The notes beneath the pieces were generated by a model that had not been told where the DNA came from, ran no database searches, and saw nothing but the letters and a program-made list of their open reading frames with translations. A DNA stretch of 64,000 bases from Mytilus trossulus (taxonomy: Eukaryota), in assembly GCF_036588685.1 (NCBI RefSeq), contig NC_086373.1, positions 109,864,001 through 109,928,000 on the forward strand, given 5' to 3'. Shown here piece by piece: positions 1-64,000 of this stretch. The first letter of the stretch is position 1, and every line of letters starts with the position of its first letter. The position numbers were made by a program, and so were the translations under genes.

Positions 1-3000
1 AATCTAAGAAACGTTTTTGTGGAAAATTTGATATGGAATTCTCTGATTCATCCAATTTGATTAGGTATTTATAAGTAATCCGTAGAGTAAGACCTTAAGA
101 ATGTGTGTTTAGACATGCTAAATTTCTATCACTGGGATAACCATCTTCAGTAATGCTCAAATATAAATAATGGGAACATTTTCAAAAAACATTTTTGGAT
201 TCATAAACTGAAAAATCTACGAAAAAGATGCTCAGTTATAAACACTTTGTAACTTAAATTATAAAGCATGCTCATACTCAGACACTGGAAGTATCCACAT
301 GAAATGCTCAGAATCAGACACTAAAAAAACCTACATATGTAATACTCAGATAACGTTTTTTTTTCTAACATGAGCAACACGTCGGATCTGCCTACCCTTT
401 CTGGAACACCAGAGATCACCCCAGTTTGTGATGGGTTCATATTCCTCATTCTTCAGTTGTCTTGTTTTGTGTTTTATTGTTTGTCTGTTGGTCTTTTTCT
501 TTTTTAGCCATGGCGTTGTCAGTTTTTATTTGACTTATGAGTTTGAATTTTTTGCCGTTAGATCATGTGAAGCAATAATGATGTCAGACGCTTTTATAAT
601 CCTATATATAGAATGATAGAATGCATGTCGTTTTGTCCACTGTCAGAGTTAATGTTTAAACATATCTGAGAACCATATTGTTAAACGTTATGAGCGTTTT
701 TAAAATTTTCTCAGTTTCTGAATGGGAATCTTTTTTCAGAGTCTGAATAAGAGCATTTTATAGATTATTTATGTCAGTCTCTGAATCTGAGTCTGAAAAA
801 TTCCTTACGACATTATCCTCCGTTACTTAGTGTCAAATTGTACTTAAGTTCTAGAAACACGCACGTAGCGGACCAATGTTGAGTAATAACTTAAATAATA
901 TACATTCAATTACACTTTTTAGAGTGTATGTCTTAAAAGTATCAGCTGAAAACAACCCCGGTTTTTGTTCGGGTTCGTGTTGTTCTTGTACCTCTATGTG
1001 TGACTTTTTGTTCACGCATCATTGTCAATATAATGGAATTTGATGCGACTGTCGTACAAGTGAAAGGTTAAGCGCTATAAAACCAGGTTCTACATATGAG
1101 AATGCATGTACCAAGTCAGGAATATGACAGTTGTTTGTGTTTTATCATTTTATTTTGCCATTTGATTAGGGACTTTCCGTTTTGAATTATCCTCGGAGCT
1201 CAGTAGTTTTGTTATTTTCTTTTTAAAATACACACAAAATGGTTTTAGAGAGGGTAAGTGCTGTTTGTGAACTCTGGATTTGTGCATGAATTAAGATGGC
1301 CTTTCTCGACTATTTTTCCCGATTCTATAAGAGAAGGGTAATATACGAGAGTGGGATCAGTTTGATAATATCTTTTAGTAGACTGTATGTAATAAATGAG
1401 TGAATGTAATATGTTTTTCTGTCTATGAAGAAATAACATAAAAAATGAGGTGCACACTGAACACATATTAAAAGTGTACATCCCATAGTTTAGGTTATTT
1501 TGAATTGACATACAACATAAAGTTGTTGTCGTTTGTTGATGTGTCACATATTTGTTTTTTGTTAATTTTTGTACTTAAATTAGGCAATTTGTTTTCTCGT
1601 TTGAATTGTTTTACATTCGTTGTTTCGAAACCTTTTATAGATGACTATGCGGTAAGAGCTTTTCTCCTTGTTGAAGGCCGTAATGTGACCTATAGTTGTT
1701 AAATTCTTTTGTGTCATTGGTCTCTTGTGGAAAGTTGTCTCATTGGCACTAACATGTTTAACCCCGCCACATTATTTATGTATGTGTCTGTCCGAAGTCA
1801 GGAGCCTGTAATTCAGTGGTTGGCGTTTGTTTATGTGTTACATATTTGTTTTTCGTATCATTTTTTACATAAACAAGGCCGTTAGTTTTCTCGTTTGAAT
1901 TGTTTTACATTATCTTATCGGGGCCTTTTATAGCTGACTATGCGGAATGGGCTTTGCTCATTGTTGAAGGCCGTACGGTTACCTATAGTTGTTAATATTC
2001 GTGTCATTTTGGTCTTTTGTGGATAGTTGACATCATTGGCAATAATACCACATCTTCTTTCTTATATCATTGGCAATCATAGCATATGTTCTTTTTTATT
2101 TCATTTTCAACAGTATGCATATGTCTTTACAATATGTCAAGCTCTAAATCGTCATTTGTTCATAAAAGATGTGAATGAATATAACAGAAAAAACCCGCGA
2201 TGTACCACTTTCAAACACTTATTTAATAGTTTATTTCCGTTTCTGGATTTGATTGCGCATGTAACCGTATAATGTTTAAAAAAATATATTTAGCAATTTA
2301 GCAAGTATTATCAGTATGTTAATTGAGAAAATAAAGATTGATCAGATGGAGACTATGAAAATTACATAATGAAAACAGTAGTGCTGTAGGCAGCGTCCAT
2401 AATTGCTTCCTTGTTTTAGATGGATTCTAATTCATTTTCAGTTGATGATGTAACTGTTTGAATCCTCCCCCAATATTTTTTAAAGGAAGCTACAACATTT
2501 TTTACTAGGTGTGGTACTTCATTTTTATAAATCAATTAACTGGTTTCATCTTTCATTTAAATAAATCGTATAAATAAATTCAACAAACGTACCTCATATT
2601 TCGACACTGTAAATCATCTGATCACAAATGAAACTATCTTATTAAGATAAAAATGTTTAAAATATGAAACAAGGAAATTTAAACATAAAAATATGTAACC
2701 TGAACTCTTGCGTTTCTTTTTATGACCACTTGTATGCATGTATATGATTGTGTTACCAAGGAAACTATTTAATCTAGGGTTCCCAGCGGTAGATTTGTAG
2801 TCGTCACCCCTTCGAAAATTGTTACAAACAGTTTCATGGTCTTGTAAAATATATTCGTAATGGCATATGTATGTGTCGTATTCATGACCACGGATATATT
2901 CCAATTGTTTGAGCCAAAAAAAGTCCCTCAATTTATTTTGATCTAGAGCCTATTGAGAGCTTTTTTAAGTCTACTCCAAAAACATGTGTTGTACGTAAAA

Positions 3001-3444
3001 AATTCATACATGCTGCAATTCTTTAAGACAGATTTTAGTTATTTTCAATTGTTGACGTTAAAGTGCTGGAACAGAACTATATACTAATAGCTTAATCATA
3101 AATTTTCATCCTGGTATCTATGATGAGTTTATTACTTATATTTGTAAAGGAAACAAACCTGATATTTGTTTACTCAAGAGTGCGGATTAAGAGTCAGGAT
3201 TCGTCGGTTTGTAGTCAAAAGAATGTCCCTTGGTAAAGTAACACATCATCCCTTTGAAGGACATCTTCACACATTCAGAACTTATGGTTTGCTGCATTCT
3301 TGTTTTAAGGTATGTTGCCTCACACTGAGTGGTTTAATGCTTGAAGTTTGTGCAATATACGTTACTTGCGTTTTACACCAGAACACTTAAGATTGACCTT
3401 TTACAAGATTGAATTTCGGCTTATATATATTGGCAGTTAATTTT

Positions 3445-5750
3445 AAGGTACTGATTCAGGAATTGATTATACACCAGTTGTAATACTGACTCGGGATTGA
3501 TTTCCATCAGAAGATCAGTATTGACTCTTAGATTGGGTGTTCTCCAGTAGCGGTACTGCCTCGGGATGTGATTGCACATCAGTTATAGTACTAACTCGGG
3601 GATTGATTTCAACCAGCGGTGCAGTTTTGACACGGACTGATTATTCATCAGCAGCGGTACTGACTCGAATTTTGATTGTCTTTCAGTTGCAATACAGACT
3701 CATGGTTTGATCTTTTAACAGCAGCGGTACTAACTCAGGTTTTGATTGTCCATATGTAACTGACTCTTTAATTTGTTGTTCACTTGCTGTGATAATGACT
3801 AGGGGGTTGATTTCCAACAGCAGTGCAGTATTGACATTTGAACTGATTATTCAGCGGTACTGACTCGGGTTTTGATTGTTCATCAGTTGCAAAACAGACT
3901 CATGGTTGGATCATTCATCATCAACGGTACAGACTCAGGTATTAATAGTTCACCAGCAGCGGTACTGACTCGGGTTTCAATTGTCAATTTGTTACTAACT
4001 TGTGGATTGGTTGTTCATCTGCAGTGATAATGACTCGAGTAACGATATCTACCAGGAGCGCAGTATTGACTCATGGTTTGATTGTCCATTAGTTGTGTTA
4101 TTGACCCACCGATTGATCGTTCACAAGCAGCAGTAATTACTCATGGTTTGATCATTCAGCATCAACGATACTGACTCGGGTTTTGATTGTTCATCCGTTG
4201 CTTTACTGACTCGGGGATTGATCATTCACAAGCAACAGTACTGGCTCGGGTTTTAATTGTCTATTAATACCGATTCTGTCTCGGAGATTGATCGTTTACA
4301 AGCAGCAGTACTGGTTCCTGAATTGATTGTCTACTATCAGCAGTACTTACTCACGTATAAATTGTCCACCAGTAGCATTACTGACTCGGAGTTTGGTTGT
4401 CCACTAGCAACAGTACTTACTCTGGGCTGATTTATATTAGCAGCGATATTAAATCAAGGATTAATTGTCCATCAGCAGTGGTACAGACTTATTTGTTATT
4501 TTTTAATCATCAGTAGCTCTGGTTCTTGGATTGTTTGCATATTAGCAGCAGTTCCAACTCAGGTATTGAATGTCTTCTACTAGCAGCGGTACTGACTCGG
4601 AGATAATTATCTTCCAGCAGCGGTACTGACTCGGGGATAATTATCTACTACCAGCGGTACTGACTCAGGGATAGTTATCTATTAGCAGTGATACTGATTC
4701 GGGGATAATTATCTACTAGCAGTGGTACTGACCCGGGGATAATTATCTACTAGCAGCGGTACTGGCTCAGGGATAATTATCTTCTAACTGCGGAACTGAC
4801 TCGGGGATAATTATCTACTAGCAGCGGTACTGACTCGGGGATATTTATCTTCTAGCAGCGGTACTGACTCGGGGATAATTATCTACTAACAGCGGTACTG
4901 ACTAAAGGATTATTATCTTCTAACATCGGTACAGGCTCAGGAATAATTATCTACTAGCAGCGGTCCTGACTCGGGAATTATTATCTTCTAACAGCGGTAC
5001 TGGCTCAGGGATAATTATCTACTAGCAGCGGTTCTAACTAAAGGATTATTATCTTCTAACAGCGGTACAGGCTCAGGCATAATTTTCTACCAGCAGCGGT
5101 AATGACTCGGGGATACATTTCTACTAGCACCGGTACTGACTCGGGGATACTTATCTACTAGCAGGGGTACTGACTCAGGGATAATCATCTACTAGTAGCG
5201 GTACTAACTCGGGGATAATTATCTACTAGCAGTGGTTCTGTCTCGGGGATACTTATCTACTCACAACGGTACTGACTCGGCGTTAATTATCTAGTAGCAG
5301 CGGTACTGACTAAAGGATTATTATCTTCTAACAGCGGTACTCGCTCAGGGATATTTATCTACTAGCAGTGGTACTGACTCGGAGATATTTATCTTCTGGC
5401 AGCGGTAATGACTCGGGGATAATTATCTACTAGCAGCTGTACTGACTCGGGGATAATTATCTACTAGCAGCGGTACTGGCTCAGGGATAATTATCTACAA
5501 GCAGCGGTACTGACTAAAGGATTATTATCTTCTAACAGCGGTACTGGCTCGGGAATAATTATCTGCTAGCAGTGGTACTGACTCGGGGATAATTATCTAC
5601 TAGCAGCGATACTGACTCGGGGATAATTATCTACTAGCAGTAGTACTGACTCAGGGATAATTATCTTCTAGCAGCGGTACTGACTCGGGGATAATTATCT
5701 ACTAGCCGCGGTACTGATTCAGGATAATTATCTTCTAGCAGCAGTACTGA
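3445..5750. repeat. 34-bp minisatellite (GCAGCGGTACTGACTCGGGGATAATTATCTACTA)
   Basis: Period 34 (for example ggtac at 4622 and 4656). Homogeneous at about 4585-5750 and degenerate at about 3445-4585. Confidence 0.95.
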
Positions 5751-6586
5751 ATTGTCAGAAAAATGATATGGTTTTCTGTTAGAAGAATTAATTTGTCTGC
5801 ACTATATATGTCAGGCATTTGTACCAGATTTGTTTGTAAGATAAGTTATAAACTGTTTTGATTAGTTAAAGAACATATTTTGTTTTATTAAGTTGTAAAA
5901 GCTATAAATAAAATTCGATATACAGATGCCGTAGATCGGATGCTAATTACATACATTCAATAAAAAATCATATTTAAATAATACGCATTTCTTAGTCTTA
6001 AATGTTATTGGACATTAACATATGCAATTATAGTAATTTTAAAGCAACATGCACAAAAGAAAAACAATTTGATAATATGTTTAAGATAGTATTTTTTGTA
6101 AGATTAATCTCATTATGTAATGCAGGGCTCGTTTAATATCAAATTTGAAACTACATTTTATCATATTGGGTTACTATTCAAGCTTTTATAGCAATTAAAC
6201 GGTTTTGTGTTTCTAAAGTAATTTATTTTACAGAGTATTAATTGAGCATATTTCATATCTAATGTCAGAGACATCCTCGATTTACAAAATCTCGACTCCT
6301 TGTATTAATAAGTCAATATGCGTGACAGTTTGAATACTTCTTTAAATAAAGTATCAATTATCGTAGGGTTCTGGGAAGATACTCGGCTATAACATTTCTG
6401 TAATTTACAAAAACATCTTATTTACTCAGTTGATGAACATGCAGTTTTTATAATTATCCGAAACAGATGTAATTTGTTATTTAAATTCTTGTGAAGCTTG
6501 AAATATGTTTAGTTGATTGATATATATGACGATAAGTGTGGGGGTATTTAAAGAAGGAAGTTAATCAATACGTAACATAATTCAGA

Positions 6587-6949
6587 ATGAACACCACGAA
6601 TGATACCACGGTCTGTCATCACTTTGATCTTATATGTTTGGAAAGACATAATAAAACGGACCAGGCATACACAATTCTTATGAAATATATTTTTCCGAAC
6701 TTTTATGAATGGATTTATATTGCCTTATTTAGTATAGTTTTTATCTTTGGTTTAATTGGTAACATTTTAGTATTTTACGCTGTATGGAGTAATGTTCATC
6801 TACGGAATACGACGAACTTTTTCTTGGTTAATTTGTCCATTGCCGATTTCTTGGTTCTACTTGTATGTTTGCCACCAACCGTTATACATGATATTGCCCA
6901 GACATGGTTCCTTGGAGAGACGATGTGTAAGATAATTACATATTTACAG
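6587..6949 (+). CDS. GPCR exon 1 (N-terminus, TM1 to start of TM3)
   Basis: MNTTNDT...GETMCKIITYLQ followed by donor CAG|GTAAGA, phase 0. N-glycosylation sequons NTT, NDT and NKT. Confidence 0.95.
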
Positions 6950-9900
6950 GTAAGACTTATAATATCTCTCTCTCTCTCCTTACATATAAACAGGTAAGTA
7001 GTTGTTGTGTTAAAACAAGTAATCTCTTTCTGTGCAAGAAAAAAGAGGGACATAGCATTGGGGAAACACCTTTAACTGAATAGATATTACTTTGCTACTA
7101 CCGTTTTAATTAAAAAATATCTACTTTTCGTTCTTAACGTATGGATTTAATTCTATAGTTTTTTTGAACAACAGATCTAGATGTCAACACGAAAGAGTAA
7201 ATAAATTTCTTTTCACAACCTGTCTTTATTACGGAAATGATTTTTATCTATACATTTGTCTATATTTCTTTAGTAATGGACTATATTTTTACAACAATGA
7301 TAACTTGTACAAATCTATTTATAGAAATAGAACAGATCGTTAGGATGAGCAAAGGTTTGCATATTATAAAAATCCTTATAAAGGGTATTACATTCGAATT
7401 TATTCCCAAGCGAGTCTTGTCTTACATATGACCCATTTAATTCCGTTTACCTTGCTGATTGTTTTTTATGACCATGAATTTTGCTGAATAAGTTCGACAG
7501 TATATTTTGAAAAGTTTAAATTGGTTCAACTGTTTACACACATATTTAATTAAGCCGAATGGGTTCAACAGTAACACAATTCTTTTAGGATATTAAATTT
7601 TGTAAGAATACAATTATAATGTTTTCGTTTTGCTTAAATATACAGAAGGGAAAGTTATATCGGTTCTACTCTTACACATACATTTTGGAAAGCTGAATTG
7701 GTTTGACTGTAATATGTATATTTTTGGAAATCTGAATTGGTTTGACTGTTATATGTATGTTTTTGGAAATCTTAATTTGTTCGACTGTTACAGGTATATT
7801 TGGACTCTTCAAAAGAGATTTATCTTTTTTACCACGTGTATATAATACGCATTTTCGCACATTTTTGATTAGAACTTTAAAGACTTGTTAAGTAGTGTCA
7901 CGTTTTCTTTCAAGGGTTCCACGTTAATGGCTGTCATATAATAGTTATCAAAGGTACCCGGATTATAATTTAGTACGCCAGACGCGCGTTTCGTCTACAT
8001 AAGACTCATCAGTGACGCTCATATCAAAATAGTTATAAAGCCAAACAAATACAAAGTTGAAGAGCATTGAGGGTCCAAAATTCCAAAAAGGTGTGCCAAA
8101 TACGGCTAAGGTAATCTATGCCTGGGATAAGAAAATCCTTAGTTTTTCGAAAAATTCAAAGTTTTATAAACAGGAAATTTATAAAAATGACCACATAATT
8201 GATATTCATGTCAACCCCAAAGTGCTGACTATAAAATAAACAATCATTGGTTGCTAGCACGATGTAAGAAATAGTTTGTTATCAGTGAAGCCGGTTTCTC
8301 CAGTGCATTAGAAAACGGGTTGAATTCAGATATTTGGAATTTAAACAAATTCTATAAGAATTTACAAAAGAAATTCTCTTCCTTCCGGATCACCTTCACT
8401 TATATATTGGTTTTGTGTATAAAAAGGGAGATCTTAAATATTGCCAATTGGACTTCTATTTTGCAAATATATGATAAATGACAATTCACCATACGGGTAC
8501 AGGTTACATAACTTTACATACTTTTAAATGTATTCACTGCCGAATTTATCTATTCTTTATTGTTATATATGTATCATTTTCCCATGACGCAACATAAAAG
8601 GAAACAACTTCCTTGAAATAGATATGTTTCACAATGAAATAATATTTTGTTCATTTGACCTTACCCTATTTGATTTTCTAGTTATAACAATACTAAGAGT
8701 ATTCATTTACTGAGAATTATGTGCATATTCAATGACATGCTTATAATTCATAACAGTAGACATTTTTTCTTCGACATATCTTAAAGAAACGGAAGATTTT
8801 TAAGAAAGTTTCTGATCAAATCAGTTTTTATTTTCAAAAACAAATGTCCGGTATACCAATGTATGTCATATTTTTATTCAATCACACATTTAGTGAATAA
8901 ACATATTTACTTATGTATGCTTTCTCATGTAATAAGATTATTTTATATGAAATGTTTCATCAATGCATGATTTTCTACTGCAAATTGTTAAATTCTTATC
9001 AGGAAGAAATTGATATTGCGTGATTTGATATTTTCCTTTGATTTTTTTAAAAAATAACAACATTTCATTTGAATTATAAATTTTGTAACATTCAAACACT
9101 TACACAGAATAAAAAGGCTGTGTTTGTTATGTAAAGCCAATTAATTGTCGGATCGAATGAATTACTGTGTTTATGTGAAGCCAATTAATTGTCGGATCGA
9201 ATTAATGACTGTATTTGTTAGGTGAAGCCAATTATAATCGTCAAATAAACGATAATATAGATTTGGATATCATATAATACTCACATTTGATTATGTTTGA
9301 ATGTTTTTAAAGTTTCTAAAACAAGTGTAACTGGTTTACTGTCATGCTTTATTTATAATTAATGTAATGACCAGTTATGATGGCCACATAATTTTGTTCA
9401 GGCGAAAACAATGACCATTTCTATATGGTTGAGTGTTCACACATTGAGTTGGTAATCAAAGTATTATACGTTTACTTCATGTGTATTTCACTCTATTTGT
9501 ATAATTTAGTTTACGTCTTACACTTTTAAAGTGCAGGCTAGATGGTAACAGCGTTCAGTAGAATACGTTTATAGATATCTAGTGGTTTTTCTGAAGTACG
9601 TCTATCTTTGAATTCAGACAGAAGTTGATTAAACTTGTGATTTGATGTCTTCGAATCCAGTGGAAATTTTGAAAAGTCTTAATTGCAAAGTTTTGCTATT
9701 AGATTTCAAGATTCTTGTCAAAAGAGTGTTTGATAAAAGTCCATTCCACATTGCCTTCAGCTTGCAATGATGAAAACTTTGAATTGTCCTCATTAAGAAG
9801 TAAGACTTCCAGGTCATGTAGAGATAACCAAATCAATTCAACAATTAAGGTATTACTACATTAAATGGCATTTGAAATATTGATTCCATTGGGAATTAGA

Positions 9901-12900
9901 ACGCATCTGATTCTAACCACAATGATAATTATTTAACAACATTGTCTTGTTACTTGCACTGCTTGTAAATGTCATCCATTGTTGTCTATCTCAGTATGAT
10001 AAACGTTTTGATAACATTATATCCTTGAAAACTACAAATACTTCATAAAAAGTTAAATCACAAAAAAACTGATCTCCGAGGAAAATTCAAAACGGAAAGA
10101 CCCTAATCAGATGACAAAACACATCAAACGAATGAACAAACACTGTCATATTTCTGACATGGTACAGGCATTTACAAATGTAGAAATATATTGTGTGTAT
10201 TTAGAGATTCATGTCTCCTTCTCTTCGACCTGTATACAGCAAATGTAATTATAGTTTTGTACTGAACTGAAAGTAGAGAAGATGCTATCGGGATATCGGG
10301 ATACCCACATCACCTTTTGTTCTGTTTGATAACCTTCATAGATTAACTGGAAAAGTAATGTCTATATTTCCCTCTAATCACTTTCATGAGGTACAAGCAA
10401 GAGGTTTAGCTAGCTATTAAACCAGGTTTAACCAACCATGTTCTCTGTCCCCCAATAATCTTGCTGCTTGGTACAGTTTGAAGTTTGGATCGGAACCAAG
10501 GCACTTGTTTTAAGGTTCAGTTACGACAATTAAAGAATTAGAAAAATGAACTGAAAGCCACTACCATTTTTATGCACATTTTTTATTGCAAAAAGTGATT
10601 TAACCAAGCTAAAATCTAAACCAGGCATATCAATTTTTTCCTAGCTGCTAGAATAAACTTCACGAAATAATTTAACTATTTTAAACGTAATAACAAAGTT
10701 TGAAAATTGTAAACCTCCTTGTCATATACTGGATTAGTTCAAAATTTTAAGATTTTTTAAAGTTATTTTCATCAAGTTTTAAAACAAATCCTTCCGATTA
10801 AAAGACAGCAATGAGAGTATTTTGTTCTAAAACATCCAATTGCAAGATCGATACGAGGAAGATATCTGCTGTAACTCAATTGTTAATCAATCAGCTAATG
10901 CCGAATACAGCTTTAATACAATAAAATGCTGACAAATCCTAAGTGCTGATTGTTGTATACCTCTACTTATACTAGGAAACAATTAACTAGAAAAAAAAAC
11001 TCTCAGGTTCATTACACGCCACTCAGAGTACATTCCTATCATTCGTATTCCAAGTTAATTTCGGTAAAGCCGCGAAAAGTCAACAGCTATAGTCTTTCAT
11101 TTGGTCTAACAAAGTTCAAAAGTGAAAGAAAATAAATAGACGAAGTCTGACAAAAAATAATGATACATTGGCAGCAACTGTTCAATTTTGCCGCCATATT
11201 TAATACCAGACATACGGTCTAATTGATTTAAGTGTGCTTGTTTTTTCACAAGTACCTTAGGTTATCTCATTATTTCTGTATCATATACAACGAAAATAAA
11301 GTCAGCAGATCATACGAACATTAGAAAAGATAAATAAAATATGAAGAAACATATATATATATATATATTTATTGAAAACTTCTTGATTTTCAATTACTTG
11401 TGATCAGAAGAAAAACGTATACCAGACGATATTAGCGAAGTCTTATCAATATTTCATTATCATATTGTTAAAGGACAGAAACTGTCCTGTTTATGTCTTT
11501 GGATATTATTTTTTACGATGCCATAACTGTACATAGGTACTTTTAGGCTGTAAAAAAATGATGCAGTATTTCTATCAAGATTATACTTACTTAACCATAG
11601 CTCTAAACAGAAGTTTTAAAAGAACTAGTTAAATTATAAGTAATAATTTAAAACAATGAATATGAAGGCAAGTCGTTACTTAAACTAATGTTATATAATA
11701 TATTGCGAACACTCATACAGTTTTTTAGGAAAGTTTTGAAACTACATATACATTGTAGATGGTTAATTGTTAGAACGACCTTAAGTGTGATGCAACAAAA
11801 CAATGTCAGTTCATGGTATACTTCATATAGTTCGAGGGTGAAATGTTTTTATAAGTTATCATGTTTTATATGATTAACTCGTTCCAATTTAGGGTCGAAC
11901 TGACAACTATTTGAAAACTTTCAGATTTTCGTCGAAGTGTTTACAATATGTGCATAACAAGTAGCGATATAGTATAAAAGGGTATTTCCGACTTTCTAAG
12001 TTTAATACATCTATAAACAGTAAAATTTTCCATTTTTTAAAATAGTAATAACAGAGAATAATTACCCCATAAAATTAATTAAATTTTCATTTCGTAAAAG
12101 CTATCGTGTCCTACTTTTGTCATTCATCTTCCTCTCTTGTCATTTATCTTCCTCTTTTGTAACATAAGTCATCATTATTCGTTTTACAGCGAATTTTTAA
12201 AAATGTGTTTACTGTTTACAATCGTTGATGCATTAAAAATAAACCATGATCAGGGACCTAAAGTTGTACAATTTTTATTTTATTTTTGGAAATAGTAATA
12301 TATAGCGTTATAATTTGGTAATGTATCAAAAAGTAAAATCACAAAAATACTGAACTCAGAAGAAAATTCAATCGAAAAGTCCCTTATTAAACGGCAAAAT
12401 CAAATGACAAAACACATCAAACGAATGGACAACAACTGTCATATTCCTGAATTGGTACAAAATGTTTCTGTTATATTTGGTTTATACCTAATATTTGCCT
12501 TAAGATAGATGTAGGAAGATGTGGTAAGAGTTTATATAATACAATATAATATCTCTTGTTATCCATTTATACACTCAAGCAAAATATATGATAGAAACAC
12601 TGAAAAAATTATAAAAATGTTAAACTGTTCAGTGGCATTGATTCGTATTATCTCAAACTAAAATTTCTGTATCACGTACGACAGTATTGAATTTATAAAA
12701 TACAGCGACGTTTTAAAACGTCAAAACTGAAAGGGCTTTCTAGTGATTAAAAAGTGTTGATCTCTTAGGTAAAAAATCAAACTAAAACAATTACATTGCC
12801 CCCGTGTTTCTTAAATAAAGGCAACTAATAGTAGTATACCGATGTTCGAAAGTCATAAATCGATTGAGGTCGTGTAAAAATATATGTTTTCATTCAAAAG

Positions 12901-15900
12901 TCAATTTTCCTTTAAGAAAGATGTGAAATTTTGTTAGTAGCTGCAAGTACTCTCAAATCGTTCTTTCTTGTTAATTTGACCTGTTTCTATGTGTAATGCC
13001 TTTTCGTTATTTAATGTTTACTTATGTAGGGTTATATCTGTCTATATATCAGCTTTGATAAGTGTTTGGTATTACTATAAATGTTCACATATGAACAACA
13101 AAATTATTTATTTTCTAAAACATATTCCGTTAAAACTGTATACCCTACGATTAAAATATTTTCATTGTGTATATATAATGGTTATTTTGGTTTTTTTAGC
13201 TTTTTTGAAATTGAATATATCACAGCCGAATACTACGGTTGCCTATATATATTCACCCCTTTTAATGAATTTGTATTTGTATTGTATCATAGATCATATT
13301 TAGTCGTTCAGTGTAATATGTCTTATGATTGAGTTAAGCCATTTCAATTGATATTTTATAGTAATTTTTTATGTTGTTATGTTACACTATTGTCATAGAT
13401 AAGGGTGAAGGTTGGTACCTTTTTAAATGTTTAAACGTGTTGCAATTATTTGCCCCTGTCATAAGTCAGGAATCTGATGTTCAGTAGTTGTCGTTTGTTG
13501 ATGTGGTTCATGAGTGTTTCTAGTTTCTCGTTTTTTATATAAGAGACCGTTGGTTTTATCGTTTGAATGGTTTAACACTAGTCATTGTGGGGACCTTTTA
13601 CAGTTTGCTGTTCGGTGTGAGCCAAATCTACGTGTTGAAGACCGTACTTTGACCTATAAAGGATAACTTTAACAAATTATGACTTTGTTTGAGAATTGTC
13701 TCATTGGCACTCACGCCACATCTTCTTATATCTACCTGCTACACTTCCCATAAGTAAAAAGTAGTTTCTTTACTATTTATTCTCATAAATCATTTACACG
13801 ACACACACACTATAGTTAAATGCGTGCACTAACTTTACAGCGTGTAAGACTGACATTTGCTTTACATCGTGAGATACGCACACTGTCATATTTTTGCTAA
13901 GTACGCACACTGCCAAACAGCGTGTTAATCATGCATTTGCGTTTCAAATACACACACGTTAAATACGCCACTAGTTTAAAAACGCCGCACGAATTTTATC
14001 AGTTGTTGTCTTCCATATATATTAATATAATTGTAGGGATCTGAATTTATTCATAACTTGGCTTTTTCTTAACAAGTGTTTCCTTAATAAATATGTTGAA
14101 TAATGACACCAACTGCACTGATTTTATTCATATGAATTACATAAATCATGTGTATAATACAATAGAAGTTAAATCTTTTGCATATCAAAAGGTAAACTGA
14201 TGCAGACTGCTAGTTTATGTCCCTAAATTGGAGATTTAGTATCAGTCAAATTGTCGTATAACATATTATTTTATCCATACACTACATAAATTGAACGATT
14301 TTGGTTTAATCCTCGACATAATCATTAACCCTTCATAAAGAATGATATTTAATGTGTTATCTGGCCAGCTCTTCTACATTGGTCCATTTGTAAACTAAAC
14401 TGTATCGATATCAATCCTATTGAAAGCAATAAAAGTAGAAAGTTTTTGTAATTACACCACATAAAAGATGTTATCCTATAAACTTTCATTCTTCTATACA
14501 GTGCATGGTGATAAGTTGTCAGTTTTAATGACAATAAAATCGAAACAAGTTTCGGTTGAAACAGTTCATTAAATTACCCAATGAGAAAGTATATATTACT
14601 GACAAGTGTCTGCAAAAAAGTTTTTTTTCTTGATTAACTAATTGGTGATTTCGTTACCACACGTTACTTAAAGACATTTTATTGCAGATATTTGATCGGA
14701 CGTCCTTGTTGTAACTTATAACATTTAAAAAATCACTATAATTATGTTTAAATCATTTGTCAATTTATTTAACTAACCGAATGTATCATTTCATTCGTAC
14801 CATACTTGTTAAATCTACGCTTAGTATATTTTTTATAAGGTCCTCTGACAATATTTATTTCTAAATATAAGAAAACAAAAACATTTATTAAATTACCGAC
14901 TGTCTGAATATATCCTTCACCCATTTTCTAAAGAATTGCAGTTTACATTAATTGACAGAGAAATGTTAGCATAAAAAAGTAAGATTTTTAACCAGAATTT
15001 GTCATTTAAACCATAAATATTTACATGATTTAACGAGCTAAGTTTCTTTTATATTGTCAATAGTTATGCTGTCACAATTTCGATGACACTAATAGAAAAC
15101 CAATTATGATTTCTGGTTTAATTTGATTATAAAAAGTAACTGATGGAAATGAACCCACGCCTGGTTGATTGTGTTCTAACGCTAAAACTTCCCCAGTTAG
15201 GTTATGAAGACTTCTATACTTCGCAAGTGTTAAGGTCAGTATCAAGAACTGACCTTGAGAGAGAAATATCTAAGCGGTCTTAGATCTTATAAAGACTATA
15301 GAATACTCGTCTAACCTAAGATATTTACCAGTTGTAGCTTATTCCCATATCGTAACATGAATTTTACTGAGTCTGGATTTGCATCGCCGGAGACACATAG
15401 CCTGTCGACGCACCAGATTCCGTTCCGTTCATGGGTATTTATCATGTTTCTTTTCTGTTTTTTGGTATTTTCAAAATATGTTAACGAGAATGACCATCAG
15501 TGAAATTTTGAAGTCTTTTATTAATATATAAAAATAACATTTATATGTATTATTTCCACATAAAATAAATACTTTGGTTCTCCCAATCTATCACCGGTTA
15601 TTAAAGTGACCGTAGATAAAAATGAGAACTATTGTTGTATCTAAAATTAGAATTGAAATAGACGAGTCTTAATGCTACCTTCCTTCTTTTGTATGATAGT
15701 TGATTGTATTGAAACACGATCTTAGTTGTTTTTAGAATCCAACATCACTGACATATTCATTTTTTTATAATGTAATATTCTATGGGTTTTATAAATCTTT
15801 TCGTGTTTTAATTACCGAAGCCTTAAAACAATGATTGGTTACAGATTTAACGTTTGTGCAGATTTTTTTATTAAGATTTCCTTTTTTCGAACGGAGGAAT

Positions 15901-18900
15901 AAGAAACATTACAAAATAATAAATTTCATCTATCCTTTTGAAGTTATATATTTTTTTTTAAATAAGGATATTTTATGCTCAATTCAGAAATAGTTTACCT
16001 TAGCTGTATTTGGAAAAACACTTTCTGAAATTTAAGTCCGCCCCTTGAAATGTGCATAAATACATAATGACGATTTTAGTCTTAGAGAGGATTTTGTATT
16101 AGTTGCTACTGGTTTTGAAGTAGCTGTCAGTAACTATGAGTACTCTCAGATCTGAAGTATAAAAAAGAAGATGTGGTATGATTCCCAATGAGAAAACTGT
16201 CAATAAGAGACCAAAATTACACAGACATTAACAACTATAGGTCATCGTACGGCCTTCTACAATGAACAAAGCCCATACCGTATAGTCAGCTATGAAAGGC
16301 CCCTATATGACAATGTTAAACAATTCAAACAAGAGAACTAACGGCCTAATTAATATAAAAAAGTTAACGAAAAACAAATATGTAACACACAAACAAACGA
16401 CAACCACTTAATGACAGGCTCCTGAAGGTTAAGGGTCTTTTTGTAGTTGCTACGTTAACTCTGTGTTTTTGTAAAACATGTTTTAGGTTTTTATTTGATG
16501 AATCAATCCCTTTTTAACTGATTTTTATAGTTTGGTCTTTTGATGTACTGTTACTCTACTGGCTCATGTTAGGGGAGCTTTGGCGCCTTCAAAATAAATT
16601 AATCAAGACACAATCTGTATGTGCCCGTTCTTATTCAGTGGTTATCGTTTGTTGCTAATATTATATTTGTTTCTCGTTCATAATTGTGTATATAAATCAG
16701 GCCGTTATTTTTGTGAATTATTTTACGTTTGTCATTTTGAGCTATAGCTTTTGATTTCTGTGTCACTTGTGAAGAGTTGTCTGATTGGTAATTATACCAT
16801 ATCTTCTTATTTTCATATTCAAAGATTTTACAATTATACATTTGCTTTTGTACAGGGTGAATTTTGAGTTTTTTCACAAAGTGATCTTATCGTATACCCC
16901 TGTGTGGGAAAATCAAATACTTTCTTTTTTTATTATACTTTATACTTTTATCTTGTACTCGATGTAATACATGAATATCTGCTTTGCAGGATAAAAAATA
17001 CTGCAAATATGTAATGATACCTTCTTGTTATTTTTCAGTGTGTCAGTGTGCTAGTATCTGTGGTGACCTTGACAGCTATATCAGTTGAACGATACTTAGC
17101 TATCTGCCGACCATTGTCATTCCGAGGCTCCAGGTTCCGAACAGCCCTTGCTGTGCTGATAATATGGATACTTTCTCTAGTGTCCTCGTTTCCATATCTG
17201 GTGTTTATGACATTGATTCATGATGATTTAGTTCCTGAATCAATTGTATTGCTAACAAGTTGTGTATCATCCGATTTCAACCAAGAATACATATTCCAGA
17301 TATTTTTGATGGTAATATTTTTCCTGATCCCATTCCTCATAATGACATATACATACATTCGGATCGCTTTGTGTTTATGGAGAAGCAGTACATCAGGCTC
17401 TGTTGTTTTAAGTAAGTATGAATACTGTACTGAGAAACAAATTTATTAAACATAACTGAATCTGAAAAACAAATGACCAGTTAATAATCGACGTGAGTAG
17501 GTATTAGCTATACATAAGACGTAACACGTCAGAATGTACGACAAGGATGACATTGGTTAAACGTTGTCAAAACAGAAAAAAAAACATCAGAACAAGTTTC
17601 TTTAGCCGTATTTGGCACAACCTTTTGGAATTTTGAGTCCTAAACGCTCTTCAACTTTATACTTGTTTGGCTTTCTAACTAATTTGTTCTGAGCGTCACT
17701 GATGCGTCTTATATAGACTCATTAACTAATCATAGATACCCGGATTTAAATTTTGTCTGTCGTATCAAATTCTAAGCCTGGTACCTTTGGTAACTACTTA
17801 CAAAAGCTGTGTGAAAATGAATTAATTTATAGATTATATTGAAATCATGTGCTATTGGAATTCAACCATACATACGCGTATTCTTCATTTATTTTTACTA
17901 AAGTCAGTTTTTATAACTGCAATGGAACAATATCCTGTACTACATTGATTATCACCAGAAAATGAATTTGCGTCTAAGGACATTTTGTTCTAAACATACC
18001 TGTACAAGGTCAGGAATATCACAGTTGTTTTCTGTTTGTTTGATTTATTACATCTTTCGATTGGAACGTTTTGCAATTTCCTTAGAGTTTGGTATGTTTT
18101 GTTACTCTACTTTTTACCTCGTCATCGGTCCAAAAAAGAGAGTTATATTGTGTCATCTAAAAGTGTTATCTTTCTACCCTAATGTTTGAATTTACGTTTT
18201 AAAAGATTAATAAGGAATAGTTAAACTATGTATCTTCATTTTTATGTTCTGAATGCGTCTTGCAAACTTACCTTTATATATTATTTGACATAAGACTTTG
18301 TAACAAATTTTCTTATATACTTTTTAGGCATTTATTTTATCGAAGAGGGTATATTCCGTATTGCCGTGGTTATATATTGCACATGTCTTCCTTATCAAAA
18401 TAAAGCAACTGTAACAGTTTTGTTGATTTGTTAGAATAAAATTGGCTTCCATAGCGGAATTGATTTCGATGCAAGAGAAATGATATTAGTTATCTGTGAT
18501 AAACGAGAAAAGGGTGGGATTGTACCTATCGCAATAAAAAGACAATCGTTTTGATTTTAATTAATTATTGACAGGCTATAGATAATATTTGGCTAGAATC
18601 ATGGTGTTTTTCATTTCAACTTTTTATCTTCAGTACAATCGTTTGACAATATTTATTTTAATTAGAAAAAAATTAACCTGTCTTCAAGGTTGAAATCAGG
18701 AATATTTGTTTAAAGTATTAAGTGTGGAGAATTCAAATGTACGATTTAACGGGAAGACAGACTTAGATTGTCTGTAACAGGTTTAAGAAATCGTACTTTC
18801 TTAAAACTATGGTGAGGTTGGATTCTCTTTGACCCATTCCCCACGTTTCCTATCTTAAGTAGCGAGAAAAGTGTTTTTAAGCAGTAACTACAATAATATT

Positions 18901-21900
18901 TTATTATCAATTCCACGAAGGCATCCATTCTGTTTTATTTATTAACTAATATGAGTTAGCTACAGATAAATATTTCCGCAACAACGAAAATATAGAATTT
19001 AATAGCTATCAAGAGAAATCTTTCAATTATAAATTTGATACCATAAAGGGTTTTTGATGTCAAATAAAATTATCAAATAATAGAAATCAGTTTTTTTTTC
19101 CAAATACAGAAGTTTAAAGTCAATTAACTTCAGAGATTCGATCTTGGATAGTTCCAAACAGATTTGAAAATTCTCCAACAGATGGAGATTAATTGTTTGT
19201 ATTATTCCCTTTTGTGATAAAGTGAAATATAAGTTGTAATTATAAGAGAATGATATTAGAATTCATGCATTGTATAACTTTTAAATCTCAAACAGCTTGC
19301 TAAATACAGCGTTTCAGTGTGTAAACTCTTAAAAATAATGCATTCGATAAAGGCATTATTTTCCAAAATATTTGATAGAAAAGACTCCTCACCAAAACAA
19401 CAATAACATAATATTGAAACATGGATATAGGCAAATTATTTATGTTATACAATATTGGATAGTTCAAAAGTTATTAAGTCACACAGTAATCAAAACACAG
19501 TTTGATATATAAAATATTTATTTGCACAATATTATTATCGATCATGCATATGTGTGCAGCTCTTCATTTGTACTTAGAATGTTGCTTGTTTTTATGATTT
19601 TGTCAGCGACCGGTCTCGTTTTTTTGTTATGTATACACGAGTATTTTTATGCCATAGGCCAACATTTTTGTATAACAAACAAAATCAAGTGTCTACTTTT
19701 TGATCGGGTTGTTGTCTCTTATACATATTCCCTGTTTCATTTCTTACTTTTATGTTCCTTATTAACTTAAATAAACAAATTCATTTGTATAATTCATATA
19801 CTACATTGAAAAAGTTTTTCTCTGGACACTATGTCTTTAAAACAGGTAGTGGATTCCGAAATAAAAAGAGATGTTGGTACAAAAAAAGGCAACATAAGTA
19901 TACCACTGTTTAAAAGTCATAAATCGATTGAGAGAAAACAAATCCGGGTAACAATCTTATTAGTTCTCAAAGGTACCAGGATATAATTGAATACGTATAT
20001 AGACGAAACGCGTGTCTGGCGTACTAAATTATAATCCTGGTACCTTTGATAACTATTAATACGTCTACAGAAGACTTATCAGTGACGCTCAGATCAAAAT
20101 ATTATAAAACCAAACAAGTTCAAAGTCGAATAGCATTGAGGACCCAAATTTCTAAAATTTTGTCCCGAATACGGCTAAGGTAATCTATTCCTGGGATAAG
20201 AGAATCCTTAGTTTTTCGAAAAATTAAAAGTTTTGCAACAGGAATTTATAAAAATGACCAAATAATTGATATACATGTCAGCACTTCATACTGGGCCGGT
20301 GATACCCTCAGGGACGAAACATCAACCAGCAGTGACATCGACCCAGTGATGTACATAGTTATCAAAGGTACCATGACTATAATATAATTTTATAAGCCAG
20401 ACACGCGTTTCGTCTACATAAGACTTATCAGTGACGCTGAGATCAAAATAGTTATAACGCCAAACAAGTGCAAAGTTGAAGAGCATTCCAAACAGTTGTG
20501 CCAAATACGTCTAAGGTACTCTATTTCTGTTTTTTTTTTAAATATTCAACAGGAAATTTATAAAAATGACCAAATAATTAATATTCATGTCAACACCAAA
20601 GTGCTGACTACCGATGATACCCTGAGGGACGAAACGTCTACCAGCAGTGGCATCGACCCAGAAGTGTAAATAGTTATCAAAGGTAACAGGATTATTATTT
20701 AATGGGTCAGACCAGCGTTTCGTCTATATAAGACGCTCAGATCAAAAGGAATATATTGGAAAGCAGCATGTTCAAGATTACCTTCCACTTTTCCTGATTT
20801 GTGAACGATATTCACCTCTCTTAACTCAAACACATGAAAAGAATGGATAACAACTGTCACATTTGTTTAAAGTAGAAAATTTTGAACTCATGTCTATTCA
20901 TAACTTTTTAGTCCTCCAGAAACTCTATAAAAGTGTCTACAATGTTAAATGAGTATTAAAACTGTCTTAGTGTTGATCGTTTTTACCCTCTTGATACTAT
21001 GTTTTTATCTCGATCGTTAAACGGGCACTAGATAATATGTTTTCTGATTGTGTCTCGATTGCTTGATATCCTCTAGATTCTAATTTGTATTCTTCTATCG
21101 TTTACTGTCTACTTGATACAGTGTAACCTGCCTAATATGACACATGAGTACTACAACATTCTGCTTTCACCGACACTTTTTCATGGTCCTAATATATACC
21201 TATCCTCGCAGAAAAACCTTAGTATACTATTCTACTTGTCTCGATTGTTTTATTTCTTACAGAAACTATTGTTATGTATCACAATTGTTACATTTCTCCG
21301 TATTCTAATTTTTTGTTGTATTGATCGTTTAATGCCCTATAGTTACTTTATGTATGTTGTCTTATTCTTGAAATGTAATAATTTTTTCCCTATCTTTTTT
21401 CTCCTACGAACTTCTTTCTATCTGTATCTTGTTTTGGTCTTTTAGACTCCTATTGTTAATATTACTTTGTATTTCCCTATTGTATAGAGGGTACATCATA
21501 ACTATCTATGTCGGTCTTTTAAAGTCCTCTTGTTACTTTTGCTTTATATTTCTCTATTATATAAAGGGTTCATTATATTATCTGTTATAAAACAGGGTCA
21601 ATTTTTTTCGTGGCAGTTTAGCGATAGACATATTATGTAGACAATTGTTTTTGTTTTTGTGTTCTATTTTAAAGCCGTCTTTAGTGCAGTATACAATACA
21701 TCTGGCTTTATTCGTCTTGTTCTTGATTCGAATGCTAACACTGATGTTTACTTCACTACATTGTAAGATGATCCAAGTAGTAATAGTAAAGATAACTGTT
21801 AAAGACTAGAAAGGATGCATAAAGAAATAATAATTGTGGTATTGCTTCTGAGACTTTTGCCTTAGAAAAACTGGATTAGTTATTCTCATTTTCGACTCTC

Positions 21901-24900
21901 TTAAACAACATCAAGTATCTACAATCAAACGCCATCTTCCAGCTGTAAACCAGTACTGTGTAGTCATGTGAGTGAATCCAACGAAGTAGACTTGTTGTCT
22001 GATCTTACACCAATTACTAGTGCCAAATTCTCAACGGACAAACATAAAGTGATAGAGAAAGCCACCAGCGAGATTCTTCAATAAGATTCCTCAAATGTTT
22101 GTTACATAATGCACAGTTATAAGAGCAATTCATCAAATAACATGAAATCTTCCTTACATATGATGTTCCGTTTGGGGAAAATAATGACAGATTACTCTTT
22201 ATCTTAACTATATACATCATAAATGAATTATAATGTGTTTGTACGCGGTTACATAATTTTAAATGTTAGTTATTGTCATTTCAGATAGTAGATCGGAAGG
22301 AGCAACAATACAATCCAGAGCGAGAAAACGAACTGCCCGGATGTTGATAGTTGTAGTTATTGTGTTTTTTATTTGTTACATTCCGGTTTATTTGAGTAAT
22401 ATATTCAGGTAAGGCTATCATTAAAGAAGGGTCATGAATAGTCAACATTGGCCTGTAGAAAATAAAAAAAGATTTACACAGAAGAAAACATTTCAATCCT
22501 TGCTAAATACATTCCGCAGATTTCCATAGCATTTTAGGTATCACACCACCAATTACTCCCTCCAATTTAGAACGTATGTGAAAGTAGGCCTACTCGGACA
22601 AAACATAGTGTATTTGATGTCATTGTTTACTTAAACTAACCAACAAATTGGCAGAAATTAAACTTTTATATTAAGACCATTTTGAGTTTAAATTTACTTG
22701 TTTATGAGTTTGCATTCAAAATTTAGGATTCATGCACTCCATAGTATACTAATTGAAGAGTTCCAGAAAACAGGGGTTATTTGTAGTGGTACCTCTATTT
22801 AAAAGACCTCTTCTTCCTGATATGATTTTAAACATCTGTTGAAAGTTAGCATGTAGAAAGCTGATACATGTACAATTCAGGATATACCTGGTTTCTATGA
22901 AGTTAAACTAAGGAAAAATATTTAGAAAGCTATGAAAATTGCAAAATTTGGTTCAACAGATAGGGACTTTTAATTGGTGGTCTGACACCAATAGCACGTG
23001 GTTAAAGACCGTTGAGTTATAAACAAGTTATAAAAAGTGCCTATATATTTTGCGCTTGGATTTTTCGGAAATTGCGTTAGTAATGAATTCAGGTTACAAT
23101 TTACAACTGGATAATCATAATCAATATCGAACATATGCTAACATCTTCCGTTTGAAAATCTTCCGACAAAATAGTACTTTGTTACTGACATGATTTATAA
23201 CATATTTTTCTTAAACTCGTCGCTGTCAAGATTTTCAACGGGAAGTATCAGTAATCATCTCTCAATTTTGAATCTCTCTCTGGTTATTTTGTTAAAATAA
23301 CATAAATAACACCAAACAAAAACAAGCGTTGTATTTTGTAATATTGAAAATTGTCAAAAATACTGAACTCCAAGAAAATTTCAAAACGGAAAGTCCTTAA
23401 TCAAATGGCAAAATCAAAAACTCAAACACATCAAACTAATGTATAAAAACTGTCATATTTCTGTCTTGCTACAGACATTTTCTTATGTAGAAAATGATGG
23501 TGGATTAAGCCTGGTTTTATAGCTAGCTTAACCTCTCACTTGTATGTAATTTATTACATAAATCGAAAAAAAATATTTTAAACATATTTAAGACAAGTTA
23601 TTGCATCTTATATTACTCATTTTCTACTTTGCGGGTGCGAGTGCTGCCTTGTAGCGGCATTAGTCTGCTCTTTTTCGAAATCTATAAGGGTGTCTTTCAC
23701 GTGCAAGAGATAATGACTCTCTCTTAACGCGGGTCAGCTATTTATCGTCCCCTTCCAACGGACTGTCATCGTTTCCTCAAAACGAAAAAGTAATACTCAA
23801 AGGCAACGGCGGAAATACAACAAATACGTGCTTTTTAGACGGAAAATGATTTTTATTTTATTAAAAATTGTGATTCTGTGACTATAAACGAAAAATTCAA
23901 ATTCTATTGAAAAACGTTATGGGTAATAGTATAAACATGCATATCGTATTATTGAAATGTTTTGTTTATTTTGTCTTTTGTGTTGTCCAACGATTTCACT
24001 AGCTTTAATATGAGGATTGTATATATTTAGTTATTTCCCAAAGTTCTTTTGAAGTATTCTTGAAGGTACATTTTCCACAGTTAACCCATCAATTATGACA
24101 TCATGTGCGTGTTGAAAACAGTTCTGCTTGTTATAAACTGTTGACAAAGCCATCTTTATCAATATAGTCAGATAGCAAATAGAAATTATAGTTTATTCAA
24201 GTTCTCCTTAATGAATTATCAAATGAATTATCAAAAGAATAGATATAGTAAATATACGTTATTGATCACAAGAAAGGAAGTCGTCGACAAATAGTACTAA
24301 ATACTTTGTTTTAATATTTGTCGACAAACATTACTTAGCAATTTGTTTTAACTCAGATTAACATATATATGATAAAAGTGCGTGTAATATAAAAAAGTTT
24401 CCTTCAATATCGATATCACAGCTATAAGCAATGGATTGATTCACCACAGTGGAAAATGATTTATTCCGGATTTGTTGTCGCTTAATCAATGTATGACTAT
24501 TTAACAGCGATATATTACTATTGTCTTTATTCAATGCATAGTCATGACGAGAACAATTAAAAATAAGTACAGTATGCAGGGGCTGCACTGAGTAGTTGAC
24601 AAAATTGATAGGTGACAAATGTAGACTGCAACTGGATCATGAAGGTAAATCTACAGACCATTTACAAAATTTCATGGATTATTAACGTACATAGAGCATT
24701 GTATATAACGCTGTTCCCATTCTGACAAAACGTGGCAGCGTATCTTTACATTCCTTACAACATAGCAGACGCACCACTTTTACAAGTATTTAAATGCCGA
24801 TCGCAAAAAAGATCAATGGATGACCATGTTTGTATACTGCAGTTAATCATAAATTAAAAAAGTTGAATCAAGAACAAGAACTTAACCATATGTAAATACG

Positions 24901-27900
24901 TATTTATATAATTCACATCGGTCACTTCTATGTTCATCTTTGCTTTATGGCATACATTAAACTGTCTTTGATATTTAGGGAAAACTTATAAAGCAGAATT
25001 AACAAGCTCAAACATGCAATATTCGACGAAAACAAATTTATTCTAGTTTAAATACCTCCCGATAAGTTTTATAGTCAAGATGTATTCAAATATTTCCATT
25101 CCAATTCAGAACAAACATTATTATAAATGGGACCTATTAAGATGACAAATATGTGATTCTAATGCATTTTTGTTAATTTCAAATGTATTTAGTTTTCTGG
25201 AATAATTATTAGATATGTATAAAAGAAGATAACAATTTAAGTTTATAAAGTTATTATAATTTTAATTAGGCATCTTTACAGAAAGCAATAATAGGTTATA
25301 GATTGACTTTGTTATAATTGCCAAGTATGTTCAGGCTAATTTTAAACCGTTTTTTTGTTAAGGAGTTTGTTTGTTATATATATATAAATTAAAGCAACAT
25401 AAAATTATAGTGGTTATATAACATTGATAATATCGCATGAAAAACAAACTTCAAAGAAACAGAAGAATATATTAATAAATTAAAAACAAAACACACAAAG
25501 AATTTCATTGTAATAAATATTATAGCCTTTAGTTGTCGTATTTGCTCTCTAGAGCATGACTATATTTATTGCAGTCCTTTATTTTATTTCTCGCATGCTT
25601 ACAATCTAATTATATTTACAATTTGGTCAAGGAACAAATTGATGAAGTTTATGAATAAAACGATTTGATAATTTAGTAAATAAGTTATGAAGCAACATAT
25701 AGTAGTAAGATAAGATTGATCGTCTCGCATACAAAAACAAATTCTTAGAAAAAAAAAAGAATAAATATTACACCAATAATGCATAGGATGTAATATCGGC
25801 CCATTACTAACAGGAGAAAATGGCTAATTGAAGTTCCAACTTTGAGATTGATCGAGAAAACGTAGGCCATTCAGAAATCAATGCGGAAGGATTATTTAAC
25901 TTATTTTGACTAAAAAGAAGAAAAAAACACCGTTATTTGGTACAAACGTAAATGAGATAAAAACCCAACATCTAAAATTACCTGAAACTGAAAACAGAGT
26001 TTTTTGTTGATAAATTTTACACGGAAAAAGGCCATTTGGACAATTTATTAAGATGCTGTTATAATCTTCTAATTAAATAATTGCATGCCATTAATAGCTA
26101 TTTTCTAAAGTCATCGTTCATTGTATTTCATAAACATTGACATATTGTTCCTGTTTCTCTGTATGAATCTCAACAAAATACCAAATATTTTAGAAGCATT
26201 GCACTGATTTACAAATATCTATTTCCTTTAGAAAATTAACGTTTATTTTTAGAACAATTTGTCAATCATTGTTATTTAATTATTACTGCGATCGACGTCT
26301 TGTATGTTTCTGGTGTCGACTTTAACTGTAATCTTACCTACCACGAGAAATAAGCAGGCTTTGTTTTTATTTTATATCTTTCTTCTTACTGCTGCTAGAT
26401 TAATTTTTGTTTTCATATTTTACTTACAGGTCTGACAAGTCGTGCTAACACGAATCTTTCAATAAAACGATCTTAGCTTTCAACAGTCATTTTGCTTTTT
26501 CGGAAAACGCATATAATTTTATATACCAATGTAAGGTTACAACAGGTATAGACACAATATAATATGGTCGGGAAGATTAAAAGTATGATTAGAATAATTT
26601 GCATAATCTATAATCTAAACATTAAAAAAAATTGACATCTGAACTCTTAGGTTCTTAGAGTTCTTTGTTGTTTTGTGTTTAGGATTTCGAAGCTTGGCCT
26701 CAGCCATCAAAGCAGAGACATTATTTGTTAGAATGCGTTTTTCATGCAGAATATCAGTACCGTTCATGGTAAATTCAAAAAAGGTGGAGTCCAGAAAACC
26801 TAAAAAGGAAACGTTAGAAGAATGAAAGATGACTGTCAATTCCTAACCTGGCTTTTGTATTTGCTTTGATTTAATAATACTTGAACAAGATTAACAGACC
26901 ATAAATATATTAAGTAGCTGACCATTGGTTTACTTCGTAAGCTGACTTTTGAAATGATTAGATTTTTATTAATTGAAATTACACTAAACATTTTCAATGG
27001 CAGTTTTTTGTTTAATTAACTGTTAATGCGCTACAAAATGGTTTTCTTTTAATCTTACATCGTTAGAAAACTTTGCAAATGACTTCAGGATGGTTGCAAC
27101 CTTTCATGTATAGACTATAGAAAATAAACAGATATGACTTAAATAACGGAAAAAAACTATTGTGCCTTGCTTATGAAGATAAATCCAGAAAAACGTTTCG
27201 AACGTATGAAATAATCTAAGTTGTATTTGATTTTTATACAGAACTAGATTGATACCATTGCTTGTTTGGTCAATCTTGATTATTTCCACACAATACGTTT
27301 TTTTTCCAGCAGGTACACATTACCTTAAACTTATTTAGTACATCTGTTGGAATCTCTACTTTTAAATGCACCTCAGTTTCCTATTTGATTTGGCTTTACA
27401 GGTGTTTCGACTCGAGTTTAACTGAATCGTTTGTTCGTTGTGCGTATCAACATATAATTTTACCTTTCATGAGATTTTAATACACAAATAAAGTTTTGAT
27501 GGTGTAAAGGTAGCATTCGGAATACAAGAGCTTGTAGCTGCTACTCAGACTTTGTATGTTGATGAACCAGGCTTATGTCAAAGATCGTCCCGTTCTTTCT
27601 TTTTTTTTAAGTCCATTGAGATTCTTTGTTGGTTATTTACTTTGTCTTTATGCATTCTTGTTATTCTTTGTTGACATATTTGTTTGGTACTATATTGAAT
27701 GTTAGCCAATATTGGCTGCTACACCCCTAATTTGTGACAATTTTAACTGTTTAATTTGTTCACAAGTGGTTGTCAATATAATGAAAGTGTATGCGACTGT
27801 CATACCATAGGAGGTTAAGTTAGCTATGAAAAAAAATCAATCTATCATTTTCTATATCTGAAAATGCATGAACACATCAGGCATTTGGCAGGTGTTATAT

Positions 27901-30900
27901 ATTCATTTATTGTGTTTGAGCTTTTGATGTTGTTGGTATGTTTTTAACGACCAGTGACAAGTTTTCCGTTCAAATATTAAACACATTTTGAGAAGCTTAG
28001 GTTTCAACCCCTAACAAAATGTTGGATATCGAAGGATGCCTGAGTCTTCAAGGTCAAGGTAAATCCAGAAAAGTACATCAGACGCAGATAATTGATAAAG
28101 TATTTATATAAACATGAAACTAGCTTTGAACTTGACCGACACGCTAAGCAGAATAATTTTATATTATTAACTGATTTGCCCTTTTAAAAAAACACTTTTA
28201 ATGTAAAAATAAGTAGATAAGATTTGAAAGAAAGGCGTGTTAGATACATGGAGGTGATCAAAGATCTTTTCTATGCTTGATGATGTTATTGAAGCTTGGT
28301 ATTTGTACATTTTGAATATTTTTGTCTACCGAAAAAGTCATCTTTTACGCCTTGATATCGTTATATACCTAACACATATTATTTCTGTCATAGGGTTCTG
28401 TTTGATTGTTAATGTTACATTACTGAGGATAAAGGGCGGTCTGTGTTGAAATGAAATGTATGAAATCAGACGTTTTGTTGTATCTATTTCCAGAATGTTT
28501 AACAGAAACGTAAATTGCTATTGGTATCACTTAAACTGCTTTAACAGAATAGCATTCAGCTTATTGAAACAGACATAAAGCTTAAATGAAAATTAGACAA
28601 TGTAAGAGTAAGAACATTTTATAGATAAAAATAATAAACTTGATCATTTAAAAAACAATAATGATCATAATAGTTATGTGGATAAAAAAATAGATCAATT
28701 AATGAAATGACTACATAAATGTGACGGTAAACTATTAAAGATTTAAGACTGTTCTAGAATTATGAAAATAAAACAGCTTTTTTAATGTATAAGTTACAAA
28801 ACAAATCGGAATTATAATCCTGGTACCTTTGATAACTATTTACAAAACAAATCGGAAATCAGTAGTATTTAAATTCCTCCTTGTGAAAACTGGAATTCAA
28901 ATATCTAATTGTTGACATTGTAATATCCAGATGTGTATTAGGAAAGGATTTTGAACTTTATAAACTTCTACCAGGTTTTATAAAAATGAAATTAGAAGAT
29001 TGTACAAATGTTATGCGTCTTTCTTTTATTAACTCAATCAAACACTCACAAAGACGGAAAAAACTACTAATACATATAAACATACATATGAGTAGAAGGA
29101 ACACAAACTTATCGTCAAATCTATCTACACCGCCTAAGGCGGTTTGGGTGTTGTTTTTTTTTTTGTTTTTTTTGTTTTTTTTTTATCTTTTTCTAATTTT
29201 TTTAACTGGCAATTTACAAAATAAAGTGTGTAATGTGTCATGTCAGAATCCGGAACACTGATCACTGATGTGATGATATCAAGGACTTCAAGTTCACCAA
29301 CAGAAATATCCAACAATTCTATAGAAAAATTGAAATAAAACTTTATAAAATGTATGCTCTTGAAGTACTGTTATGGATTAATCTTTATTAGAAACGCTCA
29401 AAACCAAACAAAAAAAAAGACAATGTGTTTTAGTCGATTTTAGTCTCTGATGCATGATTTTTTACTATTAATTGGTTTTGGCTTTTAACTAGCTGTCAGT
29501 AACTGCGAGTACTCTCAAATCGTATTTTCTTGTTAATTCGACCTGTTGATACTGTTTATAATGCTTTTTTGTCATTTTCTATTTATATGGATCTTGGCTG
29601 TATACCAGCTTTGATTATTTGTAATATCTTCAATTTTTTACTTATTCTTACAACATTTGTATAAACTTCAAGATTATAAAAAACCGTTTTTTTTCTAAAG
29701 TGAACATTGATTGGTTAAATATTTCTCAGTGTGTTTGAATTTGTTTGATAGCCTTTTGGTCATGACTGTTTGTCTCTAATATTTAATTAACTGTGCATTT
29801 GTATTCAGATCAAATGTATTCGTTCTTTGTGTAATCATACGTTTTTTGATTGAGTTAAGTCTGCTAATTGATATTTTATGGTATGTTTTTATATGTTGTG
29901 ATGTTATGCTATTGTTTCAGAAAAAGGGAGAAGGTTTGGGCCCATTAAAACGTTTAATCCCGCTGCAAATGTTTGCACCTGTCCTATGTCAGGAATCTGA
30001 TGTACAGTAGTTGTCGTTTGTTTATGTAATATATACGTGTTTCTCGTTTCTCGTTTTGTTTATATAGATTAGACCGTTGGTTTTCCCGTTTGAATGGTTT
30101 TACACTAGTAATTTTGGGGCCCTTTATAGCTTGTTGTTCGGTGTGAGCCAAGGCTCCGTGTTGAAGGCCGTACTTTAACCTATAATGGTTTATTTTTTTA
30201 AATTGTTATTTGGATGGAGAGTTGTCTCATTGGCACTCACACCACATCTTCCTATATCTAAATATTTATAAGCACAGTAACACATGTAGAGCTGTTTGAC
30301 CAAAGGGACATACAACAGTAGCAACATACATATAAGATGCACGTGCTAAGAACCATCCTATATATATTACTATACTTGGAATTATGAAACTGGTAGTTGA
30401 TATCTGTGTAGTGTCCGTATATTCAAAATTAAAAGTTGTTGTACTAAAAATGCATACTTATCGGGATTAAAATTGCCATATTCATAAAATATTGATGCTA
30501 ATGCATGTGCTTATAATAGTCTCGCTTAGTTAACGTGAGGTTTGTTACTAATCATGCAATTCTGAAAAGAGCTGTAATTATTCTGTCGTTGCAGACATTA
30601 CCAACATAGATTTATTGTTTCTAACTTTTGCATATGAGTACATCGCACGAAGTTCTAGCCTAATTCAATTTTTGGTCTTAATTGAATTGTACTTTTCATA
30701 TTACACTAAAAAGTGTTAATACTGTTATTTTCTATGTATCAAGCTTAACATGGCTATTTACGCACCGACTGTCCTATTAAATATATCACGCACTTGTTCT
30801 CGACATTAATAAAAGTGAAGGTCGAGGATGTTTATGCAATAGGTTTATAGTTCACAAATTTCTTGATTTGTTTTGAGATAAAAAAAAATGTCCTTGTTTT

Positions 30901-33900
30901 ATACAACCACCGTAATCTGAATTTACCATTTGAAAATTATAGATATCCTTATTTTAGTATTTAAAATCATCTAAATGGCTAAAACATATATACTTTTAAT
31001 ATAATCATATTTCCTTCAATAAATCAAACAAATTATGTATATTAGAACAATAAAAGAACTATAGTGTATCAGGTATGAAATAACAGATGCTAAAATTATA
31101 GGGCAATATTTTCTGAAAAACGAAAGACGATAAGAGTGCAACATAAATAACTTCCTTTGGTCATGTTGTTGATATATATACTTTTAATACAGTATGGTGT
31201 GTACCCCTCATTTGGACATTATGTCTGTTTATTTTGTTTACACATCGTTATCAATACATATGCTACTGTTATGATGTTAAGCTAGCTATAAAAACAGGTT
31301 CAATACACCATTGTCTATATAAGAAAATGTCTGACCAAGTCAAGAATATCAGTTGCTATCCATTCGTATGATGAATAAAGGCAACAGTAGTATACCGCTG
31401 TTCAAGCTTTTTATTTTGGCTTTTTATTAGGGACTGTCAGTTTTGAATTTTCCTCGGAGTTCAGTATTTTTGTAACATTACTTTTTAACAGAATGACTCG
31501 ACCATACTATTATGCGAAGTGTTTGATACGTCTTGTCCTACTAAACAACATAAAGGTCTGTAATTCTCTTGTCTTTCAGGAACGTTTATGGAAATATATG
31601 CAATACTCCAGGAACAAACCAGACATTGGAAAATAAGATATCAATCTGTTCCTTGACATAAGTTAGTGACAAGTACAAATAATTTGGTATCCGATGATAG
31701 TAATACATTTTATAAATTGTAACATTGATGGAGAGTTGTCTCATTGGCACTCATACTACAACTTCCTATATCTATATATAATAAATATAGAAACGAGAAA
31801 ATATATATAGATCTGTATTACGAACAACAAACATATATTTCCTTTAAAATTTACAGCGTCTCGTCTTCAAACTGTTTTTTTAATGATATAACAAACAATA
31901 TATTTAAAATTGTCTATGTCCTTACGCCTATCCCGTCATAACTCCTTCTGCTCTTGAAGAACAGAAAATGTAGATCACCTTCTTTTTCAAATTTATTATT
32001 TTGTTTTGTTTTAAAGATATGAACATATTTAAATGTACTCGTTGGAATATATTATGTCCTACTGTTGATTTGCTGGTATAACCAAAACACGTTATCAAGA
32101 TGTCATTGCAGTAACTACAAGTACAATTTTATGTTTTATCGAAGATATGCAGGTATGACAAGTACAATCAATCAGGATTTTCTTGTAGTAACGACAATGT
32201 ACAATTTATGTTATTGTAGAAATGCTGGTAGGCTCGAGTTGGCATTTTAGTAACTATAATGTACCATCTTATGTTTTATTATAGATATGCGGGTATAACT
32301 AATACACCCAATCAAGATGCCCGTGTAGTAACGACATAATCCATATTATTTTTTATTGTAGATATTCAAGTTTGAAAAATACAACCAATCAAGATGTCTT
32401 TGTAGTAACTATAAAGTTCCATATTATGTTTTATTGTAGATATGCGGGTTTGACAAATACAATCAATCGAGATGTCCTTGTAGTAACTATAACGTAACAT
32501 ATAACGTTTTATTAAAGATATGCAGGTTTGACAAATACAACCAATCAAGATGTCCTTGTCGTAACTATAACATACCATATAATGTTTGATTGTAGATATG
32601 CAGGTTTGACAAATACAACCAATCAAGATGTCCTTGCTTTAACAACTTTAACATCTCATCTCCTTTGCTATTTCAATAGTGCCATCAATCCTGTTATTTA
32701 TAATTTTATGAGTGGTAAGTTCTTATGTAATATAAGAAGTTACAATATATATAAACTGGTTAGAATGATGCAATTTTGCATAATGTAATACGGATTTGTA
32801 TAAGTAAGGCAGCTTTGTTGTTGAATGTCGGAATGTATTAATAGAGATTTGCTTGTTTGATATCTTATCCTGTAGAGTAATATTATTTGTTATAGTAGTT
32901 ATAGTCGCATCAATATCTATTATTTTCGTATTTGGTGCCAAATCTCATAACGATTTTTCTGGTATATTGATATTGAAATATTATAGTACTATATCGTTAC
33001 GGGACCTTTGTCGATTTGAAAGTCTTATGTTTATCAGATGAATAGTCCAAATAACACCAGTTTTCAAAAAAAGTGCTTGCCTTTCTAGTTATTATTTTAT
33101 GATTAACGATTTTTTTTCAAATATCAGGTACTGAAACCAAAATTGTTTAGATGGAAATCTGGTAAATGTACAATAAAGAAAAATCCTCTGCAGTAATATT
33201 GTTCAACTACATGTTATAAATACATACACCACCACTTACAAAAACAAATGCAAATGCAAATTGAAATGACCAGTTGTACTTAGAAAAGTAAGACGTCTTT
33301 AGTATAAAAACCCGTACAAACTAGAAAACACTCACAACCCTTGATCATAGAAATAGTCTACTACTGCGTCGATTGTGATACGAAACTACTTCACTTCTGA
33401 CAACTCAATTTTCTAATTCACAAAGCCTGCCAAGCGTTTAACTATTTGATTGAAATTTTAGCTGTCGACTATTTATGAACTGTGATCAAATGTACCACAT
33501 CCTGATACCAAACAAATAATCAACAGGTCTGGGATGTATAATCAGTCTCCTGATACCAAACAAATAATCAACAGGTCTGGGATGTAGAATCAGTCTTATG
33601 ATTTGTAATGAAATACAGACAATAAGAAGTTAGAATATTATAACATACTAGTATTATGACAGTCGAATTTTGTTTTTCAGAAAAGTTCAAGAAAGAATTC
33701 CGCGTGGCTTGTAAACTTTGTGGCTTAGCACCGACACATGGAAGACACGGAACATTAACAGGTAGATTTTGGTGTTAAATTGACGCCATATATTAAAGAT
33801 ATTGTTTGATGAATGTATTCAATTGTTAGCATTATGTTGTCATCGACCCACTTGTTATCAGAGATACATAGCATCGTTCTCATTCTTTTTGATTCTTCTG

Positions 33901-36900
33901 AATATTGTTACCGTTATGACCACATAATATATACATTGTATACCATCGAGACAACGACCAGATAAAATATTGAACGGTCGAATTGTCTCTCTTCATTATT
34001 TTTGTTTTCTTCTCAAACTCTCAGATACTCGGACTCATAAATAATCATGTCTAGTTGGGCATTGCATAGATTACTATACGGTATGTGCGTTACTCATTCT
34101 TGAACACTATATAACTTGTTTAGAAAAATCTTTTTATTTTTAGCCATGGCGTTGTCAGTTTATTTTCAATCAATGAGTTTGTCTCTCCCTCTTGTATCTT
34201 TCGTCCCTCTTTTGTTCTTCGTTCTTTAGTGGCAAGTAATCGCATACTAAACAAGGATCAATCATTTTTCTATAGTAACTGCAGTACAAAAAAATAGAAC
34301 TGAATTCTAGGTTAATGTGTCACTGTATGAATAGATTTAAACTACACTATATCATAGAAAAATATTTGCAGATGAAAATAAAAGCAAATTTTCAAAATAA
34401 CAGCAGATACTGAACAAAATCATCGTTTGAAAAACATTTTAGAAAATCTCTGTTTTAATCATTTTGCATAAAGTATTCCAAATATCAAAGTTCATCTTAG
34501 TAGCAAATAGTCAACAAATATAAACCGAGTTTGAGTCTGTCTTGAATTCAATCAAAGACTTTAAAATGTAGCGCTGTGTTAGGTAATCCTTTGTATTTGA
34601 TGCAACTTTACTACACGACACTTTAGAAATTGTTATATCATTGATGATTAATGATTGATCAATTTATTTATTTAATGAAATTCCAGAAAACTTTAGGTGG
34701 CTAATATTACCATTCAATCTTTAGCTGACACTTATGAAGGATGAAGTCGAGTCTTGTTCCAATTAGGTGCTGTAATGATAGTTGATATAAATAACGGGAA
34801 TATACTGAAAGATTGCTTTAGTTTCATTAAATAAGTTGTGTCAGCTCAACATGTGTTTCCTTGTTTGTTAAAAACAGCCATCCAGTTAATAAAAATATGT
34901 TCTCTCTTGTAAACAATAATTGTTCGACACGTGATTGATATCTTTATTGTTTCTTTCCGTACAACCAGAATTACGAATAAGGTTATATTGTTCAGTTGAA
35001 GACAAAGAAATACAAGTCATTCACAAATTGTCATTTTCAATAATCTAAAACAACACGTCAGTCTTTTTCAATAATTACATTATATGACGCTCAAATGACA
35101 TCATAAATTACTTTTCTGTATTTATTGAAATACACAGCAGATTTTTTTTTTAGATATTTAGGAATAATTCAACATATTCGAATACAAAGGGTTGAATTAT
35201 TTTAATCTTCATGCAATTTTAGGTGTCTAATCATAGGCCTTTCATTGCATTTTAATAGTAATCAAAAGTACCAGGATTATACTTTTATACGCCAGACGCG
35301 CGTTTCGTCTACATAAGACTCATCAGTGACGCTCAGATCAAAATAGTTAAAAGGCCAAATAAATACAAAGTTGAAGAGCATTGAGGATTCAAAATTCCAA
35401 AAAGTTGTGCCAAATACGGCTAAGGTAATCTACTCCTGGGGTAAGAAAATCCTAAGTTTTTCGAAAAATTAAAAATTTTGTAAACAGAAAATTTATAAAA
35501 AATGACCATACAATTGATATTCATGTCAACACCGAAGTGCTGACTACTGGGCTGGTGATATCCTCGGGGACGAAACGTCCACCAGCAGTGGCATCGACCC
35601 AGTGGTGTTAATAGTAATCAAAAGTACCAGGATTATAATTTTATACGCCAGACGCGCGTTTCGTCTACATAAGACTCATCAGTGACGCTCAGATCAAAAT
35701 AGTTAAAAGGCCAAATAAATACAAAGTTGAAGAGCATTGAGGATTCAAAATTCCAAAAAGTTGTGCCAAATACGGCTAAGGTAATCTACTCCTGGGGTAA
35801 GAAAATCCTAAGTTTTTCGAAAAATTAAAAGTTTTGTAAACAGAAAATTTATAAAAAATGACCATATAATTGATATTCATGTCAACACCGAAGTGCTGAC
35901 TACTGGGCTGGTGATACCCTCGGGGACGAAACGTCCACCAGCAGTGGCATCGACCCAGTGGTGTTAATAGTAATCAAAAGTACCAGGATTATAATTTTAT
36001 ACGCCAGACGCGCGTTTCGTCTACATAAGACTCATCAGTGACGCTCAGATCAAAATAGTTAAAAGGCCAAATAAATACAAAGTTGAAGAGCATTGAGGAT
36101 TCAAAATTCCAAAAAGTTGTGCCAAATACGGCTAAGGTAATCTACTCCTGGGGTAAGAAAATCCTAAGTTTTTCGAAAAATTATAAGTTTTGTATACAGA
36201 AAATTTATAAAAAATGACCATATAATTGATATTCATGTCAACACCGAAGTGCTGACTACTGGGCTGGTGATACCCTCGGGGACGAAACGTCCACCAGCAG
36301 TGGCATCGACCCAGTGGTGTTAATAGTAATCAAAAGTACCAGGATTATAATTTTATACGCCAGACGCGCGTTTCGTCTACATAAGACTCATAAGTGACGC
36401 TCAGATCAAAATAGTTAAAAGGCCAAATAAATACAAAGTTGAAGAGCATTGAGGATTCAAAATTCCAAAAAGTTGTGCCAAATACGGCTAAGGTAATCTA
36501 CTCCTGGGGTAAGAAATCCTAAGTTTTTCGAAAAATTAAAAGTTTTGTAAACAGAAAATTTATAAAAAATGACCATATATTTGATATTCATGTCAACACC
36601 GAAGTGCTGACTACTGGGCTGGTGATACCCTCGGGGACGAAACGTCCACCAGCAGTGGCATCGACCCAGTGGTGTTAATAGTAATCAAAAGTACCAGGAT
36701 TATAATTTTATACGCCAGACGCGCGTTTCGTCTACATAAGACTCATCAGTGACGCTCAGATCAAAATAGTTAAAAGGCCAAAAAAATACAAAGTTGAAGA
36801 GCATTGAGGATTCAAAATTCCAAAAAGTTGTGCCAAATACGGCTAAGGTAATCTACTCCTGGGGTAAAAGTGTTATCTGAGGAACGCGAGGGTTAACTCG

Positions 36901-39900
36901 ACTGATATAAAGTAAATTTCGAGAGACTACTTGCCGGAGGACTTAGGTTGATTAACCTTTCCCACATGTGACAGTTTGCAATTAGTATTGCCAATGTTTT
37001 TTTCAACTGATCAGGTGGAGCCTACGTTTTGATTTGCATAAAGACAGACTTTTTAAAGATGTTTTTGATTAAGATTATTCCCGTTATAATTATTATTACA
37101 GTTTTTCTAATCACCAACCAGTGTCATCATACGCATGAACTACAGGTCTAAAAAGTGTATGATATTGGACAAATATTTTTTAGGTTATGTGAATAATTTT
37201 TTTTAAGGAAATCAATAGTAGTTAATTTTCGATGGTATTTTCTTTTATAGTTGTTTTTTTCTAAGATATCAAATATTTCCCTTTTAAGTTATATCGGTGA
37301 TTTTATTTTGTTTTTTCATTTTAATCATTTGATGCCTTACCGATCGTTTTCATATATGTGGAATTAAATGCATATTGGAAAAGGTTCGCAAAATAAACTA
37401 TAAATGAATAGAATGAGGATTTACACTATGAGCATTCTCTCTATCTTACCTTAACTCTTTTTTATATGTAACATGACTTATTATGAAATCCCGGATGAAT
37501 ACAGATAATAAATATTTTGTATTGATCAGCTTAAAGGTTGCCCTCCAAGCTTTGTACTTAATGAATGTATCAATATGCGTGTTAATTCCCGTGTAAGTTA
37601 TTTTAGACTGTCTACGTTTCTTAGTATAATGAGAATAAACACAACATGGTAGTAAGGTGACAAAAGGTGTATCTATTAGTCGACAAAATATTATATTTTT
37701 GAAAATAAAAGTCCAAAATAAACTTATAATAAACTGTCAATTTCAAGATACACATCAAGATATGAAGCAAAGCTAACTGTGCCTGTTATATCCCTTATTG
37801 ACAATGCAATATGAAAAAAGATGCTCTCTGTATTTTCATTAAACTTTAAATAATCCAAAAGAAATCAATGAAATAATGTAAAACGCGAATGTATTGATAA
37901 AGTGCCTTGAACAAAACTATTAGACATATCAACTGCTTTGAAATATTTTACGAATTTTTCATTCTAATTGCGGCATTACTTTGTCATTTTTTTTAATTAT
38001 ATTCATGTCATCTATCTGTTCTGAGTTTTGACAAACGTATTTTTTAATTATTTTGATCTTGTTACAAGGATTCAGTAAAAATACAACAGGGGCTAAATGT
38101 AATCTATCAATCTTTAAAATGTTTGTAAACTTAATTTACTTGTATTTCCCCCAACATTTATTGATGTATGAGTACACAAATTTCCTTTGCATTTCCTTGA
38201 GTCGATTCTTAATGTAATCTGTTTTATCTTCCATGCAGCTACTGTCAAAATGGACACTGTAACAGAGTAAGTATCAAACAACAAGGTTTGGAGGGATAAC
38301 GAGGGCAATTTAAGACACCAAGGTTTGCAGGGACAACGAGGGATATTTTAAGACACCAAAGTTTGGAGGGATAACGAGGGCTATTTAAGACACCAAGGTT
38401 TGCAGGGATGACGAGGGATATTTAAGGTTTGCAGGGATGACGAGGGATATTTAAGGTTTGCAGGGATGACGAGGGATATTTAAGGTTTGCAGGGATGACG
38501 AGGGATATTTTAAGAAACGTTTTTATCAATACACTACTGTTGATTCATTTTCGTCGGTATCAATTGTCGTGGATTGATGAGAACTTGCACCTTCGAGATT
38601 TTGCATACACAACCTATTGAAAATGTGTTATTCGTTGAATATTTGAACTCGTGCTTCACTTGTATTCACTAAACTCTCGAATATTGGTATCCAACGAATA
38701 ATAATGAATCTAAAGTATCATAAATAAACTCATCATAAATACCAGGATTTAAAATTTTGATGTGCGCCAGATGTGCGTTTCAACTACAAAAGACTCATCA
38801 ATGACTCATCTTAACTGTTTTGAAATAGTTTACAAAAGATTAATGTCTAGAGGAATGTTAAATGAAAAGCATTTTCTGTAATTCAAATCTTGAAACGGAT
38901 TTACTGCTCATTATTTAGAGATAATTGTTAATGTTCCAAATTATCAGTTACGTGCAATTAACAAAACGTTTACGCCTGTCAGAGCCAAAGGCACATTTTT
39001 ATACAGAAAAAATAATAATAATGAATTCCGATGCACGAACCTAGAATGATTTGCTTTAAAAAATAAAAGACTGTAAATTGTTGAAACAGTTAGAAATAGT
39101 TGTTGTACTTACATAAGAGACGTTTTTGAATAGTTTTGTTAATTTTGATATTCGAATGCGTTTATTTTGGTTAATAATGACATTTTATAATTATGTGGCT
39201 TAAATTATGTATAAATGCATTAAACGGTAAATAGAAATTTCAAAAATTTTAGATCGTTCAACAGACCACACAAACTAGTAACATCGTACTCCGCAGAAAA
39301 GTAATATGTACAAACAAAGATTAATAACAATGAATATCTGTCCATTAGCCTGTGTGATTGAATCAGTTAAAACGTACTCATAAACCTCTCCTTTTGATTA
39401 CGTATCTAAACCATGTGTCGTTAAACTTTGGGTCATCTACTAGGGGGAATATTTCAAAACTGTATGTATAAATACATAAATTTGGTGAACTATTTTATAA
39501 ATCATGTCTAATAGAAAGAACATAATTGAAGGTAGTAACGGTTTACATATTAACATATTGAACATGACACAAAGTTAAATGGCTTTGACTACATAACAAT
39601 ACCACGGGTATGGACGGATGAGTTTACCTTCTGGGATAATTAATTTTATTCCTTGTTTGATTAGACGAAAGTCAATTGGTATTTTCTGTTGTTCTGATGT
39701 TCGTGTGTCTGTGTTTATGTTATATTATGTCCTTTCTATTCCATACCATCATTAACTTTGGCGTTTTGATTTGTGGAAAAAGGTCGTTCATACTGTATTC
39801 CGGTCTCTGTAGGTATTCTTGCGATTCACTGTATTAATGGTTGTTACATTTCAGGAAACTGTGCAGTGATCGTTCTATAAAGAGATTCCCTTATCAGAAT

Positions 39901-39942
39901 TCACATGAAGCAGCATCAGAAGACTCGAAGTTTCTCCATTAA
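6587..39942 (+). CDS. Orexin/allatotropin-receptor-like class A GPCR, 7 coding exons: join(6587..6949,17039..17411,22285..22408,32596..32714,33681..33761,38239..38266,39855..39942), 391 aa
   Basis: Seven TM segments with GN (TM1), NLSIADFL and CLPP (TM2), MCK..YLQ..ERY (TM3), FFLIP (TM5), ARKRTARML..CYIP (TM6), NSAINPVIYNFMS (TM7) and EKFKKEF helix 8. Strong similarity, from recall, to HCRTR2 and insect allatotropin receptors. All introns are GT-AG and the phases (0,1,2,1,1,2) join into 1176 nt with no internal stop. Confidence 0.92.
7683..7805. repeat. 39-bp tandem repeat, about 3 copies
   Basis: ttttggaaa.ct.aatt.gtt.gactgt recurs at 7683, 7722 and 7761. Confidence 0.8.
7940..8231 (-). mobile_element. 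Truncated family 1 retrozyme monomer in intron 1, with an intact hammerhead at 7975..8018
   Basis: Begins at the shared end aatagttatcaaaggtacc, carries the same hammerhead as the array and stops at gtgctgacta. Confidence 0.9.
9118..9233. repeat. Tandem repeat of about 45 bp, about 2.5 copies
   Basis: ctgtgttt...aagccaattaattgtcggatcgaat recurs. Confidence 0.75.
17039..17411 (+). CDS. GPCR exon 2 (TM3-TM5)
   Basis: Acceptor ttgttatttttcag|TGT; CVSVLVSVVTLTAISVERYLAICRPL...IALCLWRSSTSGSVVL; donor A|GTAAGT, phase 1. Confidence 0.95.
17602..17798 (+). mobile_element. Decayed retrozyme, sense to the gene, with a broken hammerhead
   Basis: gagcgtcactgatgcgtcttatatagac has core CUGAUGC and no GAAA. 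It is interrupted by an opposite-orientation end fragment at about 17721-17757 and ends in cctggtacctttggtaacta. Confidence 0.75.
19961..20747 (-). mobile_element. Older, decayed retrozyme array (about 2.3 units) with an internal inverted fragment
   Basis: Unit starts at about 19961, 20356 and 20670. Hammerhead cores are mutated (CUGAUAA) or deleted. Inverted piece at 19997..20057. Confidence 0.85.
22285..22408 (+). CDS. GPCR exon 3 (ICL3-TM6)
   Basis: Acceptor gtcatttcag|AT; (N)SRSEGATIQSRARKRTARMLIVVVIVFFICYIPVYLSNIF(R); donor AG|GTAAGG, phase 2. Not in the ORF track. Confidence 0.93.
22537..22989. mobile_element. MITE of about 455 bp with 19-bp TIRs, copy 1
   Basis: ggtatcacaccaccaatta ... 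taattggtggtctgacacc; colinear with 57912..58379. Confidence 0.85.
23590..23780 (-). mobile_element. 5'-truncated copy of the same SINE
   Basis: Matches about 41865-42052 (ctttgcgggtgcgagtgctgccttgtagcggcattag...). Confidence 0.85.
28812..28839 (+). mobile_element. 28-bp retrozyme end fragment with an 18-bp target-site duplication
   Basis: ttataatcctggtacctttgataactat flanked by ttacaaaacaaatcggaa at 28794..28811 and 28840..28857. Confidence 0.85.
29421..30260. mobile_element. High-copy unclassified interspersed element, longest copy
   Basis: Ends in gagagttgtctcattggcactcacaccacatcttcctatatcta. Related copies at about 1503-2067, 12930-13733, 16100-16810, 48750-49081 and 61820-62030. Confidence 0.75.
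32065..32636 (+). repeat. Tandem repeat of about 78 bp made of the intron-3 3' end plus the first 41 nt of exon 4 (about 8 units)
   Basis: Exon-like starts at about 32068, 32145, 32220, 32285, 32362, 32440, 32518 and 32596. Confidence 0.9.
32596..32714 (+). CDS. GPCR exon 4 (ECL3-TM7)
   Basis: Acceptor tgattgtag|A; (R)YAGLTNTTNQDVLALTTLTSHLLCYFNSAINPVIYNFMS; donor G|GTAAGT, phase 1. Acceptor choice is ambiguous because of upstream repeats. Confidence 0.88.
33500..33596. repeat. 48-bp direct tandem duplication
   Basis: tcctgataccaaacaaataatcaacaggtctgggatgta.aatcagtc at 33500 and 33548. Confidence 0.9.
33681..33761 (+). CDS. GPCR exon 5 (helix 8, proximal C-tail)
   Basis: Acceptor ttttgtttttcag|AA; (E)KFKKEFRVACKLCGLAPTHGRHGTLT; donor G|GTAGAT. 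Read-through would end GRFWC* at 33778. Confidence 0.88.
35289..35332 (-). ncRNA. Type I minimal hammerhead ribozyme (array unit 1)
   Basis: Minus strand reads GCGUCA CUGAUGA GUC UUAUGUA GAC GAAA CGCGCGUC^UGGCGU. Core, stems I and II, and palindromic stem III (ACGCGCGU) are intact. Predicted cut between 35295 and 35294. Confidence 0.93.
35645..35688 (-). ncRNA. Hammerhead ribozyme (array unit 2)
   Basis: Identical to unit 1. Confidence 0.93.
36001..36044 (-). ncRNA. Hammerhead ribozyme (array unit 3)
   Basis: Identical to unit 1. Confidence 0.93.
36357..36400 (-). ncRNA. Hammerhead ribozyme, core-mutated (array unit 4)
   Basis: Core reads CUUAUGA (G5U) instead of CUGAUGA, so it is predicted inactive. 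Confidence 0.85.
36712..36755 (-). ncRNA. Hammerhead ribozyme (array unit 5, partial unit)
   Basis: Identical to unit 1. Confidence 0.93.
38239..38266 (+). CDS. GPCR exon 6, 28-nt microexon
   Basis: Acceptor ttttatcttccatgcag|CT and donor GA|GTAAGT; (A)TVKMDTVT(E). Converts phase 1 to the phase 2 needed by exon 7. Confidence 0.72.
38282..38513. repeat. Minisatellite whose unit changes from 37 bp to 29 bp
   Basis: caaggtttggagggataacgagggcaatttaagacac units are followed by ggtttgcagggatgacgagggatatttaa units (loss of gacaccaa). Confidence 0.9.
38722..38808 (-). mobile_element. Retrozyme fragment of a third end-variant with a degenerate hammerhead
   Basis: aaataaactcatcataaataccagg...gcgccagatgtgcgtttcaactacaaaagactcatcaatgac; core UUGAUGA and stem II disrupted. 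The same end variant occurs at about 3100..3133 and 62984..63018. Confidence 0.7.
39855..39942 (+). CDS. GPCR exon 7 (terminal)
   Basis: Acceptor ttacatttcag|G; KLCSDRSIKRFPYQNSHEAASEDSKFLH* in phase 2, a Ser-rich GPCR tail. Confidence 0.72.
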
Positions 39943-40081
39943 ATGGAAGGATCAACTGAAATACCTTGTCATCTATCACGGCTTCACAAACATGTACCTT
40001 TATAACAGATTTGCTTTCTGAAAATATTACATTTAATTTATCTATTAATGTGTGTGATGTTTAATGTCATTATGACTGTTA

Positions 40082-40087
40082 AATAAA
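40082..40087 (+). promoter_or_regulatory. Candidate proximal polyadenylation signal
   Basis: AATAAA 140 nt after the stop, followed by a T/GT-rich tract at about 40105-40120. Further AATAAA sites lie downstream. Confidence 0.35.
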
Positions 40088-41829
40088 TTGTATAACTTCA
40101 GATCGTTTTTTTTTTTGTTTTACAAACTTAAGACTTTTTTGTATTTGAAGACATTAGGAGGACCACCATTTAAAGAACAAATCAAAACACCTGAAGCATT
40201 AAAAGGGCTACCATCATACATATTGGTGAGTAGTAGAATCTTTATTCATAAGATTAAAGTTTAAAGTTATATTGAGTAGAAGAAAGATACAGATACACAA
40301 TTAAATGAATGTAACACCATACACAATATATATATAAAGTACCTATGTAAATGTAAAATACTTCAGCATGAGCTGACATGCAGCGACTTAATTAAATCTA
40401 AAGTATACTAAATAAAATACCTATCTTATATTTTTGTGGATATTTTGAATATCTAGTGTTTTTAGTATTTGTCGAACTGTATTATTGCTTACTGTGTCAT
40501 TTTCAATATAAACCTACAAATAAAAACTCAGATCAAAACCTTTTTAAAATAAAACATATTTATGATATCTATCTTTTATTTTAAACGTAAAAACATCCTA
40601 CATACTTTGAAAGTTAGAAAACAAATCTGATATCAACGGTGGATTCTTTTGATTCCATATTTGTCCATTTTCTTTTATATCTTATGTTGAAAGGAACTGA
40701 AAATAAAGACGTTATCACCATAATATAATCTCATTAGCATACAGATCCATACACGTTATAAGTTCAGGATTTTGGGAATTTTATAGAAGCGTTATAACAT
40801 ATCAATAAAAATCAGTTACAACAATACGAGGAAATGTTATTCAACTAAAAGATTATGTTATTATTTATTTTATAATTACAACAGAACAATTACCAGGGTT
40901 CTGGTCAGTGGTTACGTCACAAATCACTTAAAGCTACGGAGGAAAGTAATTTGGGGTAGGTATTATCTATATCAAGTGTCTAATGAACATGTCTTAGCAT
41001 TATAAAGGCAGTAAGTTAGCCAGAGGAAGCTGCTTAAATAATTTGCATTTATATTTGTTCTTAACTATTTCATGTTGAATGTTGAAACACGATATATTTT
41101 TAACATTTAAAAAAATGTGTATTGAGATAGGAATTACTTTATAATAATACCTGTGTATTGCTTTTGCTGGCTAAAGAATTGTATATTGAACTTGTGATAA
41201 CAATTGTATCAATACCGTCATAAACGCTTCAACTCATCGGACAGGCTAACTTCTTAAAATGTCTGTGTCTGGTGTTGATGTTGAACTGAACAGGGTTATT
41301 TCTCTTGAAATGTCTGTTTGTAGTGTTGATGTTGAAATAAAACGGTAATCTGACAAGAAGAAATCCTTGGGGTAGTATGTGGATTGACACGCTTACTAAT
41401 TTCTGCAGTTTACGCATGGAACATATTTATCATTTAAAGTCTCGTCTGGTGAACGGGAGATAATTCTGCTATAAAACATAATCATTGTCCACTTCTAATT
41501 CATTTACAATATCATCCGACTTTTTAGTTCTGTCATTCTTAATGACTCGTGCATTAAGTAGTGTTATTAACTATAATAATTCCTTCTTACGTGTCATGTA
41601 TTGTTTGAGTATGTCAACCTATTGCATGACTTATATTGCATGAACTCATGTTTTCTTCTGTGAAGTGATGTACTTGTAATCGTTATGTGTTTTTGTTCCG
41701 TCTAATTGTTGTCATCTTTGTATTATTGTGATTTGTTCCTATCCCATAACAATAGGTATCAGTGAAAGCATTATCATGAATGTATAAAAAGTCAAGTCAG
41801 TCATTTTACTCCAAACAATATTATTGATA

Positions 41830-42185
41830 GTTTAGTTTAAACATATTTGTTTATAGTGGATTGGGAAACAAGTTTTGCAACTTATATTAATCCCTTTCCA
41901 CTTTGCGGGTGCGAGTGCTGCCTTGTAGCGGCATTAGCCTACTCTTTTTCGAAATCTACAAGGGTGTCTTTAACGTGCAAGAGATATGGCTCTCTCTTAA
42001 CACGGGTCAACCATTTATCGTCCCCTTCCGACGGACTATCATCGTTTCCTCAAGACCATACTCGCAAATGGTGTCAAGGGAGAGCCGAAAATTGAGGTCC
42101 TGAAATTTTCATCCCAAACGGGAATCGAACCAGGAACCTTTGTGATAGTAGTCCGATGCACTAACCACTACACCACGGCTCTCAT
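41830..42185 (-). mobile_element. Full-length tRNA-derived SINE
   Basis: Minus-strand head GAGAGCCGTGGTGTAGTGGTTAG (A box) and GGTTCGATTCCC (B box). Core GCACGTTAAAGA...GAAAAAGAGTAGG resembles the Meta/Deu type (recall). (TAAAC)n-like tail. 13-bp TSD aatattattgata at 41817..41829 and 42186..42198. Confidence 0.9.
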
Positions 42186-42754
42186 AATATTATTGATAAG
42201 AGGACATTAGGATAACGACTTGTGTGTAGATGTATATCCATATGAGCAGTAATGTTTTGAAATTATACGTTTTTAAAAGATGTTTTTTATACCAGTATTT
42301 CTATGAATTGTGCAACAGAACGAGCATGGTAAAAAGAATTAACTAAATGTTTCTAATCTACAAAAATGTATATATGAATAATATTTGGAATAGTTGATAT
42401 ATTTGATTCACACTACCGACTGCATCTGGGGACTGCCATTTCGAGATAGTATGTACAGTACTTACAATGCTATTCGCATAATTGATATGAAACATTTATC
42501 TACTTTTGACAATGTAAGATTTTGGTTCTTGGTGAAGTTTATTCTGGAAACACATGTGCATGGAAATCAGTAACATATTGATCTTTATTAAGTAACCAAA
42601 GTGACGATAAATATCGTAACCAAACGGAGCTGTGACGGACAGTGATAAATCCTTTACAGAGATGTAATGCCTTGTCTTCAAAAAGTCATTTACAACTTAT
42701 GTAACAGTATGTTTAATGCACGTTAATGACTTACTTTTTTTTTTATTAAAAGAA

Positions 42755-43205
42755 TAAAGTAAAATCACAAAAAATCTGAACTCCGAGGAATATTCAAAAA
42801 GGAAAGTCTGCAATCAATTGGCAAAATCAAAAGCTCAAACTCATCAAACGAATGGACAACAACTGTCATATTCCTGATTTAGTACAGGCATATTCTTATG
42901 TAGAAAATGGTAGATTAAACGTGGTTTTAAAGCTAGATAAACCTCTCACTTGTATGGCAGTCGCTTTACATTTCATTATATTGACAACGATGTGTGAACA
43001 AAACTACTAGTCACAGACATTATAGTAAACAATGTCAAAGATAGGGGTTCAGCAGTCAACATTGTGTTATTATAATCTTAATCACTATAAAAACAAACAA
43101 GTATGTATTAAAGAAGCACGAAATGGTATATATACCAAGTATATACGCAAAAATTGAAAGACAAGAATATACAAATTTATCATAGTACAATACCACAATG
43201 ACATT
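42755..43205. mobile_element. Second high-copy unclassified interspersed element
   Basis: aaagtaaaatcacaaaaa..ctgaactccgagga...ctgtcatattcctga. Copies at about 1000-1225, 10045-10190, 12328-12460, 23355-23546, 31230-31485 and 59905-60075. Confidence 0.75.
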
Positions 43206-44250
43206 GCAGTGACATGTTCATGGGAAGGTTTAGGGCTTACAAACATGTTAAACCACGCCACATTCGTTATGTGCGTGTCCCATGTCAAGGCATTTTATAG
43301 CCGACTACACGGTATGTGTTTTTCTCAATGTTGAAGGTTGCATATAATTGCTTGCATTCACTTTATTTGAACTTCGGTGGATAGTTGTCTAGTTTGCAAT
43401 TATACAACATCTCGTTATCCTTATACTGTTGAGTAGGGGCGCTTTTCTTGAATTTGGAACTCTGAAAACAAAAATATGTAACCAAAAAAAAGTCGTAACA
43501 TTTTAGAAACAAAGTAATAATAATAAACATAAAAGTATATACAAAAAACATGCAAGATCTACTTTTACTTTAGGCGTTAGAACATTAGTTTCTTGATCTT
43601 TTCAAAGTGATGCCTTACATTTAGTGTTTTCCTTCTGTAAACGACAAAGACGTATATTGCAACTGATCCAGGTGTTGTTGGACTTGGTTAAAGATCTAGA
43701 TACGGGTTTCGGTGTAAGTCTTACAGAAAAAAAAACACCCTTAAAAAGTAAATTAATCAAAGCACAATTCAAAAACAAAACAGTCAACACCTTAGGTAAA
43801 AATAAAAAGCTCAAGCACATTTCGAGCATATGATGAGTCTTTTCCTGACTTGATACAGACATTTTCTTATGTAGAAAATGGTGGATAAAACCTGGTTTTA
43901 TAGCTATCTTCTCCTCTCACTTGTATAAAAGTCATATAGAATTCAATTGCAAATATTAGGCGCTTTGTATGTCTCTGAACCTTTATTCAGTAGATACGTT
44001 TCTCTAATTCTATGGAAATTTATCCCTTTCCGAACCCATTGTATAAAAAAAATAAATCAACGTGTGGTTGTTAGTGATCTCAAAAGATCATTGGACGATT
44101 TTAAGGTCATTACCTTTTTAGCTAACTGCATGAATCAGAATATGCTAACAGGTGTTAATGAAATTGACAAATTCGTAGAATGTGAAAGGCACTCGAAAGG
44201 AATTTTCGTTTAAGAAAAAAAGAAAATTCATTTTTAATCATTAGAGAAAC

Positions 44251-44370
44251 AGATTCTTACATATTTACTCGTGGATTATCGGATTTATCCAATCTCGATA
44301 GTTAAATTATCAATTTTAACTATCTCGATTGGATAAATCCGATAATCCAATGGTATCAATGTAAGAATCT
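44251..44370. repeat. 120-bp inverted repeat or small foldback element
   Basis: agattcttacat...ggattatcggatttatccaatc..gatagttaaa is mirrored by tttaactatc..gattggataaatccgataatcc...atgtaagaatct. Confidence 0.85.
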
Positions 44371-46275
44371 CTATTTCTATAATTGTTAGAATACTTGATA
44401 CAATCACCCTGAACAAATCCTTGAAGTAGATCTCCATGTTTATACGAGATTGTCAAAATCGAAAAAAAATATTTCCTTTTTTCCTCGGATTTTTACTTAA
44501 AAAACAAAACACAATGAACTGTGCTTGTTAGTCACTACTATTTGAAAATATAAGCAAGAAACTAGTAAGGCATTACCGAATTATAAATTCAGTGTTTATA
44601 GACATTACGACTTGGTGACATGTTACGTAAGTACGTCGAATAACATTTATTAACAAAGTCACGAGAAGCAATTTTCATTAAGCCAGGTTTTAGGGCCTGT
44701 GGAATAGGTTTTGTCATAAAATAACAATACCGTACATCTACAGATAAACAGTATTATCTAATTTATAGGCTTTACTATCCACTAACTGTCAAGAGAGAAT
44801 AAAAATGTTTCATTCTACTTGAGACTTTACAGTAGAACACTTTGGGGTCAACGTACGCTTTCGACATATGCCAAAATGTCAGACTCAGTATATATATGCA
44901 AGATGTGAACAGATTCCTTTGTAAACTATCTGCAATTTAGATTCAAAACCCACTTTTTTCTTTTATTATTTTCTTATATACATTTGTTGGGGTTTAATTT
45001 CCACAATCAAGATTGATTATTTCTGCTCTCGTTTTTGATACATTAATAAACACTGACGAGATCTTGGTTTGGGACATAGAAATTATGGAGGATATTTTTG
45101 GCTTTTAAAAGACGTAATTTCGATGCTTACGATCGTCCATATCTTCATGTAAGATATGAGTTATTCAATTCACTATTCAAGGCCTTATATAATTATCAGG
45201 AATTTCTCTAATAGTTGTATGATGTTCATTTAATGTACTTTCATTATTTCAATATCAATCCCGATACACTTAATACATAGCCTTTATTTTCAGCTAATTG
45301 CTATTTTTCATATTCTTGTCTGGTATATTTTTCTTCTAAACCAAATAATGACATTTCACAATAAACTTGCCCGACCTTTATAAATATACAGGCAATATAC
45401 TTATTCTTTCTTAGTTAGCGTAAGAGATGTGACTAGACAACATTAATGACAAAACTATGATTAGTGTTAAAGTCTCGAGTTATTTTATCCTCAATAATTG
45501 CATGGTCGCGCAGTACACTGGATAATGAGATTAACCCTTTTTAAAGTAAAAAGCGACTTAATTCAAACATATACTTGTTGACTTCATTTTTAAAATTTTG
45601 TTTTTGGTGGAAGAACTTTTAGCTAAATGAAAATTACTATTGAAAGCGTACTACCAATCCTATATCGTAGGAGATTTATATTTCAATGAGTCAGTACTTA
45701 CTTATAACATAAACGATAATACTTCCCTTTGATTGTCGAGTGAGCATAATTCTGCTATTTTTAGAGAAGTTCATTAACTAAATTATGTTTTAATTATTGT
45801 CCTTTTGTACTTCCAAATCCCGTCGTTGGGCTACCATAATACTAGTTAAACTAGTAAACTTAATCCTTAATTTGAAAATGATTCCATGGACGTGAAACAA
45901 ATCAATGTCCGCATAGATGTACAAAAAGAAATAATTTGCTTTATAAACACTTTTCAAAGATATATCTGTGAAATAAACATGCCTAAAATATTTGGACCTT
46001 AGTTAATATCAATCATCAATAATCGATCTTTATCCTGATATTGGAAAAAGAAGAATACCTTCACAATAAATTTTCACAACGTTTCCTTCTTACTATAATT
46101 TTAACGCTTCTCAAACTACACGTCTTATGTATTTAGAAAGCAACTTACAAGGTTTACATTTAACAAAGTTTTGTCGTATTGGTTTTAGAATCAGGCAGCA
46201 TGGTATGATTCGATCATGATTGTGTCCTAGTGTTTGTTAAAGCAGGGTTGCGTTCAATGTCGTAGATTTTTTTGT

Positions 46276-46347
46276 CTACTGAACGAGGAGCTAGCCTAGC
46301 TGCTATCAATATCTATGTAGCAGCTAGGCTAGCTACACGTTCAATAG
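46276..46347. repeat. 72-bp hairpin
   Basis: ctactgaacgaggagctagcctagctgcta, a 12-nt loop, then tagcagctaggctagctacacgttcaatag. Confidence 0.85.
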
Positions 46348-46836
46348 TCATAAATTTGCGTAGCCATATGAAGCCACTACGATATTGAATACAACCCAGG
46401 CAACACGGTATACATCGAACACACAATGGGTATACATCAAATAAGGTTTGGCATCCATTCCTTCAAGAATGTATTTGGGGAAACACTTCATTAACATATA
46501 AATCTCTTTGAATTGCTTTGATGAAAATCTCATGGCAAGAATTAATTTACTTAAAATGTATCATCTTATCAAATCCTACTAAAAACTATCATGCATGCGT
46601 TAAATTTCTGAAGAACAAAAAAGAAACGTTTTGTCAGAGAAAGTGCCATTAACTTTTGATATGTGTTTTTGCCCTTTAATGTTGCAAATCATATATAACC
46701 ACGATTTAAATTTAACATATTTGATCCTCTAAAAGCTATTCTTTTCGGAAATTAAATACGTTTATTCGTAAAATCGGTGATCTATATTTAACATACATGT
46801 ATGCAAGATATTAGTTTCATTCTTCTGTAGTTGCGA

Positions 46837-47025
46837 GTTACAACTTTCGGTACAGTATTGTACAATTGTGGGTTACAATTCTTGGTTCATACGTGTATAT
46901 TGATGGGTTACAATTCTTAGTTCAGACGTGTATAGTGATGGGTTACAAGTCTTGGTTCATACGTGTACAATAGCGGGTTACAATTCTTGGTTTTTAAGTG
47001 TATAATTGTTGGTTACAATTTTTGT
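46837..47025. repeat. 35-bp tandem repeat, about 5 copies
   Basis: ggttacaa.tctt.gttca.acgtgta at 46871, 46906, 46941, 46976 and 47011. Confidence 0.85.
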
Positions 47026-47104
47026 TTGTTCAAGTTACAGAGTTATCTTCACTTCATTGTGATTGTTTGCCTGTTAATTTAGCATCAAGTAGTGCATACA
47101 TTTG

Positions 47105-47350
47105 AAAAGAGTGGCGAAAGTTCATCAAAACTCATAAATCGAAAACAAACTGACAACGCCATGTCTAAAATAGAAAAAGACTAACAGACAAACAATACTA
47201 CACAAGACACAACAAAGAAAACTAAAGACTAAGCAACACGAACACCACAAATAACGGGGGTGATCGCAGGTGCTCCGGAAGGGTAAGCAGCTCCTGCTCT
47301 ACATGTGGCATCCATCGTGTTCCTCAGGTTATATCAAACCCGGTAAATAG
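47105..47350. mobile_element. Third unclassified interspersed element
   Basis: gacaacgccatg...ggtgctccggaagggtaagcag. Reverse-orientation copies at about 365-550, 34140-34212 and 63680-63910. Confidence 0.7.
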
Positions 47351-48239
47351 TCAAGTTAAAATATTTAAATGATATATTGTGTCATTATTTATATTTTTTT
47401 TGTAATTTCGAACTTCGTTTGCAGTTTTATCACACGATATCTAACAGTATTATAAAGATGTTTTCAAACAGATTACAAATGGAATATGACGATTTATGAT
47501 TTTTTTAAACGAAAATATCTTCTTGGTTTTTTTTAAAATGATATCATTGTAAACTATCGTTTACACAATTTCTGTAGATAACTAATAAGAATAGAGGAAA
47601 ATTATAGACTATGAGGAGTCAACCAATGATTTAAATTTTGATGAAAATGTCATGTACGTAAAGAAACAAGTATTATAGACACTTAGATTCAGTACTTAAA
47701 ATTATTGTTTATGACCTAGCCTACTGATAAAATACCATTATGATCATGCTGATGAGATTTACCAGAACTGATTTAAAATAAATCACGACAGTATCATAGT
47801 TTGTTTACCAACATAGTTATTCTTAAAAGGTGTATATGTTGTAATTTTGACGGATGTTATTCCCCTGTGCATCAAATGTCAATATGAGTAAGATTCTCAT
47901 GTCAACACAGATCCGTTTGACATGCTATTCTTCAGATATAGTATCTAACTCGGAGAAATTGCTGTACAATATGTTGACACAAATAGTGTTTAAATTTCGC
48001 TCACAGTACGCCGACTGAGCTCCGTATTTCGATATTTTCTAAAATAAATTGGCGTTTTCTATGGAAAAAATATCATTTCAAAAACACATTTAGAACGTAC
48101 AAAATATTACATTTATACGTCATATCACAAATATTTCTTCTTTGTTTAGTTTCAGAGGAATTGCGGGTCAATGACATCGGTCTCTTCCTTTAGTAGTATA
48201 GATATATGAATAAAAGGAGTCAATGTCAGTGAGACATCT

Positions 48240-48642
48240 TATAACACTGTGCGGGACAAATTTGCCATTCCGGTATCGGCAAATCTGACTTTGTCGGTTT
48301 ACAAGATATCAAAAAAACATTTTGCCCAGCAATAGATTATTAAATTTTTTTTAAAATGCCATATGTCCCAACTTGTCACTGTTGTCAGAGTTGTCACTGC
48401 AGCTGCTTATAAGTACATTTCCCATGGGAAATTTTATAATTCCCATGGGAATATTAGAATTTCCCATGGGAAATGTACTTTAAATCAGCTGCAGTGACAA
48501 CAGTGACAAGTTGGGGCATATGGCATTTTTTTAATTTTTCAATAATCTATCACTGGGCAAATTTTTTTTTTGATATCTTGTAAACCGACAAAGTCAGATT
48601 TGCCGATACCGGAATGGCAAATTTGTCCCGCACAGTGTTATA
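48240..48642. mobile_element. Near-perfect palindromic foldback MITE of about 400 bp
   Basis: Arms begin tataacactgtgcgggacaaatttgccattccggtatcggcaaatctgactttgtcggtttacaagatatc and match exactly in reverse. The centre has three ttcccatgggaa palindromes. TA or TATA flanks. Confidence 0.92.
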
Positions 48643-50891
48643 TGAACACTACATGTCAATCAAATAAAGCCAAATTAGGGTAAAATCATCATTGGTTTAC
48701 CTTTGAATTATTTGTTATATAAAAATTAAAAACGTTACTGAACAACCATCACTTCAGGTTAGGATGAAGGTTGTCACCTTTAAACGTTAAAACCTATTCA
48801 TGTGTACTTATCAAAAGACCAAAATCTGTTGTTCAGCGGTTATCGTTTGTTGATTTTCTCGTTTTATATATAGATAAGTTTGTTGGTTTTCCTGTTTGAA
48901 TGGTCTTACACTAGTCATTGATTGGGGCCCTTTATAAATTGCTGTTCATTGTTAGCCAATGTTCCGTTTGAAAGCCTTAATTTGACCTTTGACCTATAAT
49001 GATTTGCTTTTTTATAATTGTGACTTGAATAAGGAGTTGTCTCACTGGCACTCATACCATGTCTCAAACTTCTTATATCTATTGAAACCAAAAAGTAATG
49101 AAAAAATACCGAAATGATATGTTTAGAAGTCGCAAATCAACTATATCATTCTTACTCAACTCTGATTCTTACTTTTAATGGCTAGTATATTTACTGTACA
49201 CATATTATTCGCCACAATACATGTAATATTTAGTGTACCAAAGGGGCTAATATATAAGGTTGTAGTTTGAAATTAAGAGCATAAACAAAGATAATGTATG
49301 TATCGGGTACGATATAGGTACAACATTCCTGACCAATCTTTCAAGGGAAGAGGTCATATTGTCTAATGTACTGTTGTTGTTTTTTTGTGTAGGATTTAAT
49401 GGAAAATCAAATTTGCCATGATTATTTTCCTTTGTGTGTTAGATAATAGTTTTGTGACATCCAGTTATTTGTTACACAATGGGCAAATACACATTCGGTT
49501 TTTAATTACCTTTGTCTATGTAGACCAAAAGAGGCAACACAAAAAAACCGCACAAAGAATATTGATGAAATATTGTCATCATTTTGAAAGTAATCTCCAG
49601 GCTGAAAAAGATATGTCTGTTTAGATATAATGAATGTATAGCAATATTCGTTATATCAAAATAGCAACCAGCTGTAATAGTGACAAGTTATCAAGCTAAG
49701 CCTTACAATACATTAATTTATTATCGTCATTTCTTATATTTTCTCCTTGAGATAATAACCAATCATTTTGAACGTAGTAACATAAAAAAGGATTTTAAAA
49801 TTAGTATTTGTAGTAGATATTGCTTATAAAAATTGAATATTGGGACATTTTCTCGGTACATTTTCAGCTGTATGTAAGTGTGTTTGTTTGCCTTTCGAAA
49901 ACGTTTGACTATTTTTGACATTTTACTGGCGTTTTGTGAAAGGAATACTTCAGGTCTGTGAACTTGTTTTCTATTGTTCTTTTTCTAACTTATTTTATAG
50001 TGCTATCTCTAACACCGTTATTATAGGGTTAAGTACGTTTACAGTTATGATTTTACTTATATGTTCCTGTCTGAACCAACTTATTCATGTTTTTAGATAG
50101 TCCTATAAGCTATGTAAGTCCTAATGTATGTTTTTGATAGTGTTTCTAGTTTGGATTAATTTAGTAAGAACATTCAAATTCCTGTTTTGAGAAGGTCTCA
50201 TATCAATAATACAAGTGTTTTACGTTTACTATAGTATGATACAACAACTATTTACCTACAGTTTAATGTATTATTAAAGTAGACATGTTAATGAATAGAA
50301 GACTTTTAGTGGTGTCAAATGCAACTTATTTACTAAGTAGAGTACCTTTAATGAATTGTTATGCTAATTGGAAACTATAACATTTGAAAAAAAAAATGCG
50401 AGCAAAATATGAATATTACTATTGCTTTATGTGAAAAGGTCACATGGTAGACTTAATTACGCTGCATATAAGTATATGTGATGTGTGAAAAATTAATCCT
50501 ATGATTTTTGGAAATCCTGACAAACCCGATTTTGTTTGATATACAACTGATTCATTATATGAAAAGTTGAAATTAACAATACGATGACGTTAAATATAAT
50601 AAGATATTATGTATCTGCCCTGTTTGGTTAATAGAATAAGACCAAATTGCTGATGGATAACCTCCTTCTATATAAAGGCAACAGTAGTATACCGCTGTTC
50701 GAAATTCAAAAATCGATTGACAAAAAAAAACAAATTTGGATTTCAAAAAATACTTGACTGAAACACATCCGATATAAGAGGAGAACTACGACACAACAGA
50801 AACACAACACTAAAAGTAACACACACAGAAACGAACTATAATATAACAATGGCCATTTTCCTGACTTGGTACAGGACACTATAAGAAAAAA

Positions 50892-51066
50892 AAAGTTGAA
50901 GAGCATTGATACCAAAAGCTTCAAAAAGATGTGCCTAATACGGCTAAGGTTATCTGCCTGGCAGAAAAACATCCTTAGTATTTAGAATAATTCATACTTT
51001 TGCTAACAAGAAATTTATAAAAATGACTATATAACAGATATACATGATAGCATCGAAGTGGTGACT
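50892..51066 (-). mobile_element. Internal retrozyme fragment without a hammerhead
   Basis: aaagttgaagagcattga...cggctaaggt...gaaatttataaaaatgac matches the middle of the unit. Confidence 0.7.
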
Positions 51067-51706
51067 TACTCCAGAATAAAAACGTAAACATAAAACAATC
51101 TGAACCCGCACATAATAACTTACAGCCGAGTTGGCAGAAGAGAGCAACGCACAAAGTGACGTCACATTTGAATTTCTAAAAAATTCCAAAAAAAATAGGA
51201 TAGAATTAAGATAAAATTCAAGATAATGTTTGGAATACTGATATAACATTTATTAATGACAACGAAAATACAATACCCAGTAATATAAATTGTGGTATTA
51301 ATTAAATAATAGCTATGTCGGTTTTTCTTCTAAATCAAACTGTAAACCAAATACATCGTGTAAATTTAGTTGACCCAAACAAAAATCTAAGAATTGAACT
51401 AGGTGATTGATTATCTTTACAATAATACGAATACAACAGAACAAAATAAGACCTACAACTACAAACGATAATCTTGCTTTAACCATAATACCATAGTGTA
51501 TCTTATAAATAATATCTTTCTGTTGATAAACTATTTTAATCAATATAATAAAAATAAAAATGTTGGTTCCACTTTTTTTTTTATAATTATGATATATAAA
51601 TCGTTATTATCTTATTCTTATCATTATGTTTGAATTCATAAAGTAAATTAAAGATAAACATATTTTTACCACGATGAGGAAAGAAACAATGACTTGTAAT
51701 TTAAAA

Positions 51707-52246
51707 TCTATAATACTAAAATTACGAGGTCCAATTTGTCAGCCGTCATCACGTAAAAACGATGAATCAAAGAATTCAACCTTATATATAACTAATATAG
51801 TACAATAGTGTTAATTAAAAATTACACCACTCCAGGCCCATTTGTTTTCCACGTAATTAATACTGCTAATAAATAAGAAGTTCCGAGTCGAGTCCGACAC
51901 CGATACCAATAGTATATTCAACTGTTACCTATTCCTACATGATCTGTATGTTCCGCATTTGACAGGCGCACCACCAAACGGTGTATTTAGAATTTTGCTG
52001 TATACTGTTAAAAAGTACTCCACGGCCCTTTTGTTTTGCAAATTAATAATATTACCAATAATTGATAGGTTCCAGGTCGACGGGTTCAACATGTTCAAAC
52101 AGAAAGATTTTGAAAACAGAGAAAACTGTGCATCTTATAATCGGCATGACTTGATCAGATGACAATACCAATACTAAAATAAGGCATACGCATAGTTATA
52201 TACTTTGATTCAGTCACGGACCCGCAATATCACGGGTGTGTTCTAG
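51707..52246 (+). mobile_element. Non-autonomous Helitron (540 bp)
   Basis: 5' end A|TCTATAATACTAAAA; 3' hairpin cccgcaatatcacggg followed by tgtgttCTAG|T; no TSD. Confidence 0.85.
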
Positions 52247-52305
52247 TATCTTATAATAATTTCTTGGGGAAATCTTAACTCAGTTTTTTGATTTTGCAGT
52301 CTATA

Positions 52306-53429
52306 AGCCGCGGTCACAACGAACCCACGACACATCTATGCAGCTCCACGACATGAAATCTTGTCAAATCGCGGGTCATCTGTGATCGTCGTACGACAAT
52401 CGCACGATAGTTGCACGATATTTTGAGCATCGTGGCGCTGTCTTGTGTCGTGGGACGAAAATTGGACATGCACCTTTCTTGCTCTTCGATTATTTGTCAT
52501 ATCACTGTCTTGTGGCTGTCGTGAGAGTGTATGACCACAGTCGTGCGACTGATGTGCGATAAACACATTGTCGTTGGTACCAACATAAACCATTTTGATA
52601 AAACAATCTTCGCAGGACTGTCGTACGACAATCTCACGACTGTCGCTAGACACTCGTGAAACAGTCGCACGATTGTCTCACGAATATCAATTTTCGTACG
52701 ATGCTCGCACAGCATTGATTGTCTGTCGTACGACAGTGGAACGTTCGTCGCGCAGCATAGTTACGTGTTATTTAGAATAATACAATTCGGCGGGAATGAA
52801 TGTTTGGAAAAACATACTGTCTACCGTTTGAAGAGAACGGCTTTTCCGCCAGAACGATTATGTTCGGTTATGTTGAATATGCGCCTTGCCGGACTTCAAC
52901 AAGAGCAAAATATAGTCCTGTTAGCGACCCTGTGACCACAATAGGAACGCCCGACGTTGGTGGGTTAAGCCATGGATCGAACGGCGCCAGACTTTTGGGC
53001 AATATAGTACACTGATGCAAGAGTTAGAACGGGAATCTGCCGTTGATTGCGTTGGATTCATGCGGATGGAGCCTTGTATGTTTCAAGAGCTTTTGCTGAG
53101 AGTGGCTACTCGCAGCACAGTTGCACAGCAATCTTACGAAAGTGGCACGACAGTAACACGACAGTCACACATGCATCCCAATACATGAAAACCTGACAAA
53201 TAGCCCCAAACAACTCACGATTGTCGCACAACCGACTTGCGACAGGCACACGACAGTACAATTACATATATTTTCTGTCTTGTACCCATCGTGGAACCAT
53301 TGTGGGCATGTCGTAGCTGATGTGACCACTCAAAATATTATTTTGACATTTTGCATGACGGTGCCACGACAACTATTTTATGTATCTTCCACGACAAAAA
53401 AAATTGTACGATTTGTTGTGACCGGGGCT
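52306..53429 (+). mobile_element. PIF/Harbinger non-autonomous deletion derivative
   Basis: TIRs AGCCGCGGTCACAAC and GTTGTGACCGGGGCT, TWA-like flanks (ata/taa), mirrored gtcg/cgac-rich subterminal repeats and an internal transposase fragment. Confidence 0.88.
52943..53107 (+). pseudogene. Harbinger transposase N-terminal fragment
   Basis: RNARRWWVKPWIERRQTFGQYSTLMQELERESAVDCVGFMRMEPCMFQELLLRVA matches the WV.PW...G.Y..L..EL...F.RM....F..LL pattern. No DDE domain. Not in the ORF track. Confidence 0.85.
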
Positions 53430-53669
53430 TAAGACGCATCCTTGCTCTATGATAACAGTTATACAAGGTCTATATTGAAGGATACTTTCGAAAACCCAGA
53501 CGCAGCACCACAGCTAAGTCATAATATTTGTGTAGTATTATAACTTCATGAACAGTAAAGGAGACATGACTTCTGCAATGCCAAACAGCAAAAGTATCGA
53601 CAGGCAGTATGATAGTTAGGAGTTGTGTATACATCCCGTTTGAAAGGACTAACATGTAGGTATGTTTTG

Positions 53670-53900
53670 ATTTGCTGATGGGAAAATCGATAATGTATGC
53701 CAATGTAAACTATATTCAAAGATCTCATTACAAAATAAGTTAGATAACCTTTACTTATAAGTTTGTTTAGAGGTTCGATGAGTTTACACGGATCAAATAG
53801 TGATTTCCTCGCTTTTAGTGCAATATTACCACATCTGCTTGTTGTATTTGCATCTGATAGACTACGAACATGATGTTGTTTGAATGGTTTATACTTACAA
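53670..53900 (-). pseudogene. Probable remnant of a Penelope-like reverse-transcriptase C-terminus
   Basis: GNIALKARKSLFDPCKLIEPLNKLISKGYLTYFVMRSLNIVYIG within ORF 53546..53923 resembles, from recall, the C-terminal ends of bivalve Penelope-like RT ORFs. No catalytic motif is visible. Confidence 0.45.
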
Positions 53901-55980
53901 ACGTCGTTGTTGTGACCATGCACAATATGTATGAGCTTTTTGTTTATGATTATATAAGATTTATGTAAGAAATCTTAAAACGAAAGGTTGGCAACATGAT
54001 TGTCTAATGAAATTTCTATAAAGATCCAGATTTTTATATTTACACTTCACAAAAAAGCATGTTGAAATCAACGACATTCAACGGAACTCCTTTTAGGTTT
54101 TTCTATAAAACATAAAAGTTTATGTACTGACAGCACTGTCTGTGTTTATGTGACATATGTTTCTCCCTCGATAAAAAGGATAGGAATAAAAACATGATAG
54201 ATATTAAGTTCAGTTATTATAACAGGTCATGTCAAAACCAGACTTTGAAGTGGAGTCAGGCGGACTTTTGAATTCATTACTAAGATAAATGATCTTAAAC
54301 CATATAATATAAAAATTTTAATGAACAAACTATTGACACTGATGAAGATCCGGTTAGCTTCTTTCAGTTTTTATCAGTGTTATAGATTTAGCAAAGCTAT
54401 ATTTCATAATTTATATACTATGATATTGATAATAAACTATTAATATCACAGTTTAAATATGAAAAATACACATAACTCATTTACTGTCTTATATATCAAT
54501 GCTAATATGTATCTATTTTTTATTGTTCAAAATGATCTTGCTTGGTTTGAATTTAGTGAGTTAGCATTTAAATGTCAATTTGTAGTGTTCTTTTGTATAA
54601 CTGAAGATTTTTTTCCGACCTAGGTACGGATATGGGGATATGCACTATTAGTAGTAGCTCTGTTTTAATATAACGCCTAAGCTGTAAAATTGAAGTGCTT
54701 ATCGTAAGCATACAAACAAAAAGAGTTGATATTAGAGTTTTACGATTTGATTAGTTTCAGTTATTTAGTAATGGCTTCATCCGTATTCAGTACCACGATA
54801 AGTTCAATTAATGTTCACTGTATTCTCTCGGTGAAATAGTTCTAATTAGAGTAATCAAACAATAAAATATAAACATTATCTTTAACTAATCAATAATCTT
54901 CCAGAGAAGTAAGTAAACGTTGGTTGATATCTTAAAGGCTTTCTTGTCGTACACAATACCATTTCTTCTTTTTTTTAATTAAAACAAAAAATGATCGTAA
55001 TATATTCTTTTAAATAACGAAAAAAATATACCCGAAGAAGGATACAGACATAATCTACAGCACAAGCTTCCACCGAGCAACGATATATGATTTATTTTTT
55101 TATCTAAATCATTTAAAATAACAATTTCCTCAGAGAGAGGGAGAGAAAAAAGAAGACGATATATTTTGGCTGACGGCAGTAAAAATAAAAATTATTATAC
55201 CAGATCCATCCTCACCGTGTACTACACGTTGGACGTATTTGTAATTGATCAATTGTGTTCATAAATATCTTTTGAGGAAAACAATTTTGAAAACAAAATA
55301 TATAACTGTTATATAAGATTAGAGTGAAAGGTTACGAAGGACACGATCTTTGAAAGAACAGTGATATTTTTAATTGACGGGATTCATTTGAGTAAAAAAA
55401 CAATTAAAACCAATCATACTGTTCTTTGTTATAACAATGGTATTCAGACATTGTCAGAAACTACATGGCATAAATTACTTAATAATGAAAACGGAAAACA
55501 AACACTTGACATTTCATAGTAATTTTTAGAGACTGTTCTTCAAGTGAGATGTTAAGCTCGCTCTAAAACCAGGCTTTATTCTTCATTTAATTTGTACCAA
55601 CTGAATGTACCAATTCGGGTATAATATAGTTTGTTTGGTGTGTTTAAGATTTTGTTTTACTACTTAATAAGGAACGTTCCCTTTGCAATTTTCCCGTAGT
55701 GTAGTATTTCTGTTTTCTTTTCTTTAATGTAACAGACAAACGAATACAAACTACATAAATATCATTTATAGATATAGTATTTTTTATTGACATCTTTTTG
55801 GAACTTATAAGATATATGCACATTCTTGGCATCAAAAAATAAAAGAATAAGGTTATGATTGGCATACAATGACATAGCGATTAAATAAAACATACTGGTT
55901 TCTACAAAGGACACGTGATTAACTGGTAGATCTAACAATATATAAGGGAATACGAATTCAATTGAAAATTGGTGTGAGTG

Positions 55981-56563
55981 AAAGAAGTAGGTCCTGAAAG
56001 ACCCCTTTTGACCCCCCAAAAAAAAAACAGTTTTACAAAATTGTTAAAATGTATACTTTTAGTTATTTATTGGACAGTAGAATGCATCTGCTACATAAAT
56101 ATGGGCTCTAATTGACAATAAAATGCACATATCGGGTATTAGTACCATTAAGTCATGCTAAATTACTGAAATCGTCACAATTCTAGCATTTTAGTTAAAT
56201 TTTAGACGGTTTTCGTGTAAAACGAAAGTGGCTGCATTCGTGTGCATCCTTTATATTGAAATGTAAGTTGTATTTTATGATAATACATAACATATATAAA
56301 GATTGAGGATAAACACGGATGCGACCACTTTCATTTTTGACAAAAACCATCGGAAAAGTGACTTTTCCGGCATATTTGATAGATATTTCATATTTGAGCC
56401 TAAATCGGATCGGTTTTAATGACTTAATCAGTTAAAATCTTTCACATATACTAATTGATTAAGATGAAATAGACCCTTAAATGTTTTAAAAGTGGTCAAA
56501 ATCTTTCGTCAGATGAACCTGAAATTTGAGGCCAAAATCGGTCCTTACCGGACGTACTCCTTT
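55981..56563. mobile_element. TIR element (MITE) of about 580 bp
   Basis: Imperfect TIRs aaagaagtaggtcctgaaagacc and ggtccttaccggacgtactccttt; inner near-inverted ggctgcattcgtgt and acacggatgcgacc. Confidence 0.6.
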
Positions 56564-57401
56564 GCCTGTGTACCAACGAGCATATCAATGGATTTTTGTT
56601 ATAAATAAGATAAGTCTGCTTGCAAAATACTATATTTACCGAACAAAACTCTGAGAAGTATTGCCAAATTCAAATGCTTTCTGAAACTATTCAAAAGTAC
56701 ACATGAACTTAGAAAAATACATTTTTTTCTGAGAAATATATCACACTGAAGCGATCAGATCACAGACGATCCAAGAGTAAGAATAGTTGCACTGATTTAT
56801 TCTTCATAGCTTCTTTATATGTGCTAGAGAAAATGAATTATAAAAGCACAATATTAAGTTTCTTGGTTTATTCTAATTAAAAGAATTAAACTCATTCAGT
56901 GTAATTAACTGGTTGTGTCTGTATTTGCCCTGTTATAGATTCTCTATCAGCTTTATGGTCCTGAACTTTTCGAGTTTCGGGCCAAAACAGCTTAAATCGA
57001 ATCTTTGATAGGGCCAAAACAGAAACAGTCAGTTATTCAACTTGATGAAGATAGTCCAAAAAATACACACGGAGCGGTTCAAATACTAGTTATTTCTAAA
57101 CAAATACGCATACAATGAGCTTTAATGAGAGTGTATAGTATCATACCATCGGTTGAAATACAAATAATATTCATAATATGCTTTCCGAGAGAGGCAGGTG
57201 CTGTTTTTGAACTCTGATTTGTACATGAGTTAATGTTGGTCTCTCTTATTATTATGTTTAAAGGCTGACTTCTGGCCTAAATGTGCGACACTTTAATGTG
57301 TACTTATAACTACAATTCGATCTTCCCTATAATAATTTATATATATAACAATTCAATGTTTTGGTTATTTTATGTTATCTTTTCGCACTAAGTGATTAAG
57401 A

Positions 57402-57664
57402 AATAAGAATGTGTCCCTAGTACACGAATGCCCCACTCGCACTATCATTTTCCATGTTCAGTGGACCGTGACATTTGGCATTAAAATTAGAAAGATCATA
57501 TCAACTTCATCAAAAACTACCTTGACCCAAAAACTTCAACCTGAAGCGGGACAGAAGGACGGACGGACGGACGAATGAACGAACAGACGAACGGACAAAC
57601 AGACGAACGGACGCATAGACTAGAAAATGTAATGCCCCCTACTATCGTAGGTGGGGCATAAAAA
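57402..57664 (+). mobile_element. Pearl/HINE-like (Helentron-associated) short element
   Basis: 5' aataagaatgtgtcc, internal (GACG/GAAC)n microsatellite and 3' hairpin atgccccctac..gtaggtggggcat followed by aaaaa. A fragment recurs at about 59150-59225. Confidence 0.7.
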
Positions 57665-57744
57665 CACAACGTTGCCCGCTGTTCCCAAATATTTGACACT
57701 TTTAACTATTATGTCTGTTTGCTTTTCTCCCTTCTTGTTGTTAA

Positions 57745-59877
57745 TCTATACTATTAAACGAGAAGACCTCCTTTTTGGTGCTGCTTCTCTTCCTTCCAAA
57801 ATAAATCAATCATAATGTCTCTGTGTCCTATAGGTAACATGCATAGTCGCATTTGTCATCCATTCTTACGACTATTCAGATTGAGTTATTTTGGGAGAAG
57901 AACGACAAAAAGGTGTCAGACCACCAATTACTCCCTCCAATTTAGAACGTATGTAAAAGTAGCCCTACTCTGACACAAAATAGTGCTTTTGATGTACTTG
58001 TTTACTTACACAAACCAACAAATATGCAGAAATGAAACTTTTGATGAAAGAGACATATATCGAGATCATTTTGAGCCAAAATTTACTTGTCTATGAGTTT
58101 GCATTAAAAATTGAGGATTAATGCGCTCCATAGTATACTAATTTTAGATTTTCAGAAAACCAGGTTTGTTTTTTTGAGTATCTCTGTTTGATGGTCAGTT
58201 AATTTGTTAGAAGGCTTTAAAGGTAGGGTGAAAATTGGCATGTAGAATGCTGATACATGTACAATTCAGGATATACCTGGTTTCTATGAAGTTAAACTTA
58301 AGATAAAATATTTAGAAAGCTGTGAAAATTGCAAAATTTGGTTGAACAGATCGGGATTTTTAATTGGTGGTCTAACACCAAAAGGAGTCCGGATATGATT
58401 CCGTCATCAGACTAAATTTTAGTCATGGATAAGACTTCCGATGCACAAAAACAACCAATCGTATGATAGATTACAAAAATGAAAAATAAATAAGCCAATT
58501 AGAGCGTTCTCCACATCATGGTGTTTAGATCGCAAGAACCACAACTACTATACCTCCTTATACAGGACAATTATTTTTCGCGTTTATCTACATGTAAAGT
58601 ACGATTATACTGCTTTAATATATAGAGACTCTCTGTATTCTGTCTACTGTTTTCTTTGTAATGTTTATTATCTAAGGGGTCATACCAGTTGCATATATAT
58701 TAAAATAAGTAAAACATGTGACACAAGTACAACCCAGATGCGGATTTAGGGGGGGGGGGGCTGTTTTGGGAAAAAAATTGGTTGCTTATATAGGGAATCA
58801 CTGAAGCGTGGCAGGAGCGGTCCCCCTCATAGGTTAGTCAGAGGGCCCCCTCTTATGAAAATTCCTGGATCCGCCACTAAAACAATCGTATGATAGATAT
58901 TAAAAATGAAAAACAAAAAAGCGATTCAGAGCATTCTCTATATCATGGTGTTTAGATCGCAAGAATCACACAATTATACCTCTTTAGAGAGGACAGTTAT
59001 TTACGCGTTTAATATCATGGTGCATGTTTAGATCGCAAGAACCACAACTATTAAACCTCCTTAGAGAGGGCAATTATTTTTTGCGTTTATCAGCATGTAA
59101 ACTACGATTGTAATACTTTAATATATAGAGACTCTGTATTCGACCTCGACCAAAAACTTTAACGTGAAGCGGGAGAGACGAGCGGACGGACGCACGGATG
59201 CACAGACTAGAAACATAATGCCCATGAAAGAGGCATATTGTTGAAAAGGAAAAAGTGATTTGGCAAAAATGAAAGTAAGGTAGAGATTAGAGGGAGGCAT
59301 GACCTTATCGAGACGTCGGGATTTGTGGATTGATCCTTACGGATCCGGGAATATATTTTTTCGATTTCGGGATATGAATTTCTTTTCAATTCTGCATTTC
59401 GGGATTTCATTGTTTATAGCCCGGGATTTCGGGATTAGGACCCCTCCGACCACCCCTCAAATTAGCCTTAGTCGGTCTTAGTCATTTATAAAAGATTCAT
59501 AGCATACCATTGACATGTTAATAAGGCTCTCAAAAGAAAAAGAACCGATGGATTGTTCTAGAAGCATATTCTATTAGATTAGAAATGGTCTACATATAAG
59601 CAGTTACATTTATTTTATGTTTGAAACAATGCAAATTTTTAATTTGATTTGACTTTTACCAAAAGAAGCATTGTAGCAAAGGAGAAGAATAATTGTGGTC
59701 TGAGGCCAGAAACACGAAAATAATTGAATTTAAAAGAAAGGAAACAAATATCGGACTTTAGGGAGAAGGCTTTTGATACCTTTTGTGAAATTCTCCATAC
59801 ATAATATCTTTTACAACGAATCATCCTACAACAGTTCAAAAGCTGTATATGCCCGCGATTTCGCGGGTGTGTTCTAG
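57745..59877 (+). mobile_element. Non-autonomous Helitron (about 2.1 kb) with nested insertions and internal repeats
   Basis: 5' end A|TCTATACTATTAAA; 3' hairpin cccgcgatttcgcggg followed by tgtgttCTAG|T. The block gtttagatcgcaagaa occurs three times (about 58523, 58950 and 59026). Confidence 0.78.
57912..58379. mobile_element. Same MITE family, copy 2, nested in a Helitron
   Basis: ggtgtcagaccaccaatta ... taattggtggtctaacacc, flanked by aaaa on both sides. Confidence 0.88.
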
Positions 59878-60760
59878 TATAATTGAATTTTACGAGCTTT
59901 TCATACACGTGAACATTTAAGCTAGCTAAAGAAACATGTTTATTCCAACAAATTCTACGTACGGAAATGCATAAAAGTCAGGAATATGACAATTGTTTTC
60001 TTTCGATTGATGTGTTTGTTCGTTTGATTTTGCCATTTGTAAATGGACTTTCCGTTATGAATTATCGTTGAAGTTAAGCATTTGTAAAAATTAAAGTGAA
60101 AATTTTAAAGAATAAAAGCGGATCCAGGTTTTATTCACCATTTAAATTGTCATGTTAAACACCATAGAATTAATAGAGGAGGTCAACTTAAATATTGTTT
60201 CCTTAAGCAAGTTAAATTCAAATAAAGATAATTCAGTTGTGATATTGAAATTGATTTTATGATCATGATACAATTGAGTTGTGATCAGAATTATATAATT
60301 TTTTGTCGTCAACAAATTTACAATATTGATGACGACAAAGGAGCGGTGTCAATTAAAACTTAAATATTAGTAAAAACAGACACATTTTTGAAAGGCAAAC
60401 TTTTAACCCTTTACAGTGCTACAATAGTTAAATAAAATACACAAATAACCACACAACTACATGTTATGAAGGATAAATACTAATACTACTCGAATAAAAA
60501 AGTTTATAATTTTGACCATATGAGATTGAATAATTCAAACAAAATAAGATAACATTCTCATCATAAGATTTTTTGGTTTTTGTGGAAAATTTTTATAATG
60601 AAATGTTCGGATTTATCCAATTGGATAAGGTGGTAAAAAATAATCCGTAGATTAAGACACTTAAAATATCTGTTTAGAAATTCTCAATATCTTTCGCTTG
60701 GAAAACTATCTTCAGAAATGCTCAATTGAAGGTAATGAGAAAATTCTCAAAGACATTTTT

Positions 60761-60980
60761 AAATTTTAGTTTCTTGTGTACAATTTGGAAATTAGTATGG
60801 CGTTCATTATCACTGAACTAGTATATATTTGTTTAGGGGCCAGCTGAAGGACGCCTCCGGGTGCGGGAATTTCTCGCTACATTGAAGACCTGTTGGTGAC
60901 CTTCTGCTGTTGTGTTTTTTTTTATTTTGGTCGGGTTGTTGTCTCTTTGACACATTCCCCATTTCCATTCTCAATTTTAT
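60761..60980. mobile_element. 220-bp interspersed element inserted in the duplicated segment
   Basis: Absent at the paralogous position (about 195). An inverted partial copy at about 63295-63378 is also absent from copy 1. Confidence 0.75.
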
Positions 60981-61270
60981 TTTCGGATTCATAATCTGAC
61001 AAAATCTACGAAATAGATGCTCAATTATCAAACATTTCTATTACGATATTGTCCTCCGTTACTTTTTGCCAAATTGAACTTAAGTTCTAATAACACACAT
61101 GTAGCGGACCAATAATTTAAATGATGTGCATACAATGGCACTTTTTTAAATAGTTGTATGCTTTTGGAAAGGGAAAGTGCTGTTTGTGAACTCTGGTTTG
61201 TGCATGCATTTAAATGGCCTTTCTCGACTATATTTTCCGATTCTATAATCTTATCCCTATAAGAGAGGGA

Positions 61271-61644
61271 TAATAAAATAAACGGTACCAATTTTTATGT
61301 ACCAGATGCGCATTTCGACAATACATGTCTCTTCAGTGATGCAAGTGGCCAAAATATTTGAAATCCAAAGCTTATATAAAAGATGAAGCGCTATAATCTA
61401 AAAGGTTCAAAAAGTATAGCCAAATCTGTCAAAGTAATCATAGCTTTGCATGAGTGAGATACATTCCTTAATTTATAATAATTTATAATATTTTGTAACA
61501 GCAAATTTTAATAACACAAAAAATCCGTATTTTCATGCCAGTACCGAAGTACTGGTTCCTGGGCTGGTGATACCCTCGCGGACTAAGAGTCCACCAGCAG
61601 AGGCATCGACCCAGTGGTAGTAATAAAATTACCGGTAGTACCAA
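61271..61644 (-). mobile_element. Full-length family 2 retrozyme monomer (350 bp plus about 20 bp terminal redundancy)
   Basis: taataaaataaacggtacca at 61271 recurs as taataaaattaccggtagtacca at 61621. It contains a hammerhead and the shared structured domain, and is absent at the paralogous site near 1340. Confidence 0.88.
61299..61342 (-). ncRNA. Type I hammerhead ribozyme, family 2
   Basis: Minus strand reads GCAUCA CUGAAGA GAC AUGUAUU GUC GAAA UGCGCAUC^UGGUAC, with compensatory changes relative to family 1. Confidence 0.9.
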
Positions 61645-64000
61645 TACATACTAGAGTGAGGTCAGTTTTATTATATATTTTAGTAGACTGTATGTATTAA
61701 AGGAGTGAATTTAATAGTTGGTTCTGTCCATGACGAAAAAACATAATAAATAAGGTGCATACTGATTACATATTAAACGGATGTAGCACATAGTTATTAC
61801 ACTTACAACATAAAATGTTACATGCTTGTTTTTTTCTTAATTTTTTTACATAAATAAGGCCGTTTGTTTTCTCGTTTGCTTTGCTTTTGTTTGTTGTTTC
61901 TGGACCTTTTATAATTGACTTTGCAGTATCAGCTTTTCTCGTTGTTGTCGATTATATTAGTTAAATTCTCTTCTACAAAATGTAGAGAGTTGTCTCATTG
62001 TCGATCATACCATATCTTCTCTTTTTATTTTATTTTCAACAATATACATAGGTCTTTACAGAATGCTAAGCTTTAAATCTTCATTTGTTTATAAAAGATG
62101 TGAATGAATATAACAAATAGATCCCGAGATGTACCACTTTCAAACACTTATCTTATAGTTTATTTCTATTTCTGGCTTTGTTTGCACATGTTACAGTGTT
62201 TAAGGAGGTCATTACCAAGCTATTTTATTAACAAGTAGATAATTACACTGTGATCAGTACATTTACAAGGATTTGAAGATTTTTAAAAAGATTTGTTTTT
62301 ATATAATGTTTAAAATATATATTTAGCAAGTATATTCAGTATGAAAATAAAGATTGATCGAATGGAGAACATGATAATTACCTACTTAAAACAGTAGTGC
62401 TGTAGGAAGCGTCCATAATTGCTTCCTTGCTTTAGATGGCTTTTAATTCATTTTCAGTTGATGATGTAACTTTTTGGATCCTCTCCCAATATTTTTTAAT
62501 AGGAAGTTACAACATTTATTTTATTAGTTACAAGGTGTGGCACTTTAGGTTTGTAAATCAATTTACTGGTTTCATCTTCTTTCATTTAAATAAATCGTAC
62601 AAATAAATCCACGAAACGTACCTCATATTTCGACACTGTAAATCATTTGACCACCAATGAAACTATTATATAAATTTAAAAATGGTTAAAATATGAAACA
62701 TGTCCAAACAATATTAAAGTAAAAACATGTAACCTGAACTCTTGCCTTTCTTTTTATGACTACTAGCTACATGTATATGATTGTGCTAACAAGGAAACTA
62801 TCTAGGGTTCCCTTCAATTTATTTTGATATTGAGCGTCTTGAGATCTTTTCTAAATCTACTCAAAACACGTTTTGTACGTATGAAATTTAAACATGCTGC
62901 CAAGCTTTAAGATAGATTTGAGATATGTTCAATGGTTGACGTTAAAGTGATTCAACCGAACTATACACTAATAGCTTGATCATAAATTTTCAATCCTGGT
63001 ATCTATGATGAGTTTATTACTTATATTTGTACAGGAAACCAACCTGATAGTTGTTTACTCCAGAGCGCGGAGTAAGAGTAATGATTCGTCGGTTTGTAGT
63101 CAAAAGAATGTCCCTTGGTAAAAAAAACAAAATCCCTTTGAAGGACATCTTCACACATTAAGAACTTTTAAATTAAAATTTAGTCCTAAACATTCATGTA
63201 TGGTTTGAATAATTCTGGTTTAGAGGTAGATAACCTCACATGTAGTGTTTTTTAATGTTTGAAATTGTTGAAAGATATGCTTCCATTTTACATCATAAAA
63301 TTGAGAAAGGAAATAGGGAATGTGTCAAATCGACAACAACCCAATCATAGAGCTGACAATAGTCGAAGGTCACCAATCAAAACACTTACGATCAATCTGT
63401 TTCAAGATTAAATTTTGTCTAATATACATTGGCAGCAGCTAATTTTAAGGTACTGATTCAGGAATTAATTTTACACCAGTTGTAATTCTGACTTGGGGAT
63501 TGCTTTCCATAAAAAAAATCAATATTGACTCTAAGATTGGGCGTTTTCCAGGAGCGGTACAGCCTCGGGATTTCATTGTACACCAGTTGTAATTCTGATT
63601 CGGGTATTGCTATCGATCAGAAGATCAGTATTGACTATTAATTGTGCGTTCTCCAGGAGTGGTACTGCTTCCGGACTTGTTTGCACATCGGATGCCACAT
63701 ATGAAGCAGAATCTGCTTTCCCTTCTGGAAATCCTGAGATCACTTCACGTGTTTTGTGGTGTTCGTGTTGCTTATTCGTTAGTTTTCTATGTTGTGTCAT
63801 GTGTTCTATTGTTTGTTTGTTTGTCTTCTTTCATTTTTAGCCAGGCGTTGTCAGTCTATTTTCGATTTATGTGTTTGACTAGCCCTCTGGTATCTTTCGC
63901 CCCTCTTTTGCAGTACTGACACAGGTACTCATTTCCACCAGCAGTGCAGTATTGCCACTTGGACTGATTATTCATTAGCAGTGGTACTGACTCGGGTTTT

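Follow-up and report, generated by a model that had tools for sequence, protein, structure and literature searches.

A young, still polymorphic array of hammerhead retrozymes in a receptor-gene intron of Mytilus trossulus

The minus-strand tandem array of 4.5 (4.53) units of 356 bp found in the Mytilus trossulus window (the whole 64,000-nucleotide stretch that was analysed) is a young insertion that is still polymorphic. With high probability it arose in one event, through target-primed multi-round copying of a non-autonomous non-LTR retrozyme belonging to the family that Cervera and de la Pena (Nucleic Acids Res 2020, PMC7229834) described in mussels. Retrozymes of this kind are already known; what is new is the empty allele together with the empty paralogs, the restriction of the variation to singletons, the fixed 3' end and the antisense intronic location. 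The published account gives neither empty-site evidence nor a pattern of 5' truncation, and a word search of it for 'truncat' returned nothing.

Tandem Repeats Finder (TRF) delimits the repeat to 35252-36867 with a period of 356, 4.5 copies and 98% matches, which bears out the near-identical units described in a first-pass annotation of this DNA. The exact limits of the 1,612-bp insertion, in which three bases are ambiguous, were taken from the empty allele (Table 1). The 64-kb window contains no runs of N. The array has a GC content of 38% and adjoins unique intron DNA directly on both sides; it is non-coding and lacks an LTR, a primer binding site and a polypurine tract, and no open reading frame of at least 45 amino acids was found on either strand from 33965 to 37621. 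Read in the RNA sense, it starts at about q164-167 (q, position in the unit) of a 5'-truncated first unit and stops at the fixed 3' end of the family. Ten differences distinguish the units from one another over 1,612 bp, and every one of them is a singleton, a situation that fits with units that were identical at birth. Unit W4 carries no singleton change and would therefore represent the founder sequence. Two sites, q348 (the A in 'tagtAatc') and q137, are private to the array, being present in all its units and in none of 116 sampled family units. The private variants listed by the first-pass annotation thus hold for the A at q348, whereas the 'aaaag' state is the consensus of the young family and hence shared. 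The exact private 24-mer of the array occurs at just three other genomic places, and these were rejected as sibling arrays, all of them lying in 82-95% diverged copies.

Table 1. Coordinates of the array, its units and the neighbouring host exons in the window
Feature	Position	Strand	Evidence or remark
Inserted retrozyme array	35253..36864	-	TRF; 1,612-bp skip 35252->36865 in X1/X2 DNA contigs; paralogous empty sites
Unit W1, 5'-truncated (q164-356), hammerhead 36712-36755 intact	36675..36867	-	predicted cleavage between 36718 and 36717
Unit W2, 355 bp, hammerhead 36357-36400 with G5-to-U, predicted inactive	36320..36674	-	24.6 bits; 1 pattern mismatch; singleton q284
Unit W3, hammerhead 36001-36044 intact	35964..36319	-	
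Unit W4, hammerhead 35645-35688 intact, zero singleton changes	35608..35963	-	
Unit W5, 3'-terminal, hammerhead 35289-35332 intact, stops at the family's fixed 3' end	35252..35607	-	predicted cleavage between 35295 and 35294
3'-terminal 29-nt block, q326-354	35254..35282	-	end point of family arrays; stub 28812-28840; Penelope-like element copy
TAA, left copy of 3-bp duplication/microhomology; target GCATT-TTAA-AAG	35253..35255	+	joint in DNA contigs; paralog sequence
TAA, right copy of 3-bp duplication/microhomology	36865..36867	+	joint in DNA contigs; paralog sequence
Host receptor exon on the upstream side of the array (helix 8, beginning of the C-terminal tail), CAG acceptor, GT donor	33681..33761	+	tblastn of P0001, 93% over 29 aa
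Host 28-nt microexon downstream of array, flanks cag and gtaagt	38239..38266	+	9/10 residues match P0001

The insertion itself is documented by sites that lack it. Two paralogous sites (C1:109794059-62 and C1:109969001-4) read through the target as ...GCATT-TTAA-AAG... without the array, and an allelic empty site was detected in two public DNA runs, X1 and X2, where position 35252 is joined to 36865. In X1 the empty contig measures 587 nt, with flanks of 146 and 439 nt, one mismatch in each flank and two gaps in the longer one; X2 contributed two further contigs with the empty joint, and the contigs of both runs are uninformative on whether the filled allele is present as well. The array joins its target through a duplication or microhomology of 3 bp (TAA). 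The absence of the array from the two paralogous sites and the allelic empty site indicate that the insertion is recent and still polymorphic, and the claim of a single recent insertion made in the first-pass annotation is thereby upheld, in agreement with the singleton-only variation. The distance between units of the same array amounts to about 1% in nearly every family array sampled, a rather high value for a polymorphic insertion, which only a very diverse population or error-prone copying would explain. These observations also bear on a satellite-like origin, in which unequal crossing-over or replication slippage would have multiplied, at the site, an original insert of one or two units. 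Such an origin is very unlikely here, since stepwise duplication should leave nested shared variants and none of the ten is shared, while the empty allele lacks the entire array and no alleles of intermediate length were seen in the DNA contigs of the locus. In its favour, larger arrays do contain variants common to at least two units (11 shared against 26 singletons in L050; 4 against 6 in L048), so that DNA-level turnover takes place somewhere in the family. Singleton changes dominate in all 18 family arrays sampled.

The family at large follows the same architecture. More than 5,000 candidates were found in the genome in a first-look search. In the 38 other arrays that were fetched, and likewise in the older copies of the window, the 3' end in RNA sense is constant (...GAUAACUAUU), lying about 41 nt beyond the hammerhead cut, whereas the 5' ends are scattered over the unit; about 25 other arrays share with the present one both this end and an arbitrary start. 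Such a pattern is the hallmark of target-primed reverse transcription, and the one fixed and one truncated end proposed earlier for the array alone were in this way recovered genome-wide. Common ends at q306 and q50 that appeared in the first genome search proved to reflect the 50-nt margins with which candidates had been scored, the true ends being given by the fetched loci. A 29-nt stub of the family 3' end stands alone at 28812-28840 within a target duplication of 17-18 bp (28795-28857), which proves an insertion of the target-primed type. Around 27 arrays, no long target duplications were found above chance, the longest common strings measuring 4-11 nt.

Every unit contains the cleavage site in its interior, and the fixed end lies elsewhere, so that the template cannot have been a cleaved linear monomer primed at its end. 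Rolling-circle copying from one circular template, put forward in the first-pass annotation, is a plausible route that is consistent with the data and corresponds to a model already published (PMC7229834). The data require only a template with an internal cleavage site, and a multimeric transcript of an older array that stayed linear and uncleaved, was primed internally and never passed through a unit-length circle would also provide one. This unlikely source of the array finds some echo in a few 5' ends located at the cleavage site or immediately ahead of it (q306, q308 and q313/314 in L036, L024 and L031), a position to be expected of templates whose 5' end a ribozyme had made, and in a weak excess of ends within q261-329 (about 10 of 27, with about 5 expected). 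The stable fold predicted for the double hammerhead further implies that multimers exist, at least transiently. Against it, differences between the units of the parent would be carried over into the copy, and the array holds singletons only, an argument that is not decisive; published northern blots found more than 75-95% of the RNA of the family as circles (PMC7229834); and the 26-unit array L050 would call for a transcript of about 9 kb escaping some 26 ribozymes.

At the level of the ribozyme, the Rfam model RF00163 (Hammerhead_1, type I) yields one minus-strand match per unit, five in total, spaced by 355-356 bp, and aligns the conserved core CUGAUGA...GAAA...UH together with helices I to III. 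Four of the matches cover the full model at 33.0 bits (E 7.7e-6), and the one in W2 scores lower because its core reads CUUAUGA. It follows that the statement that each unit has a hammerhead is correct for the motif in five of five units and for an intact ribozyme in four of them. The Rfam scan of the whole window at the gathering threshold gave no matches, and the ribozymes emerged only with E-value reporting: the intact copies miss the gathering score (34 bits) by a single bit on account of helix I and loop 2, all core nucleotides being aligned. The topology is that of a type I hammerhead with an open helix I of 6 bp, a helix II of 3 bp capped by a 7-nt loop, the stem III palindrome ACGCGCGU and the cleavage triplet GUC, these last two exactly as first described. 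A 32-nt ribozyme pattern occurs seven times in the window and in none of 100 shuffles. The canonical fold of the array ribozyme is computed at -4.4 kcal/mol, and for whole units the fold of neither strand was significantly better than that of shuffled sequences (z = -1.4 and -1.1). The ribozyme shows no depletion of singleton changes (14 observed, 17 expected), and there is thus no sign of selection after insertion.

The stem III of the array consists of two pairs and a GCGC loop, which is the typical form of invertebrate retrozymes (PMC7229834). The 'minimal' hammerhead of Penelope type has a one-pair helix III and resides in the terminal repeat of an RT/GIY-YIG element (Cervera and de la Pena 2014). 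The earlier assignment to that type had to be abandoned, as the stem has two pairs rather than one and no coding element adjoins the array. As for cleavage in the form of dimers, a double hammerhead built through the palindromic stem III is strongly favoured in silico (-31.5 kcal/mol against -20.0 for two monomers), but a published mussel clone in which stem III is the same needs only one ribozyme per construct to cleave, at about 0.1 per min (PMC7229834). Self-cleavage has been published solely for this near-identical M. galloprovincialis ribozyme and is predicted for the intact copies of the array.

The identity of the array as a retrozyme is well supported, given that its hammerhead is that of the published M. 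galloprovincialis clone except for one base of loop 2. In that species about 5,000 hammerheads have been reported, and for a retrozyme clone both self-cleavage and abundant circular RNA have been demonstrated, the circles being described as highly self-paired (PMC7229834). Both mussels share tandem units of about 350-390 bp, low GC and thousands of copies, and array and clone are identical in the core, in helices I-III and in the stem III palindrome and have in common a GC-rich domain after the ribozyme; they differ in the host, in the loop-2 base and in most of the AT-rich part. Metazoan non-LTR retrozymes are defined by units arranged head to tail, about 150-450 bp long and poor in GC (under 45-50%) (PMC7229834), and the array displays a hammerhead per unit, tandem structure, non-coding sequence, dispersed insertion and homology. 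Type I hammerheads in repeats of about 330 bp, whose palindromic stem III permits a double hammerhead, are likewise found in newt and axolotl satellite 2 and in Schistosoma Sm-alpha (RF00163 seeds), although the amphibian stem III has a single pair and a tetraloop and needs dimers. Vertebrate non-LTR retrozymes derived from terminal repeats of Penelope-like elements (PLEs) (Li, Clavereau and Pollet, bioRxiv 2026, 10.64898/2026.07.22.740005) resemble the mussel ones in their many intronic copies and in the idea of a non-autonomous partner or derivative of PLEs; in Xenopus whole retrozyme consensus sequences align to PLE terminal repeats, whereas in the mussel only the terminal 29 nt do. With the LTR retrozymes of plants the array would share a hammerhead-bounded RNA that is circularised and reverse-transcribed by a borrowed enzyme, but not the type III hammerheads within LTRs, the primer binding site, the polypurine tract, the 4-bp duplications or the Gypsy machinery.

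The array lies antisense within a 4.5-kb intron of a rhodopsin-type receptor gene. The intronic position claimed at the outset is supported by the exon and microexon on either side, both with canonical splice sites and matching the predicted receptor protein P0001 (Table 1). As a result of the antisense orientation, the host pre-mRNA holds only the inert complement of the ribozymes. Retrozyme-family RNA contigs are present in two RNA libraries, where they are uninformative on strand, ends and circularity; in the same libraries no RNA contigs were found on the flanks of the array, and at position 35353 the family allele, not that of the array, makes up 82-89% of the depth. The surrounding region is a cluster of tandemly duplicated receptor genes, and this setting would suit a DNA-level copy of another array made by segmental duplication or ectopic conversion. 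Such an event is extremely improbable, because the flanking DNA is not co-duplicated, the nearest arrays differ by at least 1.7%, two sites are private, and the boundaries coincide with the fixed 3' end of the family and a 3-bp duplication of the TTAA target.

The terminal 29-nt block offers a possible connection to the enzyme. About 465 copies of it, with 27 of 28 bases identical, belong to the terminal repeat of a Naiad-type PLE of the same genome, in an internal rather than a terminal position, and no homology between retrozyme and PLE was found outside it. At C4:16017796-16023500, for example, two occurrences of the 29-mer are separated by 4,332 bp. The Naiad clade of PLEs dominates bivalve genomes (Craig et al. 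2021, PMC8557442). PLEs, Naiad included, resemble the retrozymes in strong 5' truncation, a fixed 3' end, tandem or partial-tandem insertions, AT-rich targets and inverted adjacent copies (seen in the window at 19996-20734), and canonical PLEs carry a hammerhead near the 3' end; the retrozyme, on the other hand, lacks an open reading frame and its unit is a tenth as long, and Naiads lack canonical hammerheads. It is tentatively suggested that the block (q326-354) may be the recognition and start signal of the reverse transcriptase of a specific Naiad-type PLE with an N-terminal GIY-YIG domain. Retrozyme pieces at 4 of 30 Penelope-like endonuclease loci were rejected as evidence of linkage, because decayed pieces are similarly dense anyway (nine in the 64-kb window). 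A canonical PLE family with a C-terminal endonuclease was also discarded; it ends about 200 nt past the stop codon in (TA)n and has no similarity to the retrozyme tail.

The preferred sequence of events would begin with the transcription of source arrays in the hammerhead sense, after which the ribozymes would cleave behind GUC and free unit-length RNA to be circularised by a host RNA ligase. A non-LTR element, most likely a Penelope-like one, would supply a reverse transcriptase to nick an AT-rich target, prime at a fixed site of the RNA through a homology of few bases and circle the template several times (4.5 here), until copying halts at a random point and leaves the first unit 5'-truncated. 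A minus-strand transcript of the array, if made, was expected to self-process into monomers; with four live ribozymes and one dead one, the predicted products are two monomers of 356 nt and a single piece of 711 nt.

The array is ordinary as to its kind, yet it affords an unusually clear view of how retrozymes are copied into DNA. The filled and empty alleles of the same site, along with the two empty paralogs, make the insertion junctions exact to the base, and these junctions combined with the genome-wide pattern of ends constitute direct genomic evidence for target-primed multi-round copying, which the 2020 paper (PMC7229834) only proposed. They place the start site about 41 nt downstream of the ribozyme cut and exclude an end-primed, cleaved linear monomer as the template. 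The array also provides a presence/absence marker in Mytilus, and the natural G5U ribozyme beside four intact ones is a ready-made control for cleavage assays. The shared terminal block represents a testable lead to the enzyme that moves retrozyme circles: if its proposed role is true, a PLE clade devoid of hammerheads would be moving hammerhead circles, beginning each copy at a defined site inside the unit, and the long-sought autonomous partner of mussel retrozymes would be named.

The array of hammerhead retrozyme units lies in a rhodopsin-type receptor gene of the plus strand, in which Pfam 7tm_1 was found on the ORFs 6587-6997 and 17048-17449. Exons were compared singly, not as a joined model, with P0001, a 241-aa predicted protein of the representative library. 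Splice sites read in the DNA are canonical, with a GTAAGT donor at 32715 and an exon at 33681-33761, and the last coding exon begins at 39855 and leads to a stop codon at 39940-39942. A microexon of 28 nt (38239-38266), bordered by cag and gtaagt, supplies the nine residues otherwise missing and matches at 9 of 10 residues. The exons 33681-33761 and 38239-38266 bracket the array, which places it, antisense to the gene, in an intron of 4.5 kb (33762-38238); a homology-based model built on P0001 exons and splice sites supports, at that level, the intronic position proposed in the first-pass annotation. Given this antisense orientation, the host transcript would carry the ribozyme complement only, and RNA in the hammerhead sense could arise only from separate transcription of the minus strand.

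Receptor exons and repeats around the array (window positions unless a contig is named)
Feature	Location	Strand	Remark
Receptor exon	17207-17413	+	93% identity to P0001
Receptor exon	22284-22409	+	93% identity to P0001
Receptor exon (TM7, NPxxY)	32516-32737	+	84% identity to P0001
Receptor exon match	33677-33763	+	93% identity to P0001
Receptor exon match	39856-39939	+	79% identity to P0001
29/37-bp tandem repeat	38278-38510		3.9-4 copies; 28-nt microexon 12 bp upstream
Dispersed repeat, ~145 bp	36984-37130		right flank of array; SINE- or MITE-like; >600 genomic candidates, 77-83% identity
~43-nt motif	34579-34630		single-copy in the window intron
~1.3-kb minisatellite of the ~43-nt motif	G000:C1:109966980-109968296		one paralogous gene copy, same genome

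Tandem Repeats Finder returned a single array at 35252-36867 with a period of 356, 4.5 copies and 98% matches, as had been described. On the minus strand, every unit presents CUGAUGA, a helix II of 3 bp capped by a 7-nt loop, GAAA, the palindrome ACGCGCGU and then GUC, after which comes the 3' strand of helix I (6 bp). The Rfam scan that had been suggested gave no match in the window at the gathering threshold; with E-values reported, the type I model Hammerhead_1 (RF00163) yielded one full-model match per unit, four of them at 33.0 bits (E 7.7e-6) for a gathering score of 34. The proposal of one hammerhead per unit thus holds for the motif in all five and fails for an intact core in one, since the fifth match (36357-36400, 24.6 bits) reads CUUAUGA, a G5-to-U change. 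G5 is an invariant base of the hammerhead core, and this unit is therefore predicted to be dead. The ribozyme pattern matched seven times in the window and 0 times in 100 shuffles, and these matches are not chance. Its copies at 7981-8012, at 20400-20431 and in the array are all antisense to the receptor gene. A decayed retrozyme fragment (17602-17796), shortly after the exon 17048-17449, is sense to the gene, and its hammerhead region no longer fits the pattern.

Regarding stem III, in the Rfam model ACGCGCGU forms four loopless pairs, an arrangement impossible within one strand; the monomer form consists of two pairs closed by GCGC, called typical of invertebrates (PMC7229834). The canonical monomer hammerhead fold reaches -4.4 kcal/mol and the best monomer fold, which is not the ribozyme, -10.0 kcal/mol. 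Two copies co-fold at -31.5 kcal/mol as a symmetrical double hammerhead in which the helix I strands are swapped and stem III forms 8 bp between the two molecules, a model that makes action as a dimer plausible. The dimer cleavage proposed earlier is compatible with this, but a published clone with the same stem III cleaves from a single-ribozyme construct (PMC7229834). The array's element is not a Penelope-type minimal hammerhead. Folding of the whole unit was no better than that of shuffled sequence (z = -1.4), and robust hairpins are restricted to its GC-rich 5' domain.

Three paralogs of the array's 1-kb flanks lie close by and belong to a cluster of receptor gene duplicates. In two of the three (C1:109794059-62 and C1:109969001-4, on a contig of the same genome) the flanks meet with only four bases between them, and at the former they are 88-91% identical to those of the array. 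The nearer paralog reads GCATT-TTAA-AAGAG versus GCATT-[TTAA TAG...GGGG TAA]-AAGTG in the window. Alignment of public contigs to window positions 34250-37870 revealed an allelic empty site: a 587-nt contig of the DNA run X1 (organism A) covers 35107-35252 and then 36865-37303. With a single mismatch per side, and two gaps in its longer flank, it is far closer to the window than the paralogs are. Two contigs of the run X2 (organism B) carry the same empty joint, which omits 1,612 bases, three letters being ambiguous. The joint and the paralog sequence define the insert as 35253-36864 in a TTAA target, flanked on each side by TAA, which is a 3-bp duplication or microhomology. Given the allelic empty site in X1 and X2, whose contigs are blind to a filled allele, the array is either polymorphic for presence and absence or was gained very recently in one lineage.

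Unit differences were analyzed by aligning the array with 116 full units from 38 other arrays of the family. Seven sites differ from the family consensus in all array units; the changes q137 G to U and q348 A to U (q, position in the 356-bp unit in RNA sense) are fixed in the array and occur in 0 of the 116 units elsewhere. The other 10 differences, 0.62% of 1,612 bp, are each found in one unit only, none being common to two to four units. This star-like pattern fits units that started out identical, as copies made several times from one template, without later unequal crossing-over. Empty paralogous sites, the allelic empty joint in both runs and the star-like differences together sustain the single recent insertion initially put forward. 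Among the private variants listed at first, the q348 base stands and aaaag versus aaagg does not, aaaag being the normal state of the young family. An exact 24-mer with the private q348 base exists at only three other genomic places, all diverged copies. In 18 arrays with at least three units (among L013-L050, the 38 fetched arrays), mean within-array pairwise distance is about 1% in nearly all (0.4-2.8%), and changes are mainly singletons, with about equal transitions and transversions (55:64). A distance of about 1% points to one activity burst or to errors at copying.

The mode of copying is reflected in the array ends. RNA-sense 5' ends of the 38 fetched arrays are scattered over the unit (q21, 23, 44, 76, 84, 139, 148, 158, 179, 194, 205, 244, 270, 285, 293, 306, 308, 313 and 329, among others), and among the arrays with the 3' end inside the fetched piece only two depart from an end at q352-356 (...GATAACTATT, ±3 bases), confirming the one fixed and one truncated end initially described. 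Older retrozyme copies of the window have the same 3' end point. Common ends at q306 and q50, from a first genome search, were an artefact of scoring margins. At 28812-28840 (plus sense, within 28795-28857) a 29-nt stub of the retrozyme 3' end stands alone between perfect direct repeats of 17-18 bp, a target duplication (TACAAAACAAATCGGAA); it is a minimal case of target-primed insertion. Such a fixed 3' end, together with 5' truncation and variable target duplications, is characteristic of target-primed reverse transcription, and above all of Penelope-like elements (Craig et al. 2021). The ribozyme cuts between q313 and q314, a site internal to every unit and about 41 nt upstream of the fixed end. 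A linear monomer released by cleavage and primed at its 3' end is thereby excluded as the template, which was a circle or an uncleaved multimer with priming at one specific internal position. An inverted pair at 19996-20734 joins an older minus-sense array (20062-20734) tail to tail with a plus-sense 3'-end copy (19996-20059, q293-356), resembling the inverted 5'-truncated copies described for Penelope-like insertions.

Penelope-like copies number in the hundreds in a GIY-YIG search of the genome, and open frames of about 1,000 aa are present in many of them. In three loci (L079, L080 and L084) the endonuclease is at the ORF N-terminus, the Naiad arrangement, and the retrozyme terminal block (27 of 28 bases identical) appears about 510 nt upstream of the start codon, ending exactly at ...ACTATT; the stub at 28812-28840 has the same 5' boundary as this block. 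Since the same element sequence comes next in 400 of the 465 genomic occurrences of the Penelope-like version, and the block recurs 4,332 bp downstream at one locus, it lies inside the terminal repeat of the element, not at its very end. No similarity between retrozyme and Naiad-type element was detected outside the 29-nt block, which either serves both elements as a recognition signal or goes back to an old 29-nt stub inserted into a master copy of the Naiad-type element. The 29-mer occupies the region upstream of the Naiad-type ORFs (positions 464-693 of the three loci); in L084 a 305-nt unit spanning it has 2.1 tandem copies, and elsewhere in the genome 29-mer pairs lie 274 bp apart, suggesting short tandem derivatives of the terminal repeat. 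The canonical family with a C-terminal endonuclease (L071, L087-L091, L094 and L099, oriented positions 1764-2290) has a tail unrelated to that of the retrozyme; it ends about 200 nt past the stop codon in (TA)n, and a repeat of about 330 bp often adjoins its copies, in both orientations.

At the RNA level, contigs of the libraries X19 (PacBio) and X20 (Illumina) map on the array and none on its flanks. The array differs from most of the family at position 35353, and there the family allele makes up 82-89% of RNA depth, so this RNA is assigned to the family, in contigs that carry no strand, end or circularity information. Its presence agrees with published northern blots. If the array is transcribed, cuts are predicted at 36718/17, 36007/06, 35651/50 and 35295/94, which would release one 711-nt piece across the dead ribozyme and two 356-nt monomers.

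The array is real and the first reading correct in its main lines; its kind is already published, and this is a copy from a sister species. The family was described in M. galloprovincialis by Cervera and de la Pena (2020; PMC7229834), who reported about 5,000 type I hammerheads, carried by repeats of 350-390 bp. A genomic repeat was shown to self-cleave, at a rate of about 0.1 per min, circular RNA was abundant in gonad and mantle, and in the model they proposed a primed circle gives tandem cDNA. Their cloned repeat (supplement) shares with the array units a GC-rich domain after the ribozyme and differs from the array's ribozyme by a single loop-2 base. In its own 1.3-Gb genome the present unit has >5,000 first-look candidates, many of them in arrays at 96-97% identity. 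To the published picture are added base-exact filled and empty alleles, star-like unit differences, a genome-wide fixed internal 3' end, a natural G5U unit and a 29-nt lead to a Naiad-type Penelope-like element.
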